From contig MFXP01000015.1 in assembly GCA_001787535.1 (NCBI GenBank), forward strand, positions 22,549 through 86,548: a stretch of DNA of 64,000 bases, written 5' to 3'. Below are positions 1 to 64,000 of the stretch, in pieces (positions within the stretch are counted from its first letter, which is position 1; each line of letters starts with the position of its first letter). The notes beneath the pieces were generated by a model, which saw nothing but the letters and a program-made list of their open reading frames with translations, searched no databases and was not told where the DNA came from. A program made the translations under genes and the position numbers. This stretch comes from Candidatus Peribacteria bacterium RIFCSPHIGHO2_01_FULL_51_35 (GTDB taxonomy: Bacteria > Patescibacteriota > Gracilibacteria > Peribacterales > Peribacteraceae).

Positions 1-13
1 CATTCCGGAACTA

Positions 14-406
14 TTGATTGATAATTTACTCATGACAAAAAATTTGCATTGCGCAAAAATTTTTGGTTTTTGTATTTTGCCCGATCACCTGCATCTTCTC
101 TTGGAACCGGGAGAAAGTGGCCTGAGCATGTTTATGCATTCTTTTAAGAGAAACACGATGCGTGATATTCGTTCCCTTTACCGTAGCGGAAGATCGCCAT
201 CTTCCGCTACGGAGTGCGATGCCATTGCCTGGCAAAAAAGTTTTTATGAAGAACGCATTCGTGATTCTGCACAACGGTCACATGCACTCTCGTACATACG
301 AACCAATCCAGTTCATCATGACCTCTGCGCTTCGATTGAAGATTGGCCTTGGCTATCCGATCATTTTCCTCGTCTCCTAGATCCTATGGAAATCTGGTTT
401 TCGTAA
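14..406 (+). CDS. Y1 (HUH) tyrosine transposase, IS200-like / REP-associated (RayT-like); N-terminus probably cut by the window edge
   Basis: The translation contains FCILPDHLHLLLEP (HUH-type motif context) and a C-terminal SYIRTNPVHH segment with a candidate catalytic Tyr, typical of PF01797-type proteins. The ORF opens at the window edge. Confidence 0.6.
   Translation: MIDNLLMTKNLHCAKIFGFCILPDHLHLLLEPGESGLSMFMHSFKRNTMRDIRSLYRSGRSPSSATECDAIAWQKSFYEERIRDSAQRSHALSYIRTNPVHHDLCASIEDWPWLSDHFPRLLDPMEIWFS
181..212. repeat. Palindrome CCGTAGCGGAAGAT-cgcc-ATCTTCCGCTACGG inside the transposase ORF
   Basis: 14-nt arms are exact reverse complements, read directly from the sequence. The palindrome is translated in-frame as YRSGRSPSSATE. 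Confidence 0.9.
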
Positions 407-427
407 GCGATGCGCGTACAGCGGAAG

Positions 428-452
428 ATACGATCTTCCGCTGCGGTATGGC
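428..452. repeat. Second copy of the AGCGGAAGAT/ATCTTCCGCT palindrome, just 3' of the transposase ORF
   Basis: CAGCGGAAGAT-acg-ATCTTCCGCTG has 11-nt perfect arms and shares its core with the 181-212 palindrome. Confidence 0.9.
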
Positions 453-516
453 CTTTCTGGCATAAAATACGCTCACTTCTTGACTTGTATTCTGCGTTCC
501 TTAAGATCTGCTTCCT

Positions 517-1044
517 ATGTCAACCACCCCATCACAAGAAAACACGCCACGCGGCGAAGCAGAAACTCTCGTGTCCACAGAACACTTCGAGCATCTTCTT
601 GATCTCGGAACCATACAGGACAAAGTGAAAGAGATTTTTGAAAAGATGGAACTGCCCAAAAAGGCGATGCTGTTTCTCTTCGACTGTCATCAGGAACTTG
701 GAAAATTTTGGAGCAAGTTCTCTGACTTTCTTTCCTCCTTGGGCGAAGGGGATGCCAAGCCGAATCCGGCGAAGATCAAAGAATTGCGTGCGGATTTTGC
801 ACATGTTCAGACTCTTCTTGCAAAAGCACAGGGAGTGGATGGGCTAACTGCAGCAGTCTCCTCGAAGCTTTCAAGCCTGAATCTAAACGTGATACAGTTT
901 TCCGACAAATTCGACGGTCTCCTCACTTCTCTACAAACGGAAACAATCACTCATGAAAGAGCAGACGAACTGAGGCAGAGTGTAAGAGGTTTCACATTCG
1001 TCAGCTTGTCTGACGATGAGCCAACGGAAACGGGAAAGCAGTAA
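517..1044 (+). CDS. hypothetical protein
   Basis: 175-aa ORF in an otherwise empty interval with plausible coding composition. No motif recognised. Confidence 0.45.
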   Translation: MSTTPSQENTPRGEAETLVSTEHFEHLLDLGTIQDKVKEIFEKMELPKKAMLFLFDCHQELGKFWSKFSDFLSSLGEGDAKPNPAKIKELRADFAHVQTLLAKAQGVDGLTAAVSSKLSSLNLNVIQFSDKFDGLLTSLQTETITHERADELRQSVRGFTFVSLSDDEPTETGKQ

Positions 1045-1089
1045 AACTGTCACTGGATCTCGCGGTAGCCCTCCAGTAAGGTACTTTCG

Positions 1090-1929
1090 ATGCACTTTGC
1101 AGACGCCCTCACAGAAGCCACAAAGAAGAAATCCCCGGTGTGCGTTGGGTTGGACCCCAAAGTCGATGCTCTTCCGGAAGGAATCAAGAAAGATGCCTCC
1201 GGAGTACTCACATTTAATAAAGGAATCATCGATGCCGTGAAGGACACCGCATGCTGTGTGAAACCGCAGTTGGCATATTACGAATTGCTCGGCTGGGAAG
1301 GCATGAAAGTATTTTTCGAGACGTGCGAATACGCAAAAAAGCAGGGACTCCTGGTGATCGCCGACGGCAAACGCAATGACATCGGCAGCACGTGCGAAGC
1401 GTATGCGGATGCATACTTGGGAAAAGACAGCACCATCGATGCGCTGACAGTAAACCCTTATCTCGGCTCCGACGGAGTGAAGCCGTTCATGGAACGCTGC
1501 AAGAAGAATGACAAAGGCATCTTCATTTTGGTGAAGACAAGCAACGCGAGCTCGGGAGAACTGCAGGATCTGCCGGTGGGGGATGAAGTGGTGCACGAAC
1601 AACTGGCACAACTCGTGGAAAGCTGGGCAACGGAACTTCTTGGAAAGAGTAATTTTTCCAGCATCGGCGCGGTGGTCGGTGCAACGTATCCGGAAGAGAT
1701 GAAATACCTGCGCACGCTGATGCCACACGTGCCGTTCTTGATCCCCGGCTATGGCGCGCAGGGCGGAACGGCGGCGGATGTGAAACACGGGTTCATCCCG
1801 GACGGCACGGGAGCGATCGTGAATGCATCGCGCTCCATCATCAATGCGAGTAAGGGAAAAGACTGGAAAGAAGCGGCGGCGAAAGCTGCAAGTGAAATGG
1901 CAGAGGAAATAAAATTAGCCCTGAAGTAA
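1090..1929 (+). CDS. pyrF: orotidine 5'-phosphate decarboxylase (type 2)
   Basis: The N-terminus SPVCVGLDPK..., the KPQLAYYE segment and the length (279 aa) match long-type PyrF. Confidence 0.9.
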   Translation: MHFADALTEATKKKSPVCVGLDPKVDALPEGIKKDASGVLTFNKGIIDAVKDTACCVKPQLAYYELLGWEGMKVFFETCEYAKKQGLLVIADGKRNDIGSTCEAYADAYLGKDSTIDALTVNPYLGSDGVKPFMERCKKNDKGIFILVKTSNASSGELQDLPVGDEVVHEQLAQLVESWATELLGKSNFSSIGAVVGATYPEEMKYLRTLMPHVPFLIPGYGAQGGTAADVKHGFIPDGTGAIVNASRSIINASKGKDWKEAAAKAASEMAEEIKLALK

Positions 1930-1931
1930 TG

Positions 1932-2033
1932 TTTGCTGGTTTGCTCGTCCGCCTTCGGCGGACTTGTTAGCTGGTTTGCTGGTTCAGTCGCTTTGAACGA
2001 GCAAACAAGCAAACTAGCTAACCAGCAAACAAC
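1932..2033. repeat. GCAAAC-word imperfect palindromic element, copy 1 (between convergent pyrF and the SLH gene)
   Basis: Sequence is TTTGCTGGTTTGCTCGTCCGCCTTCGGCGGACTTGTTAGCTGGTTTGCTGGTT...GAGCAAACAAGCAAACTAGCTAACCAGCAAACA. It is nearly identical to 8758-8848 apart from an extra ~11 nt in the loop and a C/T change in the GTCCGCC-TTCG-GGCGGAC tetraloop. Confidence 0.9.
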
Positions 2034-2037
2034 CGTT

Positions 2038-3681
2038 CTATTCCCACCTCGTTCCCCTCGCCACCGGCTGTCCCAGCTCCACCCAATTGAAGTTGCCCGT
2101 GCCATCCGTCCAGCGAACGGCCCCGTTGGCACTGATGCTGCCGGGTTGATTAAGGGAAATTTGGAGGAATGGATTCTGCGTGCCATTCGTGAGCGAGACG
2201 TCTGCGAAGAGTCTAAGTGTCCGCGATGATCCGCTGCCGATGGCGCCAAGTTCCTCGGGAATATTCGTACAGCTCACGGTATTGCTGCTCATGCTGCATG
2301 CAACGCGCGTGGTGGTGTCCGTTGCCCCCAGTTCCCACCCCGTCGTCTGCACACCCGTCGGTTTGGTGACCTCGAATTCCAACTCCGTGATCTCCAAATC
2401 CGCCTGCGGAATTATTTCTCCACGAAACGCAAAGCCTGCCACCAATTGATCATTGCCCAGCGGGAGAGCATCTTGTTCCTTGAGAGCATTCGTCACTTCC
2501 GTGATCTTTGCCTGAGCCGTTTGATGCTGCGGATACGGAATGTCAGCTGGCAAGGACTGATACGTTTCCTGCGTAAAACCTCCTTCGACCGTCAGAGAAA
2601 AGCTGTCCACCTGAATCATCTCTTCGGACACGCCGCCCGCATTTCTGCCTTTCAGGAGCACCTCGATGCCGAGCACGTTCTCCGTATCCTTGTCCATGAA
2701 ATACGCTCCTTCCGTCGCGAAGCTCGCTTTCCAGGTGAGATCATCCGCATCAAAAACATCAGGTGTCAGGCGACCGATTTCTTTGCCCTGCGCATCGATC
2801 AAAAACATGCTCTCGATGGATTCATATTCTTCCTCCATCACAACAGTGACCCCGCGAATGTACATCGGCTCGCGTGAGGCGAAGAACGATGCGCTTGCGA
2901 TGGGTTCGGAGCGCTCGCCGAGAATGAGGAACCTGCTCTTGGCGGGGAAAGCGGGGAGTGCACCAACGGTGGAAGAAACTGATGATGCAGAAGAGACGGA
3001 GGATCGGGAAGAAGAACGTAAAGACGAGGAACGGCCGGAACTCATGGAACCGGAAAATCCGCTGCGTTCGATGGCTCGATACTCGTCCAATTCTCCTTCC
3101 ATAAACGCTCTGTACGCCGCTGCCAAGCGCGCCATTTGTCCTCGTGTGAGTTGCATATCCATGCGCCCCTCGAGTCCGGGCAAACCGACTCCCGCTGCGT
3201 AGGCACCTTCCCGATACTGCACATACCATTCGTTGCCATCAGGAACCTCTGCAGTGACGGTGTTCAGGATGCCAAGTATTTTGAGTGCTTCGGCATAGTT
3301 CACAAGGCGCTCGGGGTGAAACAATCCGTCGGGATATCCCGAAATCACGCCACGCTTCTTCGCAAGGCACACATACCGCGAAAACCACGCATCACGCGGA
3401 ACATCGGGGAAACATGTATCTGCATCACCGGCAATGACCATGATGTCTGAGCGCGAGAGCAGTGCTATCTTCAAAAACTCTGCGCGATTGATTGTCCTTT
3501 CCGGATGAAAAAAACCATCCGGGTATCCTTGAATAACTTCAAGATTCGTAAGCACGCTTATACCTGCAGCTTCCGGCCGCAGAAATGGCGCATCAAAATA
3601 ATCCTCACTGCGATCGGAATAATCCAATGCAAACGCCGCGAAGGGAATAAGAAGAGCCAGGGAGAGAAGAATGCGTCGCAT
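2038..3681 (-). CDS. secreted SLH-domain (S-layer homology) cell-surface protein
   Basis: Signal-peptide-like MRRILLSLALLIPFAAFA. Three SLH-like repeats (GYPDGFFHPERTINRAEFLKI, FPDVPRDAWFSRYV..., GYPDGLFHPERLVNYAEALKIL). Ser-rich linker followed by a C-terminal domain. Confidence 0.8.
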   Translation of the reverse strand: MRRILLSLALLIPFAAFALDYSDRSEDYFDAPFLRPEAAGISVLTNLEVIQGYPDGFFHPERTINRAEFLKIALLSRSDIMVIAGDADTCFPDVPRDAWFSRYVCLAKKRGVISGYPDGLFHPERLVNYAEALKILGILNTVTAEVPDGNEWYVQYREGAYAAGVGLPGLEGRMDMQLTRGQMARLAAAYRAFMEGELDEYRAIERSGFSGSMSSGRSSSLRSSSRSSVSSASSVSSTVGALPAFPAKSRFLILGERSEPIASASFFASREPMYIRGVTVVMEEEYESIESMFLIDAQGKEIGRLTPDVFDADDLTWKASFATEGAYFMDKDTENVLGIEVLLKGRNAGGVSEEMIQVDSFSLTVEGGFTQETYQSLPADIPYPQHQTAQAKITEVTNALKEQDALPLGNDQLVAGFAFRGEIIPQADLEITELEFEVTKPTGVQTTGWELGATDTTTRVACSMSSNTVSCTNIPEELGAIGSGSSRTLRLFADVSLTNGTQNPFLQISLNQPGSISANGAVRWTDGTGNFNWVELGQPVARGTRWE

Positions 3682-3806
3682 AAACCTTGGAGTGAAATAA
3701 TGAATTGCAATAATTATACAGGAGAGTGCTTCCTCCTAATAAAAAACCCGACTTTACGACGAATAATGACGGAAGATCTTACAAATGCGGGTGTGATGTT
3801 GAATGT

Positions 3807-4415
3807 CTAACGCAGGAACGAGGAAACTTTCGGCAAAAACTTCCCCGTGCGCTTTGCATACTCTGCGTATTTATTTCCGTACGCATTCAGCAATGCGCGC
3901 TCTTCTATCGGAGTTCTCACAAACATCACAATTAAAATCATCAGCAAGAAACCCCCGCCCAGGAGCCAGTTCGCTGTCAGCAAGAAGATGCCTGTCCCCA
4001 ATAATAAAAACGAGAGATACATGGGATGTCGTACATACAAATACGGTCCCGTTGTAATGACATTTCCTCCCGGACGGATTTGAACTGTTCCGGTGAAGTT
4101 TCGGGAAAGATATTTCTGCACCCAAATAAGCATAATGATCCCCAAGACACTCAGGGCAAAACCACTCCAACGAACCTCCGGCACGAGCGCCAGTTGCGAC
4201 CATGTGAGCAACGGTGGCCATATGGCATATGCCAAAAATGCCAGTATCAATGGAAGACCAAGCAAAACTCGAAGATGACGAAACGATCCCTCCCCTTTGG
4301 TATTTTGTTTCACGCCCGATGCCGCGTCTGCATATCCACTGAAGTACATACGGATTGCGACAACCGCCATGAGCAAAAGCAGTGATGCTGTGTGAAATGG
4401 ATACTCAGCTTCCAT
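3807..4415 (-). CDS. isoprenylcysteine carboxyl / phospholipid methyltransferase family membrane protein
   Basis: Polytopic membrane protein with the RHPMYLSFLL..G motif typical of the ICMT/PEMT family. Confidence 0.7.
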   Translation of the reverse strand: MEAEYPFHTASLLLLMAVVAIRMYFSGYADAASGVKQNTKGEGSFRHLRVLLGLPLILAFLAYAIWPPLLTWSQLALVPEVRWSGFALSVLGIIMLIWVQKYLSRNFTGTVQIRPGGNVITTGPYLYVRHPMYLSFLLLGTGIFLLTANWLLGGGFLLMILIVMFVRTPIEERALLNAYGNKYAEYAKRTGKFLPKVSSFLR

Positions 4416-4439
4416 GTTTTTATTCTAGCATGGTGATCA

Positions 4440-4709
4440 TCACTGCGATTGAGGTATCGCCTTAAGAGTTTCGCGCAACATGTGTTTCAAAGCCCCCTTC
4501 CCTTGTGTAGTCTTTAGATATTTTTCACGTCGAAGTGCGTCATCTTGAGAAATATATGCTTCAGCAAAGATGAGCTTCCATGGCCTCTTGGCTTTCGTTG
4601 AAGTGACACTGCCTTTGTTATGAGTTTCAAGTCGCTGTTTCAAGTCAGTTGTATAACCAACATAGAGCTGGTCATTTTGCTGACTTCGAAGAACATACAC
4701 TGTAAACAT
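4440..4709 (-). CDS. GIY-YIG nuclease family protein (small, stand-alone)
   Basis: MFTVYVLRS...LYVGYTTDLKQRLETHN... is the GIY-(10-11 aa)-YVG motif followed by R..H/N. The start is placed at the internal Met of ORF 4440-4736. Confidence 0.8.
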   Translation of the reverse strand: MFTVYVLRSQQNDQLYVGYTTDLKQRLETHNKGSVTSTKAKRPWKLIFAEAYISQDDALRREKYLKTTQGKGALKHMLRETLKAIPQSQ

Positions 4710-4870
4710 GGTCTTGCAATTATAGTCTCGTAACATGCATCCGCAACATACGGAACAAGCCCCGTAGTGTGCGCTTCGCGCAACTACAGGGCACGAAGCA
4801 TGCGCTGTGCCCCATTATCATTTCATAATTTCGTGGCCTGCCATGAAGTTGCGCCGCAGCGCATACTTCG

Positions 4871-4945
4871 TGGTGGTCCCGGCGGGAATCGAACCTGCAT
4901 TTACCCCTTAGGAGAGGGTCGTTCTATCCATTGAACTACAGGACC
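4871..4945 (-). tRNA. tRNA-Arg (anticodon CCU), CCA encoded
   Basis: The reverse complement folds as a cloverleaf: acceptor GGTCCTG/CGGGACC, D arm GTTC..GAAC, anticodon stem ACCCT/GGGGT with loop CTCCTAA, T loop TTCGATT. There is one A-C mismatch in the T stem. Confidence 0.75.
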
Positions 4946-5000
4946 ATGAAAAAAGCTTACAGCGGATCGTGCATCCCTTAAAGCTCCCTTGGCACAAAAT

Positions 5001-5546
5001 TTACGCCGCCATCACCACGATCTCTCTGCCCTCCGCCGGCAGTGATCCTTTCAGTTTGTATTCCGAAACGCGCTCTTTTCCCTGCGCACCGCAAGCACGG
5101 AGCACTTCGCTTTCCAATTTTTCATTCTCATCCGGCACGAGGATGAGAACGCGCGGATCAAATTCATCGACTAACTTTTGAACCAACTTTACATCACCCT
5201 GCGGAAGCACGAGGAGGTCGATCTCGCCCACGGTCTCCAATTGATGATCCGTCCAATCTTGGAGAGGGCCGGAGAGGAAGGCGCAGTGCACGCCATCCAC
5301 CTCGGCAACAAAAGAGACTTGTTGCCCTTCTCGTTGCCCGATTCCTTTCAAAGAGACATCGGCAATGTTGTATTCGCCCGGCCAGGAAATGGTGCCTTTG
5401 GATGGCTCCTCTTCCGGAGCAGAGAGCAAGGCAACGGCATCTTTCCATGCAGACTTTTCCGTCTTTTTTCCCGGAAAAATGACGAGTGGTTTTCCACCAC
5501 CTGTGCACTTGAGTGTGGAGCCGCCGAGAGAAGAAAACGTAAGCAA
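5001..5546 (-). CDS. hypothetical protein (possibly a degenerate MBL-fold protein)
   Basis: 181-aa ORF. The weak resemblance to UPF0173/MBL-fold proteins lacks the HxHxDH motif, so the call is tentative. Confidence 0.4.
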   Translation of the reverse strand: MLTFSSLGGSTLKCTGGGKPLVIFPGKKTEKSAWKDAVALLSAPEEEPSKGTISWPGEYNIADVSLKGIGQREGQQVSFVAEVDGVHCAFLSGPLQDWTDHQLETVGEIDLLVLPQGDVKLVQKLVDEFDPRVLILVPDENEKLESEVLRACGAQGKERVSEYKLKGSLPAEGREIVVMAA

Positions 5547-5596
5547 GCCGAAGCAGCATACTCAATAATTGAGATTAAGAAAAGCATAGAAAAGAC

Positions 5597-5681
5597 GCAA
5601 AGGAAACAGAGGAAACAAAAGAATCTCCAGGATCGCTTGCGTCCTCTGAGTCCTTTGCTTCATTTGTTTCCTCTGTTTCCC
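5597..5681. repeat. GGAAACA-word long hairpin between murA and the downstream ORF
   Basis: GGAAACAGAGGAAACAAA (5601-5618) is exactly complementary to TTTGTTTCCTCTGTTTCC (5663-5680). The loop is about 44 nt. Confidence 0.85.
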
Positions 5682-6946
5682 TATTTTTCAATTCTCTCAA
5701 TTTGAGCACCCAATCCCCGGAGCTTCTCATCCAGCTTGTCGTAGCCCCGTTCTATGTAGTGGACGTCCGTGATGGTGGATTCGCCTGTGGCGCAGAGCCC
5801 TGCCAGCACCATGGCTGCACCGGCGCGGATATCGTTGCTGGCAACCGTGCGGCCACGGAGTGGCGTCGGACCGATGATGAGTGCTTGGTGTGCATTGAGG
5901 ACTTCTATATGTGCGCCCATCTTCTCCAGTTCGTAGAGGTACGCCATGCGCCCCTCAAATAAACATTCGAAGATGCGGCTCACGCCCTTGGCTTGCGTCA
6001 TCAGAACCCCAAGCGGCGGGAGGAGGTCTGTCGGGAAACCCGGGTAGATGTTCGTCTGCACTTTCGTGGAAACCAAGGACGAGAGTTCTCCGTCCACAAA
6101 GAGGACATTTTCCGCGGCATCATATTTCCAAATGCCTCCCATGCGGGCAACGACATCCAGAAAGAGGAGAAGATGCTCGGGATCCGTGCCATGGAGACGC
6201 ACTTTTCCTCCGGTGACGAGCGCGGCGAGGACAAAGACGCCCGCTTCCAGGTAATCCGGGACAACAGTCTCCGTTGCGCAGGCCAGATCTTTTTTTCCGC
6301 GAATCTTCACCGTGTGCGTGCCGACGCCATCCACCTCCGCACCCATGTGCTGCACCATCCGCTCCACTGCCTGCACGTGCGGCTCTGCCGCGGCGATGGA
6401 AACGGTTGTTTCGCCGGGGAGCAATGCGGCAGCCAGCACGACGTTCTCGGTCGCCGTCACGGAAAATTCCGACAGGACGACGTGCGCGGGCTTCAGCGAT
6501 CCTTGTAAATGTACGACCTCCTCTGTGCTCATGTTTTTGGCTCCCAATTGTTCCAGTGCGGAGATGTGCGCACCCACGGGACGTTTGCCCAGCACGCATC
6601 CTCCGGGGTACGACATTTCTGCCACGCCGAAGCGTGCGAGCAGCGGTCCCAGCAGCACGATGGAGCCGCGCAATTTGGAAACGTACTCCGAAGGGATGGG
6701 TTTGCTTGTGAGCTTGTGCGTGCGAATGCGAACGGTGCCTTCCTGGAAGGATGTCTCCGCCCCCAAAAATTCCAGGATATCCAGAAGCGTCCGGATGTCG
6801 CGCAGGTGCGGCACATTGTGCAAGACCGTTTCACCGGCACAGAGAATGCTCCCTGCGATCAGCGGGAGCGCTGCATTTTTGGAGCCGCTGATTGTCACAT
6901 CCCCGCGAAGCGGCACTCCTCCCCGAATGCGATAGTTGATGTCCAT
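5681..6946 (-). CDS. murA: UDP-N-acetylglucosamine 1-carboxyvinyltransferase
   Basis: Full-length 421 aa with SGSKNAALP, a C..LGKRPV segment (catalytic Cys region) and a typical MurA C-terminus. Confidence 0.95.
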   Translation of the reverse strand: MDINYRIRGGVPLRGDVTISGSKNAALPLIAGSILCAGETVLHNVPHLRDIRTLLDILEFLGAETSFQEGTVRIRTHKLTSKPIPSEYVSKLRGSIVLLGPLLARFGVAEMSYPGGCVLGKRPVGAHISALEQLGAKNMSTEEVVHLQGSLKPAHVVLSEFSVTATENVVLAAALLPGETTVSIAAAEPHVQAVERMVQHMGAEVDGVGTHTVKIRGKKDLACATETVVPDYLEAGVFVLAALVTGGKVRLHGTDPEHLLLFLDVVARMGGIWKYDAAENVLFVDGELSSLVSTKVQTNIYPGFPTDLLPPLGVLMTQAKGVSRIFECLFEGRMAYLYELEKMGAHIEVLNAHQALIIGPTPLRGRTVASNDIRAGAAMVLAGLCATGESTITDVHYIERGYDKLDEKLRGLGAQIERIEK

Positions 6947-7003
6947 AAGGACTAGAAGTGTAGCAGAAAGGAAGGTGGAGGGATTGGCTTATAGATGCCA
7001 AAT

Positions 7004-7090
7004 AAGCAGAAAGCGCAGAGTAGAAAGCATAGAGCGGACGGGAAAGCGCATCCTTTACTTTCTGCTCTATGCTCTTTGCTTTCTGCTTTT
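7004..7090. repeat. CAGAAAGC-word hairpin (same family as 63745-63828)
   Basis: Left arm AAGCAGAAAGCGCAGAGTAGAAAGCATAGAGC, right arm TTTACTTTCTGCTCTATGCTCTTTGCTTTCTGCTTTT. It lies between the lspA stop and the murA start. Confidence 0.85.
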
Positions 7091-7525
7091 CTCGATTACC
7101 CATTCCAAAAGCAACAATGCCACTCCGATGGTGATGAACGAGTCTGCGACATTGAAGACGGGAAACGTTCCCACTTGAAAAAAATCCGTCACAAATCCGT
7201 CGCGCAGACGATCCAAAATATTTGCGAGTGCACCGCCGAGTATCATCCCGAATCCAACATGTGTGAGAAGCGTCTTCGTGGACCTCACTGCAAAAATTGC
7301 GACGAGAACAAGTGCTGCGAGGATCAAAATTTCTTGGAATCCCGCAGGGAGCTGCAGCCCGAATGCGATGCCGGGATTCAGTGCCGGGTCAAGTCCGATG
7401 AATTGACCGATAATGGCAATACGCTCGACGAGATAGACATCGGCAAGAAGCTTCGCGGCGAAGCTAAGGGCAAAACTGAGTGCGCCGACAAGGAGAAGGA
7501 TTTGCACGAGAAGATGATATACCAC
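7067..7525 (-). CDS. lspA: lipoprotein signal peptidase II
   Basis: NPGIAFGL and FPVFNVADSFITIGV motifs, 152 aa, four TM segments. Confidence 0.9.
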   Translation of the reverse strand: MVYHLLVQILLLVGALSFALSFAAKLLADVYLVERIAIIGQFIGLDPALNPGIAFGLQLPAGFQEILILAALVLVAIFAVRSTKTLLTHVGFGMILGGALANILDRLRDGFVTDFFQVGTFPVFNVADSFITIGVALLLLEWVIEKSRKQRA

Positions 7526-7558
7526 TCCGCGATCGCACGTTATACTCCCTGCCCGAAC

Positions 7559-8749
7559 ATGTTCCGCCGCATCGATTTTCTGCTCCTCGGCATCACGATA
7601 GTGTTGACATTCTTCGGCCTCGCGATGATCGCGAGCGTCAGCGTGTTCGAAAGCTACCAGATCACGCAGCGTCTGACGGATGAGGGCTTGCGCGCAGCGC
7701 CCACCAATTCCTTTTATCTATGGCGCAGCTTCCTCCACATCGTCGTCGGCATGTCCGCGATGACGGTGATGATCATCCTTCCGTATAAGATGTGGCAGCG
7801 TCTTGCTCGACCGCTGTTTCTCTTAAGCATCGTTCTTTTAATTGCGCTGTTTATTCCCGGCATCAGCGCGGGATACGGCAGCGCAGCCAGTTGGCTGCGC
7901 TTGGGTCCTTTTTCCTTGCAGCCATCGGAGGTTTTAAAGATCACGCTGATTTTTTATCTGGCGGTGTGGCTGCAGAAACGCGAGCAACTGATCGGAACGT
8001 TTAAGGAGGGATTCGTTCCGTTCGTGTCGCTCCTCGTTCTCTCCACACTGCTCGTCGCCATTCAACCGGACTTGGGTTCTTTCTTCGTCATTGCCGGCAT
8101 CGCGTGCGTCATGTTTTTCATTGCGGGAGGAAATCTGTTTCACCTGCTTATGGGCGGAGGCGCGGCGGCGCTCCTTGGCCTCCCGATCATTCTCAATAAA
8201 GAATATGTGCGAGCGCGCTTCATGGCATTCTTGAATCCCACGGACCCGAACATCTCGGAAACCATCGGATTCCAGATCAAGCAGGCGCTCATCGCCATCG
8301 GTTCCGGCGGGTTCTTTGGCGTCGGATACGGAAAATCCATTCAAAAATTCGGCTACCTGCCGGAAGTCCAAGCGGACATGGTCTTCTCCGCGATGGCGGA
8401 GGAGCTTGGTTTCTTTCGGGTCATGCTCGTGCTGCTGATGTACAGCATCCTCGTCATCCGAGGGTACAAGATCGCACAAGAAGCGCCGGATAGGTTCGGA
8501 TTCATGGTGGCAACGGGCATCACGACCTGGATAGCCTTTCAAACCATTGTGAACCTCGCAGTGAATCTTTCGCTCTTCCCACTCACAGGACTCACGTTGC
8601 CCTTCATCAGCTACGGAGGATCTTCGCTCGTGTCTATTTTGATCGGCGTCGGGGTGCTTCTGAATATTTCCATGCACTCGACGGAGGAAGCCAGCATGGC
8701 AAGAAGGGCGAGGAAGACGAAGGTGGGGATTAGAAAATTATTCGCCTGA
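7559..8749 (+). CDS. ftsW: FtsW/RodA/SpoVE family peptidoglycan glycosyltransferase
   Basis: Polytopic SEDS protein (..QPSE..K.., ..LPFISYGGSS..) upstream of murG. The start is set at ATG 7559 (MFRRIDFLLLG) because the longer ORF would overlap lspA. Confidence 0.85.
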   Translation: MFRRIDFLLLGITIVLTFFGLAMIASVSVFESYQITQRLTDEGLRAAPTNSFYLWRSFLHIVVGMSAMTVMIILPYKMWQRLARPLFLLSIVLLIALFIPGISAGYGSAASWLRLGPFSLQPSEVLKITLIFYLAVWLQKREQLIGTFKEGFVPFVSLLVLSTLLVAIQPDLGSFFVIAGIACVMFFIAGGNLFHLLMGGGAAALLGLPIILNKEYVRARFMAFLNPTDPNISETIGFQIKQALIAIGSGGFFGVGYGKSIQKFGYLPEVQADMVFSAMAEELGFFRVMLVLLMYSILVIRGYKIAQEAPDRFGFMVATGITTWIAFQTIVNLAVNLSLFPLTGLTLPFISYGGSSLVSILIGVGVLLNISMHSTEEASMARRARKTKVGIRKLFA

Positions 8750-8757
8750 TTTGTAAG

Positions 8758-8848
8758 GTTTGCTGGTTTGCTCGTCCGCCTTTGGCGGACTTGTTAGCTG
8801 GTTTGCTGGTTAACGAGCAAACAAGCAAACTAGCTAACCAGCAAACAA
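8758..8848. repeat. GCAAAC-word imperfect palindromic element, copy 2 (between ftsW and murG)
   Basis: Almost base-for-base identical to 1932-2033. Confidence 0.9.
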
Positions 8849-8880
8849 AATCGTAGGGCAAGAACAGGTAGAATACACTC

Positions 8881-9918
8881 ATGAAAATCTTGTTTGCCGG
8901 CGGCGGCTCCGTCGGGCACATAGCGCCGAGTGTTGCTGTGTGGCAGGCGATGAAGCAATTGGATGCGTCCACAGAGCCGCTGTTCCTATGTTCCGACCGC
9001 ATGGAAGATCTGAATTATATCGCGAAGGAACGCGTTCCTGTGCGCGCCGTGGCTCTGCCGAAACGCAATCTCTGGATGCCGATGCTCCTCGTACAGGCGT
9101 ACCGCCAAGCGGCGCTGAGCATTCGCTTATTCAAGCCTGACGTCGTCTTCAGTAAAGGAGGCGCGGTGAGCGTGCCCATCTGCCTTGCTGCGTGGTGGAA
9201 AAAAATTCCGATCGTGCTGCATGAATCCGATGCGCGCATGGGCATCGCAAACAGAATGATCGCAAAAATTGCAGACACGGTGTGCCTGGGATTCGATGAA
9301 ACAATGATCGTGGATCCCCGCATGCAGGTGACAGGCAATCCCGTCCGCGCGGGCGTCACGAAAGGAGTAAAAGAAGAAGGGCTGCGCATAACAGGTTTTT
9401 CCGGCGACCGTCCTGTGTTGATGGTGATAGGAGGAAGCCAAGGGGCAACGGCCATCAATGATGTCGTCCGCACGCTTCTTCCCAAACTTCTCGAAACATT
9501 TGATGTTATTCATCTCACGGGTCCCGGAAAAAATGGAGCACCCAAGACGGCCGGCTATTTCGCCAAAGAATTCGCGTATGAAGAACTCCCTCATTTGTAT
9601 GCCGTCACGAGCGTCGCACTCAGCCGTGCGGGTGCGGGAGGTATCTGTGAACTTGCAGCGAACGGCATCCCGACTATTCTGACGCCCCTCCGTGGCGTGG
9701 CAAACGATCATCAGCAGGCAAATGCACTCGCAGCTGCCCGTTCGGAGGGGTGCATTGTGCTTCCTCAAGAAAAGTTGTCTGCCGAGCTCTTGCCCACCCT
9801 CCAAAACATGATCGAGCCCGGCCGTCACGTGCTTCTTTCCGAACGAATTTCAGGTCTGAACCCCCCGAATGCGGCGCAGAGGATTGCCGAAATCATCCGC
9901 AGTACAGCTAAAAAATAA
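8881..9918 (+). CDS. murG: undecaprenyldiphospho-muramoylpentapeptide beta-N-acetylglucosaminyltransferase
   Basis: MKILFAGGGSVGHIAP N-terminus, GGSQGA motif, 345 aa. Confidence 0.95.
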   Translation: MKILFAGGGSVGHIAPSVAVWQAMKQLDASTEPLFLCSDRMEDLNYIAKERVPVRAVALPKRNLWMPMLLVQAYRQAALSIRLFKPDVVFSKGGAVSVPICLAAWWKKIPIVLHESDARMGIANRMIAKIADTVCLGFDETMIVDPRMQVTGNPVRAGVTKGVKEEGLRITGFSGDRPVLMVIGGSQGATAINDVVRTLLPKLLETFDVIHLTGPGKNGAPKTAGYFAKEFAYEELPHLYAVTSVALSRAGAGGICELAANGIPTILTPLRGVANDHQQANALAAARSEGCIVLPQEKLSAELLPTLQNMIEPGRHVLLSERISGLNPPNAAQRIAEIIRSTAKK

Positions 9919-10005
9919 AAGAGATGTCCTGCAACTAGCCAGCAGTACAAAAAAGTAGCCCCATATCTTGCAAAACAGGGGATGCCTCTTTACCCTGCCC
10001 GAGCT

Positions 10006-10785
10006 ATGAAAAAGTTCCACACGTTGATCATTCCGCTGTTTGCGTTGGCCTTTCTTTTGGTGAGCTGCAAAGCGCCCGCCGTTACCAATGAGCCTCCTGC
10101 CACGAACGAGCAGACGAACGGAGAAGTATCCGGTACCCCATCTTCTATGGCCAATGATTCCTTCGACGGACAGATCCTCAAAGGCAAGCACACCGCCGTG
10201 TTTCACACGTCGATGGGGGATATCACGGTGCAATTGGATGCCGATGCCGCGCCGAAGACCGTCACGAACTTCGTGGCACTGGCAAAGTCCGGCTACTACA
10301 ACGGCTTGCTCTTCCACCGCGTCATTCCCGATTTCATGATTCAGGGAGGCGACCCGAACGGCAACGGCACGGGCGGCGAAAGCATTTTCGGTGATTCGTT
10401 TGAGGATGAGATCAACGCGAACACTTACGGACTCGACAAAAAGAAACTGAAGGATGCCGCAGCGGGACAGCCGCTGCCGGATGAAATCAAGGACAAGACG
10501 GTGAAGGAATACTACGAGATGCAAGGCTACGTCTACAATTCCAAACTGAAGTCTCTGCCAATGGTGCATGGCGCTCTCGCCATGGCGAACCGAGGTCCGA
10601 ACACGAACGGCAGCCAGTTCTTTATCGTTCAGGCCACTGCCACGCCGTGGTTGGATGGCAAGCACACGGTCTTTGGTAACGTCACCAAGGGACTCGACAT
10701 CGTCGATGCCATCGCCAAGGTTGCTCGCGACAGTTCGGATAAGCCGCTTGAGCCGATCACGTATAACGTGGAAATTGTAAAATAG
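10006..10785 (+). CDS. cyclophilin-type peptidyl-prolyl cis-trans isomerase, lipoprotein
   Basis: Lipobox LLVSC after [16 protein letters not shown]. Cyclophilin motifs [15 protein letters not shown] and SQFFI. The start is chosen at the internal Met. Confidence 0.9.
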
Positions 10786-10793
10786 CTCTTGTG

Positions 10794-10856
10794 GAAGACA
10801 TAAGACACAAGATGTAAGACAGCTGTATCTTGTGTCTTATGTCTTGTATCTTTTTT
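10794..10856 (+). terminator. AAGAC-word hairpin followed by a T-run (likely intrinsic terminator of the PPIase gene)
   Basis: AAGACACAAGAT (10802-10813) pairs with ATCTTGTGTCTT (10827-10838). The centre is ACAGCTGT and TTTTTT follows. Confidence 0.7.
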
Positions 10857-10861
10857 CCCGT

Positions 10862-12319
10862 ATGAGAACCAGATTCGCCCCTTCTCCAACAGGCTACCTT
10901 CATGTGGGGGGGCTGCGCACTGCGCTCTATTCCTATTTGATCGCGAAGCAGACGAAGGGCGAGTTTCTTTTGCGCATTGAAGATACGGATCAAGAACGCA
11001 GCGTGGAAGGCACAGTGGAAAGCATTCTTCGATCTTTGGAGTGGGCGGGAATTTCACCCGATGAAGGCGTTGTGCTCAAAGGAACATCAGTCGATCAGGT
11101 GGGAAAAGTGGGACCGTACTTCCAGTCTGAGCGTCTGGATGTGTATAAGAAGTACGCGCAGGAACTGCTGGAGAAAGGCCACGCGTATCCGTGTTTCTGC
11201 ACTGCGGATCGCCTGGCACAGATGCGTGATGATCAGACGAAAGCCAAGCAGGCACCCATGTATGACCGTCTCTGCATGTCTCTTCCTAAAGAAGAGGCAG
11301 CAAAACGCATGGCGAACGAGCCGCACGTGCTGCGCTTGAAAGTTCCACGCACGGAAGTGATTACATTTGAGGATGACATCCGTGGAAAACTCTCATTCCA
11401 AGGGCATGTCGTCGATGATCAAGTGCTGCTGAAGAGTGACGGCTTCCCGACGTATCATTTGGCGCATGTTGTGGATGACCATTTGATGAAGATCGACATT
11501 GTGATTCGGGGTGAGGAGTGGCTGAGTTCTCTGCCGAAACATTTATTGCTTTTCCGATACCTTGGCTGGACGCCACCGCGCTACGCACACGTGCCGCTGC
11601 TGCTGAATAAAGATAAAACGAAGCTGAGCAAGCGCCAGGGTTCCGTATCTGTGGAGGAATACATCACAAAAGGATACTTGCCCGAAGCACTTTTGAATTT
11701 CCTCGCGATGCTGGGATGGAATTCCGGCACAACACAGGAATTATTTTCATTGGAGGAACTCATTGATGCCTTTTCGATCGACCGCGTACAGAAATCCGGC
11801 GCGATTTTTGATCTGGAGAAGCTCGATTGGCTTCAAGGCCAGTGGATGCGGAAAATTGAGCCACCTGAATTTGCCGAACGGATCCTTCCGCTGGTTGCAG
11901 AGAAGTACCCGGATGCGAAAAAAGACAAAGATTTCGCAAAAAAAGCCGCGCTGATTCAGGAGCGTCTGACATTGTTCCCGGAAGCACCGGAGATGATGTC
12001 CTTTTTCTATGAAGAGCCAAAAGTCACCGTCGATCTGCTCGCGAACGAAAAGCAAAAGGTAACTTCTGCGGATGTTCCGAAGATTCTTGCGCTTCTCACG
12101 AGCACATTGGAATCCATTGACGATTGGACACTCCCGAATATTCAATCCGCACTCGAAAAACTTGCGACGGAAGGTTACAAAAAGGGTCAAATCCTCTGGC
12201 CGCTGCGCGCTGCACTTACCGGTAAACCATTCAGCCCGGGAGCATATGAAGTGGCGGAGGTACTTGGAAAGGAAGAAACGATAAAACGGCTTACAGCTGC
12301 TTTAAAATCGATCTCCTAA
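10862..12319 (+). CDS. gltX: glutamate--tRNA ligase
   Basis: RTRFAPSPTGYLHVGGLRTAL (HIGH region), KLSKR (KMSKS region), 485 aa from the internal Met. Confidence 0.95.
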   Translation: MRTRFAPSPTGYLHVGGLRTALYSYLIAKQTKGEFLLRIEDTDQERSVEGTVESILRSLEWAGISPDEGVVLKGTSVDQVGKVGPYFQSERLDVYKKYAQELLEKGHAYPCFCTADRLAQMRDDQTKAKQAPMYDRLCMSLPKEEAAKRMANEPHVLRLKVPRTEVITFEDDIRGKLSFQGHVVDDQVLLKSDGFPTYHLAHVVDDHLMKIDIVIRGEEWLSSLPKHLLLFRYLGWTPPRYAHVPLLLNKDKTKLSKRQGSVSVEEYITKGYLPEALLNFLAMLGWNSGTTQELFSLEELIDAFSIDRVQKSGAIFDLEKLDWLQGQWMRKIEPPEFAERILPLVAEKYPDAKKDKDFAKKAALIQERLTLFPEAPEMMSFFYEEPKVTVDLLANEKQKVTSADVPKILALLTSTLESIDDWTLPNIQSALEKLATEGYKKGQILWPLRAALTGKPFSPGAYEVAEVLGKEETIKRLTAALKSIS

Positions 12320-12324
12320 CATCC

Positions 12325-13191
12325 ATGCAGATTCAAGAACTTGTCGCTGTCGGCTCTAAAACTACTATGCGCATTGGCGGGCAGGCTCGCTATTATGCGG
12401 AAATCGCAACAAAAGAAGATGCGGAAGAAGCTTTGCGATTTTCCAAAGAAAAAAATATCCCGTTGATCATCCTCGGCAGCGGCAGCAACACTGTTTTTGC
12501 CGACGGAGTGATTGAGGCGTTGGTCGTGCGCATCAAAGCAGACAAAACTTCTGTTGAAGGAAATCAAATTCGTGTGGAAGCAGGAAAAAATCTCGCGATG
12601 CTCATCAATGAACTCGCAAAACAGAATTTGGATCTCTCTGCGCTCACGGGAATCCCCGGAACTCTCGGCGGGGCGGTCTTCGGCAATGCAGGACAGGGAC
12701 AGAAGGGGATTTGGATAGAATACTATGTGAAGGATGTGACAGCGCTCATCGACGGGCGATGGCAGACGCTTCCAAAAGCGGCATGCGAATTCAAGTACCG
12801 CGAGAGCGTCTTCAAGCACATGAAGGAACCTCTCATTTTGTGGGAAGTCATTTTGGAAGTGCCCACACGCGATAGAGCCCTTGTGGAAGCCGAAGTTAAG
12901 GTTCTCCTTCAAAAGCGCATCGAGACGCAGCCGCACATCAAAACTGCAGGTTCTTGCTTCAAAGCAGTCGGCGACACACCTGCGTGGAAGCTGATAGATG
13001 CTGCGGGACTCCGTGGAACAAAAATCGGCGATGTGCAAATTGCAGAGAAGCACGCGAATTTTCTCCTGAACATCGGCAAAGCAAATTATGAAGATGCAAA
13101 GGCAATCGTGAAAAAGGTCAAAAAAACGATCACGGAACCGCTGGATGTGGAGATGCGGTTCATCGAACCGGATGGATCGTTGGCGTTTTGA
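12325..13191 (+). CDS. murB: UDP-N-acetylenolpyruvoylglucosamine reductase
   Basis: TMRIGG, ILGSGSN, GIPGT.GGAV.GNAG and SCFK motifs; 288 aa. Confidence 0.95.
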   Translation: MQIQELVAVGSKTTMRIGGQARYYAEIATKEDAEEALRFSKEKNIPLIILGSGSNTVFADGVIEALVVRIKADKTSVEGNQIRVEAGKNLAMLINELAKQNLDLSALTGIPGTLGGAVFGNAGQGQKGIWIEYYVKDVTALIDGRWQTLPKAACEFKYRESVFKHMKEPLILWEVILEVPTRDRALVEAEVKVLLQKRIETQPHIKTAGSCFKAVGDTPAWKLIDAAGLRGTKIGDVQIAEKHANFLLNIGKANYEDAKAIVKKVKKTITEPLDVEMRFIEPDGSLAF

Positions 13192-13199
13192 TAATCATC

Positions 13200-13236
13200 G
13201 CGGGTCGAACCTGCCTGCCGGTAGGCAGGGACCCGC
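13200..13236 (+). terminator. GC-rich nested hairpin 3' of murB
   Basis: GCGGGTC..CCTGCC-tgccggta-GGCAGG..GACCCGC. Its inner core is related to the hairpin at 43139-43176. Confidence 0.55.
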
Positions 13237-13323
13237 TCTGATTAAATCCAACAACCAACAAGAGCGCGTCTTTTTATCCTGAGTGAGTCGAAGGACGACG
13301 CGCGATATTTACACATTTGGAAC

Positions 13324-13584
13324 TTAGTTTTCTTCTTTTTCCCTTTGTTCCAACCAACTTTCCACTTTTTGCATCATATTGCAAACTATACAAGCATCAA
13401 ACCAAGTGAAAGAAAGCTCAGGATCCGCAGCAAAACGCCCCAGGGTTTCTTGCAATTGCTTTCGGTATTCCGGCAGATAGCGAAACTCGTATCTTTCATT
13501 GCCCCTGAGAAGGACTAGCTGGTACACAAGCATCGCCTGATCTTCGGAGGCCCTTTCAATAGACATAGATCCAACATACGCCAA
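13324..13584 (-). CDS. hypothetical protein
   Basis: 86-aa ORF in a visibly A+T-richer patch. No motif recognised. Confidence 0.35.
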   Translation of the reverse strand: MAYVGSMSIERASEDQAMLVYQLVLLRGNERYEFRYLPEYRKQLQETLGRFAADPELSFTWFDACIVCNMMQKVESWLEQREKEEN

Positions 13585-13678
13585 ACCATAACAACGAAAA
13601 AGGAGAGTGGTCGCCCACCCTCTCTTTTCCGCTCACCGTAGCTGCGACGCGGCATCGCAGCTACGGGATTCATGTGAT

Positions 13679-14533
13679 TCAAAACGGCAAATCCTCTGCT
13701 TTGATTTCGGATGCGTAGGCAATCTCCGGCACCTCTACGGATGCAGAGGCGGGAGCGCTGTCGTCCGACTTAGCATCAGAGCGGGCAGGACGTGCATCGG
13801 CACGGAAAGAAGTTTCCGCGACGGAGTTTTTCACGCCAAGGAGCAGAACGGAGTCTGCAATGACTTCCGTCGTGTAGCGCTTGTGGCCGTCTTTGGTTTC
13901 CCAACTGCGTGTTTGCACGCGGCCGGAAACAAAGACACGGTTGCCTTTCTTGATGTTGGAAGTGACTTCCTGAGCAAGCGCACCCCAGATGACGACGTTG
14001 TGAAATTCGGAACGCTCTTTGAGCTCATTCGTCGATTTGTCTTTCCACTTTTCATTCGTGGCGACACCCAGTGTCAGCACTTGTACGCCGCCGGTGGTGG
14101 TGCGCAGTTCCGGATCACGAGTGACGTGACCGATAATGTCTGCGCGGTTCAAATTATTGGTGATGGACTTTGCATTCGCAGGTGCTGCGAGCTGCCCGTC
14201 CTTGGGATCTAAAAGAATCATATCGAGCGCGACCATCTTGGTCTTGCTGCGCTTTTCACCGGTCTTTTCATCTTCCCAGCTGTCTGTTTGGAGGCGGCCC
14301 GCGACGAAGACGTGGCTGCCGGGTTTCACGAAACGTCCCGCGACGTCCGCCATGGGACCCCACAGAGTGACAGTGTGAAAGCCTTTGCCGTCCAGCATGT
14401 CGCCGCTTTCGGCTTTGAAGGAATAGGGAACGACAAGGTTAAGATCGACAACACTCGTACCGCTGGGCGTCTGCCGAGGGGAAACGGGTTCTGTCTGGTA
14501 GCCGATGATGTGCACGCGATTGAGGGAGAACAT
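13679..14533 (-). CDS. ssb: single-stranded DNA-binding protein with two tandem OB folds
   Basis: Two SSB-like OB segments (NRVHIIGYQT... and NRADIIGHVTRDPELR...), then a disordered Ala/Ser/Asp-rich tail ending in the acidic tip EDLPF. Confidence 0.85.
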   Translation of the reverse strand: MFSLNRVHIIGYQTEPVSPRQTPSGTSVVDLNLVVPYSFKAESGDMLDGKGFHTVTLWGPMADVAGRFVKPGSHVFVAGRLQTDSWEDEKTGEKRSKTKMVALDMILLDPKDGQLAAPANAKSITNNLNRADIIGHVTRDPELRTTTGGVQVLTLGVATNEKWKDKSTNELKERSEFHNVVIWGALAQEVTSNIKKGNRVFVSGRVQTRSWETKDGHKRYTTEVIADSVLLLGVKNSVAETSFRADARPARSDAKSDDSAPASASVEVPEIAYASEIKAEDLPF

Positions 14534-14839
14534 ATCTCGAAGGGAGAAATGGGATAAAAGGAGGTCACGAGCAGTGCGTGCTGCTTTACGATGACTTGGC
14601 TTCCGTCCTAGCTAGAAACGGCAACCGCCACAGTTGTACACTCGTACACCAATGGATGGCAACAGATTGTAGTGGCAAGAGCTCGTAATTATTTTCTAAA
14701 TATACATTTTCCTATCTCAAAATACAGGAATGTTTTCCGTCAACATCGGTTACGGGTTCTTGGCCTCAGCTTGCTGTGATCAGCATCATTTTTCTGTTAT
14801 AATTATCAGATTTTACATACACACACCCGCTCTTGGCTT

Positions 14840-17800
14840 TTGCTCATTTGCTCGGGATTCTTAGCTGCCCTGGGAGCCTCTGCAGTGCATGCCGAACATT
14901 TCTCTATCTCCAAAAATCCTCCGGCCTCCTTTGAGGAGATCAAGAAAGTCGTGACCGAGGACATTCCGAAGGATTTGAAAAAGGCGCAGTGCGGCGGATG
15001 GGATACGGATCAAAGCGTGGTGGGAAAAATTCCTGTCGTGACAGGCGTGCCGGGACGCGATGCGGATCCGCTGGGAAACATTCGCTCCGGCATGGCAAAA
15101 CGAAATGATAATTTTATTTTCCCCGATGAACCGACGACGAAAGGACTGGCGACTGCCTGCCAACCGAATGTCGGAAACAAAGATGATCCTGCATCGCAGA
15201 CAATCAAGGTGTTGCAGTGGACAGGTTTCGGCCCCGCGGAAAATAAACGGGAGATCGAGGTGCCGCATCCATACTTCGAGGATCCCCCTTGCGTGTGGCG
15301 GGCGGGTGGAGAAAAACTTCAGCCACCCTTGAACGAAGCGAAATGTCGTGAATTTTGCGAGTTTGTGAACAGTCCGCTCTTCACGTTCTGGGATTGCAGA
15401 GTGTCTGCGCCCATCTTGGACGATGCAGGCAATGTTGTCGGCACGCAATGCATTCAGGACGGCCAGAAATACACCTGCACGCAGGACTGGATAGACCTCC
15501 CCTTTGACGGAGGCGATCCGAACAATTCGGTGGATGCGAATCTCGCAGGCATCATTCCGCAACTGAAACAGTTCTGCGATCCGAATGCGCCGCACCCGGC
15601 GGCAGGTTTGTCCAATGCGCGTTCGTGCAGAGGAGAAGCATGCCGCACTGTCGAGGGAAACAACGCGCCATACATGTCGTACTACCGCAGTTATGAAGCA
15701 AGTTACCGACGCGATCCTGTGATCACGGACAAGAACACGGACATTGCCTCCAACAATGCGCAGGTGGCCTGTTACGGTCTCTACAGAGAATTCGATCCGA
15801 AGACGAAAGTGATGGAGAAAGAGGATCAACGGTGCGTGATCCAAATGGACGTGTCGCAATACCCAAAAAGCCAGCAGGGGAAGGGTGACACCAAGAGCGA
15901 TCTTGCGGATCCGGATCCTTCCGGGCCGATTCTTCGCGATCCGACGTTCAAGGAATCGGAGGATCTGTGGTACCAAAACTTGGGAGGAGGAATGTCCTTC
16001 CTGAACGACAAAGTATTTTCGGAAGAATTTGCGAAAGATTTATCGACGGCGCTCCTTACGGCCGACGAAGCCAAGCAGCGTGCGGCGCAGCCATTCGTCG
16101 ATCCTAAAAAGACGGTAGCCGATGCGGCGTTGGTGCGCGCGTTCGATGATACGGTTTCAAACGAGCGTGGCGATAAGCGCACCGTTACGGAATGGTGGCA
16201 GCGCTTGGAGACGGACGCCAACCGCATCTTCACACGACCGGTGGTGAGGCTGTTCCTCCCGCCCGCATGGTCGTTCGGCATCGATGCATTGGACCCCATT
16301 CTTGTGCAGAATGCGAACTCTCCGGAAGGATCGGATCCCGCGGCCGTGATTCGCAGCGACCCGCGCATGCTCTCCATCGAAGCGCAGTTGAATGCCAAGG
16401 AAGACACGCTGGGGCAAGTGGCAAAGTTGCTGGAGCGCAACCTTCTCTTCACGACGCAGGAGGAGATTATTCCGTTCGTCTACCCTCTGGGTTCTGTGAC
16501 GGAATTCCGGGCTGTGAAGCAAGCGTGGATCACGTGGCGAGCCATTCAGAAAGGCGCGGATGGATCTGCACCGTTCCCTGGCGAAGACGAAGTGAACGCC
16601 CTGATTGAAAAATTGGAACAGTACGCCATACAAGCGGAAGGCGTTCGCACGCTCCGTGCCGAACTGCCGCGCTACATTGGTCAGCTCACGGCCAGACAGC
16701 AGGAAATTGCCGCGGAAATTGCGGCGTGGGAGGAAAAGAATCTCACAGCGTACCGTGATTATCTCGTGGGACTCAAGCAAATGGATGAACTGCGCTCGAC
16801 GTGGAGAACACTCCAGCAGAAGTACATCGATTTCCATGACAAGACGAATATGCCGTGGTGCAAGAACGACCGCTTCACGACGTCGATCTACTCGCTCGTT
16901 TCCCTCTGGCTCCCGCAGCGCGAAGGGCAGCAAGGGTTGGATTTGGACAGCGACGATGTCGGCTCCTGCGAAGCGCAGGATGGCCTGCCTCGTTTCTGTG
17001 TTCCGGAGAACGAGAAAGATCTGGTCTTCGATTTCACTCATATGGAATTCACGCGTGCAAAGACTCCCGTGAAAATCCCGGTGCTCAAGCCTACGCTCGT
17101 GCGCTTACAGCTTCCGCTGCCGCCGGGGCACACGGAAACAATCCAAGATCCAAAGGCGCTGGAACTGCCGGATTTCCCGCCGGTGCCTTCCATTTTCGCA
17201 GCGCTCTCTCAGCAACCGTTTCCGCAAATCAAAAAGCCGATCAACGCTCCCGACATCATCGAAGTGAACAGGCTGCTGCCCAGCGAACCGCGCATGGAAC
17301 AGTGGAAAGACGTGCTCACGCGGGCGACGACGGTCATCACGAACATGAACGAAGCCTACAAACAATTCTGGGACAGCATTCAGATGTTCGATCCCGCGTG
17401 GCGCGAGCGTGAAAAAATGCCCGAGCCGACGTGCGATACCGAAGACGGTCCCGTGCCTATGCAACCGTTGGACTGTTGCGGCTTCGGCAAGGTGCACTGC
17501 GTGCACCCGGAGCCGGATCTGCTCGAAAGGATCAAGCGCATCGGCGACAGGCCCGCAGTCTTGGTCAAGGAAGATTTCCAAGCGAGGGGTGACCCAAGAA
17601 AATTGCCCGAATGCGACCCGAAAGATCATGTGTGCCAGACGGTGCTCCCGGAGGAGCGATCGCAGGTGCAAGGGTGGCAGGTGCAGATGCCGAAGGAATC
17701 GCCCGACGCGGAAACCATGATCGAAAAACTGCGCACGAACCTGCGCGAACAAACACTCACGCCCGCAGCAGAGATCCGGGGCAACATTCCATATGAGGAA

Positions 17801-17893
17801 TCGGCGACCGAACTCTACCCCGTATTCGACGTGCCGCGCGCATTTGATCTGCGTCCGCCCGTGAAATCTTCTTCTTCGTCCTCCACGCAATGA
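14840..17893 (+). CDS. secreted Cys-rich protein 1 of a five-gene operon (1017 aa, unknown function)
   Basis: The longest ORF in the region, with a hydrophobic N-terminus LICSGFLAALGASAVHA. It has a TTG start in the track, so the start is uncertain. Many Cys residues. Its stop overlaps the next start (ATGA). Confidence 0.7.
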   Translation: MLICSGFLAALGASAVHAEHFSISKNPPASFEEIKKVVTEDIPKDLKKAQCGGWDTDQSVVGKIPVVTGVPGRDADPLGNIRSGMAKRNDNFIFPDEPTTKGLATACQPNVGNKDDPASQTIKVLQWTGFGPAENKREIEVPHPYFEDPPCVWRAGGEKLQPPLNEAKCREFCEFVNSPLFTFWDCRVSAPILDDAGNVVGTQCIQDGQKYTCTQDWIDLPFDGGDPNNSVDANLAGIIPQLKQFCDPNAPHPAAGLSNARSCRGEACRTVEGNNAPYMSYYRSYEASYRRDPVITDKNTDIASNNAQVACYGLYREFDPKTKVMEKEDQRCVIQMDVSQYPKSQQGKGDTKSDLADPDPSGPILRDPTFKESEDLWYQNLGGGMSFLNDKVFSEEFAKDLSTALLTADEAKQRAAQPFVDPKKTVADAALVRAFDDTVSNERGDKRTVTEWWQRLETDANRIFTRPVVRLFLPPAWSFGIDALDPILVQNANSPEGSDPAAVIRSDPRMLSIEAQLNAKEDTLGQVAKLLERNLLFTTQEEIIPFVYPLGSVTEFRAVKQAWITWRAIQKGADGSAPFPGEDEVNALIEKLEQYAIQAEGVRTLRAELPRYIGQLTARQQEIAAEIAAWEEKNLTAYRDYLVGLKQMDELRSTWRTLQQKYIDFHDKTNMPWCKNDRFTTSIYSLVSLWLPQREGQQGLDLDSDDVGSCEAQDGLPRFCVPENEKDLVFDFTHMEFTRAKTPVKIPVLKPTLVRLQLPLPPGHTETIQDPKALELPDFPPVPSIFAALSQQPFPQIKKPINAPDIIEVNRLLPSEPRMEQWKDVLTRATTVITNMNEAYKQFWDSIQMFDPAWREREKMPEPTCDTEDGPVPMQPLDCCGFGKVHCVHPEPDLLERIKRIGDRPAVLVKEDFQARGDPRKLPECDPKDHVCQTVLPEERSQVQGWQVQMPKESPDAETMIEKLRTNLREQTLTPAAEIRGNIPYEESATELYPVFDVPRAFDLRPPVKSSSSSSTQ

Positions 17894-18729
17894 AACGCAT
17901 TCTTTTGATTCTCATCGGCATCGCTCTTCTGCTCCAACCCGCTCTTGTGAGAGCCGCTGCGCAGACGCCATCGGGCGCGTGTCTGCAAGCGGTGAACAAG
18001 GAGCTCTCCCGGGAGCAGCGTATTTATAGAACCATGCTCTTCGGATTTACGAAGGCTGCCGATGCGCCGCTGGGCGACCGGCGATACGACAAAGAAGGCA
18101 ATGCGTGGATCAAAATGCGCAAAAATTCTTGGCGCTCGCAGACAAAAGGATTTGGGGGGGCGACGTGGTCCGATGCACAGATGGATTTGATGGTGGAGCG
18201 GGACTTTATGGCGGCAACCCCCGTACGTCGCGGCATTTTTGAGACGAAGAAGGCGCTGACCTCGGAGCTGATTCCTCCACTCCTCCAGAGTTTCCGCGCA
18301 TTCCGCTGTCGCGTGGAAGCCGTATGCAAAGCGGTGTCGCTGAGCATTCCGCAGAGCGGCTCGACGGAAGGAAAAATATTGAAGGTTGAAACGCCCGGGT
18401 GCATGGATTTCGCAATGTCGCCCGTGGAAGCCTGCATGCTGGGAGCAGAGAAGGATGCCGATGGCACGTTCGCACACAAAGGCGATGAAGCCGTTGCACG
18501 CACGTACTGCACGCATGTGGGACAGCAACTTTTGGAACGTGAGAGTGATGTGCTGAAGCTCGCGGTTTCCTATGACGCCGCATATCGGTCGCTGCTGCAG
18601 TTCGCAGGACACTTCGATCTGTTCCTGGAGGAATTCCGGACATCCATTTCCACCCCCATTCGCCAGGCAGTTTCCCTTCTGGGACAACTGCAACAAATTC
18701 CGTGTTTCATTTCGCAATGTGATGAATAA
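17890..18729 (+). CDS. secreted Cys-rich protein 2 (279 aa, unknown function)
   Basis: MKRILLILIGIALLLQPALVRAAA signal-like N-terminus and an ATGA overlap with the upstream gene. Confidence 0.7.
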   Translation: MKRILLILIGIALLLQPALVRAAAQTPSGACLQAVNKELSREQRIYRTMLFGFTKAADAPLGDRRYDKEGNAWIKMRKNSWRSQTKGFGGATWSDAQMDLMVERDFMAATPVRRGIFETKKALTSELIPPLLQSFRAFRCRVEAVCKAVSLSIPQSGSTEGKILKVETPGCMDFAMSPVEACMLGAEKDADGTFAHKGDEAVARTYCTHVGQQLLERESDVLKLAVSYDAAYRSLLQFAGHFDLFLEEFRTSISTPIRQAVSLLGQLQQIPCFISQCDE

Positions 18730-18757
18730 CACCCACGCCAAGTTCGGCGAAGCGATC

Positions 18758-19567
18758 ATGCATCTTGCAAAAAGATGCAAGACACAAGACACAAGATACA
18801 AACGATTATTTCTTGCGTCTTGTATCTTGTGTCTTAACGTTGGAGTAGTTGCAATAGCCATCGGCACATTTGCAATAATGCATTCGAATGCGAATGCTCA
18901 AAACACCGATCGTGCGGAACCCGTGCTGGCCGCATGTTCCGGCTCCTCCATCGTATTTCCCAAGAATCGTTTCATCTTCCTCACGAATCCCGTGGAACGC
19001 TTGCGCAGGGACTACCACGCAACCGTGGAAAAAGTCATCACCGCGCACATGGAAGAGCGCACGATTGTCTGCACGGAAGGCGTGCGCGAAGTGCCTACAG
19101 AGGCATTGAATGATCTTGCAGAGAGACTGCCGCCGTGGCGTTCTCCCATTCGCTCCGCCGGTCTTCGTGAATCCGATATCAGCGCCGTGCTGCTGGAATA
19201 CGTGCGCGTCTATGAATGCGCCCTGAAGGAACATGAGTATTTCGGCGCAACGCGCGTCGCGAAGGATACGGAAGATGGCGCGGGCATCTTCAATATCTTC
19301 AGGTTCTTGAATACGTCCGCCGAGCGCACGGATTTGATCCGTAAAGAATTGATCTTCGCTCGGCGCGCACTGGAACGCACGCTTGCGCTCCTCGGCGGCA
19401 TGGATCGCTTGCGCCCGGTGGATGCGAGCTTGGAATGTTTACAGCTCTCATCCTTTGAGATTCGAAACCTCGTTGCTCTCGCAGCGGACGCGGCGTCCTG
19501 CATACCGCGCGCACTGGATGCAAAAACCTCCCTCCGCGACATCTCCGCAGATCCTCCCGTAGAATGA
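18758..19567 (+). CDS. secreted/membrane-anchored protein 3 (unknown function; start uncertain)
   Basis: In-frame ATG at 18758 gives MHLAKRCKTQDTRYKRLFLASCILCLNVGVVAIAIGTFAIMHSNANA, which is signal-like but encoded by the arms of a word hairpin. The alternative ATG at 18879 would lack a signal. Confidence 0.55.
   Translation: MHLAKRCKTQDTRYKRLFLASCILCLNVGVVAIAIGTFAIMHSNANAQNTDRAEPVLAACSGSSIVFPKNRFIFLTNPVERLRRDYHATVEKVITAHMEERTIVCTEGVREVPTEALNDLAERLPPWRSPIRSAGLRESDISAVLLEYVRVYECALKEHEYFGATRVAKDTEDGAGIFNIFRFLNTSAERTDLIRKELIFARRALERTLALLGGMDRLRPVDASLECLQLSSFEIRNLVALAADAASCIPRALDAKTSLRDISADPPVE
18786..18835. repeat. AAGAC-word hairpin between or overlapping operon genes 2 and 3
   Basis: AGACACAAGATACA pairs with TGTATCTTGTGTCT around a ~20-nt loop. 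It uses the same word family as 10794-10856 and the arms flanking 37193-37558. Confidence 0.85.
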
Positions 19568-22023
19568 AACGCCTGCTTGCCACCGTCGGCATCTTTACGC
19601 TGCTGCCATCCTCTGCGTTGGCAGCTGCTCCGTCTCTGTACGATGCCGCGCAGGAAATGGTCAGGAAGGAATTGATGTTGGATGAAAACTTGGAGCCGCA
19701 CGCGGATGAAGACGTCGCACGTTTCGCATCGGAACTGATTCCGAAAGGAGATCCTCCGTGGAAGAAAGAAGAGATGGATGACGTGCTGCGAAAAAAATTC
19801 GAGACGCTCTGCGGCAAAACACCCGATCATCCCTCCGTGGATATCGGCCGCTGCGCGGAATTAATGGAAAATGTGACGAACACGATGCGCAAGGAAGAGA
19901 CACTCCGCGCGCTTGGACGCGAACTCCAAGGTATTGCGAGCAGCTACGAACTCGCCATCGACGGGTACCCCGGCAGGGAAACGACACTCCCTTCACGGTA
20001 TGCAAGTTTGACACTGCTCTGGCAAGCGGGGCAGAAGAAGGGCGATGAACCGGGCAAGACGCGCATCCGCATGTTCACGCTGCCGAAGGACGATGCTTGG
20101 AAGAAAAACGTGAGTGCCATCGAAGACATGGTCGGACAGCTCTCGGGCGAGGAACGCACGGGCGCCGTCTGGCGCTATCAACATGGTGTGCGCTACGTCC
20201 AAGGCAAGCGCGGGGATTTTCCGCTCCCGAAAGAGACTGACCCCGCCGTCAACGGCCCCGGCACCGAACGTCAGTATCTTTCCAAGCGATGGGATGGGAC
20301 CACGGATGAGCATAACCTTGAAGCGGTGCTCACGACGGCATGGGAGACGTTGCTCACACATCTCGCAACAATGGACGCGCCGCTCCAACGAGGAGATGTG
20401 GTCTTCTTCCCCGCGATTCCATTGGGAGATGTCATCGGGTGGGCGTACGTCGAAACGTGCAAGGACGCAAAGAATCAAACATTCAACTGCGTCTTGGCGC
20501 GTGTCGGCAATGCGCAAATCGCCGTGACGGGAGACATTGGTCTACAGTGGAGTACGCCGTTGGATCCCGTTCAACCGGGACTGATTACAGATCCCGAGAG
20601 TGCGTGTGAGGAAGGGGATCCTGACTGTCCCGCCATTCTCGGTGGGCTGTATCCGCCGCCGCCCGAAGACGGCTCCGGTCTCTGCACGTTCCCGTTTGCC
20701 AGAGCCGGCTACCTCTGCCGTCCCCTGGAAGGAGAAAATGTGAAAGCCTGCGAGAATGCGATTGAACGCACTGCCGCGGACGAAGACAAGATTATCCTGA
20801 CGGAATGCATCTCCGGCGTCCGGCACGAAACCGAGCAAGGACCCAATGTCTGCCGCGATGTCCTGTGGCAATCCTCGCCGACCACGGCTGCCTGCGAAGC
20901 GAGTGATGTGGAAATCTCCTGCGGCCCCTGCGAGAGCATCGCATTCGCTTCCAAGCGCGAAGCGGGGCACGTGAAAGTCTGTCTGCAGGATAACTTCCTG
21001 CACAAAGGTGAGCCCGTCGACGCAAAGTACTTCCTGATGCACGAACTGGTGCATGCACAGGAACTCGTGACGCGCGAGACGCTCTTCTATGCCAACGCCG
21101 CGCAGTGCTGCGCCAAGGAGAAGGAAGCGAACCGCTTCATGTGCGAAGCCATGCAGAAGGACGGCGTGTTCGAGGGAACGTCCATGACCGCGGAAACGTG
21201 TGCGCAGACCACGACGAACGGAAGCTGTGTCGGCTTCGGCGAAAACGTCTGCTTCCCGAAGACGCCGGATTCGTTCTCTGTGATTCTCGATCAACTGCAA
21301 AAAACGGACGATGTGAAAGGATGCACGCCGGGCGTGCCGCCCGATCTTTCTGACCCGCGCATCCAGGCTCTCCTCCACGGCACGCGACAACTGAGTCGGG
21401 CGCAATGTGAGACGACGTACGCAAACACCATCGGCAACAACATGTGCTACATCGGCCAGATGATGGAAGAGAGCATGGAACAGCATCGACTCATTCCCGG
21501 ACGCACGCCATTTACGACGGGAGATGAACAGTATCCGTGGGATGCCTGCGCTACGCCGGATCCCATGCTCGCAACGTTCATGACCCCGCCACCGCGCACG
21601 CTCTCTGTCCTGCCCGTGTATAACCCGGCCGCCCTGATTAAGGAATTCGATGAAGCACTCTGCCAACTCAACGGACTTCCCGCGCACAGTCTCCCCGTGG
21701 AATGTGCGACGGATGCCAGCAGACGACTTTCCGCCATTCTTTCAGACTATCTGCAGAACGCAACGTCGCTCATCGACCAGGCTGCCGACCAAGAGAGCAC
21801 CGTCGATCGCTTGCAAGCGCTCTCGACAAGCGTCGGCACGCGTCTCGGCACCATGTTCTACGTTCGCTACTTGAAACAAGCCAGTCGCGCCCTCACTGAA
21901 GTGACGCAGACGGCAAGCGAACTCCTGGAAGACTTGAGCGGCGTCACCTTCACACAAGATTCCTGCCCGCGCAATGGAGCAACCAACAAGTTGATTGATC
22001 ATCCGTCGTGTCCCGTCCTATGA
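19564..22023 (+). CDS. secreted Cys-rich protein 4 with an HExxH (zincin-like) motif (819 aa)
   Basis: MKRLLATVGIFTLLPSSALAAAPS signal-like N-terminus. FLMHELVHAQE at nt 21040-21054. ATGA overlaps on both sides. Confidence 0.7.
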   Translation: MKRLLATVGIFTLLPSSALAAAPSLYDAAQEMVRKELMLDENLEPHADEDVARFASELIPKGDPPWKKEEMDDVLRKKFETLCGKTPDHPSVDIGRCAELMENVTNTMRKEETLRALGRELQGIASSYELAIDGYPGRETTLPSRYASLTLLWQAGQKKGDEPGKTRIRMFTLPKDDAWKKNVSAIEDMVGQLSGEERTGAVWRYQHGVRYVQGKRGDFPLPKETDPAVNGPGTERQYLSKRWDGTTDEHNLEAVLTTAWETLLTHLATMDAPLQRGDVVFFPAIPLGDVIGWAYVETCKDAKNQTFNCVLARVGNAQIAVTGDIGLQWSTPLDPVQPGLITDPESACEEGDPDCPAILGGLYPPPPEDGSGLCTFPFARAGYLCRPLEGENVKACENAIERTAADEDKIILTECISGVRHETEQGPNVCRDVLWQSSPTTAACEASDVEISCGPCESIAFASKREAGHVKVCLQDNFLHKGEPVDAKYFLMHELVHAQELVTRETLFYANAAQCCAKEKEANRFMCEAMQKDGVFEGTSMTAETCAQTTTNGSCVGFGENVCFPKTPDSFSVILDQLQKTDDVKGCTPGVPPDLSDPRIQALLHGTRQLSRAQCETTYANTIGNNMCYIGQMMEESMEQHRLIPGRTPFTTGDEQYPWDACATPDPMLATFMTPPPRTLSVLPVYNPAALIKEFDEALCQLNGLPAHSLPVECATDASRRLSAILSDYLQNATSLIDQAADQESTVDRLQALSTSVGTRLGTMFYVRYLKQASRALTEVTQTASELLEDLSGVTFTQDSCPRNGATNKLIDHPSCPVL

Positions 22024-23396
22024 AGCGTCTTGCTTTCGTCATCGGCTTCGTTCTTCTGCTCGCTCCAAACGTGACGCATGCGCAATCCGCAGTGAGTCCG
22101 TACATGCAACGCGTCATCACGCGTGCGGAAGCAGGCATCGCGTTTGCGAAGGAGAGCGGCTCCTTGGAGGCGGCCGTTACATTTTTCCTTCCGTCTTTCC
22201 GGCCGTTCATGGAAATGGCAGGCTCCACCGTGCTCGGCCTCATCGATACGAAGCAGCGCATCATCGCGATGGAAAAGGATCTCACCGAAAATACCGCCTG
22301 TCTGCACATCGATCTCTTCCTGCTGGAAATGGAGATCAAGCGTGTGCAGGAAGCCGTGAATGACGAAGCGAAGAAAGGAAACGTGCTCGGCGTCCTGCGG
22401 CTCCAAGACATCCTCCTCTTCTTGGACGAGCGACTGGACATCGTGCTCCGTGGAAGCAGAGATCCCACGATTCAGGATGGAACGTGGACAAAGAAACGCA
22501 TGTTCGACCGTCCGGGAACGGATACGGCCGGATCCATCTGTCCATTCCACACCGATTACCTCCCTCCGAGCATCGCCTCGGGGTACGGCTGCGATGCCGA
22601 GAAACTCCAATCCATTGTCGAAGCGTTGGAATCACCGCTGAAGGAAACCGTTGTCGCGGAAACCTTGGCTGCAACGGACATTGCGTCGGTGCTCAGAAAA
22701 TACGTACAGGAAGCCCAAGCGCTCCTCTCACTGGAGCAACGTATCAATCGGCTTTTGGGACGCTCGACAGACACTATCGTCTCTTCCACGGAAATTCCCG
22801 CACATCGCACCGTGACAGGATGCCCTGTGGAGTGGCCGGAGGATGCGGACAGAAACAAGGATAGTTGGCCGGATGACGCGCTGGCATGGGAACTTCGCCA
22901 TATGCGTTTTGAACGTGATGAGCGAAAAATCATGCATGCGTTCCAGGAACTCCGCGTGACGCAATCTGCCGCACGTCCCGTATCCGACGCGTTCCGGAGT
23001 GAATCACAAAATCCTCTGGAAGACACATTGAACGCCCAAGGCGCGCGCACATTCTCCGCCTTCAGCAGGAAACAAGGACTTCGCGAGAGTGAAATCTTTG
23101 CGCAATCGGCGGACACGCACCTTGCGATTTCGGATTCCATCGGCACGTTGAAAAAATCCATCGGCGTCATTGCGCAGCTCGCCAAGAACCGAGACAAGCT
23201 CCGCGGGTTCGTCCGCGACTTCGCCTATTACCTGCGCCGCACGTGCATCGACCGTCCGTGCAACGCACGTTTGGATCAAATCCTCAAAATCGTCTTCCAG
23301 GATGACTGCTTCCCCTACACGAACGGCGAATACTTGGATGGCAAGAGTTACGAGCAGTGCAAAGCGGCTGCGGGGCTGGAGGAGGTGAAGCCTTAA
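22020..23396 (+). CDS. secreted protein 5 (458 aa, unknown function)
   Basis: MKRLAFVIGFVLLLAPNVTHA signal-like N-terminus. ATG 22020 overlaps the upstream TGA. Confidence 0.7.
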   Translation: MKRLAFVIGFVLLLAPNVTHAQSAVSPYMQRVITRAEAGIAFAKESGSLEAAVTFFLPSFRPFMEMAGSTVLGLIDTKQRIIAMEKDLTENTACLHIDLFLLEMEIKRVQEAVNDEAKKGNVLGVLRLQDILLFLDERLDIVLRGSRDPTIQDGTWTKKRMFDRPGTDTAGSICPFHTDYLPPSIASGYGCDAEKLQSIVEALESPLKETVVAETLAATDIASVLRKYVQEAQALLSLEQRINRLLGRSTDTIVSSTEIPAHRTVTGCPVEWPEDADRNKDSWPDDALAWELRHMRFERDERKIMHAFQELRVTQSAARPVSDAFRSESQNPLEDTLNAQGARTFSAFSRKQGLRESEIFAQSADTHLAISDSIGTLKKSIGVIAQLAKNRDKLRGFVRDFAYYLRRTCIDRPCNARLDQILKIVFQDDCFPYTNGEYLDGKSYEQCKAAAGLEEVKP

Positions 23397-23400
23397 AGCA

Positions 23401-23697
23401 CTACAGCACGCTGTTTGTCTTTTCCATTAATTCGCAAAAATCTTTATGGTCTTTATCGAAACCAAACAGGCCATGTTTTTCGCCATAGTATGCGTTATGT
23501 AATTCCTGAGCCGTTGCCCGTATTGTAGCGAGAATCTCCGAATCGATAACTGCTTCCTTTTTCAGGACGTTTCTTCGGACAAACTGATGAACAGCCCTCA
23601 TTCCGAAGATGATATCGGGATCAGCATTTTTTTCCTTTCTTTGGGCCAGCAAGGAATCCCATATATTTTGAACGGTCATTTCAGGGCTTTTTGCCAT
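23401..23697 (-). CDS. hypothetical protein
   Basis: The internal Met of ORF 23401-23994 is chosen so the gene does not overlap the dnaE start. A+T-richer patch. Confidence 0.3.
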   Translation of the reverse strand: MAKSPEMTVQNIWDSLLAQRKEKNADPDIIFGMRAVHQFVRRNVLKKEAVIDSEILATIRATAQELHNAYYGEKHGLFGFDKDHKDFCELMEKTNSVL

Positions 23698-23829
23698 AAA
23701 AAGAAGGAGAACAAGAAAAGGTGGAATCGTAATTTGATAGGAACAAGGAGTCAATATATTGCAAAACAGATGCCTTATTTCCCCTAAGACATGCGAATCC
23801 AGACCTTTTTCGTATGCTATCCTCTTTCT

Positions 23830-26800
23830 ATGAAACCCGAGGACTTTGTCCATCTCCACTGCCACTCCACCTACTCGCTGCTGGAAGCTCTCCCGAGTCC
23901 GGCGGAGATTGTTGCGCGTGCGAAGGAGCTCAAACAAACCGCAGTCGGCATCGCGGATAAAGGATACGGATACGGACTCATCGAGTTCTATCAAGCCGCC
24001 GAGAAAGAAGGAATGAAACCGATTCTCGGAATGGATGTGTATGTCGCAGCGCGCAAGCGCACGGATAAAGAGAGCGGCGTGGATACGAAACGGTTCCCGC
24101 TGACGCTGTTCGCGGAAACACAGGAGGGTTACGAAAATTTATTGAAGCTTGCGACACTCGCGGCGTTGGAAGGCATGTACTACAAGCCGCGTGTGGACGG
24201 CGAACTCCTTTCCAAATACGGAAAAGGATTGATCGCACTCACGGGGCCCATCAGTGGAGCCATTCCGCAGGCGGCATTGGCGGAAGATGGAAAGAGGATC
24301 CAGGCGCTCACGGAAGAATATCAATCGTACTTCGGAAAAAAGAATGTGTACTTTGAATTGATGGACTTGCCGAACGTCACGGGACAGGCGGAAGTGAATC
24401 AGCAGCTCATCAAATACGCGAAGGAGCTGAATGTGCCGCTCGTCGCGACGTGCAACAGTCACTACTGCCGCACGGAAGATTCGGAAGCGCATGACGTACT
24501 CCTCTGCATCCAAAAAAATGCGAATGTCAGTGATCCCGGAAGATTTTCCATGCGCGATTCGGATTTCTCCATGCGCCCGTTCGAAGAAATGGAGGAAGCA
24601 TTCGCGCACGTGCCGGAAGCAATGGCAAATACGCGCGTGATTGCGGACAGGTGCACTGTTTCTTTTCAGTTCGGCAAGAATCAGTTGCTGAAATTCCCCG
24701 TGCCAAACAAAGAATCGGAAGATGTCTACCTCACACGTTTGTGTGAAGAAGGATTCCGCGATCGATATCCTTCGCCGACCAAGGAACATACTGATCGATT
24801 GGCATATGAGTTGGATATTGTGAAGCAAACGGGTTTTGCCGGATACTTCTTAATCGTCGCGGACTTCATTAATGAAGCGAAACGACGCGGTATTGCCGTC
24901 GGCCCCGGACGCGGCTCCGCTGCAGGATCCATCGTGAGCTACAGCCTTGGCATCACGACGTTGGATCCTCTGGCGCACGGGCTTCTGTTCGAACGCTTCT
25001 TGAATCCGGAACGCATCACCATGCCGGACTTTGATATCGACTTTGCCGACACGCGACGCGATGAAGTACTCAACTACGTGCGCGAAAAATACGGCCGTGA
25101 CCGTGTCATCCAGATCTGCACATTTGGAACACTCGCTGCACGCGCTGCGGTGAAAGATGTGGGGCGCGCGTACGGCGTGCCGTTTTTAGAGATGAACAAC
25201 TTGGCAAAATTGATTCTGGATCGTCCCGGGACAAAGCTCAAAGACGCGCTTGCCACGGACGAACTCAAGGCTGCGTACGACCAGAACGAGATGTACCGGA
25301 AGATCATCGACACGGCGCTGAAGTTGGAAGGAAAAGCGCGGCACGTGTCCGTGCACGCCTGCGGCGTCATCATCACGGAGAAGCCGGCAGAGAATTACAC
25401 GCCGCTGCAACGTGCACCGAAAGACGACGAGACGATTATCACACAATATTCGGCAAAGCCATTGGAGGCACTGGGGCTCCTGAAGATCGACTTTCTTGGT
25501 CTTATGAACTTAACGGTGATCCAAACCACGCTTTTGATCATCGAGCGTTTGCACGGAACGAAGATCGACCTCGCGAAGATTCCGACGGAGGACAAAGAGA
25601 CGTTTCGGCTGCTGCAGCACGGCGACACGACAGGCGTGTTCCAGTTGGAATCCGTAGGGATGCGCAGGTACTTGAAACAATTGAAGCCGACCGTCTTCGG
25701 CGACATCACGGCGATGGTGTCTCTGTACCGTCCCGGCCCGATGGAGTGGATCCCGAGTTTCATCAAACGCAAGCACGGCACGGAAAAAGTCCGCTATGCG
25801 CATGATGACCTGAAAGCGATCTTGGAACCGACATACGGCATAGGCGTGTACCAAGAACAGGTGCTGCAGATGGCGCAGGTATTCGCCGGATTCTCGCTGG
25901 GCGAAGCCGATCTTCTGCGTCGCGCCATCGGCAAGAAGATCAAAAAGGAACTGATGGCACAGCGGGAGAAATTCATAGCTGGTGCCGTGAAGAAAAAGTA
26001 TTCCAAGGAACTTGCCGAGGAAATTTTCGATGATGTCATCACGCCGTTCGCGGGATACGGTTTCAACAAATCGCATGCGACGGGCTACGCGCGCCTGGCA
26101 TATGAAACGGCGTACTTAAAGGCGCACTACCCGACGGAATTCATGGCGGCGCTCCTCAGCAGCGACGCAGAACGCACCGACCGCGTGATGATCGAAATAG
26201 AGGAATGCCGGGCGATGGGCATCACCGTGTTGCCCCCCGACATCAATGAGTCGCTCCGCCATTTCACTGCGATTGGCGGGACAAAAGAAATTCGTTTCGG
26301 CCTCACTGCCATCAAAGGCATTGGCGACAGCTCCGTGCTCGCCATTATTGCAGCGCGGGAAACGGGCGGACCGTTCACGTCGCTGGAAGATTTTGCTCGC
26401 CGCCTCCCGACAAAGGTTCTCAACAAAAAATTGCTGGAGGCGTTGGCAAAATCCGGCGCACTGGATTCGCTGGGCGAGCGCAGGAAAATCTTGGAGCACT
26501 ACGACGCCATCATTGATTTCAAAAAATCCACAGGTGACACGGACGGCGGGCAAACGGATCTGTTTGGGACGCTGGACGGCGGCATGGCAAAAAGCATGAT
26601 CGAATTTCCGCCGACGTCTGCGGCAAGTCCGCTGGAAAAACTTAAGTGGGAGCGCGAAGCATTGGGCATGTACGTCTCCAGCCACCCGCTGGCCGGACTC
26701 CGGAAGTACGTGGGCAAAAAAGCGCAGCTGGTTGCGAACCTGACGCACAAGGACGCGGGGAAAATCGTCACAATTGCGGGTATAGAGGAAGGGATAAAGA

Positions 26801-27561
26801 AACTGACGACCAAGAAAGGGGAAACCATGGCCATCGTGCAGCTGGAAGATCCGACCGGAAAAATAGAAGTAACACTCTTCCCTCAAACCTACGCGGACGC
26901 GGCACAGATTCTTGGGTTGCCGGACACCGTCCTCGTTGTGAAAGGGACATTGGACGTACGCGCAGGGCAACTCCAAGTGCGTGCCAACGCCATCAAGAAA
27001 GCGTCGCTCGCAACCATGATCCAACATGCGAAGGAGGAAGGATTTTTCGACGAGGAAGAAGCGAAACACGGCCTTGCGATGGTGCGCAGAGACGAGGACA
27101 GCGACACGGTCGATCTGGTCGACGAAGAAGGAAATGTCATCGCAGGAGAAACGGTGAAACTCGGTGGCGCGGCCGAAGACACGAGTGATGAATTTTACGG
27201 ACCACTCGGGAAGTGGATCTTCATGGGCATGAAAACGGACGAAGTACTCAAAATTCTGGGCTTAGGAAAGCCAGAAAAGGAGGATGAGGATTCCGGACGC
27301 GCTCCTGTTGTTTCCGCTGCGCCGAAAACGTCCCCCACGAGCATTTCCATCCATACGATCCCGTTACCGGCACAAGCCCCCAAAAAGCTGCTCCTCGACC
27401 TCAAAAAAGTGCTGGAAACGTTCCCGGGAAAGGAAAAAATACAACTACGGATCGGTGAGCAGCTCATTCCTCTCCCACTAACCGTCAGTATGTCCACAAT
27501 TCTGGAGAAAAAGGTGGAAGAAGTGTTGCAAAAGTACGAGAATGAGAAGGTCGTGTTGTAA
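23830..27561 (+). CDS. dnaE: DNA polymerase III alpha subunit
   Basis: PHP domain start FVHLHCHSTYSLLEA, polymerase core (FERFLNPERITMPDFDIDF) and OB fold; ~1243 aa. Confidence 0.95.
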   Translation: MKPEDFVHLHCHSTYSLLEALPSPAEIVARAKELKQTAVGIADKGYGYGLIEFYQAAEKEGMKPILGMDVYVAARKRTDKESGVDTKRFPLTLFAETQEGYENLLKLATLAALEGMYYKPRVDGELLSKYGKGLIALTGPISGAIPQAALAEDGKRIQALTEEYQSYFGKKNVYFELMDLPNVTGQAEVNQQLIKYAKELNVPLVATCNSHYCRTEDSEAHDVLLCIQKNANVSDPGRFSMRDSDFSMRPFEEMEEAFAHVPEAMANTRVIADRCTVSFQFGKNQLLKFPVPNKESEDVYLTRLCEEGFRDRYPSPTKEHTDRLAYELDIVKQTGFAGYFLIVADFINEAKRRGIAVGPGRGSAAGSIVSYSLGITTLDPLAHGLLFERFLNPERITMPDFDIDFADTRRDEVLNYVREKYGRDRVIQICTFGTLAARAAVKDVGRAYGVPFLEMNNLAKLILDRPGTKLKDALATDELKAAYDQNEMYRKIIDTALKLEGKARHVSVHACGVIITEKPAENYTPLQRAPKDDETIITQYSAKPLEALGLLKIDFLGLMNLTVIQTTLLIIERLHGTKIDLAKIPTEDKETFRLLQHGDTTGVFQLESVGMRRYLKQLKPTVFGDITAMVSLYRPGPMEWIPSFIKRKHGTEKVRYAHDDLKAILEPTYGIGVYQEQVLQMAQVFAGFSLGEADLLRRAIGKKIKKELMAQREKFIAGAVKKKYSKELAEEIFDDVITPFAGYGFNKSHATGYARLAYETAYLKAHYPTEFMAALLSSDAERTDRVMIEIEECRAMGITVLPPDINESLRHFTAIGGTKEIRFGLTAIKGIGDSSVLAIIAARETGGPFTSLEDFARRLPTKVLNKKLLEALAKSGALDSLGERRKILEHYDAIIDFKKSTGDTDGGQTDLFGTLDGGMAKSMIEFPPTSAASPLEKLKWEREALGMYVSSHPLAGLRKYVGKKAQLVANLTHKDAGKIVTIAGIEEGIKKLTTKKGETMAIVQLEDPTGKIEVTLFPQTYADAAQILGLPDTVLVVKGTLDVRAGQLQVRANAIKKASLATMIQHAKEEGFFDEEEAKHGLAMVRRDEDSDTVDLVDEEGNVIAGETVKLGGAAEDTSDEFYGPLGKWIFMGMKTDEVLKILGLGKPEKEDEDSGRAPVVSAAPKTSPTSISIHTIPLPAQAPKKLLLDLKKVLETFPGKEKIQLRIGEQLIPLPLTVSMSTILEKKVEEVLQKYENEKVVL

Positions 27562-27563
27562 AT

Positions 27564-28172
27564 ATGAAGATACTTCCCGCCAATGCACAGGGCATGGAGG
27601 AAGCACTACGCGTCGTTCGGAACGGCGGCCTGGTCGTGCATGCCACGGAGACGTGTTACGGTTTCGCATGTGATCTGACGAATCCGGATGCCGTGGCAAA
27701 GCTCTTTGCCATCAAGCAACGACCGGCACACCAGCCCGTGAGCACCCTTTTCTTTTCCGTAGATGAAGCAAAAAAATGGGTGGCATGGAATAACCGCGCG
27801 GAAGAGTTGGCAAAGGAACATCTCCCCGGTCCGCTCACGATCATTTTGCCGTTGCGGAAAGACGTCATCGGGAAAATTTTTCCAACTGCGACCGTGCCCA
27901 CGCAAACGCTGGGCATCCGCGTCTCTTCTCACCCTGTCGCGCAAGAACTGGCGGAGGAATTCGGCAAACCACTGAGCACCACGTCTGCGAATCTTCATGG
28001 AGAAGAGAATCCGTACAGCATGGAAGATCTTCAAAAACAATTTTCGGATGATGCCGGTTCTGATTTTTTACTTCTCGATTCCGGGACGCTTAAAAAAAAT
28101 CCTCCGTCCACCGTTATTGATCTTTCCGGCGATGAGCAAACATTTAGACGGTTGGGATCGACAAAACCCTGA
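27564..28172 (+). CDS. tsaC: L-threonylcarbamoyladenylate synthase (YrdC/TsaC/Sua5 family)
   Basis: HATETCYGFACD, the RP..QP.. segment and SANLHG motifs; 202 aa. Confidence 0.85.
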   Translation: MKILPANAQGMEEALRVVRNGGLVVHATETCYGFACDLTNPDAVAKLFAIKQRPAHQPVSTLFFSVDEAKKWVAWNNRAEELAKEHLPGPLTIILPLRKDVIGKIFPTATVPTQTLGIRVSSHPVAQELAEEFGKPLSTTSANLHGEENPYSMEDLQKQFSDDAGSDFLLLDSGTLKKNPPSTVIDLSGDEQTFRRLGSTKP

Positions 28173-28540
28173 GAGTTGCTCGCTTCCTGGGCATTCAAAC
28201 TTTTTCGTCGCGAATCCAAGCCAAAAAAATTGATGTGTGTGTCTCAACCCTTGCTTTCCTGAGCACACCTCTCTACAAGCGGCTCAATTTTCCCCAATAA
28301 ATCTTATGGCTACAGCAACAACAGAAAAATTCCCGCAGCAGGATGTCGAACTCACATCCGCTCCGGAATCCACAGATCAAAAAGCTGAGACAGAGAGGCA
28401 AATCGCAATCTCATTGCAGTTGGAGAGATCAGACTCCGCAGCACACCTTGGCAAAACGCTGAAGGGGCTCAATAAGTGATATCTTTCTAAGGGTCAATTT
28501 CGCCAGACATGGACGATTTTTTCCCTTAGAATAGGGCTGA

Positions 28541-28987
28541 ATGCATTGTCCACGCTGCAAATCTCCGGATACCGGTGTCATCGATTCCCGCCTCACAGAG
28601 GAAGGGCGTGCCGTGCGCCGGAGGCGCGAGTGCACGAAGTGCGACCACCGATTCACGACGTTCGAGCGGCAGGAGCTCTCGAACTTAATTGTCGTGAAAC
28701 GAGACGGCACGCGCGAACCATACAGCCGCACCAAACTGGAGCGCGGCATTTGGATCGCGTGCACCAAGCGTCCCGTGACACAGGATCAAATTGATAAATT
28801 ACTGACGAAGCTGGAAGAGAAGTGGGGTGCGAATAAACAGGAAGTGGCCAGCGGCACCATCGGCATGGACGTGATGAAGGAGCTGAAGAAACTGGACCAA
28901 GTGGCGTACATCCGCTTCGCTTCCGTGCACCGGGAGTTCAAAGATGTGGATGAGTTTAAACAAGAGTTGGGGAAGCTCTTTCGATAG
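28541..28987 (+). CDS. nrdR: transcriptional repressor NrdR
   Basis: MHCPRC...DTGVIDSR...RRRRECTKC zinc ribbon plus an ATP-cone; 148 aa. Confidence 0.95.
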   Translation: MHCPRCKSPDTGVIDSRLTEEGRAVRRRRECTKCDHRFTTFERQELSNLIVVKRDGTREPYSRTKLERGIWIACTKRPVTQDQIDKLLTKLEEKWGANKQEVASGTIGMDVMKELKKLDQVAYIRFASVHREFKDVDEFKQELGKLFR

Positions 28988-29060
28988 GCTGTGTTACTGA
29001 TTCCCCCAATGATTACTATGTGGCGGCATTGTATTTATTGTTTGGCGCGCCGATATCAGA

Positions 29061-29558
29061 TTACCGTAAACATTTTACGAGTTTATTCTTAATTTCACTT
29101 CGAACAATAACCCTATCTAAATACCAAGAAACCATGCTTCCATTTGGATCATCATCTTCCTCTAGTTCGAGTTGATCCTTCATTTCAAACGTTGCTTCCT
29201 CCAGCAAATCAGGAATTGCTGAAGGATTTTCTTCAAGATATTTTTCTATTGCACTATGAATAAAATTATCAACTCTGTCTCCCAAAGCCCCATCACTCAG
29301 CAGCGGTGGCATCCTTGGTAATTTGCCTTCGCCCGCAAGAAGGCTTTGGATCGAGACGGAGATGTCTCCCGCGGCCTTAAGAATATCTATGTCCTTATCA
29401 ACAGAAGATATTGCCCTTTCTGCCTCGTGGAATTGCCCCTTCGCTTCAAGCATTTCACCCCAACATAGTTTTATGAGAGCGATAGCTTGGTCCACCAAGC
29501 TTCTTGCAGAAGTTTTTGTCGCAAGAACGCCATTGATATGCTCCTGAAGATTCATCAT
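29061..29558 (-). CDS. hypothetical protein
   Basis: ORF in a clearly A+T-rich patch. The internal Met (MMNLQEH) is chosen so it does not overlap aspS. Confidence 0.35.
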   Translation of the reverse strand: MMNLQEHINGVLATKTSARSLVDQAIALIKLCWGEMLEAKGQFHEAERAISSVDKDIDILKAAGDISVSIQSLLAGEGKLPRMPPLLSDGALGDRVDNFIHSAIEKYLEENPSAIPDLLEEATFEMKDQLELEEDDDPNGSMVSWYLDRVIVRSEIKNKLVKCLR

Positions 29559-29656
29559 ATTTATTATAATTAATATAACATAATTGTCAAATACAGATAT
29601 ATCTGGATTATACAACCCCTCGCAAAAAATATTTGAGAGCTTATACTTCATGGACC

Positions 29657-31411
29657 ATGCTTCGAACCCACACCTGCGGCGAACTTCGCGTCTCCCACGA
29701 TAAAAAGGAGGCAACACTCTGCGGCTGGGTGCATCGCCGCCGCGACCATGGCGGGCTGATCTTCATCGACCTTCGCGATCGTTATGGGCTGACGCAGATC
29801 GTCTTTCACCCGGAGCAGAAAGATCTTTTTGATGCAGCGGGAAAAATCCGCCCGGAGTGGGTGCTTCGCATCACGGGAACAGTGGCAAAGCGTTTGGAAG
29901 GAGCGGAGCGAGAGACGAATCCCACGGGACAGATCGAACTCCATGCAAAAGAATTGGATGTGCTGAATCAAGCAAAGACGCCGCCGTTCGAGATCGATTC
30001 CACAACGCCCGCAAACGAAGAACTGCGCCTGCAGTATCGCTATTTGGATATGCGCCGCGAGCAAATGCAGCGCAACATCGCATTGCGCTCGAAAGTCTTC
30101 CAAATCATCCGCAAATACTTTACGGAACAAGGTTGTTTGGAGATCGACACTCCATGTCTTATTAAAGGAACGCCGGAAGGCGCGCGTGAATACATCGTTC
30201 CATCACGGTTGTATCCCGGAAATTTCTTCGTGCTTCCGCAGAGTCCGCAGCAATTAAAACAGCTTTGCATGGTGGGAGGGCTGGACCGCTATTTCCAGAT
30301 TGCACGCTGCTTCCGTGATGAAGATTTGCGTGGTGATCGTCAGCCGGAATTCCTGCAGTTGGACTTCGAAATGAGTTTCGGCGAACAGGAAGACGTGCAG
30401 AAGATCATCCAAGGCTCCATCGAAGCGATTTTAAAAGAGTGCAGCACGAAGCCATTAAAAGGCGGGAAAGTCGGCAGCTACACGTGGCAGGAAGTAATGG
30501 ATATGTATGGCTCAGACAAGCCCGACCTGCGGTTTGATCTTCCGATTACGGATATTTCTTCTCTGTGCGAAGGATGCGGATTCAAAGTGTTTGAAGATGC
30601 GCTCAAGAACAAAGGCGTGGTCCGCGCACTCCGTGTACCGGGTGGCGCAGAACTCTCCCGCAGTGAAATTGATACGTGGACGGAGCTTGCGAAGGAATTG
30701 AAAGCGAAAGGACTCGCGTACATCCTCTTTAAAGAAGAAGGTGCGCACTCGCCACTGCTCAAATTCTTCTCGGAAGGATTTGTGGAGAAGTTGCAGAAAG
30801 CCACGGGCGCGAAAGCAGGGGATGCGGTCTTCTTTGGTGCTGACAAAGTGAAGATCGTCTGCGCATCGCTCGGGCGCATCCGCGCAGAGGCAGCAAAAAG
30901 ATTTAAGTTGATCGACACCAAGGTGCATTCGCTCTTCTGGGTGACCAATTTCCCCATGTTTGAAGAGCAAGATGACGGCTCGCTGACGTTCAGCCATCAC
31001 CCATTCACGAGTCCGAACCTTCAAGAATGGAAGAACAGGAAAGAGAATCCACTGAGCGTGCATTCTATCTGCTACGACCTTGTACTTGATGGGTATGAAC
31101 TTGGTTCCGGTTCCATCCGTATTCACGACCGCGCACTACAGCAAGAAGTCTTCGATATGCTCGGCATCAGCAAAGAAGATTCCGAGAAACGCTTCGGCCA
31201 CATGCTGCGCGCATTTGAATACGGCGCTCCGCCGCATGGCGGCTTCGCCTACGGCATCGACCGCATTGTGATGATCGTAGCCGGCGAACCGAACATCCGC
31301 GAAGTGACGCCCTTCCCGAAAGATCAAAAGGCAAAAGATTTGATGCTTGGTGCGCCTTCCCCCATGCCGGATGCGCAGATGAAGGAGTTGGGGATTAAGG
31401 TAGTGGGATAA
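29657..31411 (+). CDS. aspS: aspartate--tRNA ligase
   Basis: LRTHTCGELR, FIDLRDRYG, class II motifs (FRDEDLRGDRQPEF, GGFAYGIDR); 584 aa. Confidence 0.95.
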   Translation: MLRTHTCGELRVSHDKKEATLCGWVHRRRDHGGLIFIDLRDRYGLTQIVFHPEQKDLFDAAGKIRPEWVLRITGTVAKRLEGAERETNPTGQIELHAKELDVLNQAKTPPFEIDSTTPANEELRLQYRYLDMRREQMQRNIALRSKVFQIIRKYFTEQGCLEIDTPCLIKGTPEGAREYIVPSRLYPGNFFVLPQSPQQLKQLCMVGGLDRYFQIARCFRDEDLRGDRQPEFLQLDFEMSFGEQEDVQKIIQGSIEAILKECSTKPLKGGKVGSYTWQEVMDMYGSDKPDLRFDLPITDISSLCEGCGFKVFEDALKNKGVVRALRVPGGAELSRSEIDTWTELAKELKAKGLAYILFKEEGAHSPLLKFFSEGFVEKLQKATGAKAGDAVFFGADKVKIVCASLGRIRAEAAKRFKLIDTKVHSLFWVTNFPMFEEQDDGSLTFSHHPFTSPNLQEWKNRKENPLSVHSICYDLVLDGYELGSGSIRIHDRALQQEVFDMLGISKEDSEKRFGHMLRAFEYGAPPHGGFAYGIDRIVMIVAGEPNIREVTPFPKDQKAKDLMLGAPSPMPDAQMKELGIKVVG

Positions 31412-31420
31412 GTTGTCTTC

Positions 31421-31906
31421 TTATTCAATCAACCCAGGCCTCAAAAATCCTGTAGATTGAAGGGTAAATATTGCGAGAAGCACAACAAAGAGAATAATTC
31501 GTGTCCTATCTCTCTTTTCAGCCGGGATTCTATCCATAAACGAGAATAACAAAGCTATTAAGGCATAACAAAGAAGCTCAATGCCTCCAAAAATTATCAT
31601 GCCCAATGATCCCCAAGATCCATCACCTAATGCAAAAAACATAACAACCCTAATAACTATAAGTGCTGCAATTGCAATAAAGACGTACAGCCGCTTCTTA
31701 TCCGGCGGGAATGAACTATGATGCAACGCCGAAAGAATGATGATGCCTAATGTAAGTGGCGCAAAGCCGTCAGGAGAAACCAGTAACACCAATACTTGCT
31801 TGAGCTCATTCAAACCTCCTCCGTAACCAAGAAGAAATTGAAACAGCACAAGAGGCAATAAAAGAAGTATGATGGCTGTTAAAAATGTCCTTGCAATGAT
31901 TTGCAT
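31421..31906 (-). CDS. hypothetical polytopic membrane protein
   Basis: 161 aa with 4-5 hydrophobic segments. A+T-rich. Confidence 0.45.
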   Translation of the reverse strand: MQIIARTFLTAIILLLLPLVLFQFLLGYGGGLNELKQVLVLLVSPDGFAPLTLGIIILSALHHSSFPPDKKRLYVFIAIAALIVIRVVMFFALGDGSWGSLGMIIFGGIELLCYALIALLFSFMDRIPAEKRDRTRIILFVVLLAIFTLQSTGFLRPGLIE

Positions 31907-31954
31907 AGTGCAATCTTAGAGGACATTTCGTCTAGATCAATTGCAGCCTCTTAA

Positions 31955-32015
31955 TGGTGCCCAGGAGAGGACCCTTCCTCGCTTCGCTCGTCAGGGCAGG
32001 CTTGAACCTTCACTT
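31955..32015 (-). repeat. duplicated 3' fragment of tRNA-Leu (acceptor/T-arm remnant with a ~29-nt insertion)
   Basis: TGGTGCCCAGGAGAGGAC (31955-31972) is identical to 32288-32305. A further CTTGAACCT match follows after the inserted CCTTCCTCGCTTCGCTCGTCAGGGCAGG. Confidence 0.85.
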
Positions 32016-32248
32016 TTCCATAGGCGCTCTTTCTTCTCTCGTCTCCATCCTTTGATTTCTTTTTCACGTTTTCGAGCTGAAACTCGATCGAGCCGAGGCT
32101 CCGACCAAATCAAGTGTTTCATGGGAATCTTCTTTGTGTGACTGCATGCAATTCCGGCAATGTGTTCGGAAAGACGTCTTTGAAGATTATCAGTATGCCC
32201 TACATAATAGGATCCATCTGCCAACTCTAGAATATAAACATGGAACAT
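31991..32248 (-). CDS. GIY-YIG nuclease family protein (small, stand-alone)
   Basis: MFHVYILELADGSYYVGHTDNLQRRLSEH... The start is at the internal Met; the longer track ORF would run into the tRNA. Confidence 0.8.
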   Translation of the reverse strand: MFHVYILELADGSYYVGHTDNLQRRLSEHIAGIACSHTKKIPMKHLIWSEPRLDRVSARKREKEIKGWRREKKERLWKSEGSSLP

Positions 32249-32287
32249 GGCTTGCCATGAGGAGGCCGCGTTGTCGCGGCCGACGAA

Positions 32288-32373
32288 TGGTGCCCAGGAG
32301 AGGACTTGAACCTCCAAGGGATTGCTCCCACCAGCTCCTAAGGCTGGCGTGTCTGCCATTTCACCACCTGGGC
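32288..32373 (-). tRNA. tRNA-Leu (anticodon UAG), long variable arm, CCA encoded
   Basis: The reverse complement is GCCCAGG-TG-GTGAAATGGCAGACAC-G-CCAGC-CTTAGGA-GCTGG-(long variable arm)-T arm GGTTCAAGTCC-...CCTGGGC-A-CCA. Confidence 0.9.
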
Positions 32374-32470
32374 ATGCCGAGAGAATAGCACTATGCCCGT
32401 AGTAGCTCCTGTTTTTCGCCGCTCAAATCCATGAATATCACCGTGCCCATGAACACTGAGTTTGCTTGCA

Positions 32471-32986
32471 TCATGCGACTTGGCGAGCAGCCGTATTCCC
32501 GCGTCCTGCATCCGGGCTTTCGGCTGCAATTTGATCTTTGCGTTCCACTTCATTCTCCGCCGTTTCCGCTTTGCTTTCTGCTTTTGCATTCACTGCAACG
32601 GATTCAACGGTGGGCTGAGGAGCATCGGGTTTTGTATGAGCATCCGGACCCAGCATGCCGACGACCGTCGCATCTTTTGCTGCATTCATATCAGTATCGA
32701 TATGAGCCAATCTTTTTGCTTTGTCATCAGTTTCCTTATTCGTGTCATCAAATTCCATTCGCATGCGCTCTGCTCTCTGCTGTCTTTCCAACGCTTGACC
32801 CTTTGCATGTTTCAAAAGCGCATCCGGCGACTCGTCTTTTTCTTTTTGTTCCGTCTTTTTTTCCTCCGTCATATTCTTCTCTTCTTTCTTCTCGATTTTT
32901 GTCAGTGGATCCTGCCCCGGCACTTCAATGAAGTGAAGAAGGCGATGCTCACCGAGATCATTGAAGTAATTTTGAAACAACATCAT
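32471..32986 (-). CDS. hypothetical acidic/low-complexity protein
   Basis: 171-aa ORF with a 4-nt overlap with the upstream ORF on the same strand. Confidence 0.4.
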   Translation of the reverse strand: MMLFQNYFNDLGEHRLLHFIEVPGQDPLTKIEKKEEKNMTEEKKTEQKEKDESPDALLKHAKGQALERQQRAERMRMEFDDTNKETDDKAKRLAHIDTDMNAAKDATVVGMLGPDAHTKPDAPQPTVESVAVNAKAESKAETAENEVERKDQIAAESPDAGRGNTAARQVA

Positions 32987-33333
32987 GCGGAGGGAAACAT
33001 GGCTTGATGCAAAGAATTTAAGATGCCGCCTTCCTGCTCACGATTTTCAACCTCTGCCTGCACAAACGATTGCCTGCGATAACGATGTGCCTGGGCATGG
33101 AGAGTCTCCACGTAGTCGGCATAGGCTTGATCGTAGCGCTCGAATGCAAGATCGTAACGCTGCTTGCGTACGGCGGTTTGCTCCGGTGTTTCGCCTGCAT
33201 ATTTTTGTTCAAGCATTTTTAAAGATTCCGTCGTCAGATCCGGTTCTATATGACCCATGAGAGAGTCATAGAGTTCCTGTCCCGTCGGAATGACGGGACG
33301 AGCGGGGTTTTGAAGATTTTGTTGGTTTTGCAT
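32983..33333 (-). CDS. hypothetical protein
   Basis: 116-aa ORF coupled to the downstream ORF. Confidence 0.45.
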   Translation of the reverse strand: MQNQQNLQNPARPVIPTGQELYDSLMGHIEPDLTTESLKMLEQKYAGETPEQTAVRKQRYDLAFERYDQAYADYVETLHAQAHRYRRQSFVQAEVENREQEGGILNSLHQAMFPSA

Positions 33334-33545
33334 TTCTCTTGATTATAGCAGAAATGGCGTTTAAATGCAATATACGACGAATGTGGGTGTGGGCTGTTCG
33401 CTGTGAATAACCTCACCCCCGGCCCCTCTCCTACCTGCCAATTCCATCATACAAAAACACACTGCCGACCAGGAGAGGGGTGAGTGCTGTATGCTATTTT
33501 CTTATGGTCTACGTAGAATCTCCGGCCAAACGCAGATGGCGAAAA

Positions 33546-33911
33546 ATGATCTACGCACGATTGCTGCGCAGGCGCATGACCGAAGCAGAGGCATTCCTTT
33601 GGAAAGCATTGCGATCCAGGCGGTTTGCTCACCTAAAATTTCGACGGCAGGTTCCCATCGATGTCTATATCGTCGATTTTCTATGTTGGGAATACCAATT
33701 AATTCTGGAAATTGATGGAGGCATTCACTTGTCCCAAAAAGACCGTGACCTCTTCCGTGAAGATGAGCTCGAAAAGCGAGGATTCACCATCTTACGTTTT
33801 ACAAATGAAGAAGTTCTCTCTCATCTCCATGGAGTTCTGACGACAATTGAAAATGTGATCAAACAAAAACACCAACATCCCCCTCTCCGGGTAAGCGAAG
33901 AGACCTTGTGA
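33546..33911 (+). CDS. DUF559 (Vsr-like fold) endonuclease-domain protein
   Basis: RRRMTEAEAFLWKALRSRRF...FRRQVPI..YIVDF......LILEIDGG.H......D..R...L...GF.ILRF.N.EV is the characteristic DUF559 pattern. Confidence 0.8.
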   Translation: MIYARLLRRRMTEAEAFLWKALRSRRFAHLKFRRQVPIDVYIVDFLCWEYQLILEIDGGIHLSQKDRDLFREDELEKRGFTILRFTNEEVLSHLHGVLTTIENVIKQKHQHPPLRVSEETL

Positions 33912-33976
33912 AATAAAGAGGTCGGTCGGAGATGGGTGCCCCGCGAAGCGGGGCGGGGTGAGGTTCAAACAAAACC

Positions 33977-36900
33977 TCACTCCTTCGCCTCCTCTTTTTT
34001 CTTCTCCGCCTTCTTCCGCTCCAGTCTCTTCACTTCCTCCGTCAGCGCATCCATCCACTTGCCGTCCTTTGCGAGCCTGTGCAATTCCGATTCCGCAATC
34101 CTCAATGTCGATCCGCTGATGCGCCAGCTTGCATTTTTCGCAAGCAGCTGCATGATTTCCTTTGCCGTCACGCGCCCGCCCAAGCTCAGCACAATGTCAT
34201 CATCTTCCATTTTGATGCGCTGCACGCCCGCGCGGCGACACGCGAGTTTGAGACGAAGAATGGCAAAGAGGTTCACGACTTCTTTCGGCAGTTCGCCGTA
34301 TTCGGAGTGAAGATCGGTTTCAAACTCCGCGAGGATCGCCTCATCTTCACTGCCAGCAAGTTTCTGGTACACGGAAATCTTTTCCTGTTCGTCGGGAATG
34401 TAAAAGGATGGAATGAGCGCTTCGATGGGGAGCTGAATTTCCACCGTCACTTCTTCCTCGATGGCTTCTTTTCCACCAGCCGCCAGTTCATCCACTGCGT
34501 GCTTGAGCATGCGCAGGTAATGGCTGACACCCACGGTTTGCATCGTGCCCGATTGCGAGGCTCCCAGGATTTCACCTGCGCCGCGGATCTCCAGATCGCG
34601 CATAGCCACTTGAAAGCCGCTGCCGAGCTCGCAGGCCTCGACGATGGCGCGCAGACGCTTCTTGGCATCGTCCTTGAGTTTCTGCGTGTGGTAGAGGAAA
34701 TACGCGTACGCCTGCACTTTGCTGCGTCCCACACGTCCGCGAAGCTGGTAGAGCTGCGCAAGACCGAATTTCTCGGCTTCATTCACGATCAATGTGTTTG
34801 CGCGCGGAAGGTCGATACCGTTTTCAATGATCGTGGAGCTGACGAGCACATCATATTTTCCTTCTTTGAATCCCATGATGCGCTCTTCCAACGCTTCCGG
34901 TGTCAATTGCCCGTGTCCGACGACGAATGTTGCGCCGGGAACGAGAGATCGTAATTTATCGGCGAAGGCATCGATGGTTTCCACGCGATTGTGAAGCACA
35001 AAACACTGTCCGCCGCGTTTGATCTCTGCGAGGATCGCCTGTTTTGTGAGTTCATCGGAATATTTGCGGACTTCCGTGATGATCGGGAGCCTGCCCGGCG
35101 GGGGGGTGGTGATGGCTGTGATGTCCCTGAGTTTATGCAGACCGAGATTGAGCGTGCGCGGAATGGGAGTCGCCGTGAGCGTGAGAATGTCCACGGATGC
35201 GCGCATCGCCTTGAATTTTTCTTTTTGTTTGACGCCGAAGCGTTGCTCTTCATCGACAATCACGAGTCCCAGATTCAAGAACTTGACGTCGTCCTGCAGC
35301 AACCGATGCGTGCCAATGACGATGTCCACGTCTCCTTTGCGGAGTTTCTCCAGCGTCACCTTCTGCTCCTTCTGCGAGCGGAACCGCGACAGCATGTCGA
35401 TCTTCAGATTGAATCCCTTCATACGATCTTCAAAATTGCGGAAGTGTTGATCCGCCAAGATGGTGATGGGCGCAACGACCGCCACTTGCTTCCCCGCCTT
35501 CGCCGCTTTGAACGCCGCACGCATCGCCACTTCTGTTTTGCCGAATCCGACATCACCGCAAATGAGCCTGTCCATGGGGTGCCCGCTTTCCATATCGGAT
35601 TTGATATCTTCGATTGCTTTGATCTGCCCGGGTGTTTCCTGGTACGGGAATTTTGCTTCGAACTCCTGCTGCTCTTTCGTGTCTTCGCCAAACGAATGTC
35701 CTTTGGCTTTGGCGCGTTTGGCGTAGAGATCGAGCAACTCTCGTGCCATTTCTTTGGTTTCCAGACGCATCTTCTCGGACACGCGCTTCCATTCCACGGC
35801 TCCCAGACGGGTGAGAACCGGCTCCTGGCCTTCTTCGTGCACGAACTTGCTGAGTTTGTCCGCCTGATCGACGGGAACGAATAATTTATCGCCCCCTGCG
35901 TACGTCAGTTCCAGGTATTCGCGTGCAACATTGTCGATCTCTTTCTGTGTCATCCCTTCAAAATGTCCGATACCATGATCCATGTGCACGACGTAGTCGC
36001 CCTGCTGGAGTGATGTGATGAAATCGAGTGCAAGTTTTTGGACACTGCGTTGCTTCATTGCTTTTTTGAGTGTGAAGATTTCACGATCGGTCAAAAGCGC
36101 GCACTGGAGATCCGGATTCTGCAATGAGTGGGGGAGATGATCGTCCTCGGCGGCTGCAAAAATCGTGACGGAACCCGGGCGCTGCGTATCGCCCGAGGAA
36201 TGTGCGATACGCTCCTCCGTCAAAATCTGTTCCAGTTCCTCCGCACGCTTTGTCACGACAAGCAGCGTCCATTTTTGCTGTAATTTGTCGCGCACATCGT
36301 TCAGGAAATCCGTGAGTGTGTAGAACTTGAGCACAGAGAGATACCGAAGATGCGCATGATGCTTCTGGGATTCCGGAAAGGCTGTGAATGTCAGTGTTGT
36401 GGCTCCCGTTGGCCGTGGCTCATCCTGCTGATCATCCAACACAAGCAGTGTTTTTGAAGGAAATTGATCCGCAAGCAACTCAGCATTTGCATATCGAACA
36501 GGGAAGATGACAAGTTCTGTTCCGGCATCCTCTGTTTTGGAAAGATCATGGGAATCAACGGCCAGAATTTGCTCAACTGTATCGAAATGGAAAATAATGC
36601 GGTACGGATGCGGCGATTGGATGGGGTAAATATCCAAGACATCGCCGATGCGCCTGTACTCCCCGGGGCGAAGATAGATATCATCGCCGTGGCTGTACCC
36701 GCGTTCGATGAAGAGTTCGACGGTCTCCGTGAAATTCACCTTCTTTCCTCTCAGGAGCAGAATGCTTTTCTGGAGTAACTCTTCATACCGAGGAAATGCG
36801 GTGTTCCACGTATCGCTCGTTGCAACGAAGATCGTTTCCTCTGCGTTATCCTCTCGCTTCCGATCCATAAAAAGCAGATAGGTCTGCAACTGCTCGGGGG

Positions 36901-37165
36901 AGAGTTCTCCTTTTTCATTCTCGATGGGCGCAAGCTCCTTCACATCACACTCGAAAAAGTGAAGCCACTGGCGCAGCCCTTCACTGCTCGCTTCGTTCTC
37001 CGTCACCAGCAGTGTGCGTTCCGGATAAAACGAGAGGAGATGTGAAAGAAGCAGCGCTTTTGCGGTTTCATTGGATGCGCCCGATATCACCAAATCCCCG
37101 CTCTTTTGGAGCAGATCGGCAAGTTCACGGTGCGTGTTCCTTCCCAGAAGGAGAGAGGGGATCAT
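33977..37165 (-). CDS. mfd: transcription-repair coupling factor
   Basis: 1062 aa. It has a CarD-like segment, a DEAD/DEAH helicase core (GDVGFGKTEVA, DEEQRFG) and a TRCF C-terminal domain. Confidence 0.95.
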   Translation of the reverse strand: MIPSLLLGRNTHRELADLLQKSGDLVISGASNETAKALLLSHLLSFYPERTLLVTENEASSEGLRQWLHFFECDVKELAPIENEKGELSPEQLQTYLLFMDRKREDNAEETIFVATSDTWNTAFPRYEELLQKSILLLRGKKVNFTETVELFIERGYSHGDDIYLRPGEYRRIGDVLDIYPIQSPHPYRIIFHFDTVEQILAVDSHDLSKTEDAGTELVIFPVRYANAELLADQFPSKTLLVLDDQQDEPRPTGATTLTFTAFPESQKHHAHLRYLSVLKFYTLTDFLNDVRDKLQQKWTLLVVTKRAEELEQILTEERIAHSSGDTQRPGSVTIFAAAEDDHLPHSLQNPDLQCALLTDREIFTLKKAMKQRSVQKLALDFITSLQQGDYVVHMDHGIGHFEGMTQKEIDNVAREYLELTYAGGDKLFVPVDQADKLSKFVHEEGQEPVLTRLGAVEWKRVSEKMRLETKEMARELLDLYAKRAKAKGHSFGEDTKEQQEFEAKFPYQETPGQIKAIEDIKSDMESGHPMDRLICGDVGFGKTEVAMRAAFKAAKAGKQVAVVAPITILADQHFRNFEDRMKGFNLKIDMLSRFRSQKEQKVTLEKLRKGDVDIVIGTHRLLQDDVKFLNLGLVIVDEEQRFGVKQKEKFKAMRASVDILTLTATPIPRTLNLGLHKLRDITAITTPPPGRLPIITEVRKYSDELTKQAILAEIKRGGQCFVLHNRVETIDAFADKLRSLVPGATFVVGHGQLTPEALEERIMGFKEGKYDVLVSSTIIENGIDLPRANTLIVNEAEKFGLAQLYQLRGRVGRSKVQAYAYFLYHTQKLKDDAKKRLRAIVEACELGSGFQVAMRDLEIRGAGEILGASQSGTMQTVGVSHYLRMLKHAVDELAAGGKEAIEEEVTVEIQLPIEALIPSFYIPDEQEKISVYQKLAGSEDEAILAEFETDLHSEYGELPKEVVNLFAILRLKLACRRAGVQRIKMEDDDIVLSLGGRVTAKEIMQLLAKNASWRISGSTLRIAESELHRLAKDGKWMDALTEEVKRLERKKAEKKKEEAKE

Positions 37166-37167
37166 AA

Positions 37168-37197
37168 AGAAGTAAGACTCAAGACATAAGACTTAAG
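37168..37197. repeat. left arm of a split AAGAC-word hairpin flanking the four-helix-bundle gene
   Basis: GAAGTAAGACTCAAGACATAAGACTTAAG matches the reverse complement of 37585-37613 at about 22 of 29 positions. Confidence 0.75.
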
Positions 37198-37558
37198 TTT
37201 TGTTTGTGAGTTTTTTGTAAAATGCATACAGCATACGATCGAGTTCAATGATTTTTTCAAGCACAAGCTTTATCTGCTCCTGAGAAATAAATCCTAGATC
37301 ATGAGCGGCAAGCATCTGTGTATGCAATTCCGCCAAAGACCCTTTTGCCATTAAAATAAAATTTGCAAATTCCTTTTCCGATGTTCGCTGGCTCCCCTCG
37401 GCAATATTCGACGGGATAGATATAGCAGAACGCCGTGACTGCGACGTGAGTCCGTATATTTCTTCTTTGGGAAAGGATTTGGTGACTACGTAAACCAACT
37501 TCACCAAGTCCATACCCTTTTGCCAAATTAATAACTTCTGAAAAGGCATCCCTATCAT
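37193..37558 (-). CDS. four-helix-bundle protein (23S rRNA intervening-sequence protein family)
   Basis: LLIWQKGMDLVKLVY..TKSFPKEE.YGLTSQ.RR.A.SIPSNIAEG......KEF..F...A.GSL.E..T is the family signature (TIGR02436-like). Confidence 0.85.
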   Translation of the reverse strand: MIGMPFQKLLIWQKGMDLVKLVYVVTKSFPKEEIYGLTSQSRRSAISIPSNIAEGSQRTSEKEFANFILMAKGSLAELHTQMLAAHDLGFISQEQIKLVLEKIIELDRMLYAFYKKLTNKT

Positions 37559-37584
37559 TTTTTCAACTTGAGCTGCGAGGTTGC

Positions 37585-37613
37585 TTACATCTTACATCTT
37601 ATGTCTTACGTCT
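37585..37613. repeat. right arm of the split AAGAC-word hairpin
   Basis: CTTACATCTTACATCTTATGTCTTACGTC lies ~27 nt upstream of the four-helix-bundle start. Confidence 0.75.
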
Positions 37614-37618
37614 GCCAG

Positions 37619-38788
37619 TCATTCTTCCTGCATCCGCAAGGGCATGATCAGATGCAAGCAGTGCGGCGTTTGCGGTGCCACGAAGACGGCGGGGTGCACG
37701 CTGTCCACAATGCGCATCTCCACATTGCTGTCGCCGGTGTGTCCCAGGAAGTCCAAGAGGTAGGATGAGCTGAGCGCGATCTTATTGTCGTCACCTGACT
37801 TTTCCACCACCAAGCTTGCTTCGTCGCGCCCAGCCTGTGTCTGGGGCGTCATGACCCGTGCCTCGCCTTTGGCGATATGGAACGTGAGGTTATTATTCAT
37901 CTCCTTTGCAAAGTAATGCATGCGGCGTGTGGCGACGAGAAGCTCGTGTGTGGAAAAGAGGACTTTCGTCTTCGTATCCTTCGGAATGATCTGTTCGTAA
38001 TCCGGAAATTTGCCATCGATCAAGCGGGAAAGCAGCCGTGTGGATCCTATTTGGAATTCGATCTGCTGCTTGCTCATGGTTGCCTCCACTTTGAGTGCAG
38101 ATTCTTTGATGACATCCTTCTCCTTCTTGTCCTCTTTCCCCTCAGACTTCTTCTCCCCCTTGCGCGCACCCAAGATGATCTTCAATTCCTCCAGAATTTT
38201 TGTAGGAATGATGCACGAAAGATCCGAGGCTCCTCCCTGCAGCGGCATCTTGTATTCTGAGAGGCGATAGCTGTCTGTCGCCACCAGGATCAATTTTCCC
38301 TTCTCTGTGCGGAAATACACGCCGGAGAGCACGGGACGCAGTGTGGTCTTTGTGGATGCAAAGGTGACCATGTGCAGCGCATGGAGGAGGGGGTCTGCTT
38401 CCAAGGTGAAGGATGTTTGCTTTTCCACAGTGGAGATAGTGGGATATTCCGATGCCGCCTCGCCGGCAATCAGTGTTTTTGCGTGTTTGGAAGTGCACTT
38501 GAGCTGTGTTCCTTCACTGGTTTCCAAAAGCACCTCCGCATCGTTGTTATATTGAGCAAAGTTTACAATAGCTTTTGCTGGAATAGTGATCGATCCTTCA
38601 TTTTCAATATTCGCCTCAAAACTTGTGATAATACTCAATTCCAAATCCGTCGCACTCACGGTGCAACGCTTTCCTTCCACTTTCATAAGAATGTTTCCCA
38701 AAATCGGCAACGCCTGCTGTGTTCCAATCGCTCTACTTACCAAATGTAATGCCTGTAGAAGATCACCTGTGTTGCAAGAAAATTTCAT
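37619..38788 (-). CDS. dnaN: DNA polymerase III beta subunit (sliding clamp)
   Basis: MKFSCNTGDLLQALHLVSRAI....LPILGNILMKVEG; three-domain length (389 aa). Confidence 0.95.
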   Translation of the reverse strand: MKFSCNTGDLLQALHLVSRAIGTQQALPILGNILMKVEGKRCTVSATDLELSIITSFEANIENEGSITIPAKAIVNFAQYNNDAEVLLETSEGTQLKCTSKHAKTLIAGEAASEYPTISTVEKQTSFTLEADPLLHALHMVTFASTKTTLRPVLSGVYFRTEKGKLILVATDSYRLSEYKMPLQGGASDLSCIIPTKILEELKIILGARKGEKKSEGKEDKKEKDVIKESALKVEATMSKQQIEFQIGSTRLLSRLIDGKFPDYEQIIPKDTKTKVLFSTHELLVATRRMHYFAKEMNNNLTFHIAKGEARVMTPQTQAGRDEASLVVEKSGDDNKIALSSSYLLDFLGHTGDSNVEMRIVDSVHPAVFVAPQTPHCLHLIMPLRMQEE

Positions 38789-39190
38789 GAGATGAGAAGA
38801 AATAAAATTATATGTACCTAATCCGTCATCATAGTAACATCTATACGAGACAGCGGACTTTAGAGTCTACTGCGTGGAAATCTCTTGTAAAGATCCAAGG
38901 TCGGTGGCTCCTCCTCCAGGGAATTGCCATAGATTGAATAAAACTGGTGTGTGGGAGCGATGTGGATAACTCGTGGACAACGTGGCAAGATGCCACCCCA
39001 ACTTATTTTTGGATATTTTGGCTTATATCTAAGGAAAATAGGGGATAAGAGCATCGTATTTTCAAGGAATTCACCGGGGGCGTTTCCTCTTATCCACAGG
39101 GTGTGTGGATAACTTTTTTATGCAAAGAGCACATTTTATAAGAGTTTTGAACGGTATTTTTCTCTGTTCTTCGCATCGTGTGGATAACTC
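38789..39190. promoter_or_regulatory. DnaA-box cluster upstream of dnaN; candidate oriC (or a DnaA-regulated dnaN promoter)
   Basis: Perfect TTATCCACA/TGTGGATAA boxes at 38961-38969, 39089-39097, 39103-39111 and 39178-39186. Degenerate boxes in tandem (TGTGGGAGC, CGTGGACAA, CGTGGCAAG at 38950-38989). A+T-rich stretches at about 38795-38835 and 39001-39045. Confidence 0.6.
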
Positions 39191-40443
39191 CGGTTTTCTT
39201 TGATCTGTATCTCTCCTGCCTTCATTGTCACAAAACTTCCATCGGGCAGATCGCCGGATACTGTTGCTCCTCCCGCGACAAACGTGCCTGCGCCAATCTT
39301 TATGCCGGGGTTCATGACCACTTGAATGCCGAGTCGCACATTATCCCCGATGATCGCGCCGAGCTTGGTCGTTCCTGTGGGGATTTTCTTCCCATCAATG
39401 ATCGAGAGGACTTCTCCTTCATCTAAACGGAAGTTTCCCGTCATGGATCCTCCGCCGAATGCAACGTTATCGCCGATGACACTGTCGCCCACGTAGCTCA
39501 TGTGCGTCCAGACATGCGAGCTAACGACGCTGCTCTTCACCTCCGTGTTGTAGCCGATGACACAGTCCTCGCCGACACTACTCCCGCGTACGAGCGCATT
39601 GTTGCCAATGATTGTCCGTTTGCCGATAAAAACAGGTCCCACAATCGTGGCGTGAGGAAGGACATGCACGCCGTCTTCGATCACCACAACTCCTTCAATG
39701 ACGGCGGTTTTGTGAATCGATGCCTTCTTGCTGATAACTTGCTTTGGTGCATAGGCAGCCAGGAAATGAGGCAGCAGCGTGAGCAGATGCCACGGATATT
39801 TCACAGGTTGCCAGAAGCCTGCGTACGGAACGGTGCGATATTCGTCGTCTTTCATCAGTGTGGTGAGCGCCTGCTCATAGCCATCGTCATTCGCCTTCCT
39901 GATTCCTTTGAGGGCACTCAGTAATCGCTTTGTGGAGGGATGGATGTGCGCGACAATATTCACCAAATCACTCGGCTCCTTTCCTTCGCCCGGCTTTTCG
40001 ATGATCGCAAGCGCTCGACCTCCCTTTGTCTTGATGTAGCCGCCCGGGAAGTAGCGCTTCACTTTCTTTGCGAGGATCGCACCACGATTCCCTTTGCTCG
40101 CTGCAAGCAGTGATCGATACGCGGCAGCATCAACGACATCGTTTCCGCTCACAATAAGTACGGGTTCATCCTTCAATTTCGGAAGTGCGGAGAGCAATGC
40201 GCCCTGCATACCGAGATCGAGATCCTTCTGCTTCACTGTGGACAGTTTTGGATGCATCTTTTTGATCTCACGAAGGTTATGCTCGCCACCGACGAGAAGA
40301 ATGTCTTTGAACCCCGCCTCTTTGAGCGTTGCCACCTGATGTTCCAGGAGCGTCTTCCCGGCAATCGGAAAGAGCGACTTTTCTCGGAGCGGCCAGAAGC
40401 GCCGGGATCTGCCTGCCAGCAATAGAATGACCTTCATAGGCAT
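39136..40443 (-). CDS. bifunctional sugar-1-phosphate nucleotidyltransferase / hexapeptide acetyltransferase (GlmU-like)
   Basis: N-terminal LLAGRSRRFWPL (NTP-transferase G-loop variant) and a C-terminal left-handed beta-helix with hexapeptide repeats (IGDNV..G....V..G..IG). Confidence 0.7.
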   Translation of the reverse strand: MPMKVILLLAGRSRRFWPLREKSLFPIAGKTLLEHQVATLKEAGFKDILLVGGEHNLREIKKMHPKLSTVKQKDLDLGMQGALLSALPKLKDEPVLIVSGNDVVDAAAYRSLLAASKGNRGAILAKKVKRYFPGGYIKTKGGRALAIIEKPGEGKEPSDLVNIVAHIHPSTKRLLSALKGIRKANDDGYEQALTTLMKDDEYRTVPYAGFWQPVKYPWHLLTLLPHFLAAYAPKQVISKKASIHKTAVIEGVVVIEDGVHVLPHATIVGPVFIGKRTIIGNNALVRGSSVGEDCVIGYNTEVKSSVVSSHVWTHMSYVGDSVIGDNVAFGGGSMTGNFRLDEGEVLSIIDGKKIPTGTTKLGAIIGDNVRLGIQVVMNPGIKIGAGTFVAGGATVSGDLPDGSFVTMKAGEIQIKENRSYPHDAKNREKYRSKLL

Positions 40444-40471
40444 AGTATAACAGCTTTGTCATTGTAATAGC

Positions 40472-40526
40472 TCGAGGAGCGGCCATACCTGGCCGCGTAT
40501 CGCAGGCAAGTATGCCTGCTCCCTCG
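40472..40526. repeat. compound GC-rich structure: two adjacent hairpins closed by an outer stem
   Basis: CGAGGAGC [GCGGCCA-tacc-TGGCCGC] gtatc [GCAGGCA-agt-ATGCCTGC] TCCCTCG. Confidence 0.7.
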
Positions 40527-40541
40527 ATCTTAGATTTCACA

Positions 40542-41375
40542 TCAGAAAACGATTTCCACTGATCCATCCAAATCCGTCCTTTGTACAGGAATGCCAAAAT
40601 GCCGGAAGCGGTCGAGTACGTCCGGATGGGGGTGTCCGTAGCTGTTGCCGGCACCCAAGGACATCACAGCGAGTTTGGGATCAACCGCAAGCAGGAATCC
40701 CGTCGTTGACGAAGTTCTGCTTCCGTGATGCGCGACTTTCAGCACAGTCGATCGAACATCCGCACCCGAAGCAAGGATTCTGCTCTCGGCAGGTTCTTCG
40801 ATGTCGCCTGTCAGGAGAATGGATCCTGTCCCAAACATCGCGCGCAGAACGATCGAGACATCATTTAACTCTTTTGGTTCTGATCCAAATGTCGTCTCCG
40901 GTGGCCAGATGATGTCCAGGATCAGTCCATCATCGAACACGATGTCCTTCGAAGGGTCTGCGAGGATGACAGGAATTCCTGCGTGATCTATTTCCTCGAG
41001 CATCGCTTCATAAAGGCCGAGCTTAAATTGCACGCCCGAGAGCAGCACCTGTTTCACGGTGTAGCGTTTGAGGAGTTCGGGAAAGACCGTCATATGGTCG
41101 GTGTTTGGATGTGTGAGTACGACAAGTTCGATGGTGCGATCGAAGAACGGCATGCGCTTTCCAATTTCCTCCAGCGGCGACAGATCCACGCCGCCATCCA
41201 CTAGGATCTGCGCACCGGATGGTGACACCAAGAGGATGGAATCCCCCTGTCCAATAGAGAGGACATGTGCGTGTAGATGCCCATCCGGCTGCAGGGCGAT
41301 CTCGCGTATCAGCAAGCCCGCCGCTCCCATCAAAAGGAACGTGATTGCGGCCGCATGTAAAAAAGGAATACGCAT
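40542..41375 (-). CDS. membrane-anchored MBL-fold hydrolase, ComEC/Rec2 C-terminal-domain-like
   Basis: N-terminal TM segment, then SIGQGDSILLVSP.G..ILVDGG, VLTHPNTDH and VAHHGS motifs. Confidence 0.8.
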   Translation of the reverse strand: MRIPFLHAAAITFLLMGAAGLLIREIALQPDGHLHAHVLSIGQGDSILLVSPSGAQILVDGGVDLSPLEEIGKRMPFFDRTIELVVLTHPNTDHMTVFPELLKRYTVKQVLLSGVQFKLGLYEAMLEEIDHAGIPVILADPSKDIVFDDGLILDIIWPPETTFGSEPKELNDVSIVLRAMFGTGSILLTGDIEEPAESRILASGADVRSTVLKVAHHGSRTSSTTGFLLAVDPKLAVMSLGAGNSYGHPHPDVLDRFRHFGIPVQRTDLDGSVEIVF

Positions 41376-41399
41376 AAAGTTTGAGATTATACACCTTAC

Positions 41400-41816
41400 T
41401 CAAGCACTCCCGCGCCTGCTTTGGCCAGCAGCAAACGCCTGAACTACATATCCCCCTTGCTGCTCCGTTCTCACATTCGTTATCGGATGCTCATCCACAA
41501 ATTGATTGATTCTCGCCTCGCTTTCCTTGATGGCAGTTGCATGTCCCATCATGAAATTGCGAAGCATTTCTCTCCTGGTCTCGTCTTTCATCGCATCAAG
41601 TTTCCTGTAAAAAATCATCTCTTCCATACAATCCGGATCTTTCTCCCAAGATTTCTTTAAAGAGGGCGGGAGCAATCGCAAAATCGATCGATGGGCTTCT
41701 CCATAATACGAGCGGTAGAGTCCGTAAAATTGCCCGGGGAAAACTTCTTTCATCCATGCTGTGTCCGGTGATGTGGAGTAGTCCTTTATTTCCGAACCCA
41801 TACATTCACTATACAT
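41400..41816 (-). CDS. hypothetical protein
   Basis: 138-aa ORF. No motif recognised. Confidence 0.4.
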   Translation of the reverse strand: MYSECMGSEIKDYSTSPDTAWMKEVFPGQFYGLYRSYYGEAHRSILRLLPPSLKKSWEKDPDCMEEMIFYRKLDAMKDETRREMLRNFMMGHATAIKESEARINQFVDEHPITNVRTEQQGGYVVQAFAAGQSRRGSA

Positions 41817-41836
41817 TATTTCTTTCTCCGTAAAAT

Positions 41837-43051
41837 TTAGCGCAGTCTGCGTCTCATCTTCCGAATTCCCATCGTCGCACCCGTCAGGAGCAACGCAGTG
41901 GCGACGCCCATGCCGGAACCAGGCAGCCCATTGTTTGGTTGCGTGAGAGCGGGAAGTTCGATGGCAGTGACCACCCCGCGAGACGTGTGTCCGGTCGGGG
42001 AAACCGCTCGCACGTGGAATGTGAACGATCCCGGGGCAACGCCCTTGAATTCCACGGCCGTCGCGTCGCCGGCAACGGCTTGAATGGCACTGTACGTTTT
42101 TCCTCCATCAACACTGTGGCGCAGTTCAAAGGAGTGCACGGTTTCGGGTTGTCCACTGCGTCGCCACGTCGCTTGAACGGTGTAGCGGTTGTGCACGATG
42201 GTTGCGCGGAGGTTCAATGCTTCCACATCGTTCGGAATCACCGGCGTGACCACGGGTTTTCCGAAGGTGGTAAACCCCGTGAAGAGCGCTTTTGTTCCAT
42301 TGGGATCAATATTCAGAAACACTCCCTCTGTTTGCTTACCACGAACAGCGGACGTTACTTCCACGCCATACACCTTGCCCGACATCTGCGGCAGCGTGTC
42401 GATGCGAATGAGCGAGCCTTGAATTTGCAGACGCACCAGAGGGAGTTCCGCACCCGAGGCATCCGTTATGCGGATGGCTGTGGCAGCGTTCTCCGGAGCA
42501 AGGTCAACGAGCAGTGAGAATTCAAGAACGACGCCCGTGGAAGAAATGGCTTGCGCCGCGAGCAGCGTGAAGCTGACATCCGCATCTTGCATACCCGGTT
42601 CAGCGGGAGTCTCTGTCGGTGACTCTGTAATTGGTTCCGCTTCCGACTGCGGTGTCTCTTCCTCGATGACCGGTGTTTGCGATCCGGCGGGAATCTCCAC
42701 TTCCACTTCTTCCAAGAAGAATTCACTTTCCTCGCCTGCCGAATTCACCGCGAGCACACTAAGGAACAGTGAAGGAGCAGCAGGAAAATCTCTAAGAATA
42801 TGTTCCATAACACGTCCGTCGGTCGTTTCAAAATCTTCGTAGGCCCCGCCGTTTTCCAAGATGGATTGCGTGCTGTAATACACGCGGTAGACGAAAATAT
42901 CTTCGTCTTCCTGCGGCGCATTCCAGCGAATGTGGATCTCCCGGCCTTGCACTTCCGCAAACAACCCCGCCACACCGGCAGGCGCAGCAGCGCTCGCCGA
43001 GAACGGCCAACTAAGGGCCGCGAGAACGATGAGAATACGGGCGAATGTCAT
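41837..43051 (-). CDS. secreted fibronectin-III-like repeat protein with an LPxTG-like sorting signal
   Basis: Start at ATG 43051 (MTFARILIVLAALSWPFSASAA). FN3-like segments (IHIRWNAP...VYRVYYS). The C-terminus is LPGSG + hydrophobic stretch + RKMRRRLR. Confidence 0.6.
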   Translation of the reverse strand: MTFARILIVLAALSWPFSASAAAPAGVAGLFAEVQGREIHIRWNAPQEDEDIFVYRVYYSTQSILENGGAYEDFETTDGRVMEHILRDFPAAPSLFLSVLAVNSAGEESEFFLEEVEVEIPAGSQTPVIEEETPQSEAEPITESPTETPAEPGMQDADVSFTLLAAQAISSTGVVLEFSLLVDLAPENAATAIRITDASGAELPLVRLQIQGSLIRIDTLPQMSGKVYGVEVTSAVRGKQTEGVFLNIDPNGTKALFTGFTTFGKPVVTPVIPNDVEALNLRATIVHNRYTVQATWRRSGQPETVHSFELRHSVDGGKTYSAIQAVAGDATAVEFKGVAPGSFTFHVRAVSPTGHTSRGVVTAIELPALTQPNNGLPGSGMGVATALLLTGATMGIRKMRRRLR

Positions 43052-43138
43052 GGGTATTGGTTTCTGATTAGTATAGCAAAATTTACGTACTTTGGCAATT
43101 GCCTCCAAAGAGCAGACCTTCGCGGCTGCGATCCGTTC

Positions 43139-43176
43139 GCGCCCCTGCCTACCGGCAGGCAGGCACGAAGGGGCGC
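43139..43176 (-). terminator. GC-rich nested hairpin 3' of the flippase gene
   Basis: GCGCCCCT...GCCT-accggc-AGGC...AGGGGCGC. Confidence 0.55.
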
Positions 43177-43188
43177 TCTCTGTGGGTG

Positions 43189-44646
43189 CTATTTTCTCAA
43201 TCCCAGTGCCTGTGGCAACCCTGTCACGATTCCGAGAATACCCATCATGCCGGTGGCAACACAGAGGAGCAGGATCGTTTTCAGTGAATCCGATGCGAAG
43301 GGTTGCAATGCGAGGAGCATTACCGCGAGCAGCCCCGCGAAGAGGAGGACGCGTGCAAGCGCGGAGAAGGGAACGTCGAAGGGCAATGTTTTTCCACTGA
43401 AGAAGAGCAGCGTCGGTGCAAGCACTGCATTCACTGCGATCGATGTGATCGATGCGCCAACGAATCCGTAGAGCGGAATCAGAAGTGCATTGAGAACAAT
43501 GGAAAGGACAGCTGCTCCCGCAAGCACCAAGACGAGCGGCTGCCACGCGTGACGTGTGAGCAGCGCGTAGAAGCTAAAGAGGATGATGCCATTCAAAAAC
43601 ATCGGCAGGGCAAGGAGCTGCAGCGCCGTGTCCGAACCCGGGCGCTCCGATGTGCTCAAATAGTCGGTCGTTGTCAGAAGCTCGATGAGCGGACGTGACC
43701 AGAGGAACGAGAACGCTGCGGCAATGATGCCAAGGAGAAGAATCAACAAAAATGTTTTTCCGAGCACAGTGCGTGTGTCCTCTCCTTTCGCATCGCGCTC
43801 ACTCACAATGGGGAGGACGGAATTGAGAAGGAATGTCGGGAGAAGAAACGCCATGTCCATCATGCGGATGACGGGACCGTAGTATGCGTTCTGCACTTCA
43901 AAATCTGGCCGCAGGAATGCGATCATCGTCACATCAAACTGACGGTAGAACGCCATAAAAAGGAATGCGAGTCCGTACGGCGCCGCCGTGCGCGTAATCT
44001 TTTTGAGGAGCACGGGATCCCACGTTGGGCGAATCTTCATGAAGCGGCTTCCGGCGATCAGTGAAATCAAAAAGAGGAGAGCCGCCCCCGCACCGCCGAT
44101 TCCCAGGAATTGATGGTAGACGGTGAGATCGGTAGTTTCGCGCACGCCAAGCAAGATAATCCATCCAATGAGTCCAGCGGTGAGGATCCGCTGTGCAACT
44201 TCGGCGACGAAGACGTAATGCATTTTGTAATTCACCTGGAAGATTGTGCGGAGAATTCCCGCGAGCAGTGTGAAGAAGGGGACAAAGGCAGCGATGCTCA
44301 CGCCCAAGGGGAGAGGAGTGCCTTTCCACATTGGCATCAGCCAGACAATGAGTAGTGCGGACACCAGCGACAACATCAAGATGATGCTTCGGAGAACGAT
44401 CAACACGCCGAGCACCTTCGCGCGGTCGTGTGCACGACTCACTTCTCGCACGGCGATGGCATACAACCCGAAATCCGCGAGGATGCCGAAGAGTTGCAAG
44501 TAGCCGTATGCGGAGTTGTAGTTCCCGAAGAGTTCTTTGCTTAAGCCCATCGCCACAAACTTCACCGTGAGGATACTCAGTGCCGCCATCACGCACTGGC
44601 TGGCAATCTGCCAGAGCGTGGATGTTGCGATCTGCTTAGTCGACAT
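43189..44646 (-). CDS. MOP-superfamily flippase (Wzx/MurJ-like polysaccharide biosynthesis protein)
   Basis: 485 aa with ~12-14 TM segments. The N-terminus ..TLWQIASQ......L...V.......LSKELFG.Y is typical of this family. Confidence 0.75.
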   Translation of the reverse strand: MSTKQIATSTLWQIASQCVMAALSILTVKFVAMGLSKELFGNYNSAYGYLQLFGILADFGLYAIAVREVSRAHDRAKVLGVLIVLRSIILMLSLVSALLIVWLMPMWKGTPLPLGVSIAAFVPFFTLLAGILRTIFQVNYKMHYVFVAEVAQRILTAGLIGWIILLGVRETTDLTVYHQFLGIGGAGAALLFLISLIAGSRFMKIRPTWDPVLLKKITRTAAPYGLAFLFMAFYRQFDVTMIAFLRPDFEVQNAYYGPVIRMMDMAFLLPTFLLNSVLPIVSERDAKGEDTRTVLGKTFLLILLLGIIAAAFSFLWSRPLIELLTTTDYLSTSERPGSDTALQLLALPMFLNGIILFSFYALLTRHAWQPLVLVLAGAAVLSIVLNALLIPLYGFVGASITSIAVNAVLAPTLLFFSGKTLPFDVPFSALARVLLFAGLLAVMLLALQPFASDSLKTILLLCVATGMMGILGIVTGLPQALGLRK

Positions 44647-44665
44647 GGGAAAAGTGTAGAGGAAG

Positions 44666-45424
44666 TCACTTCTTCATGCCGAGGAAGATGTCGTCAACGA
44701 CATCCGTACCGCCATTCTCCCGATAAATCTTTAAATAGAATGCTTCTCCATACACCTCTTCCACTTCAATTTTTTTAATATCGGAAGTAAGTTGGATTGT
44801 TCCCATTCGCATGTTTTCCTCCGTGCGATAATCCAAAATTTTTCCCAAGTGGTTCCTGCGTATTTCCAAATGAATGCCGTTCACTCGGCAACGGGCAACC
44901 ATAGCCTTGTCCAGTGTAATTTCTTCCTTTTGCACCCGCTTCTGCGCAGGGAGTTCAGGCTTTTTCCCCGATTTCTCTATGTTCCGCATCAGGGGGATGG
45001 CAAGAATAAGGATCACGCCGCCCAATGCTCCCAGCATTATATTACGGAGCCTTTTTCGTACCCTTTCTACAACCTGCTGCTTTAATTTTTTCTTCTCATA
45101 GATCTGTGCCTCCATGATGCAGATCTTTTCCAAAAGAAGGCGATTCCCTTCTTCAGTAGCAAAACTTTCCTCTGGTATAGCAACACAACCATCTACATTA
45201 TTTTCATCATGCTTCCACAGTAAACAATTTTTCTCTTTGGGCGCGCGTGCAATGAGAGACCAACCGGGAAGGAAAGGGATCTGTCTTTCTTGGACAGGAA
45301 TAAAAGTTCCGCCAATGTTACGTTGCATCTGTTCGATAGCCATCTGGCGGGCAGCATCTCTCTCTGGAGAGGATGCAATTTTTTCTTCGGCAAGCTCGTT
45401 GATGTTGAATGTAGGCACGTCCAT
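44666..45424 (-). CDS. hypothetical single-pass membrane protein
   Basis: 252 aa with a central TM segment (IMLGALGGVILILAIPL). Confidence 0.45.
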   Translation of the reverse strand: MDVPTFNINELAEEKIASSPERDAARQMAIEQMQRNIGGTFIPVQERQIPFLPGWSLIARAPKEKNCLLWKHDENNVDGCVAIPEESFATEEGNRLLLEKICIMEAQIYEKKKLKQQVVERVRKRLRNIMLGALGGVILILAIPLMRNIEKSGKKPELPAQKRVQKEEITLDKAMVARCRVNGIHLEIRRNHLGKILDYRTEENMRMGTIQLTSDIKKIEVEEVYGEAFYLKIYRENGGTDVVDDIFLGMKK

Positions 45425-45433
45425 AGAAGAGTG

Positions 45434-45880
45434 TCATTCTGCTCTCGATCGAGCATCTAAAATGCAGACAATTTCGCCTCCGCCGTTTCTCCTCAATATC
45501 ACACGCCGCACGTTTGGGCCAGGGTTTAACAGCTCCCCATTCGGCAATCCCAATCCCATTTCCGTAAAACGATATCCTGCTTTCTCGCACTCCTCCTTCG
45601 TTAGTGTCCCTACATCAATCTCGTAGGGATATTGCTTGTCGGGCTTTTCCGGAGCAACCTGCTTTATTTTTGCTTGCTCGTTTATAACGATGCCGCCAAT
45701 GAGGACGGTGAGAGCAGTTCCGGTCAATGCCGTACCCAATACGAAGTAGATCCAGAAGCGCGTCCTTTTGCTTCGTGCAATGATTACTTTCGGAGGTTCG
45801 GTGCTCTCACAAGCATGCACAAGATCCTCCACATAAGCATCCAAGAGGTCGTCATCGGGCTCGATTTCGTGGTCATCCAT
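45434..45880 (-). CDS. hypothetical single-pass membrane protein
   Basis: 148 aa with an acidic N-terminus and one TM segment (FWIYFVLGTALTGTALTVLIGGIVI). Confidence 0.45.
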   Translation of the reverse strand: MDDHEIEPDDDLLDAYVEDLVHACESTEPPKVIIARSKRTRFWIYFVLGTALTGTALTVLIGGIVINEQAKIKQVAPEKPDKQYPYEIDVGTLTKEECEKAGYRFTEMGLGLPNGELLNPGPNVRRVILRRNGGGEIVCILDARSRAE

Positions 45881-45948
45881 CGAGATTATTAAACTCGATA
45901 ATTTTCATTTGTCAAACAAACCATAAAGCCCTATACTTCGCTCTCGGA

Positions 45949-46866
45949 ATGCCACTCTCCTTCAAGCACCTCACGTCCACCAAACAACTCCTGCGGAGGG
46001 ACACAGACGCCATTTTGCAAACAGCTGCGGAGATGGAGAAGGTGCTGCTCAAAGGAGGAAATGATCTGCTCGCAGGAAAAATCCTCGCGAGCCTATTTTA
46101 CGAACCCAGTACGCGCACGCGCCTGAGCTTCGAAACCGCCATGCGCCGGCTCGGCGGAGAAGTGATCAGTGCGGAAGGAATCCAATTCAGTTCCCTCTAT
46201 AAAGGGGAGACGGTGGAGGACACCATGAAGGTCGTCGGAAGTTACGCAGATATCATCACCATGCGTCACCCCGAACAGGGGAGCGCAGACAGGGCGGCCT
46301 CGGTCTGCCCCGTGCCATTCATCAATGCAGGCGACGGTCCTGGCCAGCATCCCACGCAAGCATTGCTGGATCTCTTCACCATCCACAAAGAGCGCGGCAC
46401 CATCGACGGGCTCAAGATCGCAATGGCCGGAGATTTGCGCTACGGACGCACTGTGCACTCGCTCACGTTCCTCCTTGGCCTCTACAAAAATTTGCGTTTC
46501 ACATTCATCTCACCAAAAGAACTCACTATGCCGGACAAGGTGACAACGTTCTTAAAAGAGCACGACATTCCGTATGAAGAAACGCATGCACTCTCCGCAG
46601 GACTGGTGTCCGATGTCCTCTATATGACGCGCGTACAGGAGGAACGCTTTGCGGATCACAGTGAGTATGAGCGCCTGAAAGACATGTATCGCTTGGATGC
46701 CAAGATGCTCAAAGGAAAAGAAGTCACCGTCATGCATCCGCTTCCGCGCGTCGGGGAAATTGCCACCGATGTCGATGCACTCAAAACCGCTGCGTACTTC
46801 CGCCAAGCCAAGAACGGCGTGCCGGTGCGCATGGCGCTTCTTGCGATGCTTCTTCAGGCGATCTGA
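45949..46866 (+). CDS. pyrB: aspartate carbamoyltransferase catalytic subunit
   Basis: FYEPSTRTRLSFE, HPTQALLD and HPLPR motifs; 305 aa. Confidence 0.95.
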   Translation: MPLSFKHLTSTKQLLRRDTDAILQTAAEMEKVLLKGGNDLLAGKILASLFYEPSTRTRLSFETAMRRLGGEVISAEGIQFSSLYKGETVEDTMKVVGSYADIITMRHPEQGSADRAASVCPVPFINAGDGPGQHPTQALLDLFTIHKERGTIDGLKIAMAGDLRYGRTVHSLTFLLGLYKNLRFTFISPKELTMPDKVTTFLKEHDIPYEETHALSAGLVSDVLYMTRVQEERFADHSEYERLKDMYRLDAKMLKGKEVTVMHPLPRVGEIATDVDALKTAAYFRQAKNGVPVRMALLAMLLQAI

Positions 46867-48101
46867 TGTCCTCTTCCCTCATTCACTTCCCGCGGCTCAT
46901 CGACTGCCACGTCCATTTCCGCGAGCCGGGATTGGAGCACAAAGGAACGATGGCAACAGAAGCAGCCGCAGCGCGTGCCGGAGGAGTCGGAACCGTGTGT
47001 GAAATGCCAAACACCATTCCGCCGACGGTAACGGTCGCAGCTCTTGCCGACAAAGTGCGACGTGCGCATGCAATAAAAGACTGCGATATTCGTTTCTTCT
47101 TCGGTGTCACAGAAAAAACGCATTTGATTGCACTACGAAACATTTGGATTAAGAGTGATTTTGAACTGCAGCGGCTCAAGAAAAAATGCTGCGGTGTGAA
47201 ACTGTACTTAGATCACTCCACAGGGAACCAAAAGGCAGAGAGCGATGTTGTGGAAGAAGCCTTTAAGCTCTGCGGAGAGCTGGGAATTCCCGTGGTAGCG
47301 CACTGTGAGGACTCGATGATCAACGAGGTGGAAAGAGGAAGGTGGAAAGAGGAAAGTGATGACATTTCACTTTACTCGAAGATGCGGTCACCAGAATCGG
47401 AAGCCAAGTCGATCGCTTTTGCGATCGGTCTCGCACGGAAGTACAAAACCAAGTTCCATGTTGCACATCTTTCGACAGCACTGGGACTCGATCTTGTGCG
47501 CGATGCGAAGAAAGAAGGACTCTCGGTGACATGTGAAGTCGCTCCGCATCATTTATTTCTTACAACGGATGATTACAAGACGCTGGGAACGCTCGGCAAA
47601 ATGAATCCGCCTCTGCGTTCAAAAGAAGATCAAGCAGTGCTGTGGCAGGGAATAGCCGATGGCACGGTGGACTGCATTGCAACCGACCATGCGCCGCATA
47701 CGCTGGAAGAAAAAGGTGTCGTTGTAGGGGCGACGCATGCGTCGCCCCTACAACATCAATCCAATATTGATTTCCAGAAAATTCCGAGCGGAGTTCCAGG
47801 AGTTGAAACCATGTTGCCGCTCTTGCTCATGGTCGCAGCAGGAAACTGGCCGCACCCCTCATCAAAACGTCCATCCACGGCAAAACTTTCTTACGAGGAC
47901 ATCGTGAAGCTCTGCTTCACCAATCCGAACAGAATATTTTCCCTTGGCTGCAGCGATGCGAGAGTTTTCACAATCGATCCGAAGAAAGAGTGGACAATCC
48001 ATGCATCCGATCTCCATTCAAAATGCGGATGGACCCCTTACGAAGATTGGCATGTTCGGGGAAAAATTATCGGCGGGTGGCCTGCCGACCGTAGCACTTA
48101 A
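46866..48101 (+). CDS. pyrC: dihydroorotase
   Basis: IDCHVHFREPG, the ...AHCED segment and ATDHAPHT motifs. Its start overlaps the pyrB stop by 1 nt. It contains an in-frame palindrome insertion (see 47721-47754). Confidence 0.9.
   Translation: MSSSLIHFPRLIDCHVHFREPGLEHKGTMATEAAAARAGGVGTVCEMPNTIPPTVTVAALADKVRRAHAIKDCDIRFFFGVTEKTHLIALRNIWIKSDFELQRLKKKCCGVKLYLDHSTGNQKAESDVVEEAFKLCGELGIPVVAHCEDSMINEVERGRWKEESDDISLYSKMRSPESEAKSIAFAIGLARKYKTKFHVAHLSTALGLDLVRDAKKEGLSVTCEVAPHHLFLTTDDYKTLGTLGKMNPPLRSKEDQAVLWQGIADGTVDCIATDHAPHTLEEKGVVVGATHASPLQHQSNIDFQKIPSGVPGVETMLPLLLMVAAGNWPHPSSKRPSTAKLSYEDIVKLCFTNPNRIFSLGCSDARVFTIDPKKEWTIHASDLHSKCGWTPYEDWHVRGKIIGGWPADRST
47721..47754. repeat. perfect 34-nt palindrome inside pyrC
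   Basis: GTTGTAGGGGCGACGCA|TGCGTCGCCCCTACAAC; the two 17-nt halves are exact reverse complements. Confidence 0.95.
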
Positions 48102-48141
48102 ATTGAAAGATACTGCCCACCTTCGTTAAGGCTACAGTGGG

Positions 48142-48159
48142 CGACCTCTGCGGAGGTCG
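48142..48159. terminator. short GC hairpin between convergent pyrC and the HAD hydrolase gene
   Basis: CGACCTC-tgcg-GAGGTCG. Confidence 0.45.
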
Positions 48160-48194
48160 GACGCCGTATGAAGGATGGCGTGTTCTGGGAATGA

Positions 48195-48833
48195 TCACCC
48201 AATAATCCGTTTGATCGCCGTGAGGTCGGTGACGATGTGGTTCGCGTCCCTCCCGGCTTCGTGCGGCGTGTGTTTGCCGACGAATAAGCAGCATTCCATG
48301 CCTGCGGCGCGAGCTGCTTCCATATCAAACAACTGATCGCCAATGTACAGACAGTCCTGCGGTGCGATTTTTAATCGATCTGCGCCCATCAGCAGTCCGT
48401 GCGGATGCGGTTTCATGAACTTACCCATGTCGTCCGCAGTGATGAGCGCGTGAATGTGTGGCAGCACGGGTGTGCGCGTGTTTAGCGCATCCACATACGA
48501 CTTCCATGACCCCGTCACAATGCCCGTGGGGTAGTTGGCAGCAACGTGTTTCAGCAATTCCTCGCCGCTTTCCAGCCATTCCAGCTTCGTGCGCAGCAGG
48601 CGTTCGTACAATTCATCGCGGCGCGTGCGCAGGTTTGGGACATCGGTCTCTTCTTTGCGAAAATGTTCCAAGATGTCCTGCAGATGCCATCCTTGCATGT
48701 ACCAATGGACGAATTCTTCCTCCGTTGTTTCCAAGTTGTATTCCTTCAACGCCTCGCGAAACGCATTGATGTAGAGATCGATGCTTTGTACCAGCGTGCC
48801 ATCAAGATCGAAGAGAATCGCGGAATATTTCAT
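48195..48833 (-). CDS. HAD-superfamily hydrolase (phosphoglycolate phosphatase-like)
   Basis: MKYSAILFDLDGTLV (motif I DxDGT), a TGS segment and the C-terminal GD...D motif. Confidence 0.85.
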   Translation of the reverse strand: MKYSAILFDLDGTLVQSIDLYINAFREALKEYNLETTEEEFVHWYMQGWHLQDILEHFRKEETDVPNLRTRRDELYERLLRTKLEWLESGEELLKHVAANYPTGIVTGSWKSYVDALNTRTPVLPHIHALITADDMGKFMKPHPHGLLMGADRLKIAPQDCLYIGDQLFDMEAARAAGMECCLFVGKHTPHEAGRDANHIVTDLTAIKRIIG

Positions 48834-48855
48834 AAGGATGGAGATGAGTTACATG

Positions 48856-48918
48856 AATGACCAATGACGCAATGACCAATGACCAACTTGGTCATTGGTC
48901 ATTGCGTCATTGGTCATT
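48856..48918. repeat. 63-nt near-perfect palindrome built of AATGACC words
   Basis: AATGACCAATGACGCAATGACCAATGACCAA-c-TTGGTCATTGGTCATTGCGTCATTGGTCATT has 31-nt perfectly complementary arms. It lies between the RNase J stop and the HAD start. Confidence 0.95.
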
Positions 48919-48919
48919 A

Positions 48920-50851
48920 CTACACTTCTACGATAACGGGAATCATGATGGGCTCACGATCGAGCTTGCGATCGAAATACCTGTAGAGAGCGCCGGTGAC
49001 GGCGGACTTTAACGCTTTGCGTTCTGTCTCGCCTCTGTTCACCGCCTCTTCGTAGGCTTTCTTCGCTGTCTCTGTGACTTCCTTCGTGATGCTCTGTTGT
49101 TCGGATCCATAAATGAGTCCGCGCGAGAGGACATCCGGGTCGCCCACCAAACGTTTGCTGTCTGCGTATGCGCGGAAAAGTACGACCACCACACCGCCGT
49201 TGCTCATAACTTTGCGGTCCAGTAGCACACGCTGGCCTTCGCCTGCGCTGCCACGACCGTCAATGATGACGTCGTTGGCTGTGTGCTTGGTTTTGCTCTT
49301 GCGAGCGCCTTCGGCGTCGAACTCCAGGATCTCACCGTTCAAGAGAAGGTGGATCTGATTTTCTTGGTAGCCGATGGTGCGGACAAGATCCGCATGTCCC
49401 GCTTTCATATGCGGTTCACCGTGTTCGGGGATCACATGTTTTGCGCGCACCAGTCTGTGCATCAGGAGAATGTCATTTGCATAGCCGTGTCCCGTGGTAT
49501 GCAGCGCCAGTTCTTGGTTCGTCTTCACGATGGCGCCTTTCAGGTGAAGGTTGTTCACCACTTTTGCCACCGCGCGTTCGTTGCCGAGGATCGGATTGCT
49601 GCTGAGGATAACGGTGTCGCCCTTGCGGACGCTTACGTGCCGGTGCGTGCCAAGACCCATGCGGGCGAGACCTGCAGCCTCTTCTCCTTGGCTGCCCGTC
49701 GTGATGATGAGCACTTCGCTGTCGGGCAGTTTATCCATGCCCGGGCTCACTTTGCGGATAAGTCCGCGTGGTGCCTTGATGTAGCCCAAGTTCTGGGCGA
49801 TCTCCACGTTCGCTTCCATACTGCGGCCGGAGATGTACACTTTCCGGTTGAATTCATGAGCGTGTTCGATGACCTGTTCGATGCGGTTTAAAAGCGAGCT
49901 GAAAGTGGAGATAACCACGCGACCTTTGGCCTCGCGGATGAGATTCCTCAGTGTCTCCGAGATATCCTTCTCGCTTTTGCTGTTTCCCGGTTTCAATGCG
50001 TTCGTGGAATCAGCGATAATCGCGAGTACGCCCGCGTCGCCCAGTTCCGCAAGGCGAGAGAAGTCCGCAGGAGGTTCGTTCATGGGGGTGAGATCGAACT
50101 TGAAGTCACCCGTATGCACGATGGTTCCATACGGCGTGTGCACGGCGATGGCGGCGGAATCGGGAATGCTGTGCGTGACGCGCAGGAATTCCACTTCCAC
50201 TTTGCCGATCCTTATCTTCTCACGGAAATTCACCGTGTGCAGGTTGGCTTTCCCCGTCAGATGATCTTCATCCAAGCGTTTCTTCACCATGGCCATGGTG
50301 AGGCGCGTGCCGTAACACGGCGGGAAGTGGAGCGACGGCAGCAAGTGCTGCGCCGCGCCGATGTGATCGAGGTGTCCGTGCGTAAAGAGGACTGCTTTGA
50401 TGCGGTTCTCTCTTCCTTTCAAGCCGGAAATGTCCGGAATCAGGTAGTCGATTCCCAACATATCCTCGTCCGGGAACTGGAGTCCCAGGTCGATGATGTA
50501 GATGTCCTCATCCACTTCTATGACGAAGCAGTTGCGGCCGACTTGTTCAAAACCACCGAGAGGGTAGACCCGGAGATTCTGTTTCTTGCCACTCGGAGCA
50601 GCGACCGGCCGATGTTGTGGTTGGCTCGACGCGGGATTTCCCGGCTTACCGACGGGGTTTCTGCTGAATGCGGGTGCACCCTGCTGCGGACGAGGACTTG
50701 GTTGGCCAGGTCGAGGGGTTCCCGGTTGGCTTGTCCTGAGGTTCCCCGAAGGGCCGCCGTGGCGGCGTCGCTTGCGAAATCGGAAAAACCCCTTGGGCTT
50801 TCCTTGGTTTTGGCCGGCGGGAGGAACTCCCGGGCCGTTCTGTGGTGTCAT
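48920..50851 (-). CDS. rnj: ribonuclease J with a ~95-aa Pro/Gly/basic N-terminal extension
   Basis: The RNase J core starts at RVYPLGGFEQVGRNCF, followed by HGHLDHIG, a beta-CASP region and a C-terminal domain. It is preceded by low-complexity PGVPPAGQNQGKPKG...RPGQPSPRPQQG. Confidence 0.9.
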   Translation of the reverse strand: MTPQNGPGVPPAGQNQGKPKGFFRFRKRRRHGGPSGNLRTSQPGTPRPGQPSPRPQQGAPAFSRNPVGKPGNPASSQPQHRPVAAPSGKKQNLRVYPLGGFEQVGRNCFVIEVDEDIYIIDLGLQFPDEDMLGIDYLIPDISGLKGRENRIKAVLFTHGHLDHIGAAQHLLPSLHFPPCYGTRLTMAMVKKRLDEDHLTGKANLHTVNFREKIRIGKVEVEFLRVTHSIPDSAAIAVHTPYGTIVHTGDFKFDLTPMNEPPADFSRLAELGDAGVLAIIADSTNALKPGNSKSEKDISETLRNLIREAKGRVVISTFSSLLNRIEQVIEHAHEFNRKVYISGRSMEANVEIAQNLGYIKAPRGLIRKVSPGMDKLPDSEVLIITTGSQGEEAAGLARMGLGTHRHVSVRKGDTVILSSNPILGNERAVAKVVNNLHLKGAIVKTNQELALHTTGHGYANDILLMHRLVRAKHVIPEHGEPHMKAGHADLVRTIGYQENQIHLLLNGEILEFDAEGARKSKTKHTANDVIIDGRGSAGEGQRVLLDRKVMSNGGVVVVLFRAYADSKRLVGDPDVLSRGLIYGSEQQSITKEVTETAKKAYEEAVNRGETERKALKSAVTGALYRYFDRKLDREPIMIPVIVEV

Positions 50852-51004
50852 GTTTTCTGACGTAAAAAATTATGAAGTATCTCCATCATATACCTCCGAG
50901 GTTCCATTTGCAATGCCATCTTGTTCAATGCTCTGTTTTTTGGCTTCTGATCCACGAATTTTTACTTGTGATTTTTGATGTTCGAATGGTGATAGGGTGT
51001 GTAT

Positions 51005-51460
51005 ATGCCAGAAAGCTTCGCACATCTCCTCACTCTTTTTTTAACCGATGCGTGTCTCCAAGCACGTGAACGAGATGCCGCTCGCTTGGATCAAAAATCA
51101 CGGTCATCCCATCCTCCTGAGGAGTGGGTTTTCGTACAACGATTAGCGTATGAACTGGATGACTTTGGTCAGCTGCTCCATCTGCAATTAGATCGCTCGA
51201 ACCAGGAATTTCATGATCGGGGTACCGCATTTTTGGAACGATGTAGAGATATTTTTGGTGCGCTTGCCCGCAATGCTCCGGCTGAGTTTCAGGAGAAGCT
51301 GTACCACTATCAACTATCCGCCTCCCAACGCCTGGGTAAGGTACTTGCTCTGCAGGAAGAACTCAGAATTCGTACAGGGATTTTTCATCAATCATTGGGG
51401 GCGCTCAAAGAGGCACTGCCGGAAGTATTTGAAGAAAAGGATGAAGGGCTTGATCTATAA
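51005..51460 (+). CDS. hypothetical protein
   Basis: ORF of ~151 aa. No motif recognised. Confidence 0.4.
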   Translation: MPESFAHLLTLFLTDACLQARERDAARLDQKSRSSHPPEEWVFVQRLAYELDDFGQLLHLQLDRSNQEFHDRGTAFLERCRDIFGALARNAPAEFQEKLYHYQLSASQRLGKVLALQEELRIRTGIFHQSLGALKEALPEVFEEKDEGLDL

Positions 51461-51565
51461 GCGCACCACATCTTGCTCTTTCGTACAAAACCAGTTTTCC
51501 CCGCCGGTACGGGCTCCAAACAAATCCTTGCCGTTCCTTCTCCGAATCGGTAGCCTTCCACCCCG

Positions 51566-53530
51566 ATGGACATCGCACTCCAGACGGGCCATACCAAGTC
51601 GAGTACCGGAGAGTCTCTGGTTTCCCTGTCGCTCACGTCCGAGCGCGGCGAACATGCCTGTCTGTTGCTGCAAATAGGGGCGAGTCCCAAAGATGCAAAA
51701 ACATTGGAGGAGGAATGCACGACCATCGTGAAACATGCGCTTCTCGATTCCGAAGGGGATTCCTGGAGCCGTTTGGACGGAACGCTCAAAGAAATGAACG
51801 GCCTCTTCAAGGGGTTGCTGGTCTCGGAGACGGTGCAAGACATTCACGCACTCTTGGCCATCATGGACACGAAGAAGATGCTCCATGTCTCCCATGCCGG
51901 CAGGGCGGAAGCGTATTTGATTCGCGGAGGCCAGACCAGCCAGATCACGGAATACAGCAAGGGGAAACCGAATCCCGTCTTCGTGCACATTTCCAGCGGC
52001 CAACTGGAAGCGCGCGATATTGTGGTGTGCTCGACACAAAGGCTTCTTCGAACCGTCACCCCCGCGCAACTTTCGCAACTCTCGCAGCGGGGGGATCAGT
52101 TGCTGGATGAGATCATTATTCAATTGGATGCAGAGCGCGAACACGCGTCCGTCGCCACCCTTCATATTCCCGCAAAGAATCAACGCATATTGGACGATGA
52201 GCCCGCCGCTCGCCCGGCTCTTTCCACTCGCAGAAGCGGTCATCGGCGATCCTCCGCATCCATCCTCGCTCGGTTCACGACATTCCTGCCCGCTCTCACA
52301 AACGGTCTTCGCACGAAACTGCCGAGAACGACGGGCGTTTCAAACTTTGTGCAAGAACTCCGTGAACGCTTTGCATCATTCCTTACGGACCTCAAGCACC
52401 CCGAACGCAAGCGCAGAGCACATCTCCTTCTTCTCGCCTCCGCCGTGGCCGCCTTCCTGATCATTTGGATGGTCGTGCGACTCTCGACCTCCAGCCAACG
52501 CAGCAAAACGCGCGCCGAGCTGGAGGATCTCGTCAGCAAGATCAATACCGAGATCCGCACGGCGGACAACAGGAGACTCACGGGCGACATCGACAGCGCC
52601 AATGCCATTCTCCAACAGGCCGAAGAGCGCGCCAAGCAGGTGATGGACAACGAAAGCGGTCTCTTCCGCGTGGAAGCGCTGGATCTCTTGGACAGGATCC
52701 GCAGCAAGCGCGAGGAAATCAACAACATCATCCGTCTGCCACCGCGCCTGGTCGTGAATATCGGCGCAAAGAACCCTGACGTGGAAGCGCAGGGAATCAT
52801 CGGTGTGGGGGACGGCGAGTTTACCGTTTACGATCGTCAAGATCTTCACCGCGTACTCCTCAATTCCGTGGATGACCCCGACAGACTCTCCGACGAGGAG
52901 CTGATTATGGATGGTGCGGGTTTCTCTCGTTACAAATCGCTCGTATTCCTCACCACGGGCAACAGCGTCATCGAAATGATCGCGAATCAACCGACAACCA
53001 TGAAGACGGAAGACACGGCCGGGTGGAAATCCGGCAACGACATCGAGACGTACCTGCGTTTCCTCTACGTCCTCTCCCCGGAAAAGAATCAGATCTACAA
53101 GTATGAGCGTTTGAGCAATCGCTACGGACCTCCCGTGGAATACAATGTGAATGGAACGCTGGGCAAAGCGCTGGACATGGTCATCGATTCCAGCGTGTTT
53201 GTGCTGAATGAAGGAGGAACGGTGCTCAAGCTTCTCCGCGGAGAGGTGCAGCCGTTCGTCATCCGTCATGCTCCCGACAATGTTCTTGCGGACGCCACGA
53301 AGCTCTTCAAAGTCACGGACAGCAACATCTACTTCCTGGATCCAAAGAAGGCGCGCGTCATTGTTACGACAGACGGCGGCGCCACCGGCGAATCCTCCTA
53401 TGTGAAACAGTATGTCTTCGAGGGAGAACAAATCGGCACGCTTCAAGATCTCTTCGTCGATCCCGACCAGACGCATTTGTACGTGCTGGATGAGAAGAGG
53501 CTGTATGTGGTGGATTTGGCGACAAAATAG
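51566..53530 (+). CDS. membrane protein with an N-terminal PP2C-like (possibly non-catalytic) domain and a large C-terminal extracytoplasmic domain
   Basis: The HVSHAGRAEAYLIRGGQTSQITE segment resembles the PP2C GDSR.YL.R.G...QLT motif. A central TM segment (LLLLASAVAAFLIIWMVV) is present. Canonical Asp-rich metal motifs are not evident. Confidence 0.4.
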   Translation: MDIALQTGHTKSSTGESLVSLSLTSERGEHACLLLQIGASPKDAKTLEEECTTIVKHALLDSEGDSWSRLDGTLKEMNGLFKGLLVSETVQDIHALLAIMDTKKMLHVSHAGRAEAYLIRGGQTSQITEYSKGKPNPVFVHISSGQLEARDIVVCSTQRLLRTVTPAQLSQLSQRGDQLLDEIIIQLDAEREHASVATLHIPAKNQRILDDEPAARPALSTRRSGHRRSSASILARFTTFLPALTNGLRTKLPRTTGVSNFVQELRERFASFLTDLKHPERKRRAHLLLLASAVAAFLIIWMVVRLSTSSQRSKTRAELEDLVSKINTEIRTADNRRLTGDIDSANAILQQAEERAKQVMDNESGLFRVEALDLLDRIRSKREEINNIIRLPPRLVVNIGAKNPDVEAQGIIGVGDGEFTVYDRQDLHRVLLNSVDDPDRLSDEELIMDGAGFSRYKSLVFLTTGNSVIEMIANQPTTMKTEDTAGWKSGNDIETYLRFLYVLSPEKNQIYKYERLSNRYGPPVEYNVNGTLGKALDMVIDSSVFVLNEGGTVLKLLRGEVQPFVIRHAPDNVLADATKLFKVTDSNIYFLDPKKARVIVTTDGGATGESSYVKQYVFEGEQIGTLQDLFVDPDQTHLYVLDEKRLYVVDLATK

Positions 53531-53625
53531 AATATTGGATTATCGGAGTACTGGAATATTGGGGTGATTTCTGTGTGCATTTCCTAGTATTCTAGTATTC
53601 CAGTACTCCAGTACTCCAGTATTCC
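53531..53625. repeat. hairpin whose arms are tandem 8-mers (GARTAYTG)n / (CAGTAYTC)n
   Basis: Left arm is GAATATTG|GATTATCG|GAGTACTG|GAATATTG, starting at the last base of the upstream stop codon. Right arm is TAGTATTC|TAGTATTC|CAGTACTC|CAGTACTC|CAGTATTC (53585-53624). Confidence 0.9.
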
Positions 53626-53628
53626 TCT

Positions 53629-54003
53629 ATGCGCGTTTTAATCTTCGGCACCTTCGATCGCCTGCATCCCGGCCACCTGTTTCTTTTGAAAGAAGCCGAT
53701 ACGAGGGGGGAGCTTTTTGTGGTTGTGGCACGCGATACGAATGTGAAGCGGATCAAAGGAAAAGATCCTGCGGAATCGGAGGAAGCGCGGAAGGCGGCGA
53801 TCGAAAAAGCCTTTCCGGATGCGCATGTTATCTTGGGTGATGCCAAAGATTTCCTCGTGCCGGTGAAGGCAGTCCGGCCGGGCATCATCCTCCTTGGCTA
53901 CGACCAACATCTTCCTCCGGGCGTGGCGATGGAAGATCTCCCCTGTCCCGTCGAGCGATTGCCATCCTTCCATCCGGAGCAGTACAAGAGCAGTTTGATG
54001 TAG
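53629..54003 (+). CDS. cytidylyltransferase-like nucleotidyltransferase (RibL/FAD-synthase-like small protein)
   Basis: VLIFGTFDRLHPGHLFLL is the (H/T)xGH nucleotidyltransferase motif; 124 aa. Confidence 0.7.
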   Translation: MRVLIFGTFDRLHPGHLFLLKEADTRGELFVVVARDTNVKRIKGKDPAESEEARKAAIEKAFPDAHVILGDAKDFLVPVKAVRPGIILLGYDQHLPPGVAMEDLPCPVERLPSFHPEQYKSSLM

Positions 54004-54176
54004 GGTGGGCAGCATCGCCTAGAAGGCGATGCTGTGGGCAGAACAAGAAGGAACAGCATCCAGTTTCCGCTTGGATTTTATTATTCATTCACCGCCCACC
54101 GCATCGGCAAGATGCCGATGCCACCCCCACCTTCATCTCTACCAAAAGCGCACAGAATCTGCTATAATGATGAGAA

Positions 54177-54746
54177 ATGGATCAAACAGACACACCCACT
54201 AAAAAGGTTCCGCTCTGGAAGCAGCTTGCGGGAGCAGGTACCGGTGCGCTCATTGCATTGGCATTCTATGGCGTATACGAAGTGGCCTCTCCGGTGCTGA
54301 GTGCCTATCTGTCGATCCCCAGCTTCCGTGGCATACACAGTGCAGCGGATGTCCGCGTGCAGAGTCCATCGAATACGGAGACGCAGGAAAGGTTGGCGCG
54401 TCGCGCACGAGAAATTGCGGAGCAATTTTCTGAGCGCCCCATTACGGATCTTGAAGAAGATGTTCCGGAGGAATACATAGAGCCGGCAGCTGCTCCGGCA
54501 GCTGAGCCTGTCACTCCTGTGGAAGCGAAGGAAGAAATTACGCCCACTCCGCTCGCGGATGTGGAGACGCCTCTCTACGAAAAGGCTCAGGCAGCGGAGA
54601 ATATCGCGCCACCCTCTCTCCCGTCGTCCGGTATCGGGTTGTGGCTCAGCATCCACGTTGCACTTCTTGCGGTCATCGGCATCCGGTATCGCACCAAGAT
54701 CCATAAAAAGCTCCGGTGGCCTTCTTATTCAGTGAAAGGATTTTGA
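54177..54746 (+). CDS. hypothetical membrane protein
   Basis: Has N-terminal and C-terminal TM segments and an acidic Pro/Ala-rich middle. Confidence 0.4.
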   Translation: MDQTDTPTKKVPLWKQLAGAGTGALIALAFYGVYEVASPVLSAYLSIPSFRGIHSAADVRVQSPSNTETQERLARRAREIAEQFSERPITDLEEDVPEEYIEPAAAPAAEPVTPVEAKEEITPTPLADVETPLYEKAQAAENIAPPSLPSSGIGLWLSIHVALLAVIGIRYRTKIHKKLRWPSYSVKGF

Positions 54747-55003
54747 TCCTCGTTGAAATCATAAAAAAAAGAGAGGCGCCGAAGCGCCCCAGCTTTATCA
54801 ATTCAAATTGATTGGTCGCCACGAGGGCGATCTCGCTGGGATGTCTCTAAGTTCTTTTGAGCTCAGGGACATCCCAGGAGATGAAAATTGAACTGACTTG
54901 ACAATTTTACTGATATCCATAGTTTTGTCAATGGAATGCCCGAAATGAGCCCGGGCGTATTTGTCCCTTACCAAAGCGTATTTTCACGCTTATCCTTGCT
55001 CCG

Positions 55004-55447
55004 ATGCCCCCCAAAACAGTCGCACAGAACAGGCGCGCACGGTTCGATTATGAGATTTTGGAGACCGTGGAAGCGGGCGTCATGCTCACGGGACAGGAGG
55101 TGAAATCTTGCCGCATGGGGCATGTGAATTTGGCGGGAGCGTACGTGACGTTCGTGCATGGCAAACCCGTTCTCAAGAAAGCAAAGATCTCCCTCTACGC
55201 ATTCGCAACGGCAACCGATTACGATCCCGAACGGGACCGCCCGCTGCTTTTAAAGAAGAATGAAGTGGAAAAATTGCAGTCACAAACGGAAACGAAAGGC
55301 ATCACCGTGATTCCGTTGGAAGTACACGCGGGCAAATACATCAAAGTTGTTCTGGGGCTTGGGAGGGGACGGAAGAACTACGACAAACGGCAGAAGATCA
55401 AAGAACGGAGCATTGGGAAGAAGCTAAGGAAAGGTGAGGAGATTTAA
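55004..55447 (+). CDS. smpB: SsrA-binding protein
   Basis: NRRARFDYEILETVEAGVMLTGQEVKS...; 147 aa. Confidence 0.95.
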   Translation: MPPKTVAQNRRARFDYEILETVEAGVMLTGQEVKSCRMGHVNLAGAYVTFVHGKPVLKKAKISLYAFATATDYDPERDRPLLLKKNEVEKLQSQTETKGITVIPLEVHAGKYIKVVLGLGRGRKNYDKRQKIKERSIGKKLRKGEEI

Positions 55448-55461
55448 CATCCGCAATGGAT

Positions 55462-56322
55462 CTATTTTTTCTTTCCGGACTGTTTCGCGAACCACTCCTT
55501 ATTTTTTTCTAAAATAGATGTTCTTTTATCCAGAATAGAATCCCACCATTCCGCGCTTTGCTGTTCGCTTCGCGATAGTTGGATGATTTGTTGAGTCAGG
55601 ATCCACATCTTGTGGGTGGTATGATCAATACGTTCTTCTATTATATCCCCCCGATCGGACAATCCATGCTCAACCGCGAAGGAAACCATCTCTTTCTCGA
55701 CAAGCTGCCAATACTTTTGAAAGAAATTTTCCATATCCGCGTTTTTTGTAAGTTTTTTCAACGATCCTCGGCTGAGAGCAAAAATTGTTCCCATTCGGAC
55801 ATGAAAATTTCCTCGTAATGCATCGATGGATTCCTCTAAGGTTTTGTACTGCTGAGCGAATTCGCTCAACTCCTGCACACGCTTCACGCTTGCTTCCTGA
55901 ATATTGAGCATGGATTGCCTTTGGCGTTCGTAGCCAAGACGCATGATCCATATGCTTCCTTCGGGAAGGAGATTCTCCGCGCTTGATTTCATCAATGCGC
56001 GAATTACGCCCGGTCGAACGTCGTACAGGACATGGGACATAATGACCGTGCCGACGCCGCCCAACTTGTCGGTTTCCGTGCGGACACGTGGATCGTTCAA
56101 TCCTTTTTCCAATGTATTGAGATCCAGGGGCAGAACGACATTCCCCGCTGCCGTCTTGTGCCTGTCGATGTTCACAACAGGAGGCGCACTGGTGACCCGG
56201 GCGAATCGATTGCGCACGCCACCTCCTATTTCCACAATAGCTCCGCCCGGATGACTGTGGAGGATTTCTTCGTTCAGGCCGATTTTCTGGTGCGATCGTG
56301 GATAGTCGAATTCTGTGATCAT
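55462..56322 (-). CDS. hypothetical protein, possibly a class I SAM-dependent methyltransferase fold
   Basis: IVEIGGG (motif-I-like) and VIMSHVL segments. This is a weak call. Confidence 0.35.
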   Translation of the reverse strand: MITEFDYPRSHQKIGLNEEILHSHPGGAIVEIGGGVRNRFARVTSAPPVVNIDRHKTAAGNVVLPLDLNTLEKGLNDPRVRTETDKLGGVGTVIMSHVLYDVRPGVIRALMKSSAENLLPEGSIWIMRLGYERQRQSMLNIQEASVKRVQELSEFAQQYKTLEESIDALRGNFHVRMGTIFALSRGSLKKLTKNADMENFFQKYWQLVEKEMVSFAVEHGLSDRGDIIEERIDHTTHKMWILTQQIIQLSRSEQQSAEWWDSILDKRTSILEKNKEWFAKQSGKKK

Positions 56323-56411
56323 GATCTTGTGAGAAGAAATATATTATATAATGATTTATTTAAAGAGCAAATTCCCTTCATGAGAATTCATGCATGGTAT
56401 TCTGCTTTTCC

Positions 56412-57008
56412 ATGTCCCTGCTCCCACCTCAAATTCAAAAAGTTATCGAAGAGTTTTCGAAGTTGCCCGGCATCGGGCCGAAATCCGCCGAGCGTCTTAC
56501 GTTTCATCTACTTCGCAGCAGCAAAGCGACGCCGGAGAATCTGGGTGCAGCACTCGTGGATCTAAAATCCGAAATTCGGTACTGCTCCGTATGCCAGATG
56601 GTCACACTCAAGGAGACCTGTTCTCTCTGTGAAGATGGCAGTCGCGATGCAACAACCATCTTGGTCGTGGAAAATCCGTTGGAAGTGATTGCGTTTGAGA
56701 AAACATCCTACAAAGGTTCGTACCATGTGCTGCATGGCGTGCTCTCTCCCATCGATGGCATGGGTCCGGAGCAGCTCAAGCTGAAAGAACTTGTTGATCG
56801 AGCCAAACGCGGCGGCATCCAGGAGCTCATCATCGCGACGAACCCGGATATAGAAGGCGAAGCAACGGCCAATTACCTGCGCATGCAATTAAAAGACACG
56901 ATCCCGGTTATCACGCGCCTTGCCCACGGACTCCCCATGGGTGCGGACATAGAATTTGCAGACCAAATGACGCTGAAAGAGGCGATTGCGGGAAGAAGGA
57001 ACTTGTAA
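56412..57008 (+). CDS. recR: recombination protein RecR
   Basis: LPGIGPKSAERL HhH, a C4 zinc finger (CSVC...CSLC) and a Toprim segment. Confidence 0.95.
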   Translation: MSLLPPQIQKVIEEFSKLPGIGPKSAERLTFHLLRSSKATPENLGAALVDLKSEIRYCSVCQMVTLKETCSLCEDGSRDATTILVVENPLEVIAFEKTSYKGSYHVLHGVLSPIDGMGPEQLKLKELVDRAKRGGIQELIIATNPDIEGEATANYLRMQLKDTIPVITRLAHGLPMGADIEFADQMTLKEAIAGRRNL

Positions 57009-57010
57009 AA

Positions 57011-57199
57011 ATGTACAGGATTCTCTATAATGAACGTCTCATGTTCAAGATTACTTTTTGGAGCAAAGGCAATAAAAATAATTCTTCTGCAAAGAAGAAG
57101 GTGACGGTGAAAATTAAAAAGTTCACCCCCTTTCCAGCTGATATTAATGATTGGGGAGAGGATTATCGTGTCTTGATGCGAGAACTTTCAAAGCGATGA
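57011..57199 (+). CDS. small basic protein, candidate antitoxin of the downstream Doc-like gene
   Basis: 62-aa ORF whose TGA overlaps the ATG of the next ORF (ATGA at 57196-57199). No motif recognised. Confidence 0.35.
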   Translation: MYRILYNERLMFKITFWSKGNKNNSSAKKKVTVKIKKFTPFPADINDWGEDYRVLMRELSKR

Positions 57200-57705
57200 T
57201 TCAGTATCTTGAAATGGCAGATTGCATTGGTGTTATTTTCCCGTATATCCATCGCAACCTCACAGCAACAGAACAAGCTCCGGACTACCGTGCGGAGGCA
57301 TCTGGTATGGGCGAATTAGACAAAGTTTTAGCATTTATGAAGTCAGATTATTATCCATCATTCCATGATAAAGCTTCGTATGTGCTCTGTAGCATTGCTG
57401 GATCCCAATATTTTTCAAATGGCAACAAACGGCTGGGCATCGCTGTTCTAATGGCATTCCTTGCTCTCAACCAGGCAGGGAATCCAACGCTGGACGCAAC
57501 AGGTTTTCGAGCGCTTTTAAGCGGGCATTTTCCCTTGCATCAATGGGAGGACAACGCGCAATTCCAGAATCCTCACGCTCTTTTTCTGTACAACCTTGCC
57601 ATTGTCATCGGCAATCGAAATGTATGGGGAGGGATCAATTTTGATATTCTCAAGGAGAAAACATCAGAGATGTTTGAGCTGCTGCATCCGCTGCAAAAGA
57701 GTTAA
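57196..57705 (+). CDS. Fic/Doc-family protein with a degenerate catalytic motif
   Basis: ASYVLCSIAGSQYFSNGNKRLG aligns with Doc SATYLVATARGHIFNDANKRTA. The HxFx(D/E)(G/A)NKR motif reads QYFSNGNKR, with His replaced by Gln and Asp by Asn. Confidence 0.6.
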   Translation: MIQYLEMADCIGVIFPYIHRNLTATEQAPDYRAEASGMGELDKVLAFMKSDYYPSFHDKASYVLCSIAGSQYFSNGNKRLGIAVLMAFLALNQAGNPTLDATGFRALLSGHFPLHQWEDNAQFQNPHALFLYNLAIVIGNRNVWGGINFDILKEKTSEMFELLHPLQKS

Positions 57706-59225
57706 TGTTTAAAAGCCCGCGTGCCCGTCGTGACCATCGCGATGCCGAGTTCGTTCGCTTTTGCGAAGACTTCTTGGTCGCGCATGGAGCCACCCGGCTG
57801 AATGATGGCCGTGATGCCGTACTTTACTGCTTCTTCCACGGCATCCGGAAAAGGGAAGAAGGCGTCGCTGGCCATCACTGCGCCTTTGGCACGATCACCT
57901 GCGCGTTTGCCCGCGATCCACGTGGCATCCACGCGGCTGGTCTGTCCGCAGCCGATGCCGACGCTGGATTTGTCCTTCGCAAAGACGATGGCGTTTGATT
58001 TCGCATGCTTCACGATCTTCCACGCGAAGAGCATATCTTCGATCTGTTCTTTCGTGGGCTTTTTCTCCGTTACGGTGACCAGATCCTCCGGCAGTACGGC
58101 ATGCGTGTCAAAATCTTGCATGAGCACGCCGCCGAGCGTGGAACGAACTTGCCTGCCGTGCAGGACATTGCCGAAAATTTCGATGAGGCGGATGTTTGGC
58201 TTCTGCTTGAGGATCGTTAACGCATCTTCCGCAAAGCTCGGCGCAATGATCACTTCCGTGAAGATTTTCTGGTCGATGATCTTCTGCGCGATGGTGCCGG
58301 TGCAGTTGTGATTCAACGCAATGATCACGCCGAAGGCACTCAGCCTGTCTGCATCGTACGCGCGCTGGAATGCTTCCTCGATATTTGCATGCGATGCAAC
58401 GCCGCTGGGGTTTGCATGCTTGATGCATGCGGCCGTCGGCTCACCAAATTCGGAGACCAAGTTCCACGCGCCATCGGCATCCAAGAGGTTCAAATAGCTC
58501 AGCTCTTTTCCTTGGTGCATGCGCCAGTGCGACTGTGCGTTCGTCGTCGGAACCGGTTCATACGGCTCGAAGTATTTGCCTGTCTGATGCGGATTTTCGC
58601 CGTAGCGCAGTACTTTTCCATTGGTCAGGAGGATCCCTGTATTCGCTCCTGCAGAGAGCACTTCCGTAATGGCGCTGTCGTACGCCGCCGTGCGCAAGAA
58701 TGTTTTTGCAGCGAGTTCTGCGCGGAGTGCCGGGGATGTATCGCCGTTTTTTTCCAACTCCTGCAAAACACGCTCGTAATCCGCAGGATCGCAAATGACC
58801 GTGACGGACGCATGATTTTTGGCAGCGCTCCGGAGCAGCGTCGGTCCGCCGATATCAATCTGCTCAATCAATTCCGGTTTGGTCTTCGTCGTATCGCGCG
58901 CGGTTTCTTCGAACGGATACAAATTCACCACAATCAGATCAATCGGTTCGATGCCGTGTTTCTTCGCATCCTTCACATGCGCAGGATCATCACGGCGAAA
59001 CAGAATGCCGCCCATGATTTTCGGGTGCATGGTTTTGACACGTCCCGAAAACATTTCCGGAAAGGCAGTCACGCTTTCGATCGATGTGACAGGGATCCCT
59101 GCCTCTTTGAGCATCTTCTCCGTACCTCCCGTTGCCAACATCGTCACCCCGAGTTTCTGTAGTCCTTGTGCGAACGCAAGGAGTCCACGTTTATCTGCGA
59201 CCGACAGGAGGGCGCGTTTGATCAT
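57702..59225 (-). CDS. purH: bifunctional AICAR transformylase / IMP cyclohydrolase
   Basis: The start is set at MIKRALLSVADKRGL (MGS-like domain) and the protein ends ..TGTRAFKH; 507 aa. The upstream 122 codons of the track ORF have no PurH counterpart. Confidence 0.95.
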   Translation of the reverse strand: MIKRALLSVADKRGLLAFAQGLQKLGVTMLATGGTEKMLKEAGIPVTSIESVTAFPEMFSGRVKTMHPKIMGGILFRRDDPAHVKDAKKHGIEPIDLIVVNLYPFEETARDTTKTKPELIEQIDIGGPTLLRSAAKNHASVTVICDPADYERVLQELEKNGDTSPALRAELAAKTFLRTAAYDSAITEVLSAGANTGILLTNGKVLRYGENPHQTGKYFEPYEPVPTTNAQSHWRMHQGKELSYLNLLDADGAWNLVSEFGEPTAACIKHANPSGVASHANIEEAFQRAYDADRLSAFGVIIALNHNCTGTIAQKIIDQKIFTEVIIAPSFAEDALTILKQKPNIRLIEIFGNVLHGRQVRSTLGGVLMQDFDTHAVLPEDLVTVTEKKPTKEQIEDMLFAWKIVKHAKSNAIVFAKDKSSVGIGCGQTSRVDATWIAGKRAGDRAKGAVMASDAFFPFPDAVEEAVKYGITAIIQPGGSMRDQEVFAKANELGIAMVTTGTRAFKH

Positions 59226-59629
59226 GAGGGGAGGCAAGGGATTATGGCAGAAAACTTCAATTTTTTCCAGTTTACCCCGCAGCAGTTTGACTATAAACGG
59301 TATGTTGCTGATCAGCTCATAAACAGTAGTCAGCATTGTCCAAACTGGTGCGGGGTCTACAGCAGGGTCTTCTGATTCTCTTCCACCTTTGTCCGGCGAC
59401 AAAGGTGGAGCCAAAACGCCGGCGCGCCAATAGCTCCTCCACCCGACCCAGCGCCTCCTCGTCGGCTCCTCCAAGCCACGGTCGCTCGCGAGCGACGTGG
59501 CAAGGCTTCGGAGCCGACTCGTCGTCCACGCTGCGGCGTGAAGCTGGGTCTTCCCCTTCACCCCCCGTGGCGCGCCACCCTCCCAGCTCAATTAATGTGA
59601 GTGATATGTGATGTGCTATTCTGCACTCC

Positions 59630-59770
59630 ATGCAACGTTCTGAATTCACTGTTCCGGAGCTCCTGCTTCTTCTCACGGTCATCGCCGTGACTGTGGGAGT
59701 GACAGTGCCGCTTGTGCGAATCTCGCTTGCTTCCATGGAATCCTCAACCCTGTTGAGAACCGCGGAATAG
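59630..59770 (+). CDS. 46-aa ORF with a degenerate pilin-like N-terminus
   Basis: MQRSEFTVPELLLLLTVIAV... resembles a prepilin FT(L/V)xE + hydrophobic helix but lacks the Gly at -1. It is too short for the ORF track. Confidence 0.25.
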   Translation: MQRSEFTVPELLLLLTVIAVTVGVTVPLVRISLASMESSTLLRTAE

Positions 59771-59825
59771 TTCCCGCGTGCAAAGGATTTACGATACAAT
59801 GAGCCGCATCCGTTCCTCTTTCTCT

Positions 59826-60278
59826 ATGAAGTTCCGCTCGTCCCCAGGTTTCACCCTCATTGAGCTGTTGCTCGTCATCGGCATCATCGCCATCTTGGCG
59901 GCCATCGTCATCGTCGCATTGGACCCACCCAAGCGCCTGGCGGAGGCCCGCGATTCGCAGCGGAACACCGATGTGAACGCCATCATGAGCGTCGTTTACA
60001 GCTACATGATCGATACGAATGCACTGCCAAAAACCATCACGACCACGGAAAAAGAAATCTGTCGTTTCTCCGTGCCGACAGCGGAGTGCACTGCGGACAA
60101 CGGCGTAAGCCTCCGTATGTTATCCGGCGCGTATTTGGCAAACCTCCCCGCCGATCCACTCCTCCCAAGAACCAGCACGGGAACGAACTACACCATCAAG
60201 AAAGATGCCGGCGGCAAAGTGACCATAAAGGCATGGAGAACGGAACAAGCGTCGGAAGTGATCAGTGTGACGCGGTGA
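59826..60278 (+). CDS. type IV pilin-like protein (prepilin-type N-terminal cleavage/methylation domain)
   Basis: MKFRSSPG|FTLIELLLVIGIIAILAAIVIVAL is a canonical class III signal. The start is chosen at the Met giving a short leader. Confidence 0.8.
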   Translation: MKFRSSPGFTLIELLLVIGIIAILAAIVIVALDPPKRLAEARDSQRNTDVNAIMSVVYSYMIDTNALPKTITTTEKEICRFSVPTAECTADNGVSLRMLSGAYLANLPADPLLPRTSTGTNYTIKKDAGGKVTIKAWRTEQASEVISVTR

Positions 60279-60294
60279 TCTTTAAAAATATTTC

Positions 60295-60327
60295 AAAAAA
60301 GCCTCTTCGTGTTGAAGAGGTTTCTTT
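60295..60327. terminator. bidirectional intrinsic terminator between the pilin gene and rnpB
   Basis: AAAAAA-G-CCTCTTC-gtgtt-GAAGAGG-TTTCTTT. Confidence 0.75.
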
Positions 60328-60826
60328 GTCCGCTCTTTCCTACGCCGGGTTCTGTCGTCGGTTGACTCTTATGCATCAGGAGTTAACCGAGGATGATCAT
60401 CTCTCTTGGACGGCAATTGCTCGCCGCCTCAAGCGGAGGGGTCTCTGGACTCGGGGAACCGCGAGGGATTCCGAAGACCCAAATCCTCCTTACACCACCT
60501 AGAGTTTACCAAGTCCCTTGCGGGGTCCTCCATTCTAGCTGGAGGCGTTTCACATGCCCTTGCGGGCTCGTCTCTGTGGTACTGGTCCTCACGCGTCTTT
60601 ACCGAATATATGATGCGCGGATGGGCGTTACCCACTAGGCGTTCCTACGACGACGGCTTGCCCTGAGAGAGCGAAGCGAATCGAAGGGTGCCCGGACGTT
60701 CCTCCCGCCTGCGCTCCTCACTTCGTTCGGAGCTACGGCGGGCAGGCTCCTTATGCACGGAGCTTGCCCACCGAAGTCTCTTTGCGAAGCAAAGAGCGTA
60801 GGCGGGCGATCATCGAAAGAGCGGAC
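60328..60826 (-). ncRNA. rnpB: RNase P RNA, bacterial type A, unusually long (~500 nt)
   Basis: On the minus strand: P1 GTCCGCTCTTTC/GAAAGAGCGGAC, CR-I GGAGGAACGTCCGGGC, GGGTAACGCC, GGTAAACTC and CR-V ACAGAACCCGGCGTA. Confidence 0.9.
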
Positions 60827-60854
60827 ATCTATTCTCTCATAAATCAGCTTCTTT

Positions 60855-60883
60855 TTCAAGATAGACATTACATACTCTATAAT
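60855..60883 (+). promoter_or_regulatory. candidate sigma-70-type promoter for tRNA-Thr
   Basis: TTCAAG (60855-60860), a 17-nt spacer, then TATAAT (60878-60883), about 10 nt before the tRNA 5' end. Confidence 0.5.
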
Positions 60884-60892
60884 CCACATCGC

Positions 60893-60968
60893 GCCGCTGT
60901 AGCTCAGTTGGTAGAGCAACTCACTTGTAATGAGTAGGTCACCGGTTCAAATCCGGTCAGCGGCTCCA
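60893..60968 (+). tRNA. tRNA-Thr (anticodon UGU), CCA encoded
   Basis: GCCGCTG-TA-GCTCAGTTGGTAGAGC-A-ACTCA-CTTGTAA-TGAGT-AGGTC-ACCGGTTCAAATCCGGT-CAGCGGC-T-CCA. Confidence 0.95.
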
Positions 60969-61147
60969 TAAAAAATTGACGTGCAAGGGATTTCCCTGTT
61001 TATTTTGCGTATGTCCGGGGGAATCCACGCAGGCACTTCCTCTCCAGATCTCGAACTCTCAGTCGATTCACTTTATTTTTGGACACGAAAACGTGAGAAC
61101 AAGACGTGGATAGAAGCGAGAGACAGGGATAATAATCCTTGAATAAA

Positions 61148-61769
61148 CCCCCGGCTCTGCCGGGGGAGTCCGGCTGGTTCTACCGTTCCGGGATTTTGCG
61201 TACAGTGAAAAGAGGGAAAGCTCCGAGCAGGGCATTACCCTCTTTTCAATCATGCGCTCATTCGCATCACAGAGTCATGTGGTATGGGACTGTAAATACC
61301 ACGTGGTCATTGTACCAAAGTACCGAAAGAAAAAACTCTACGGAGACACCCGCCAGCGCATTGGCCAGATCATCCGCAAACTTGCAGAAGAACGGCATAT
61401 CGTCGTTCTCGAAGGCCATGCGATGCCCGACCATATTCATCTTGTCCTCTCCATCCCACCCAGAGAAAGCGTCGCTGATGTCATGGGCTTCCTCAAAGGA
61501 AAAAGTGCTATCAGGGCACACTTTGAATTCTCAAAGAGGAAAGCACCGACACAACAGAAGCACTTCTGGAGCAGAGGCTACTTCGTCTCCACAGTAGGAA
61601 TCGATGAGGAGATGATCCGGAAGTACGTGAGAAACCAAGATGACAATGACAAGAGAGAGAACAACAACCCACCACTTGATCTGTACTGGAATTAGTGGTC
61701 ACCAGCTTTGAGTCTCTTTAGTAGCCCCTTCTAGGGGCTTTCCCGCAAAGCTACCGGCTCTGCCGGTAG
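61148..61769 (+). mobile_element. IS200/IS605-family element (tnpA only) bounded by related hairpins
   Basis: Left hairpin CCCCCGGCTCTGCCGGGGG (61148-61166) and right hairpin CTACCGGCTCTGCCGGTAG (61751-61769) share the core CCGGCTCTGCCGG. A 5'-UTR hairpin AGAGGG...CCCTCT sits just before the ATG. Confidence 0.75.
61252..61695 (+). CDS. tnpA: IS200/IS605 family Y1 transposase TnpA
   Basis: VWDCKYHVVIVPKYRKK, HAMPDHIHLVLSIPP (HUH) and a conserved WSRGYFVSTVG segment (the catalytic Tyr is expected in this region); 147 aa. Confidence 0.9.
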   Translation: MRSFASQSHVVWDCKYHVVIVPKYRKKKLYGDTRQRIGQIIRKLAEERHIVVLEGHAMPDHIHLVLSIPPRESVADVMGFLKGKSAIRAHFEFSKRKAPTQQKHFWSRGYFVSTVGIDEEMIRKYVRNQDDNDKRENNNPPLDLYWN

Positions 61770-61822
61770 TTGATTACTTTTCCTATATTGAATTTGATGA
61801 AGCAGCATTTTCGGACAATCCC

Positions 61823-62320
61823 TTGGCGTATCTTCGGGGACAATTGGAAGCGCTGCAGGGCTATTTCCGTATCATTGCCAATCACTATGACGATCTGAAT
61901 GGGGAATATAAATTTGAGAGCGCGAGAAAAGAAAATTTAATAAAGCAAGTGGAGGCAATGGCTTTCATGTTCGGGAAGCGATTCGCTGACCAATTTCTTC
62001 TTAGTGAAAGAGGTATGGAGGAGCTGCGATCGTTATGGACGCGTTTTCGAACGCTTGAACCTGCTTTGGCTGAGGATCTTCAAGGGTTAGCTGCCGATGA
62101 AGAAAAATACCGCTCTCTACAAGTACAATTTGAGCTGTTACTGGAGAATTTCAAACATTTGCGTGCAGAGTGCATGGATACATTTCATAAGCATGCTGCC
62201 GATGTCTGTATTAAGCAGATTGAGAATATCAATCAAAAACACTCTCGATTAGAGACCCTCACGGCGCATTTTCGCGAAGTACGGGAAGAATATTGCAAAC
62301 TTTTGCTGAACCGGAGTTGA
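61823..62320 (+). CDS. hypothetical coiled-coil-like protein
   Basis: 165-aa ORF with a TTG start in the track, so the start is uncertain. A+T-richer. Confidence 0.35.
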   Translation: MAYLRGQLEALQGYFRIIANHYDDLNGEYKFESARKENLIKQVEAMAFMFGKRFADQFLLSERGMEELRSLWTRFRTLEPALAEDLQGLAADEEKYRSLQVQFELLLENFKHLRAECMDTFHKHAADVCIKQIENINQKHSRLETLTAHFREVREEYCKLLLNRS

Positions 62321-62348
62321 AATTTATGGAGTCTGTTACACTGCTCCC

Positions 62349-63743
62349 GTGAAGAAATCAGAAGCAATCTTCGGCATCCTCCGGATCCCGATGGATGGCC
62401 TTTCGGCATTGGCGGCCATCCTGTTGGCGTACCGGCTGCGTGAGGCGAACATAGACCTCCTGCCCCGCATTCAGCTGCTGGAACCTGCGACGACGCTGCC
62501 TCCCATCGGCTACTTCTTCGAGACGTTCGTCGTGCCGAGCATCCTCATTTTCCTGGTGATTGCCGCGCTGCTTCGGCTGTACTCACTTGGCTCCACACTC
62601 AGTGCCTGGAACGAAGTGGGGAGGCTTCTGGTCGCGGCCGCGCTCTGGCTCGTCGTTATCATCGGGTGGTATTTCCTCATTAAGAAACAACTGTTCTACT
62701 CGCGCGCGCTTCTGCTGCACGCCGTTTTTTTCCTCGCATTTTTCTCCATCCTGGGGCGAACGGCATTGCTGCTCCTGGAACGCAGTTTCCTGCGGCTGGG
62801 CATGGGACGTCATCTCGTCATTTCCGTCGGTCAGCAACCGCTCACCGCTTCCGCCAAGGATTTCGTGGAGCACGATCTGCGCTACCGTTATTTGGGACAT
62901 GTGCAACATTTGGAAAATCTCAAACGGTTTCTTCACACGCACACGCTGGATCTGGCGATCCATACGGATCCGAATCCGCGCAGCGACGACACCGTCGCGC
63001 TCATCGATTACTGCCGCAGCCACCACATCGGGTACGGATTTTTGCCTCCCGTTCTGGCCGATGTTCCGCACCAGCTGCGAGTGGAGCGCTTGGGGCTTGT
63101 GCCGCTCATTCGCTTCCAACCGACGCCGTTGGATGGCTGGGGACGCGTCTTTAAGCGCCTGTTCGATCTTGCAGGGTCGCTGGTGCTGCTCATCGTTCTT
63201 CTTCCCATTCTTCTCCTCATTGCGATCGCAATTGTCATCGATTCCGGTTGGCCGATCTTCTATATCTCCACGCGCATTGGAGAGAACGGCCGCAGGCGCA
63301 TCCGCATTGTGAAATTCCGTTCGATGTACAAGGATGCCGATCGCAAGAAGGCGGATCTCACGCAATTCAATCATCGTCGCGATGGTCCGCTCTTTAAAAT
63401 AAAGAATGATCCGCGCGTGACGCGCGTGGGAAAATTCTTGCGCCGCTGGACGCTGGATGAACTCCCGCAACTCGTGAATGTGATCTTCGGGCAAGTGTCG
63501 CTCGTCGGGCCGCGGCCGCATCTGCCGGAGGAAGTGGAGCGGTATTCACCACTGGAGCGCCGCGTCTTCGCCGTGAAACCGGGGATCACGGGGCTTGCGC
63601 AGATTTCCGGGAGATCGGATTTGAAATTCGAGGAAGAGATGCGGCTGGATCTTCGCTACATTGAAGAATGGTCGATCCTCTTCGATTTGTGGATCCTCTG
63701 GAGAACCCTTTTTGCGGTGATTTCGAGGAAGGGGGCGGACTAA
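62349..63743 (+). CDS. polyprenyl-phosphate hexose-1-phosphate transferase (WbaP/bacterial sugar transferase family)
   Basis: N-terminal TM segments. The C-terminal PF02397 signature is KRLFDL..S...L....P......I....DSGWPIFY...R.G..G....I.KFRSM and DELPQL.NV..G..SLVGPRP. Confidence 0.9.
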
Positions 63744-63744
63744 C

Positions 63745-63828
63745 GAGCAGAAAGCGCAGAGCAGAAAGCAGAGAACAATTATTCATATCTTACTTTTTGC
63801 TTTTTGCTCTTTGCTCTTTGCTTTATGC
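63745..63828. repeat. CAGAAAGC-word hairpin, second family member
   Basis: The left arm GAGCAGAAAGCGCAGAGCAGAAAGCAGAGAAC is nearly identical to 7004-7035. The right arm is CTTACTTTTTGCTTTTTGCTCTTTGCTCTTTGCTTTATGC. Confidence 0.85.
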
Positions 63829-63875
63829 TACCAAAGGATTTTTGTTGCATTCCCCCAAACCTCTCTCGTTCTCCC

Positions 63876-64000
63876 ATGCCTCCTCGCATTTCTCTCCAAC
63901 ACATCATGGGCGCCTTCTTTGGTGTCCTCCTCCTTATTCTTCTGTACCAAGCTGTGCGCGTGGCAAAAGCTCCTGTGATCGTGCAGGACGCGGAAGCCGC
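63876..64000 (+). CDS. partial ORF running off the window (N-terminal TM segment)
   Basis: ATG at 63876 gives MPPRISLQHIMGAFFGVLLLILLYQAV... It remains open to the window end. Confidence 0.3.
   Translation, partial: MPPRISLQHIMGAFFGVLLLILLYQAVRVAKAPVIVQDAEA

Follow-up and report, generated by a model that had tools for sequence, protein, structure and literature searches.

The window analysed here, 64,000 nucleotides of Candidatus Peribacteria bacterium RIFCSPHIGHO2_01_FULL_51_35, carries ten hairpin loci (H1 to H10) in which one arm is a tandem array of a short word and the other arm is the complementary array. All ten lie between protein-coding genes, and the window contains no rRNA gene. 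A preliminary description had placed these loci from the sequence alone, and its coordinates were right to within a few bases. Nine hairpins are contiguous, lack an ORF and have no strand assigned; at the remaining locus, H7, the arms are split around a gene. Nine of the occupied spacers are tandem and one is convergent, none of the seven divergent spacers is occupied, and all ten hairpins lie downstream of a gene 3′ end, eight of them starting 0-8 nt from a stop codon.

H1 (1931..2033; -57.1 kcal/mol, z -8.4) is built of 8-mers, GTTTGCTN and NAGCAAAC, and has a GC mini-hairpin (GTCCGCC-TTCG-GGCGGAC) nested inside it. The convergent spacer between pyrF (plus strand) and an SLH-protein gene (minus strand) is filled by H1, which begins 1 nt past the pyrF stop and ends 4 nt short of the SLH stop. 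Its near-identical copy H4 (8758..8848; -48.8 kcal/mol, z -8.2) begins 8 nt past the ftsW stop in the ftsW-murG spacer. H2 (5597..5681; -34.6 kcal/mol, z -5.1) adjoins the stop codon of murA (minus strand) in the tandem spacer leading from murA to a 181-aa ORF; the preliminary description was right about the hairpin but gave its word as GGAAACA, and the period is in fact 9, with words GGAAACAGA and TCTGTTTCC. H3 (7004..7090; -41.8 kcal/mol, z -4.6) pairs the 7-mers AGCAGAA/AGCGCAG with CTTTCTG in the spacer from lspA to murA, both on the minus strand, and its right arm overlaps the final 8 lspA codons. This lspA gene (signal peptidase II; 7067..7525, minus strand; PF01252, E 7.7e-26), which has orthologues in the related loci L097-L102, sets the true context of H3 and is absent from the database gene calls because a hairpin-extended 'FtsW' ORF (6995-8749) masks it. 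A copy of H3 from the AGCAGAA family, H10 (63745..63829; -34.5 kcal/mol, z -5.7), starts 1 nt past the stop of a sugar-phosphotransferase gene. As for spurious products, the ORF at 8730-9002 (minus strand) that had been pointed out earlier does exist, and the 584-aa 'FtsW' call from 6995 is a third.

The remaining ORF-less loci use other words. H5 (10794..10856; -31.9 kcal/mol, z -7.3) carries the 7-mers NNAAGAC and GTCTTNN in the spacer between a PPIase gene and gltX, and H6 (18778..18836; -28.9 kcal/mol, z -6.8), of the same NNAAGAC family, lies between two same-strand hypothetical genes. H8 (48856..48918; -53.6 kcal/mol, z -12.7) is a perfect 31-bp palindrome of the heptamers AATGACC and GGTCATT that starts 1 nt past the RNase J stop, and its one irregular word (AATGACGC) has an exact mirror in the opposite arm. 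H9 (53530..53625; -45.6 kcal/mol, z -7.8), with 8-mers GARTAYTG and CAGTAYTC, occupies its entire spacer from the stop of a 654-aa gene up to 3 nt ahead of the next start codon. H7 lies between dnaN and mfd, with the minus strand as sense. [quoted passage not shown]

A search for inverted repeats across the entire window (arms of at least 16 nt, at most 150 nt apart) returned 22 pairs, 14 of which fall in eight of these loci. Independently, Tandem Repeats Finder assigned the arms periods of 7, 8 or 9; the period is 7 in H3, H5, H6, H7, H8 and H10, 8 in H1, H4 and H9, and 9 in H2. The stems measure 16-38 bp and are long and frequently AT-rich, and the loops of the ORF-less hairpins span 1-40 nt. 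Folding energies of the contiguous hairpins range from -28.9 to -57.1 kcal/mol (z -4.55 to -12.71), and none of 200 dinucleotide shuffles reached the energy of any of them. When word periodicity, maximised over lags 4-12, was compared with shuffled arms, 20 of 22 arms gave p<=0.0065 and 19 of 22 p<=0.0045; the weakest were the left arms of H3 (p=0.18) and H10 (p=0.016). A periodic architecture common to unrelated words, as had been claimed, is thus borne out, and the finding that would have refuted it, periodicity no higher than in shuffled sequence, was not obtained: periodicity is enriched over both shuffles and ordinary hairpins. A sliding-window census by energy alone did not discriminate, as ordinary GC-rich structures fold more stably than AT-rich word hairpins; stem-plus-periodicity detectors took its place. 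A search of Rfam returned no family match at the hairpins. Sixteen independent strain-level assemblies carry the hairpins unchanged, which rules out assembly artefacts. No arm differs among these 16 loci, which led us to reject hypervariable or contingency repeats; neither presence/absence polymorphism nor movement was observed among them. The related loci that were fetched are either identical or about 70% identical, with none in between.

The window hairpins form distinct multi-copy families whose edges are sharply defined. Between the stop codon and the final base of the stem, H1 and H4 differ by only 2 substitutions and one loop indel, and their flanks are unrelated; the ~95 nt that they share take in the nested GC mini-hairpin, which is not periodic, and the variant words in the same order. 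The left arms of H3 and H10 had been described as nearly identical; the family link holds, and the likeness spans both arms at 78% identity. The word NNAAGAC is common to H5, H6 and H7. Families thus number 2-3 copies in the 64 kb (window only), and at least six unrelated word families occur there, so that the other possible refutation, ordinary terminators without family structure, fails as well.

Small intergenic palindromes in multi-copy families, often located right after stop codons, recall the REP/BIME/REPIN, Correia, ERIC and RUP elements, and such palindromes can have a secondary role as mRNA stabilisers or terminators. The only Y1 transposase gene in the window (Y1_Tnp, 61252-61695; PF01797, E 5.7e-36), of the IS200/RAYT class, could in principle mobilise such elements, and REPINs are likewise intergenic hairpins in families, often just after stop codons. 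The Y1 gene, however, is flanked by a different, GC-rich and non-periodic hairpin motif (CCGGCTCTGCCGG), the nearest word hairpin is more than 1.9 kb away, no conserved 5′ tetranucleotide precedes the stems, and a Y1 homologue was found in only one locus of the word-hairpin-rich relatives. Moreover, a single sequence-specific RAYT could not serve the six or more unrelated word families found within 64 kb, which leaves mobilisation by this transposase very improbable. In REP/BIME/REPIN and similar elements, the family sequence itself is conserved and shows no internal periodicity of words, and REPINs come with a cognate RAYT; in the window, the design is conserved, the sequence is free and PF05635 is the associated gene. 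No transposase linked to the word hairpins was found.

The split-arm locus H7 had been flagged in the preliminary description without a positive identification, and it proved to be the key locus through the gene that it encloses. The 30-nt arms, whose duplex has an energy of -30.3 kcal/mol, bracket an ORF matching PF05635 (E 4.9e-38) and PDB 2gsc (E 1.3e-23), and the product is an Avd-like four-helix bundle. We know of no enzymatic activity for PF05635. The complementarity of the H7 flanks scored 18.6, compared with a control maximum of 13.8. Each of the five Peribacteria homologues, which occupy four different sites, lies between period-7 arms that complement each other, with scores of 13.2-19.2 (controls: mean 7.45, maximum 13.8, n=1392). 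The same word NNAAGAC recurs at a locus in another genome (L120), and an IVP element of a Peribacteraceae genome (L123) carries NNTGAGT words. Among 10 PF05635 genes from cyanobacterial, Bacteroidota, Gemmatimonadota and Victivallales records, the word arms are clearly complementary in five and weakly so in a sixth (L125a), and three (L127, L131 and L132) have direct arrays on both sides. Of the non-redundant homologues on environmental and viral contigs, 41/56 (73%) scored above the 99th percentile of matched controls, and strict tandem arrays cluster at IVP gene borders (9/24 within 2.8% of the sequence, p=1e-8). Plasmid-borne PF05635 genes are overwhelmingly from Nostocales. These comparisons show that PF05635 genes are generally bracketed by inverted heptamer arrays with the G-rich array first, a rule that can be checked in any genome.

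The order of the arrays also links the two forms. The 5′ arm contains more G than C in 25/29 ORF-less hairpins and in 44/49 IVP arms, compared with only 22/58 and 148/328 ordinary stems, showing that the ORF-less and ORF-bearing forms have a common G-rich-first handedness, unlike ordinary stems.

An unbiased stem census identified periodic stems in 28 of 91 cases in the clade and in 5 of 398 in Firmicutes loci (odds ratio 35, p=9e-18), the latter being a negative control of 1.27 Mb of loci retrieved by a contig scan with the MurG profile. Per 100 kb, we counted 12.5 periodic-arm hairpins in the window, 8.9 in relatives and 0.4 in Firmicutes, at equal total stem density; periodic-arm hairpins are therefore a clade-wide trait. 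The ORF-less form occupies a quarter of all usable spacers, including spacers within the essential dcw cluster, and also adjoins dnaN. Orthologous spacers in relatives (MurG identity 50-55%) hold word hairpins, but with different words: the ftsW-murG spacer has GTTTGCTN in the window, GTTTACGN in L098 and GTAGGTK in L099, and four different words occur among lineages in the PPIase-gltX spacer.

Such turnover of words among related genomes would suit a spontaneous and repeated origin in permissive spacers by slippage and quasipalindrome correction, given the replication or repair background of this lineage, with neither mobility nor a link to PF05635, whose genes would merely land or persist there. 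The exact mirroring of the irregular word in H8, the absence of target-site duplications and the lineage-specific abundance of ORF-less hairpins point the same way. Heptamer slippage is a known mutational mode, at least as Mrazek 2007 is summarised in PMC4679880, and heptamer copy number varies among Coxiella strains (PMC4990558). Independent slippage could not reproduce the ~95 nt common to H1 and H4 with their variant-word order, however, nor the likeness of H3 and H10. Symmetric arrays at the ends of 73% of the PF05635 ORFs on unrelated contigs are hard to obtain by chance landing, and the common handedness needs one cause. We consider an origin of this kind quite unlikely.

The position of the hairpins after stop codons raises another possibility, namely that they serve the host as RNA hairpins at the 3′ ends of genes and evolved in place, as U-tract-independent terminators, 3′-exonuclease blocks or RNase III sites tuning operon expression, with the periodicity as a by-product of slippage. 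The location of all ten window hairpins and their invariance among strains support this account. So does the PPIase-gltX spacer, which holds a hairpin in at least five lineages and, in L097, a textbook GC-stem plus T-run terminator; this occupancy fits host function at such sites. Exclusive 3′-end location is true of the window but is broken in relatives, where at least five hairpins lie in divergent 5′-5′ spacers (e.g., lspA/ftsW in L097, L099 and L102). Rho-independent termination was rejected as a general explanation: a clear T-tract follows only H5 (T6, in itself a point for host function), H2, H3 and H10 have weak T-rich tails, and the other six as well as 20/20 hairpins of relatives have none. 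Conventional GC-rich terminators exist elsewhere in the genome, for example after SSB, and word hairpins split tightly packed operons (ftsW-murG) in which termination is unexpected.

Strand asymmetry was likewise discarded as evidence for an RNA function. An initial 7/8 became 6/8 once lspA had fixed the sense of H3, relatives gave 3/9, and the sense strand was thus more stable in only 9/17 cases (window and relatives). On the sense strand of 56 oriented elements, stem mispairs comprise 162 G·U and 160 A·C, and the complementarity is therefore DNA-symmetric and not RNA-selected. A host-functional origin further leaves the near-identical copies at unrelated loci, the G-first handedness and the PF05635 association unexplained, and we regard it as unlikely.

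The closest known counterpart is the intervening sequence (IVS) of rRNA genes. The Coxiella IVS folds into a 28-bp stem that RNase III cleaves, and it contains an S23p ORF along with tandem GACAGAT heptamers that vary among strains; the authors of the study consider it a selfish element whose mobility is unknown and offer only hypotheses on its spread (PMC4990558). In the S23p/PF05635 IVSs of Coxiella burnetii and Leptospira, inverted repeats form a stem of ~28 bp, the loop holds the PF05635 ORF, and tandem heptamers (GACAGAT x2-3) lie beside the ORF; H7 has exactly this layout. Many rRNA IVSs also lack an ORF. Unlike rRNA IVSs, the window elements lie between protein-coding genes and not in helices of 23S or 16S rRNA, nine of the ten have no ORF, the entire arm consists of words, and there is no demonstration that RNase III processes them.

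Other systems resemble the hairpins in part. Drosophila Foldback (FB) transposons have long inverted repeats of tandem short subrepeats, and most copies are non-coding hairpins, with a minority bearing ORFs. Being eukaryotic, with far longer arms and target-site duplications, they offer an architectural analogy only and no homology. In the P6b stem-loop of the Nostoc/Calothrix tRNA-Leu(UAA) intron, a degenerate 7-nt motif on one side faces its complement on the other. P6b, however, is one site in a self-splicing cyanobacterial intron, compared with many intergenic sites in a CPR bacterium; the tRNA-Leu gene of the window (32288-32373) has no intron, and in the literature found no link of P6b or STRR to PF05635 is reported. 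Cyanobacterial STRR heptamer repeats resemble the window word arrays and may include TTGGTCA, the word of H8. TAACTGA arrays of Beggiatoaceae, cyanobacteria and Bacteroidetes are intergenic tandem heptamers with a patchy phylogeny suggesting horizontal spread; unlike the hairpins, they repeat a single word in direct orientation immediately ahead of start codons, with only one inverted pair in 170 sets (PMC4679880). The few PF05635 genes flanked by direct arrays (see above) are similar to them.

Four further candidates were excluded. CRISPR and TIGR systems have direct repeats of at least 20 nt with unique spacers and cas or tas genes; here the units are 7-9 nt, contiguous and in inverted pairs, and no cas gene is present in the window. 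Inverted termini as in MITEs or classical DNA transposons are present, but the best flanking direct repeats measure 0-4 nt, within the null distribution. A diversity-generating retroelement, the context of Avd, is not supported, as no RT domain was detected in any large window ORF and the IVP gene lies between dnaN and mfd. Regarding integron attC sites, the ends of H1 and H4 (GTTTGC...GCAAAC) are the reverse of the attC arrangement (RYYYAAC...GTTRRRY) and miss the R''/R' consensus, the neighbours are core housekeeping genes, and there is no integrase. The preliminary verdict that ordinary terminators, classical REPs and CRISPR are insufficient is upheld by the single clear T-tract, the differing Y1 flanks, the lack of an Rfam match and the unit length.

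We favour, with moderate confidence, the reading that each hairpin is one copy of a selfish palindromic element, foldback-like and of the IVS type, which has an ORF-bearing form with PF05635 and an ORF-less form. The element would consist of two inverted arrays of about 3-5 tandem 7-8-nt words (occasionally 9-nt), almost always with the G-rich array first. H7 would represent the ORF-bearing form and H1-H6 and H8-H10 the ORF-less form, and the classical ORF-bearing 23S rRNA IVS of Coxiella and Leptospira would follow the same design inside rRNA genes. The ORF-less form appears to have multiplied into several word families in this Candidatus Peribacteria lineage, where it occupies short spacers that separate housekeeping genes, in most cases straight after a stop codon. 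The word arrays may lengthen and shorten via replication slippage, and we infer that the second arm stays matched through copying at the DNA level, by intrastrand template switching (quasipalindrome correction) or arm-to-arm conversion, and not through selection on RNA. Copies would spread from spacer to spacer by an unknown mechanism without target-site duplication. Against this reading stand the lack of any observed movement, of target-site duplications above chance and of a linked transposase, together with the absence of a known enzymatic activity for PF05635. The length and perfection of the stems are compatible with RNase III excision; by analogy with rRNA IVSs, for which such cleavage has been demonstrated, co-transcribed 20-31-bp stems are inferred, though not shown, to be RNase III substrates, and they would incidentally cut or stabilise operon transcripts. 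Some individual hairpins, such as H5 with its T-tract, may be co-opted terminators.

A bolder proposal, which we put forward only tentatively, is that a PF05635 gene together with its inverted heptamer arrays constitutes a widespread autonomous mobile element of foldback type, hitherto unrecognised and present in at least six phyla, residing in rRNA genes as the 'IVS', in operons, on plasmids and on phage-like contigs. The Avd-like pentameric protein would recognise the words at both ends, with ~1 subunit per word; the ORF-less hairpins of Peribacteria would be non-autonomous derivatives or footprints, and perhaps so would the Nostocales arrays (STRR, trnL P6b). The autonomous/non-autonomous relation is inferred from the shared design and not demonstrated: in four other genomes with the ORF-bearing form, word hairpins without an ORF are rare (1 in 69 kb), and no PF05635 gene was found in ~226 kb sampled from hairpin-rich relatives. 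The ORF-less loops contain no recognisable ORF remnants.

In practice, such hairpins corrupt annotation, as seen in the over-extended FtsW, the masked lspA and the spurious ORFs, and they probably fragment metagenome assemblies. In organisms whose regulatory repertoires are minimal, they must also influence operon transcripts, the RNase III cleavage itself being inferred. The nature and spread of rRNA intervening sequences have been open since about 1990; the PF05635 or 'S23 ribosomal protein' family has thousands of copies and, to our knowledge, no known function outside the Avd of diversity-generating retroelements; and tandem heptamers abound in some bacteria, Nostocales in particular. These three old puzzles, namely what rRNA IVSs are and how they spread, what PF05635 does and why Nostocales carry tandem heptamers, are now directly testable and may be one.

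All ten hairpin loci listed in the preliminary description (H1 to H10, whose arms are a tandem word array and its complementary array) were present in the window. A blind inverted-repeat search returned 22 pairs, 14 of which mapped to eight of these loci, and Tandem Repeats Finder independently gave the arms a period of 7, 8 or 9. Folding energies of the nine contiguous hairpins range from -28.9 to -57.1 kcal/mol (z -4.55 to -12.71), and for none of the nine did any of 200 dinucleotide shuffles fold as well; the split arms of H7 (37168-37197/37584-37613) form a sense-strand duplex of -30.3 kcal/mol. Periodicity exceeded that of shuffled arms in 20 of 22 arms (p<=0.0065). Using two unbiased stem detectors, one restricted to Watson-Crick pairs and one tolerant of wobble on either strand, we obtained equal total stem densities across the sets compared (~30 per 100 kb), with eight periodic-arm stems in the 64-kb window, 20 in 226 kb of relatives and five, AT-rich and unconvincing, in 1.27 Mb of Firmicutes loci. 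Word periodicity is enriched over ordinary hairpins (28/91 clade stems vs 5/398 in Firmicutes; odds ratio 35, p=9e-18), so the word design cannot be set aside as unenriched. Among 16 strain-level assemblies (99-100% identity) no arm differed, which rules out both assembly artefacts and hypervariable contingency repeats.

The window covers only ~5% of a Candidate Phyla Radiation (CPR; Peregrinibacteria) genome from the Rifle aquifer (G+C ~52%), and part of contig MFXV01000002.1 (GCA_001787565.1) is 100% identical to it. It is packed with housekeeping genes (pyrF, murA, lspA, ftsW, murG, PPIase, gltX, murB, ssb, dnaE, aspS, mfd, dnaN, pyrB/C, RNase J, smpB, recR and purH). Absent from all gene calls was lspA itself (7067-7525, minus strand; PF01252, E 7.7e-26); the database 'FtsW' at 6995-8749 has 584 aa, with its FtsW domain starting at residue 194, vs 397-406 aa in relatives, and is therefore an artefactual extension through H3 that masks lspA. 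The 614-nt 'spacer' before tRNA-Thr owes its very stable fold (-73.6 kcal/mol per 120 nt) to a bacterial class A RNase P RNA (60325-60675, minus strand), which scores 97.4 bits against an Rfam gathering score of 100 and so is missed by a default scan. Variation between strains clusters at two sites: left of ~32681 (vs assembly L003), a region with DUF559 (33546-33911), a GIY-YIG ORF and small ORFs of hypothetical products, where one assembly is wholly divergent, and at 59472-59500 (vs L014), a 29-nt indel upstream of or in the purH 5' end. Two tRNA genes each adjoin a short GIY-YIG ORF that stands alone (85-98 aa, minus strand) and may be a homing-endonuclease-like selfish gene: 4440-4736, with a 161-nt spacer of -69.5 kcal/mol between it and tRNA-Arg (4871-4945), and 31991-32248 beside tRNA-Leu (32288-32373). 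The latter ORF is called only in some gene sets despite identical sequence.

With the database gene calls and the lspA correction, word hairpins occupy 10 of the 40 window spacers of at least 50 nt (nine tandem, one convergent, none of seven divergent), and eight of the ten start 0-8 nt from a stop codon. This placement is the setting in which host-functional 3' hairpins would be sought, an explanation that we consider unlikely. Ordinary GC-rich hairpins occupy other window spacers and in some cases, for instance after ssb, come with a classical T-run; the genome thus has conventional terminators, and the word hairpins form a separate class. We rejected a role as ordinary terminators because a clear T-tract is present only at H5, with none on either strand at the relatives' 20 hairpins, and because in relatives divergent 5'-5' spacers are occupied as well (lspA/ftsW in L097, L099 and L102, and two more).

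Each word-hairpin family is a discrete element. Only two substitutions and a 10-nt indel in the apical loop distinguish H1 from H4 over a stretch that starts at the stop codon (GTAA), ends at the final base of the stem and takes in a nested GC mini-hairpin without periodicity; outside it their flanks are unrelated. Both arms of H3 and H10 are 78% identical while loops and flanks differ, NNAAGAC words are common to H5, H6 and H7, and H8 has an irregular word, AATGACGC, that recurs as an exact mirror in the opposite arm. Purely in-place slippage, which could supply tandem words, would also have to yield such shared units, and we find it quite improbable. No target-site duplications were found beside the ten window elements.

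Word hairpins are a clade-wide trait. In relatives with only 50-55% MurG identity, the ftsW-murG-PPIase-gltX-murB-ssb synteny is retained and the same spacers contain word hairpins made of different words. The ftsW-murG spacer has GTTTGCTN in the window, GTTTACGN in L098 and GTAGGTK in L099, and none in L097, where it measures 23 nt; the PPIase-gltX spacer has NNAAGAC in the window, GTGGACTN in L098, GGGTATT in L102 and AAAATGC in L109, and in L097 a textbook GC-stem plus T-run terminator. One word is often common to neighbouring spacers within a genome (L098, L102, L109). The design is conserved and its sequence is free. In L097, where word hairpins are few, another dispersed hairpin family (CTGTCATCCTGAG...) occurs in two neighbouring spacers (13855-13955 and 14823-14926), suggesting that the same niches are filled by different palindrome families from one lineage to the next.

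Enclosed by the arms of H7 is a gene (37193-37558, minus strand) for a 121-aa 23S-rRNA-IVS protein (IVP; PF05635/TIGR02436). The whole unit is squeezed in between dnaN and mfd, with its 5' arm beginning 5 nt after the dnaN stop; its 3' arm, which overlaps the IVP stop, reaches to 2 nt before the mfd start codon. No reverse transcriptase was found within the window. Four further Peribacteria/Peregrinibacteria homologues lie at the orthologous dnaN-mfd site (one) and at PPDK/pdxS, UDP-glucose dehydrogenase/pfkB and rpsR/yebC. All five of these genes have complementary period-7 arms on both sides, scoring 13.2-19.2 vs 7.45 +/- 1.26 (maximum 13.8) for 1392 random control intervals, and at one of these loci (L120) the word is again NNAAGAC.

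Among 72,556 plasmids, tblastn detected PF05635 genes in 31 records, mostly Nostocales. In eight of these records and one Victivallales contig (10 genes), PF05635 genes are wedged in operons (cas6/cas4, cmr2/cmr3, nrdB/nrdA) with tandem 7-8-mers on their flanks; complementarity of the arms is clear in five and weak in a sixth (L125a), with direct arrays on both sides in three and on a single side in one. Around the Nostoc edaphicum gene stand nine TAGGGAG and five CTCCCTA words (score 36). Nine of the 24 strict tandem arrays in these loci fall at PF05635-gene borders, within 2.8% of the sequence (p=1e-8). Among 56 non-redundant IMG/VR homologues, on contigs of unknown taxonomy, flank complementarity exceeded the 99th percentile of 529 matched controls in 41 (73%), with arrays nearly all of period 7, such as (ACGTTCA)x5/(TGAACGT)x5. 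On cyanobacterial plasmids the gene and its heptamer arrays lie inside CRISPR-cas operons (L127 1492-1851, L129 1483-1851, L130 1501-1857), at type I-D cas6/cas4 in Pseudanabaena and Anabaena sp. 90 and at cmr2/cmr3 in Picosynechococcus; in L127 the word AAAGCTA also fills neighbouring cas spacers. Contigs of just 0.5-2 kb hold many of the closest homologues, as would be expected if short-read assemblies break at heptamer arms or because the elements are multi-copy.

Because the elements are palindromes, which arm comes first, G-rich or C-rich, is independent of strand. The 5' arm had G>C in 25/29 ORF-less and 44/49 IVP arms vs 22/58 ordinary clade and 148/328 Firmicutes stems (Fisher p=5e-5), and this G-first handedness links ORF-less and ORF-bearing forms. 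Median arm lengths are 25 nt (~3.6 words) and 30 nt (~4.3 words), respectively. Hairpins without an ORF are scarce in four further genomes with an IVP gene (1 in 69 kb), no PF05635 gene occurred in the ~226 kb sampled from hairpin-rich relatives, and no mobility event was observed.

As evidence of RNA selection, a strand test of G.U vs A.C mispairs failed: positive at first, the signal weakened after the lspA correction and was absent in relatives (9/17 overall). With the sense strand taken from the ORF and scoring tolerant of both transition mispairs, 56 stems of IVP-bearing elements held 1461 Watson-Crick, 162 G.U and 160 A.C pairs. Selection for a sense-RNA helix should purge A.C and spare G.U, and no such purge is seen. 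The complementarity is DNA-symmetric and not demonstrably RNA-selected; in this behaviour the arms resemble terminal inverted repeats or sequences generated by a copying mechanism.

The window holds further palindromes. A Y1 transposase gene of the IS200/RAYT class (61252-61695, plus strand; PF01797, E 5.7e-36) has GC-rich hairpins with a common core, CCGGCTCTGCCGG, on both sides (~61145-61165 and ~61750-61772), possibly an IS200 end or REP-like pair. A second dispersed, non-periodic family, CCTGCCTGCC-GGTA-GGCAGG, lies within longer GC-rich stems in the murB/80-aa (~13210-13229) and fn3/Polysacc_synt (~43144-43163) spacers, and a perfect 34-nt GC-rich palindrome with zero loop (GTTGTAGGGGCGACGCA/TGCGTCGCCCCTACAAC, 47721-47754) lies in a dihydroorotase-like ORF (46866-48101). 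Although a transposase of the RAYT class is present, its flanking hairpins are unrelated to the word hairpins, for which we hold a REP/RAYT origin to be very remote. The earlier view that ordinary terminators, REPs or CRISPR do not explain the word hairpins was right.

Parallels exist in rRNA intervening sequences (IVSs). The Coxiella 23S IVS has an RNase III-cut 28-bp terminal stem, an S23p (PF05635) ORF and two to three tandem GACAGAT heptamers in strain-variable number, and its authors regard it as a selfish element of unknown origin (PMC4990558); CPR rRNA insertions also carry PF05635 ORFs (PMC11270868). Complementary 7-nt motifs build the P6b stem of the Nostoc trnL intron, a region that varies in length unit by unit and is also replaced as a whole (PMC4476775), and direct TAACTGA heptamers are known from Beggiatoaceae, cyanobacteria and Bacteroidetes (PMC4679880). 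Word hairpins go unmentioned in the Peribacteria genome paper. Targeted literature searches gave no account of a general association between PF05635 and heptamers; most subscription journals were outside our coverage, and this absence is not proof.

We lean towards the interpretation that the word hairpins are IVS-type, foldback-like selfish palindromes with ORF-bearing and ORF-less forms, the latter having proliferated in this lineage. Their architecture, families, clade distribution, word turnover, PF05635 bracketing, handedness and DNA-level symmetry are observed; the mechanism is inferred. Word arrays would grow by slippage, template switching or conversion would keep the arms matched, and spread between spacers would follow an unknown route leaving no target-site duplication. 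By analogy with rRNA IVSs, co-transcribed stems may be cleaved by RNase III, and occasional co-option, as at H5, is conceivable. On this reading the window elements are IVS-like, lie outside rRNA and have a foldback-transposon-like build. They may expose a widespread, unrecognised class of mobile elements with PF05635 as its signature gene, a proposal that we advance only tentatively.

Follow-up and report, generated by a model that had tools for sequence, protein, structure and literature searches.

Five consecutive genes, p1 to p5, form an operon between ssb and dnaE that is specific to the Peribacteria/Peregrinibacteria and, judging from comparative sequence analysis, was probably inherited vertically in them. 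Its products are predicted to be exported by Sec and folded with disulfides, and they most likely act jointly as a cell-envelope complex, a reading that is held with moderate confidence. The operon offers a definite entry point for studying how these tiny uncultured bacteria build or use their envelope. The sequence studied comes from one Candidatus Peribacteria genome from the Rifle aquifer; the window is the whole stretch of 64,000 nucleotides analysed, and positions are counted from its first letter.

Organization and conservation of the operon

ORF calling on the window placed five plus-strand ORFs between ssb and dnaE, at the positions claimed in an earlier note on this DNA. The flanking gene ssb (13679–14533, minus strand) is divergent from p1. 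The region between them (14534–14839, read on the plus strand) has no called ORF and presumably contains the operon promoter; a consensus promoter scan of it gave nothing above shuffled expectation. The claimed lengths held for p1 (14840–17893, 1017 aa, TTG start), p2 (17890–18729, 279 aa), p4 (19564–22023, 819 aa) and p5 (22020–23396, 458 aa), but not for p3 (18722–19567), which had been put at about 270 aa and is called either with 281 aa or, from a start further downstream, with 229 aa. The other flanking gene, dnaE, occupies 23791–27561. The start codon of p1 is uncertain: some gene callers place it at 14885, which gives a protein of 1002 aa and loses the signal peptide.

Three junctions, at 17890, 19564 and 22020, are ATGA start/stop overlaps, as had been noticed earlier and was checked on the sequence, while the p2/p3 overlap is 8 nt, given the p3 start at 18722. 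The 4-nt overlap is kept in 26/51 orthologous p1/p2 junctions, 44/59 p3/p4 junctions and 39/57 p4/p5 junctions. So p1–p5 are one tightly translationally coupled operon, in line with the proposal of a single transcript.

The order ssb, p1–p5, dnaE was found in 67 species-level genomes, all of them Peribacteria/Peregrinibacteria, and nowhere else; in the complete genome of Ca. Peribacter riflensis the operon corresponds to genes 963–967. The five-gene synteny, proposed in the earlier note as a check, thus extends over the whole lineage, and the genes are not scattered singly. The p1–p5 proteins are 25–50% identical to those of the window, versus 60–78% for ssb and dnaE. Conservation over the 67 genomes extends to the order of the genes, their overlaps, the signal peptides and the cysteines, which makes these features of the locus more than chance.

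Insertion of the operon between ssb and dnaE as cargo of a mobile element, phage or defence island can be considered effectively refuted. Parts of the operon have a slightly higher GC content (0.575–0.59) than the flanks, and there was a single faint PADLOC match, around the HExxH helix of p4; but no PHROG or meaningful PADLOC match was obtained, the operon borders show no integrase, repeats or tRNA, and location and order are identical in the 67 genomes, which indicates vertical inheritance since the ancestor of the lineage.

Conserved synteny by itself is no proof that p1–p5 form a complex. They could be five secreted proteins acting independently, for instance a protease along with wall or nutrient-scavenging factors unrelated to it, merely co-transcribed and without any assembly. 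In agreement with this, p1–p5 are mutually unrelated and constitute five distinct families, and one locus (L076) seems to keep p2–p4 without p1 and p5. However, order and start/stop overlaps are retained down to about 25% identity, a persistence through divergence that is typical of stoichiometric partners, and the odd cysteine counts shared by the adjacent p3 and p4 (see below) are hard to explain if each protein acts alone. Independent action is therefore considered rather improbable.

Export signals

The N-termini were evaluated with a home-made heuristic (n-region, hydrophobic h-region and small residues at -3/-1), which was satisfied by 47/52 orthologues of p1, 58/60 of p2, 56/60 of p3, 57/61 of p4 and 63/65 of p5. 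A summary figure of at least 94% of orthologues in every family was also recorded; the count for p1 is the 47/52 given here. Signal-like N-termini are thus shown by this heuristic for all five families, in agreement with what had been read from the window, where p2 begins with MKRILL, p4 with MKRLLA and p5 with MKRLAF, and the N-terminus of p1 is short and hydrophobic and ends in AVHA|E. Further transmembrane segments were absent from p1–p5 of the window and essentially absent among the orthologues.

Concerning p3, the n-region of the window protein is long and charged and leads into a hydrophobic stretch of 26 aa, a layout that suggests either a signal anchor or a signal that is cleaved late. 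A lipobox, defined as [LVI][ASTVI][GAS]C where the signal peptide ends, occurs in 29/60 orthologues of p3 (e.g. LYGC in L007 and L023, LTGC in L010). The window protein has LASC at residues 31–34, near the start and not at the end of the hydrophobic stretch (aa 27–55), a position that makes a signal anchor or an SPase I substrate more likely than a lipoprotein.

Cysteine content and parity

The cysteine content of p1–p5 is 1.75–3.5%, versus mostly below 1.5% in the window's remaining long ORFs. The published Peribacter proteome averages 1.67% (PMC4736985), so that p5, which the earlier note had counted among the Cys-rich products, is close to what is usual in the lineage.

More informative than content is the pattern of conservation. 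The conserved alignment columns are mostly cysteines: 14 in p1 (each at least 90% conserved), the eight cysteines of p2 without exception, five in p3, 19 in p4, and all eight of p5. The number of cysteines in the mature proteins is even in 49/52 orthologues of p1, 58/60 of p2 (exactly eight in 57/60) and 61/65 of p5, and it is odd in 57/60 orthologues of p3 (five in 52 of them) and 57/61 of p4. Parity is held although the counts vary within the ranges 14–46, 13–39 (the range of p4) and 8–26. When nearest relatives were compared, the differences in cysteine count were even or odd in ratios of 26:1, 29:5 and 25:5 (p = 2e-7 to 2e-4), and C611 and C633 of p4 are lost jointly. The gain and loss of cysteines in pairs in the proteins of this operon is a new finding. 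Together with the parity, it leads to the prediction that p1–p5 are disulfide-rich exported proteins, and gives sequence support to the earlier suggestion that they are disulfide-bonded. A disulfide-forming protein has been reported in Peribacter genomes (PMC4736985).

The odd counts of both p3 and p4 would leave exactly one unpaired cysteine in each, and possibly these two form one intermolecular disulfide. Alternatively, the odd cysteines could be free thiols or metal ligands, or could serve to form homodimers. In one locus (L044), p3 is without C72 and p4 is still odd.

Comparison with known families and structures

Searches of p1–p5 against NCBIfam and PHROGs gave no match, profile comparison with PDB sequences likewise gave none, and Pfam and PADLOC yielded nothing above threshold, so the proteins remain without a confident assignment to known families in these collections, as the earlier note had anticipated. 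Its statement that they are unlike sortase substrates and S-layer proteins also stands, as none of p1–p5 contains the LPx[TSA]G sorting signal or gives an SLH match in Pfam. The 23 homologues of p1 are all from Peribacteria/Peregrinibacteria and all annotated as hypothetical; p2 gave 73 homologues, and p4 gave 273 cluster representatives in 1.84 billion.

In p1, a short signal peptide is followed by a Cys-rich N-terminal region (aa ~50–335), a helical middle, a Pro-rich stretch (aa ~745–800) and a C-terminal cysteine cluster (aa 865–932). The AF2 model of p2 (pLDDT 89.0, pTM 0.78) shows, after the signal peptide, three long helices and a beta-rich head, with the eight invariant cysteines; Foldseek found no structural neighbour for it, the best E values being 0.74 in PDB and 0.15 in BFVD. 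The product of p5 has a signal peptide and eight conserved cysteines, including a C-terminal CFPY...C pair.

The zincin-like domain of p4

The p4 protein contains a signal peptide and a conserved N- and C-terminal core into which a zincin-like domain is inserted (20896–21333, plus strand, aa ~445–590). The motif HELVHAQE, which had been picked out by eye, is indeed present at residues 493–500 (HELVH at 21040–21054, aa 493–497), but it is not an isolated motif: E519 (21118–21120), 22 residues past H497 and within a predicted helix (512–532), is a candidate third zinc ligand of the kind seen in gluzincins. H493 and H497 are each conserved in 52/61 orthologues, E494 in 50/61 and E519 in 53/61, and the whole HExxH-x21-E pattern is kept in about 85%.

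The gathering score of Pfam PF09768 (Peptidase_M76) is 25.2 bits. The p4 of the window gave no match to this family, and the best orthologue reached a sub-threshold 23.5 bits (E 5.3e-5, profile positions 26–141 of 170). Sub-threshold M76 matches were obtained for 5/25 and 7/59 family members in two independent sequence sets, and in these 12 proteins they span up to positions 26–146 of 170. The domain also gave sub-threshold matches to DUF6782, M91, YgjP-like and eCIS_core. In the two sets, similarity to zincin families is the only one in Pfam that recurs for p4. The AF2 model of p4 is poor overall (pLDDT 55.8), with values of about 64–86 in aa 491–580, and Foldseek against PDB gave no match with E below 1 and no zincin. 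These sequence similarities are a lead towards a zincin-like HExxH...E domain, mainly M76/Atp23-like, and the assignment is weak.

The likeness to Atp23, the M76 metalloprotease of the mitochondrial intermembrane space, lies in the HExxH motif with a conserved Glu. It may extend to cysteine content, since Atp23 has ten cysteines and the p4 domain is also Cys-rich and would reside in an oxidising compartment. On the other hand, all Pfam matches of p4 stay below the gathering score, the domain is embedded in an exported bacterial protein of 819 aa with unrelated flanks, and the Foldseek search did not bring up a zincin. Moreover, a few orthologues carry a degenerate motif, another (P0143) carries it twice, and the whole domain is deleted from p4 in one subclade (L073–L077).

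A possible envelope complex

In the arrangement that seems most reasonable to us, the five co-translated products would be exported by Sec and folded with disulfides outside the cytoplasm. The membrane-proximal subunit would be p3, as a lipoprotein in roughly half the species and through an N-terminal anchor or signal in the others, and it would probably be joined to p4 through their unpaired cysteines. The accessory protease domain of p4, which one subclade does without, may process either a partner or a surface protein that serves as its target. With its Cys-rich head, helical middle and Pro-rich stretch, p1 may reach outward through the wall, while p2 would provide a helical stalk with a beta head. 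Such a complex might serve to assemble or maintain the envelope, or to make contact with a partner cell. A more specific version, in which p1–p5 are subunits of an unrecognised extracellular apparatus particular to the Peribacteria/Peregrinibacteria, with new folds, partly held together by the p3–p4 disulfide, with an optional protease, and core to the way in which these ultra-small cells build the surface or engage a partner, is offered tentatively.

The earlier note had thought of a host-attachment or host-interaction module. In such a case, p1–p5 would be a surface adhesin complex binding a partner cell, and p4 a protease acting on the host surface. Apparent export, stabilisation by disulfides as suggested by the parity, and much faster evolution than the neighbouring genes would all fit. 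Peribacteria are inferred to be symbionts, and a function in attachment has been proposed for their Cys-rich extracellular proteins (PMC4736985). Furthermore, PrgB-type adhesins have not been found in Patescibacteria (PMC12102498), so other adhesins must exist there. Nevertheless, the operon is single-copy and fixed in position in every genome examined, L076 being the apparent exception as to content, and p1–p5 were found to contain neither repeats like those of adhesins nor lectin, fn3, Ig or LPXTG features.

The adhesin candidates of Peribacteria are also of another kind: they are strain-variable, have 5–11% Cys and do not include p1–p5 orthologues (PMC4736985). The large Cys-rich extracellular proteins of Ca. 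Peribacter (PeerJ 2016, PMC4736985, Table S4) resemble p1–p5 in coming from the same organisms, in having signal peptides and many cysteines, and in being proposed to be extracellular. They differ in having 2.4–11% Cys, lengths of 580–3860 aa, a 14-gene cluster among them and reported strain variation, whereas p1–p5 are strictly syntenic; the operon orthologues, genes 963–967, are annotated as hypothetical and are not among the 20 elevated-Cys proteins of that table. An invariant single-copy position among housekeeping genes, with a strictly vertical pattern, suggests a core component of the envelope rather than a strain-variable adhesin, and we regard the attachment module as unlikely.

Fusion of p5 to a pilin domain

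In two related genomes (L015 and L018), p5 is fused at its C-terminus, through a Pro/Ser linker, to the two-helix, two-TM hairpin of PF18895 (T4SS_pilin), with 36 bits versus a gathering score of 26.6. This raises the question of whether p1–p5 could be extracellular accessories, such as a tip or adhesin complex, of a Patescibacteria type IV secretion system (T4SS) or VirB2-like pilus, encoded away from virB4. Both would be Sec-exported components of the CPR envelope, the PF18895 domain of the two fusions is bona fide, and in the class Gracilibacteria the T4SS components are scattered and divergent, with adhesins missing from the known repertoire (PMC12102498). Against this, the fusion is confined to one lineage, and neither the other 65 loci nor the window has a pilin-like sequence in or beside the operon. 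No T4SS family was matched by p1–p5 of the window in Pfam, and in the part of the window that begins ~10 kb before the operon and runs to the window's 3′ end, the called genes carry no T4SS family, such as VirB4, VirB6 or VirD4, in their precomputed Pfam annotation, so that ATPase and channel genes are lacking near the operon. A role as T4SS accessories is thus judged improbable, more so than independent action. The two-helix hairpin may be merely a membrane anchor. Within the proposed envelope complex, its fusion to p5 supports placing p5, as an additional subunit, at the membrane's outer face.

Gene organization and conservation of the operon

In the ORF list, the five plus-strand genes between ssb and dnaE are p1 (14840-17893, 1017 aa, TTG start), p2 (17890-18729, 279 aa), p3 (ORF 18572-19567), p4 (19564-22023, 819 aa) and p5 (ORF 22008-23396). 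On identical public contigs, gene callers start p1 at 14840 or 14885, p3 either at 18722, giving 281 aa, or further downstream, giving 229 aa, and p5 at 22020 (458 aa). On the sequence itself, p2, p4 and p5 each begin in an ATGA start/stop overlap (17890, 19564 and 22020, respectively), and p2 and p3 share 8 nt starting at 18722. The series of five coupled ORFs described in the earlier note thus stands, with slight corrections to the length of p3 and the start of p1. The operon is preceded by gltX, murB and the divergent ssb, and followed by dnaE, sua5, nrdR and aspS. Promoter and terminator scans gave nothing better than shuffled sequence. Identical proteins occur on Rifle-aquifer metagenome contigs and in GCA_001787565.1, and p2 is A3D88_00640 in Candidatus Peribacteria bacterium RIFCSPHIGHO2_02_FULL_52_16, which assigns the window to the Peregrinibacteria lineage of the CPR/Patescibacteria.

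A locus scan with one genome per GTDB species yielded 67 loci, 65 of them titled Peribacteria, Peregrinibacteria or Patescibacteria and the other two only with the generic "bacterium". The conserved order in relatives, which the earlier note had proposed as a check, was found by tblastn across these loci: wherever the contig was long enough, it was murB, ssb (minus strand), p1, p2, p3, p4, p5, dnaE, sua5. The 4-nt overlap is kept at p1/p2 in 26/51 loci, at p3/p4 in 44/59 and at p4/p5 in 39/57, with median gaps of -4, -1, -4 and -4 at the four successive junctions. That p1-p5 form a single translationally coupled operon is firmly supported. Identity to the window proteins was 25-50% for p1-p5 versus 52-78% for ssb, dnaE and murB; the five genes evolve fast yet are always retained.

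The records of p1, p2 and p4 homologues (n = 23, 73 and 20, respectively) all belong to Peribacteria, Peregrinibacteria or Patescibacteria and are named "hypothetical", and an exhaustive profile search returned just 273 p4 relatives among 1.84 billion cluster representatives. Ca. Peribacter riflensis, whose complete genome has been published, carries the orthologues as genes 963-967 (1030, 279, 263, 821 and 521 aa), all annotated "hypothetical protein" (PMC4736985); they are not among the twenty Cys-rich Peribacter proteins discussed in that paper. Restriction of the operon to Peribacteria/Peregrinibacteria and its vertical inheritance are firmly supported, and an origin as a mobile element or defence system was rejected.

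In one related genome (L076:1-7854) no p1 or p5 was seen and p2 comes directly after ssb. Between p5 and dnaE, the window contains a small minus-strand ORF (23401-23697; 98 aa on public contigs), with no Pfam match and found in all strain-level contigs of the organism. An insertion of about 3 kb occupies the same interval in five other genomes (L014, at 14005-16983, L016, L020, L047 and L063); in L014 it contains a 162-aa ORF (16328-16816) and, on the minus strand at 15075-16136, the gene for a Cys-rich protein of 353 aa that has a hydrophobic anchor at its N-terminus. Downstream of dnaE, the Sua5/YciO/YrdC gene of locus L010 (18845-19951, 368 aa) carries a DUF559/MTES_1575 endonuclease-like segment between two Sua5 matches, which suggests insertion within the gene.

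Export signals and cysteine parity

Each of the five operon products in the window has a hydrophobic segment at the N-terminus and no other TM-like stretch. With a simple heuristic, a hydrophobic core was found within the first 30 residues in at least 94% of the orthologues of every family, and small residues at -3/-1 as well in 90%-97%; additional TM-like segments were essentially absent. The signal-like N-termini noticed earlier on all five products are thus general in these families. A lipobox is present in 29/60 p3 orthologues; in the window, p3 more closely resembles a signal anchor or a substrate of SPase I. None of p1-p5 in the window has an LPXTG motif. That p1-p5 belong to five unrelated, predicted exported protein families is firmly supported. 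Paralogy among them was rejected with hhalign, which aligned the signal peptides only.

Cysteine makes up 1.75-3.5% of p1-p5 versus mostly <1.5% of the remaining long ORFs in the window. Cysteines are the most conserved residues of the five families: 14 Cys columns of p1, 5 of p3 and 19 of p4 are conserved at 90% or more, as is every one of the 8 Cys in p2 and in p5. The number of cysteines in the mature proteins follows a parity rule, which is new here. It is even in p1 (14-46 Cys; 49/52 orthologues), p2 (8 Cys in 57/60; even in 58/60) and p5 (8-26 Cys; 61/65), and odd in p3 (5 Cys in 52/60; odd in 57/60) and p4 (13-39 Cys; 57/61). Most of the exceptions trace to ORFs with a wrong start or a truncation, or to sequences in which the lipobox cysteine was counted in. 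The differences in cysteine number along the minimum-spanning-tree edges between nearest relatives were even rather than odd in the proportions 26:1 for p1 (p = 2e-7), 29:5 for p4 (p = 2e-5) and 25:5 for p5 (p = 2e-4). C611 and C633 of p4 are lost together in the window and in locus L012. Paired gain and loss of cysteines is the pattern expected of disulfide bonds, and it provides independent support for an oxidising, extracytoplasmic location. The proposal of disulfide-bonded proteins in the earlier note gains support from this, and the predicted disulfide-rich folding of p1-p5 is firmly supported. A disulfide-forming protein has been reported in Peribacter genomes (PMC4736985).

The odd parity is matched in p3 and p4, which are adjacent and translationally coupled, and this suggests one unpaired cysteine in each. 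A single intermolecular p3-p4 disulfide would explain this most economically; the same counts could also reflect free thiols or homodimers. The exceptions to parity were compared between p3 and p4 for signs of covariation and were uninformative, since most of them are the mis-started or truncated ORFs. A search for a p3-p4 gene fusion among the long p4 relatives found none.

The zincin-like domain of p4

The HELVHAQE motif of p4, the only familiar feature recognised by eye in the five proteins, is conserved in most orthologues, and it proved to be more than a lone motif, being embedded in a zincin-like domain (aa ~445-590). His493, Glu494 and His497 are present in 50-52 of the 61 orthologues and Glu519 in 53, giving HExxH-x21-E. 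In the AF2 model, HELVH lies in helix 487-503, with strands before it and helix 512-532, containing Glu519, after it; the block-mean pLDDT is ~64-86 over aa 491-580. Two independent Pfam scans of p4 were run, one on 25 individual domain sequences and the other on 59 full-length cluster representatives. The first matched Peptidase_M76 in 5 sequences, M91 in 4, DUF6782 in 3, and YgjP-like and eCIS_core in 2 each, while the second again had M76 first (7 members), followed by M91 and DUF6782. These are zincin families and had the largest numbers of matching members; zf-MYND also matched two. The best M76 match had E 5.3e-5 and 23.5 bits against a cut-off of 25.2, and the M76 matches aligned over up to positions 26-146 of the 170 in the profile. 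With all the M76 matches below cut-off, the putative domain is best called zincin-like rather than assigned to M76. The M76 family was founded on Atp23, a protease with ten cysteines that resides in the oxidising intermembrane space of mitochondria.

Variation among relatives indicates that the zincin-like domain of p4 is a module. A subclade with a short p4 (loci L073-L077) has lost it, as has a class of relatives of 620-690 aa, and in another relative (P0143) it is duplicated, the first copy having a degenerate motif (IQEVAKA). As both short and long variants have odd numbers of cysteines, the domain itself contains an even number. An accessory protease activity of p4 is plausible but unproven. 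The short p4 of L073-L077 (~10001-11900 in each locus) are 520-693 aa long and lack residues ~418-610. Two further relatives (P0119 and P0123) contain one or two extra six-Cys modules of ~45 aa (WCC...C...C...GGSPS...C.ANGC) before the domain.

Comparison with known families and structures

No usable match to the window p1-p5 was obtained with Pfam, NCBIfam, PHROGs or PADLOC, Pfam and PADLOC giving isolated sub-threshold matches only, and the profiles of all five families compared with PDB sequences gave nothing below E = 0.3, in line with the earlier failure to recognise a family. When members of the alignments for p1, p2, p3 and p5 were compared with Pfam one by one, only scattered single matches appeared, and these look like noise. 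The AF2 model of p4 (14 sequences) was too poor for fold assignment as a whole (pLDDT 55.8), and its Foldseek search of the PDB was empty. The p2 model (69 sequences) was confident (pLDDT 89.0, pTM 0.78), with long helices at 27-51, 124-152 and 197-248 and a beta-rich head; Foldseek found no significant neighbour (best E 0.74 in PDB and 0.15 in BFVD). Resemblances of p2 to RRF, flagellin and NlpC/P60 were discarded (E >0.7, low TM-scores). Provisionally, modelled p2 appears to have no known structural neighbour in PDB and BFVD.

The sole above-threshold Pfam match across the five families was found in p5 of two related groundwater Peregrinibacteria MAGs (L015, at 9368-11428, and L018, at 5652-7709), where a Pro/Ser-rich linker is followed by a C-terminal two-helix T4SS_pilin domain (PF18895, VirB2-like; ~36 bits against a cut-off of 26.6). 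This fusion would place p5 on the outer face of the membrane in that lineage, and a link to the VirB2-like pilins, which are common in Patescibacteria (PMC12102498), is possible. No pilin-like sequence was found within the operon or close to it, either in the window or in the remaining loci. Precomputed Pfam annotations for the stretch that starts ~10 kb before the operon and runs to the 3' end of the window included no T4SS genes.

Possible role of the operon

CPR/Patescibacteria account for a large share of bacterial diversity, their genomes hold many lineage-specific unknowns, and the majority of the envelope proteins peculiar to their lineages still await characterisation. By every test run (Pfam, NCBIfam, PHROGs, PADLOC, PDB and BFVD), the sequences place the cluster outside known systems. 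Since 2016 the genes have been in public databases under the name "hypothetical protein", and no description of the cluster, its conservation, the parity rule or the zincin-like domain was found in the literature searched, nor any report of a cultured Peregrinibacteria member. The invariant, housekeeping-like position of the operon, together with its contrast to strain-variable hyper-Cys-rich proteins, favours a core structure of the envelope rather than a classical, variable adhesin. A role in host contact, as suggested in the earlier note, is possible. A physical complex of the five proteins, in which p3 would be the partner of p4 nearest the membrane, is plausible but unproven.

The operon offers a well-delimited, lineage-wide target of five families without detectable relatives outside the lineage, and a prediction from sequence that is open to biochemical testing, namely disulfide-rich proteins with exactly one unpaired cysteine each in p3 and p4. 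If the products form a surface machine, it would bear on how these cells maintain their envelope or attach to partners; if they do not, they would still represent five new families of exported proteins and a divergent zincin rich in disulfides.

Other observations in the window

Standalone DUF559 and GIY-YIG genes are located at 33504-33911 (plus strand) and 31991-32248 (minus strand), respectively. Adjoining mfd, a 118-aa gene (37193-37549, minus strand) is annotated with 23S_rRNA_IVP/bAvd domains, a four-helix-bundle family that includes accessory proteins of diversity-generating retroelements. The tRNA-Thr gene at 60893-60968 is flanked by the genes for a 150-aa protein with a weak N_methyl (type IV pilin-like) match (59826-60278, plus strand) and a Y1_Tnp (IS200-type) transposase (61252-61695, plus strand).

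Follow-up and report, generated by a model that had tools for sequence, protein, structure and literature searches.

A lone GIY-YIG nuclease gene between hairpin ends behind tRNA-Leu in a Peribacteria genome: a candidate miniature mobile element

In this study, the window, by which we mean the whole stretch of 64,000 nucleotides that was analyzed, carries an intact tRNA-Leu(UAG) gene followed on the same strand by a short open reading frame (ORF) for a GIY-YIG nuclease and by a second copy of the tRNA 3' end (Table 1). The original prediction stated that the last 18 nt of this tRNA recur exactly behind the nuclease gene. The recurrence is real and belongs to an exact 20-nt direct repeat, AATGGTGCCCAGGAGAGGAC, found by repeat search with a spacing of 333; 2 of the 20 bases extend just past the CCA of the tRNA, and the 18 nt fall inside. 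The 18-mer had just two sites in the 64 kb even when 3 mismatches were allowed, and two matches were obtained in 0 of 100 shuffles. The further T-loop match that had been noticed, CTTGAACCT[T/C]CA, is also real (32001-32012 against 32305-32316, 11 of 12 positions identical) and is separated from the first repeat block by 28-29 nt. This gap had been described as a 29-nt insertion; the gap is present, but what fills it is the conserved right terminal hairpin of the element, here called R. The 333 bp between the repeats hold the single 85-aa GIY-YIG ORF and no other ORF with a family match, and the last codons do lie in tRNA-derived sequence, as had been proposed, with the stop codon (31991-31993) and the final codons within the T-arm fragment and the 28-nt insert. 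The absence of an integrase was likewise borne out: the nuclease gene is the sole gene, no recombinase ORF was found in the 333 bp or adjoining it, and no known transposase (DDE, HUH, serine, or tyrosine) was found in the element. At the second, divergent unit in the window (4440-4945), no duplication of the tRNA-Arg(CCU) 3' end was seen. Elsewhere in the window, an IS200-type tnpA (61252-61695) scored 138 bits against the IS200 model and 36 bits against the RAYT model, below the cutoff of 80.

Table 1. Features of the tRNA-Leu unit, the second unit, and the solo hairpins, with their positions in the window.
Feature	Position	Strand	Basis or remark
tRNA-Leu(UAG), intact, CCA encoded	32288-32373	-	ARAGORN and Rfam tRNA, 55.5 bits; target/host gene
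Proximal direct-repeat copy (b): tRNA nt 59/60-76 and first 2 nt of L	32286-32305	-	Exact 20-nt repeat
Left end L: TTCGTC, GC hairpin GGCCGCG-ACAA-CGCGGCC (32264-32281), TCCTCATGGCAAGCC	32249-32287	-	Sequence
85-aa GIY-YIG nuclease ORF, predicted Slx1/UPF0213 type	31991-32248	-	Pfam, PDB, AF2/Foldseek, dN/dS
Segment a: TGAAGGTTCAAG, copy of tRNA T-stem 5' strand and T-loop (11/12)	32001-32012	-	Repeat search
Right end R: GCCTGCCCTGA-CGAGCGAAGCGAG-GAAGGG, contains stop codon	31972-32001	-	Sequence and hairpin covariation
Distal direct-repeat copy (b'): tRNA nt 59/60-76 and TT, abuts R directly	31953-31972	-	Exact 20-nt repeat
Second, divergent unit: tRNA-Arg(CCU) 4871-4945 and GIY-YIG ORF 4440-4712	4440-4945	-	phmmer E=2e-7, ORFs, motif
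L-like palindrome of second unit, CGAAGT..ACTTCATGGCAGGCC, further hairpins	4835-4870	-	Sequence, motif
Solo R-type hairpin GCTTGCCCTGAGAGAGCGAAGCGAATCGAAGGG	60656-60688	+	On the other strand, tRNA-end-like ..GGGCACCC precedes the hairpin
Solo minimal hairpin TCCTGAGTGAGTCGAAGGA, nested in larger intergenic palindrome	13277-13295	+	Similar hairpin at 50734-50753

The ORF matched the Pfam GIY-YIG family PF01541 with an E value of 3.2e-13 and 50.2 bits (cutoff 22.6); the match spans profile positions 2-76 of 78, and the domain occupies ORF residues 2-73. A phmmer search of the PDB returned only 1ZG2 (E=2.3e-9) and 1YWL. Among 46 homologues, Y15, G17, R25, and H29 are invariant and Y5, E50, R61, and E62 are at least 90% conserved, and all 19 type-1 ORFs retain the catalytic Tyr, Arg, His, and Glu. 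The AF2 model (pLDDT 83.2) has the order E-E-H-H-E-H-H, which is that of the GIY-YIG fold with its three-stranded sheet between helices, and the pLDDT falls below 50 in the C-terminal tail, whose coding sequence is tRNA-derived. Foldseek with this model gave 1ZG2 as the best match (E=6.8e-5), followed by 1YWL and then Slx1, and the probabilities were 0.97-0.98 for Slx1 (6SEH, 7CQ3), 0.60 for UvrC, and 0.21 for I-TevI. The dN/dS of the element ORFs was approximately 0.1, which indicates purifying selection. The nuclease domain is minimal, with neither the C-terminal Asn module nor any extra domain. By sequence and predicted fold, the protein is a minimal nuclease of the Slx1/UPF0213 type and not an I-TevI-like enzyme, and the earlier label of a homing-endonuclease-like gene had to be given up. 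The study that defined the Slx1-like branch described its prokaryotic members as mostly vertically inherited, repair-type proteins and assigned the selfish GIY-YIGs to the other (UvrC+) lineage (PMC1564403).

The left end of the element, L, begins at the first base past the CCA and ends at the ATG of the ORF, and together with the CCA of the tRNA it forms an outer stem CCAT/ATGG. L is conserved in 17 related elements, where the sequence of the hairpin is free yet always pairs, and its DNA fold gave z values of -3.1 and -3.3. The conserved hairpin R contains two tandem G·A motifs and repeats L imperfectly in inverted orientation, so that the element has imperfect terminal inverted repeats; at the related locus L002, for example, TTCGTCG..CTCCTCATGGCAAGC in L faces GCTTGCCCTGAGGAG..CGACGAA in R. 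Conservation of both ends extends to elements with saturated synonymous sites. In R, 93.9% of cells are paired, which was equaled in 0 of 500 shuffles, a compensatory change is found in 4 of 7 pairs, and G·T pairs occur in the stems. The R hairpin of the window was not significant by nearest-neighbour DNA energies (z=+1.2), and the structure of R therefore rests on covariation. The hairpins matched no Rfam family at E<=1-10. A reading of R as a hammerhead ribozyme (CUGANGA..GA) was rejected, since it had no Rfam match at E<=10 and position 14, in place of the invariant A14, covaries as a pair with position 7 (GC in 9, CG in 5). A tRNA-like minihelix formed from a-R-b was rejected as well, since the acceptor 5' strand is missing and the pairing of R with the duplicate is inconsistent across loci. 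Two of the solo R hairpins have direct repeats of 15-18 nt at their flanks. Segment a encodes part of the non-conserved C-terminal tail of the ORF, and its T-loop variant (TTCAAG or TTCGAG) tracks the local tRNA, with TTCAAG in 3 of 3 against 0 of 8 cases. A segment that lies inside the element and still follows the local tRNA is not predicted by a simple 17-nt target duplication.

The unit is one member of a large family and no isolated case. At related Peregrinibacteria loci, 13 tRNA-adjacent elements lie behind 7 tRNA species (Leu-UAG, Leu-CAA, Leu-CAG, Pro-CGG, Pro-UGG, Tyr-GUA, and Lys-UUU), and behind each element nt 60-76 of its own adjacent tRNA are repeated. This duplicate is exact in 11 of the 13, agrees at 17 of 19 positions in one (L083) and at 24 of 26 in another, and starts constantly at tRNA position -17/-18; in many loci either 1-6 nt of L or the whole of L comes next. 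It also mirrors single-base differences between orthologous tRNAs (L002 against L081, L004 and L085 against L082, and the window against L161). The nearest protein relative sat at the same tRNA species in 2 of 14 cases, and the closest pair of ORFs (dS 0.88) joins Leu-CAA with Leu-UAG. Because protein kinship ignores tRNA identity, these results favour a copy that arises from the target anew with every insertion, in the manner of a target-site duplication, and a fixed attP carried by the element is disfavoured. The attL/attR reading stands as far as tRNA 3'-end repeats at both junctions are concerned, which mark an insertion aimed at that end of the tRNA, but a fixed attP/attB pair does not. 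Insertion of R into a pre-existing tandem tRNA duplicate was also considered and is unsupported for this family, in which the boundaries are constant at 13 loci. No recombinase gene was found among the neighbours of 10 related loci. Three elements have no upstream tRNA, and the identity between their left flank and the duplicate is limited to 6-7 nt, so a secondary rearrangement is needed for them.

Turnover was seen in several forms. Two tandem copies are identical at 330 of 330 positions and are accompanied by a third, solo L; a solo L also stands behind tRNA-Arg in L005 and, in 5 loci, behind the duplicate. L003 has an L-a-R unit that lacks the ORF and comes with another copy of the tRNA end, and L077 has a 29-aa ORF remnant. 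One element of 100% identity occurs with two alternative upstream contexts, and the breakpoint is the junction between the CCA and L. In the relative whose AspS is closest (94% aa), the gene behind the orthologous tRNA-Leu is a different GIY-YIG, and there is none in a third relative. When empty sites were sought among the AspS-anchored relatives, L165 had a different GIY-YIG type, L168 had a non-syntenic empty tRNA-Leu, and no exact empty tRNA-Leu allele was found. A search through the 161-aa downstream gene gave just two homologues, and the one contig found was too short for comparison. The copies are mostly old: dS is mostly saturated apart from the tandem pair and L170/L172, so recent jumps within one genome were not seen.

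The expected association of GIY-YIG homologues with tRNA genes held in the wider family, where a same-strand tRNA lies at most 250 nt upstream in 54 of 160 homologue loci and an opposite-strand tRNA in 2. In 40 of 139 loci, where 0.01 were expected, the ORF has a strict hairpin on each side; the strict definition replaced a looser hairpin regular expression, which had a background of 2.4 per kb. Hairpin-flanked homologues occupy tRNA-tRNA spacers across CPR bacteria, and in these arrays L begins directly behind the first tRNA, with R ending at position +1 of the one that follows. No duplication was seen in the CPR-wide relatives between two tRNA genes, and verrucomicrobial relatives duplicate 30-67 nt, which indicates that the length of the duplication varies within the family. 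The distal copy in Verrucomicrobia comprises nearly all of a tRNA-Asn, with a hairpin in the anticodon arm. In Proteobacteria, hairpin-flanked homologues are present without tRNA linkage. Between the tRNA and the ORF of the window, we found no terminator-like site and no promoter-like site able to serve the ORF, and the lone promoter consensus match there would start transcription inside the ORF. The ORF is probably expressed by read-through from the tRNA.

We believe that the unit of approximately 330 bp is most likely a miniature mobile element, with one nuclease gene between the imperfectly inverted hairpin ends L and R. The fuller proposal is that such an element, with hairpin ends and a gene for its own nuclease, targets the 3' ends of tRNA genes and duplicates 17 nt there on insertion; we hold it with moderate confidence. 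We infer mobility from evidence that is comparative throughout. Points against the proposal are the age of most copies, the behaviour of segment a, the tRNA-less elements, the varying or absent duplication in the wider family, the lack of significance of the R hairpin by DNA energies, and the fact that no DNA-binding or strand-transfer module is evident in the 85-aa catalytic domain. The element would have been inserted immediately behind the 3' end of tRNA-Leu(UAG), and the 17-nt duplication would have been copied from the target. Breaks approximately 17 bp apart on opposite strands, after nt 76 and near nt 59/60, could have been followed by fill-in; equally possible are two microhomology-guided template switches, at the CCA and at G-TCC. 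The 17-18 nt of the tRNA 3' end are also the stretch that retroviruses copy as a primer-binding site. The nuclease may be a structure-specific enzyme whose substrates are the palindromic ends and the T-arm/acceptor region of tRNA genes. The ORF probably has no promoter of its own and may be read through from the tRNA promoter, after which tRNA 3' processing would release an mRNA with terminal hairpins. As the tRNA is left intact, the cost of the insertion to the host would be low.

A literature search, which covered papers other than subscription-only ones, found no published description of this arrangement of nuclease, hairpins, and tRNA, and the recurrence behind many tRNA genes suggests a kind of mobile element for which no description was found. 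Going one step further, we tentatively propose a previously unrecognised class of autonomous bacterial mobile elements, a possibility that we put forward as a conjecture. In this class, a lone 85-residue Slx1-like nuclease, predicted to be structure-specific, would act on its own palindromic, G·A-rich hairpin ends; CPR tRNA genes would serve as insertion sites (with 17-18 nt duplicated), as promoter, and as source of RNA-processing signals, and in other phyla the family would form a nuclease-hairpin pair that resembles REP/RAYT but uses a different enzyme.

A homing cassette would account for some of the same observations, and we regard it as rather unlikely. The nuclease would cut an unoccupied tRNA gene in or near the T-loop, and repair of the break would copy the cassette from an occupied allele, with the intact tRNA as left arm, the distal 17-nt copy (with segment a) as right arm, and R disrupting the distal recognition site. 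The distal a-R-b does resemble a T-arm split at 59/60 by an insertion, and in the verrucomicrobial copy a hairpin lies in the anticodon arm of an almost whole tRNA-Asn. The neighbours in CPR arrays, where the duplication is absent, could act as natural arms, and selection for homing competence could explain why the duplicates are exact. GIY-YIG homing enzymes are known in tRNA clusters, such as T4 SegB (PMC2330249). However, R splits only the distal copy of the tRNA end, and the whole upstream tRNA means that the cut site would survive in occupied alleles. With protein kinship following tRNA identity so rarely (2 of 14), the many switches would each require a new left and a new right arm, and a right arm of 17 nt is very short. 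The DNA-binding domains found in known GIY-YIG homing enzymes are missing from the protein, which is nearer in fold to Slx1 than to I-TevI, and the solo R hairpins with their own flanking repeats are left unexplained.

The original prediction, which is partly supported overall, proposed a tRNA-targeting integrative element with the GIY-YIG gene as cargo. Such an element would be non-autonomous and would integrate in trans, with a circle bearing an attP-like R-b-L site being recombined into attL and attR by a host or helper recombinase. We consider this model improbable. Many integrase sites have direct repeats that span a tRNA from its T-loop to its 3' end, but here the identity begins at nt 60 and the T-loop is not covered, and there is no integrase in or near the window element or at the related loci. 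The pieces of L behind the duplicate (1-6 nt or the whole) look as if R-b-L had been contiguous in an intermediate, the tRNA-less copies with 6-7 nt of left-junction identity resemble secondary attachment sites, and tandem arrays occur. Against this, a carried attP cannot account for a duplicate that matches whichever of 7 tRNAs is adjacent when the proteins are intermixed, and inverted repeats at the ends are typical of transposons and not of attP.

A resident gene with a function at the RNA level has, in our view, an equally small chance of being the explanation. Its mRNA, cut from the tRNA precursor, would owe its stability or regulation to L and R, the tRNA-like tail would be a processing or stability signal, and the nuclease would be a host factor, like the RAYTs that are thought to be domesticated. 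This agrees with the constant same-strand orientation, with a spacer that has neither promoter nor terminator, with L and R boundaries in CPR arrays at the sites cut by tRNA-processing enzymes, and with the G·T pairs in the R stems, which suit a one-strand structure. The strong purifying selection on the ORF and the mostly vertical descent of prokaryotic Slx1-like proteins (PMC1564403) point the same way. Truncated, tandem, ORF-less, and solo-end copies would be unexpected for a fixed functional module, however, as would turnover between close relatives and a decayed duplicate (L083, 17/19), and a-R-b without an acceptor 5' strand offers no tRNA-like substrate. An RNA-level function accounts for expression and not for origin, and it is compatible with mobility. 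Finally, slippage that made a partial copy of tRNA-Leu with an unrelated GIY-YIG gene between, a possibility raised with the original prediction, would suit the almost full tRNA copy in Verrucomicrobia but is hardly credible, because an exact 17-20-nt match is not chance, the same boundaries recur at 13 loci and 7 tRNAs, and conserved ends abut both repeat copies.

If the mobile-element interpretation is true, this unit would be among the smallest protein-coding mobile elements known to us (approximately 330 bp). Its driver would belong to a nuclease family so far seen as housekeeping, a vertically inherited Slx1 homologue, and the large UPF0213/YhbQ family would gain a testable role. It would be a parasite that occupies tRNA genes harmlessly and borrows their transcription and processing, and it would be a second system, this one non-HUH, in which a nuclease is matched by cognate hairpin repeats at dispersed sites. 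It would also account for spurious small ORFs and repeats that commonly arise near these genes. For tool builders, the combination of a very small nuclease, a defined DNA hairpin as its partner, and an exact insertion register could be attractive.

Compared with known systems, the protein shares its sequence and fold match and its minimal domain with the Slx1-like/UPF0213 proteins (YhbQ, COG2827; PDB 1ZG2, 1YWL) and with eukaryotic Slx1, as the Foldseek probability of 0.97-0.98 against Slx1-Slx4 structures also reflects; what sets the window gene apart from this family is its place in a hairpin-bounded unit with the signatures of tRNA insertion. Phage T4 SegB is a free-standing GIY-YIG homing gene in the T4 tRNA cluster (PMC2330249). 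The likeness to the T4 seg genes lies in a lone GIY-YIG gene beside tRNA genes, in selfish behaviour, and in the lack of an integrase or transposase. In contrast, Seg and I-TevI proteins have 200-250 aa and DNA-binding modules, with no terminal inverted repeats and no target duplication, whereas here we found 85 aa, TIR-like hairpin ends, a 17-nt duplication, and an intact target gene. Elements with tyrosine integrases are similarly flanked by direct repeats of a tRNA 3' end and leave the tRNA functional, but they span kilobases; the present unit has 0.33 kb, no integrase, and inverted-repeat ends, and its repeat changes with the adjacent tRNA among intermixed relatives. Casposons have terminal inverted repeats and a long target-site duplication (14-15 bp), and some are inserted at the 3' end of a tRNA gene. 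Cas1 and a polymerase are among their products, and their length, several to tens of kilobases, far exceeds the 0.33 kb of the present unit with its one GIY-YIG gene. IS200/IS605 elements are also very small, have hairpin-forming ends, and insert 3' of a short specific sequence; however, their hairpins are on one strand, they make no target duplication, and they use a Y1 transposase, whereas the ends here are inverted, a duplication is present, and the enzyme is a GIY-YIG nuclease. Similarly, the REP/REPIN-RAYT systems combine one small nuclease gene between inverted short palindromes with dispersed solo copies. The enzyme here is GIY-YIG and not an HUH/Y1 transposase, and the hairpin CTGA..GAAG with its tandem G·A is unrelated to the GTAG/CGTC REPs. 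In contrast to the REP/REPIN-RAYT systems, the CPR unit is tied to the ends of tRNA genes and leaves apparent target duplications.

The 85-aa GIY-YIG ORF of the window belongs to an element of about 330 bp lying directly 3' of tRNA-Leu(UAG). The original prediction, that this ORF lies between two copies of the last 18 nt of the tRNA, that a further T-loop match follows an inserted stretch, and that tRNA-derived DNA encodes the last codons, was confirmed in every detail. The exact repeat extends to 20 nt, the T-loop match covers 11 of 12 nt beyond a 28-nt interrupting stretch, and the stop codon and last codons lie within the tRNA-like fragment and this stretch. With three mismatches allowed, the 18 nt had no further site in the window, and no shuffled sequence gave two 18-nt matches. 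The GIY-YIG ORF is the only one between the repeats with a family match, and its product matches a protein of Candidatus Peribacteria bacterium RIFCSPHIGHO2_02_FULL_52_16 at 100% identity. The order on the minus strand is tRNA-Leu, the left hairpin end (L), ATG and ORF, an internal T-arm copy (a), the right hairpin end (R), the distal copy of the tRNA 3' end (b', the duplicate), TT and unrelated flank. The tRNA–ORF interval contains neither a promoter-like site able to serve the ORF nor a terminator-like site; the single consensus promoter match on this strand has its predicted transcription start inside the ORF.

Features of the element and other features in the window
Feature	Position	Strand	Details
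tRNA-Leu(UAG)	32288-32373	minus	ends in CCA
Direct repeat AATGGTGCCCAGGAGAGGAC	31953-31972 and 32286-32305		20 nt, exact
Second repeat block CTTGAACCT[T/C]CA	32001-32012 and 32305-32316		11/12 matching
GIY-YIG ORF	32248->31991	minus	85 aa; Pfam GIY-YIG E=3.2e-13
L		minus	39 nt; TTCGTC, hairpin GGCCGCG-ACAA-CGCGGCC, TCCTCATGGCAAGCC
a		minus	TGAAGGTTCAAG, copy of T-stem 5' strand and T-loop
R		minus	GCCTGCCCTGA-CGAGCGAAGCGAG-GAAGGG; holds ORF stop codon
b'		minus	(G)TCCTCTCCTGGGCACCA, tRNA nt 59/60-76; then TT, unrelated flank
Second, divergent GIY-YIG ORF	4440-4712	minus	directly downstream of tRNA-Arg(CCU), 4871-4945
Minimal CTGA..GAAG hairpins, intergenic	13277-13295 and 50734-50753	plus	
DUF559 (Vsr-like endonuclease) ORF	33480-33911	plus	E=8.7e-36; 1.1 kb from tRNA-Leu
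Bacterial RNase P RNA	60325-60675	minus	Rfam 97.4 bits
Solo R-type hairpin	60656-60688	plus	overlaps 5' end of RNase P RNA
IS200/IS605-type TnpA ORF	61252-61695	plus	NF033573, 138 bits; ~280 nt downstream of tRNA-Thr(UGU)

A protein search of species-representative genomes and JGI metagenomes gave 160 loci (numbered L002 and onward), and more were added by exact-protein look-ups; all sequences are metagenome assemblies. The close relatives (64-84% identity, Peregrinibacteria) all had the identical build. Thirteen elements lay directly 3' of a same-strand tRNA, the hosts listed being Leu-UAG (three), Leu-CAA (three), Leu-CAG, Pro-CGG (three), Pro-UGG, Tyr-GUA (two) and Lys-UUU. In all 13, R was followed by the 3' end of the adjacent tRNA itself, copied from position -17 or -18 onward; this copy was exact in 11 and matched at 17/19 nt in L083 and 24/26 nt in L005. 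The duplicate tracked single-base differences of orthologous tRNAs (L002 vs L081, L004/L085 vs L082, the window vs L161). The nearest protein relative was at the same tRNA species in only 2 of 14 cases, and the least diverged ORF pair joined Leu-CAA with Leu-UAG (dN 0.09, dS 0.88), so protein relationships do not track tRNA identity. Because the duplicate follows the local tRNA and the proteins ignore it, we believe that the duplicate would be specified by the target rather than inherited with the element.

Both ends are structured and conserved. L consists of TTCGTC, a perfect GC-rich hairpin of 4-7 bp and CTCCTCATGGCAAGCC; the hairpin sequence differs in nearly every element, with pairing kept perfect. 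R consists of GCTTGCCCTGA, a mini-hairpin and GAAGG(G/A), and its reverse complement aligns with L, so L and R are inverted repeats, though imperfect ones. The R fold is built, in this order, from CCCT/AGGG, tandem G·A, a single closing pair, a second tandem G·A, GC/GC and a loop of 3 nt. In an alignment of 14 R sequences, picked for a common 25-nt layout, 93.9% of cells were paired, the GA dinucleotides were invariant, and four of seven pairs showed compensatory changes (for example, C-G vs G-C at the closing pair and C-G vs U-A at the outer pair); neither shuffles nor slid registers equalled this pairing. Nearest-neighbour DNA energies supported L (z=-3.1 and -3.3), whose outer stem CCAT/ATGG takes in the CCA of the tRNA, and gave no support to the window's R (z=+1.2). 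Both ends were kept although synonymous sites of the ORF were mostly saturated. Rfam has no family for the element hairpin.

By sequence, the 85-aa protein matched only the UPF0213 structures 1ZG2 and 1YWL. Its AlphaFold model (pLDDT 83, disordered tail) matched 1ZG2/1YWL first, Slx1-Slx4 (probability 0.97-0.98), then UvrC (0.60) and I-TevI (0.21). Catalytic residues are conserved, and dN/dS is about 0.1, indicating selection on the ORF. Dunin-Horkawicz et al. assigned both structures, 1ZG2 and 1YWL, to the prokaryotic Slx1-like group, which they saw as minimal and passed on mostly by vertical descent; in their account, the selfish GIY-YIG enzymes came from the other GIY-YIG lineage (PMC1564403). 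Within one library's full-text coverage, nothing linked this protein family to tRNA genes, hairpin repeats or mobility.

Products of decay and rearrangement were also found. For example, L004 carries two copies identical at 330/330 positions, then a third, solo L, and L003 has a degenerate second L followed by an ORF-less L-a-R unit with an additional tRNA-end copy. Solo L lies 3' of tRNA-Arg(CCG) in L005 and 3' of the duplicate in L003, L161, L082, L175 and L178. In L077, L and 29 codons remain, fused to another gene; in L006, the ORF is degraded and there are two R ends. The L motif is repeated two to four times in tandem in L002, L086, L178 and L179; in L178 (1278-1500) and L086 (1-100), the inner left-end segment (..CTCATGGCAAGCC and 20-40 nt more) forms three to four tandem repeats in the tRNA–ORF interval. 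Solo R hairpins exist away from tRNAs, two of them with flanking 15-18-nt direct repeats. Contigs with one identical protein form two groups (L170/L171/L173/L174 vs L172), whose 100% identity begins 7 nt before L and takes in the element, the duplicate and the next 1.5 kb. The upstream DNA is entirely different: one group has tRNA-Pro(UGG) there, the other an unrelated gene. At the left junction, both groups share CCGACCA, which marks the breakpoint, and the duplicate is of tRNA-Pro(UGG) type. In two further elements without an upstream tRNA, the left flank has only 6-7 nt in common with the duplicate (..CGACCA, ..GCACCA). The closest relative by AspS (L165; 94% aa, 87% nt) has a different GIY-YIG gene behind the orthologous tRNA-Leu(UAG), resembling the window's second copy, and a more distant relative has none. 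L168 (8500-8703, minus) has a tRNA-Leu(UAG) that lacks a GIY-YIG gene; the next ~200 nt abound in CACGTGGC-containing palindromes. The relatives compared gave no exact pair of filled and empty alleles.

Elsewhere in the window, the palindrome CGAAGT..ACTTCATGGCAGGCC behind tRNA-Arg(CCU) resembles L, and it is accompanied by further hairpins, of which one has a GCGAAGC core, and by a TATAAT-like box; the end of this tRNA is not repeated 3' of the second GIY-YIG ORF. With the TnpA gene behind tRNA-Thr, all three tRNA genes of the window precede a small nuclease or transposase gene. DUF559 is another small stand-alone nuclease family. The RNase P RNA scores below the Rfam gathering score of 100 and is thus missed at the default threshold. 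On its strand, the tRNA-end-like GGGCACCC precedes the solo R-type hairpin. A cluster of GC-rich palindromes at 60690-60810 (plus) lies between RNase P RNA and tRNA-Thr, some resembling element ends (e.g. GGAGCTTGCCCACCGAAG.. and CGGCGGGCAGGCTCC). A larger palindrome, GCGCGTC..GACGCGC, encloses the first minimal hairpin.

In the wider family, a same-strand tRNA ends at most 250 nt upstream in 54 of 160 loci (19 tRNA species), and an opposite-strand one in only 2. A strict hairpin within 150 nt of the ORF occurred on both sides in 40 of 139 loci (expectation 0.01; 33 pairs inverted) and on a single side in a further 52. In other phyla of the candidate phyla radiation (CPR), homologues with recognisably the same ends (ACTTC-hairpin-TCAGKGTAAAC and GTTTACRCTGA-GGAGCnnAGCGAC-GAAG) exactly fill tRNA–tRNA spacers such as Phe-Gly, Leu-Pro and Pro-Gly; R adjoins +1 of the next tRNA, and the tRNA-end duplication is absent from these spacer elements. 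In Verrucomicrobia (L024, L040, L043, L053, L100, L137, L140), the ORF starts 6 nt after tRNA-Asn(GUU) and is followed by a nearly complete second tRNA-Asn (42 nt exact), which has a 7-bp hairpin TCCCGAC-nnn-GTCGGGA instead of half the anticodon arm and the ORF stop codon in its D-arm. At the same loci, a second subfamily pairs tRNA-Met with a more distant GIY-YIG and a 24-31-nt duplication. The loci of Sphingomonads and other Proteobacteria have no tRNA; their ORF is flanked by inverted GTTCGCCCTGAGCYTGTCGAAGGGC copies, sometimes doublets. Such tRNA-less homologues include L028, L033, L036, L041, L049 and others (Sphingomonads, Burkholderiales, Acidobacteria); translated in frame, GTTCGCCCTGAGCYTGTCGAAGGGC gives VRPEPVEG or LSLSKG, a possible source of spurious ORF extensions. 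In L069 (~4255-4290), the 22 nt after R are a diverged copy of the downstream tRNA-Thr, taken from its 5' part, which places the duplication on the other side. In L051 (Planctomycetales), a 55-nt palindromic motif, CATTTACCCCGAGGAGCGA..AGCGACGAGGGGTTTAA, is directly repeated, with one copy before the ORF and the other behind 16 nt copied from the tRNA-Leu(UAA) end.

Beyond the observed architecture, recurrence, target-specific duplicate, conserved ends, ORF selection and decay products, the simplest reading would be insertion directly 3' of the tRNA, in which the final 17 nt of the target tRNA are copied. The copy could arise from breaks ~17 bp apart and fill-in, or from two template switches guided by short identities between the element ends and universal features of tRNAs, namely CCA(T) at L and G-TCC at R. 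A structure-specific nuclease of Slx1 type would find natural substrates in the palindromic ends, whose bases fall at the element boundaries. The ORF is probably expressed by read-through from the tRNA, which fits the invariable orientation and the CPR-array ends at tRNA-processing sites. A homing cassette with built-in arms accounts for some features and fails on others, as does a recombinase acting in trans, or a purely RNA-level role. Insertion with target copying leaves three points unaccounted for: piece a, though internal to the element, follows the local tRNA; after the duplicate come 0-6 nt of L or the whole L; and duplication length varies by lineage (0, 16-18, about 31, 42-67 nt). 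Retroviral primer-binding sites have the same 17-18-nt tRNA boundary as the duplicate, and for now we regard this match as a coincidence.
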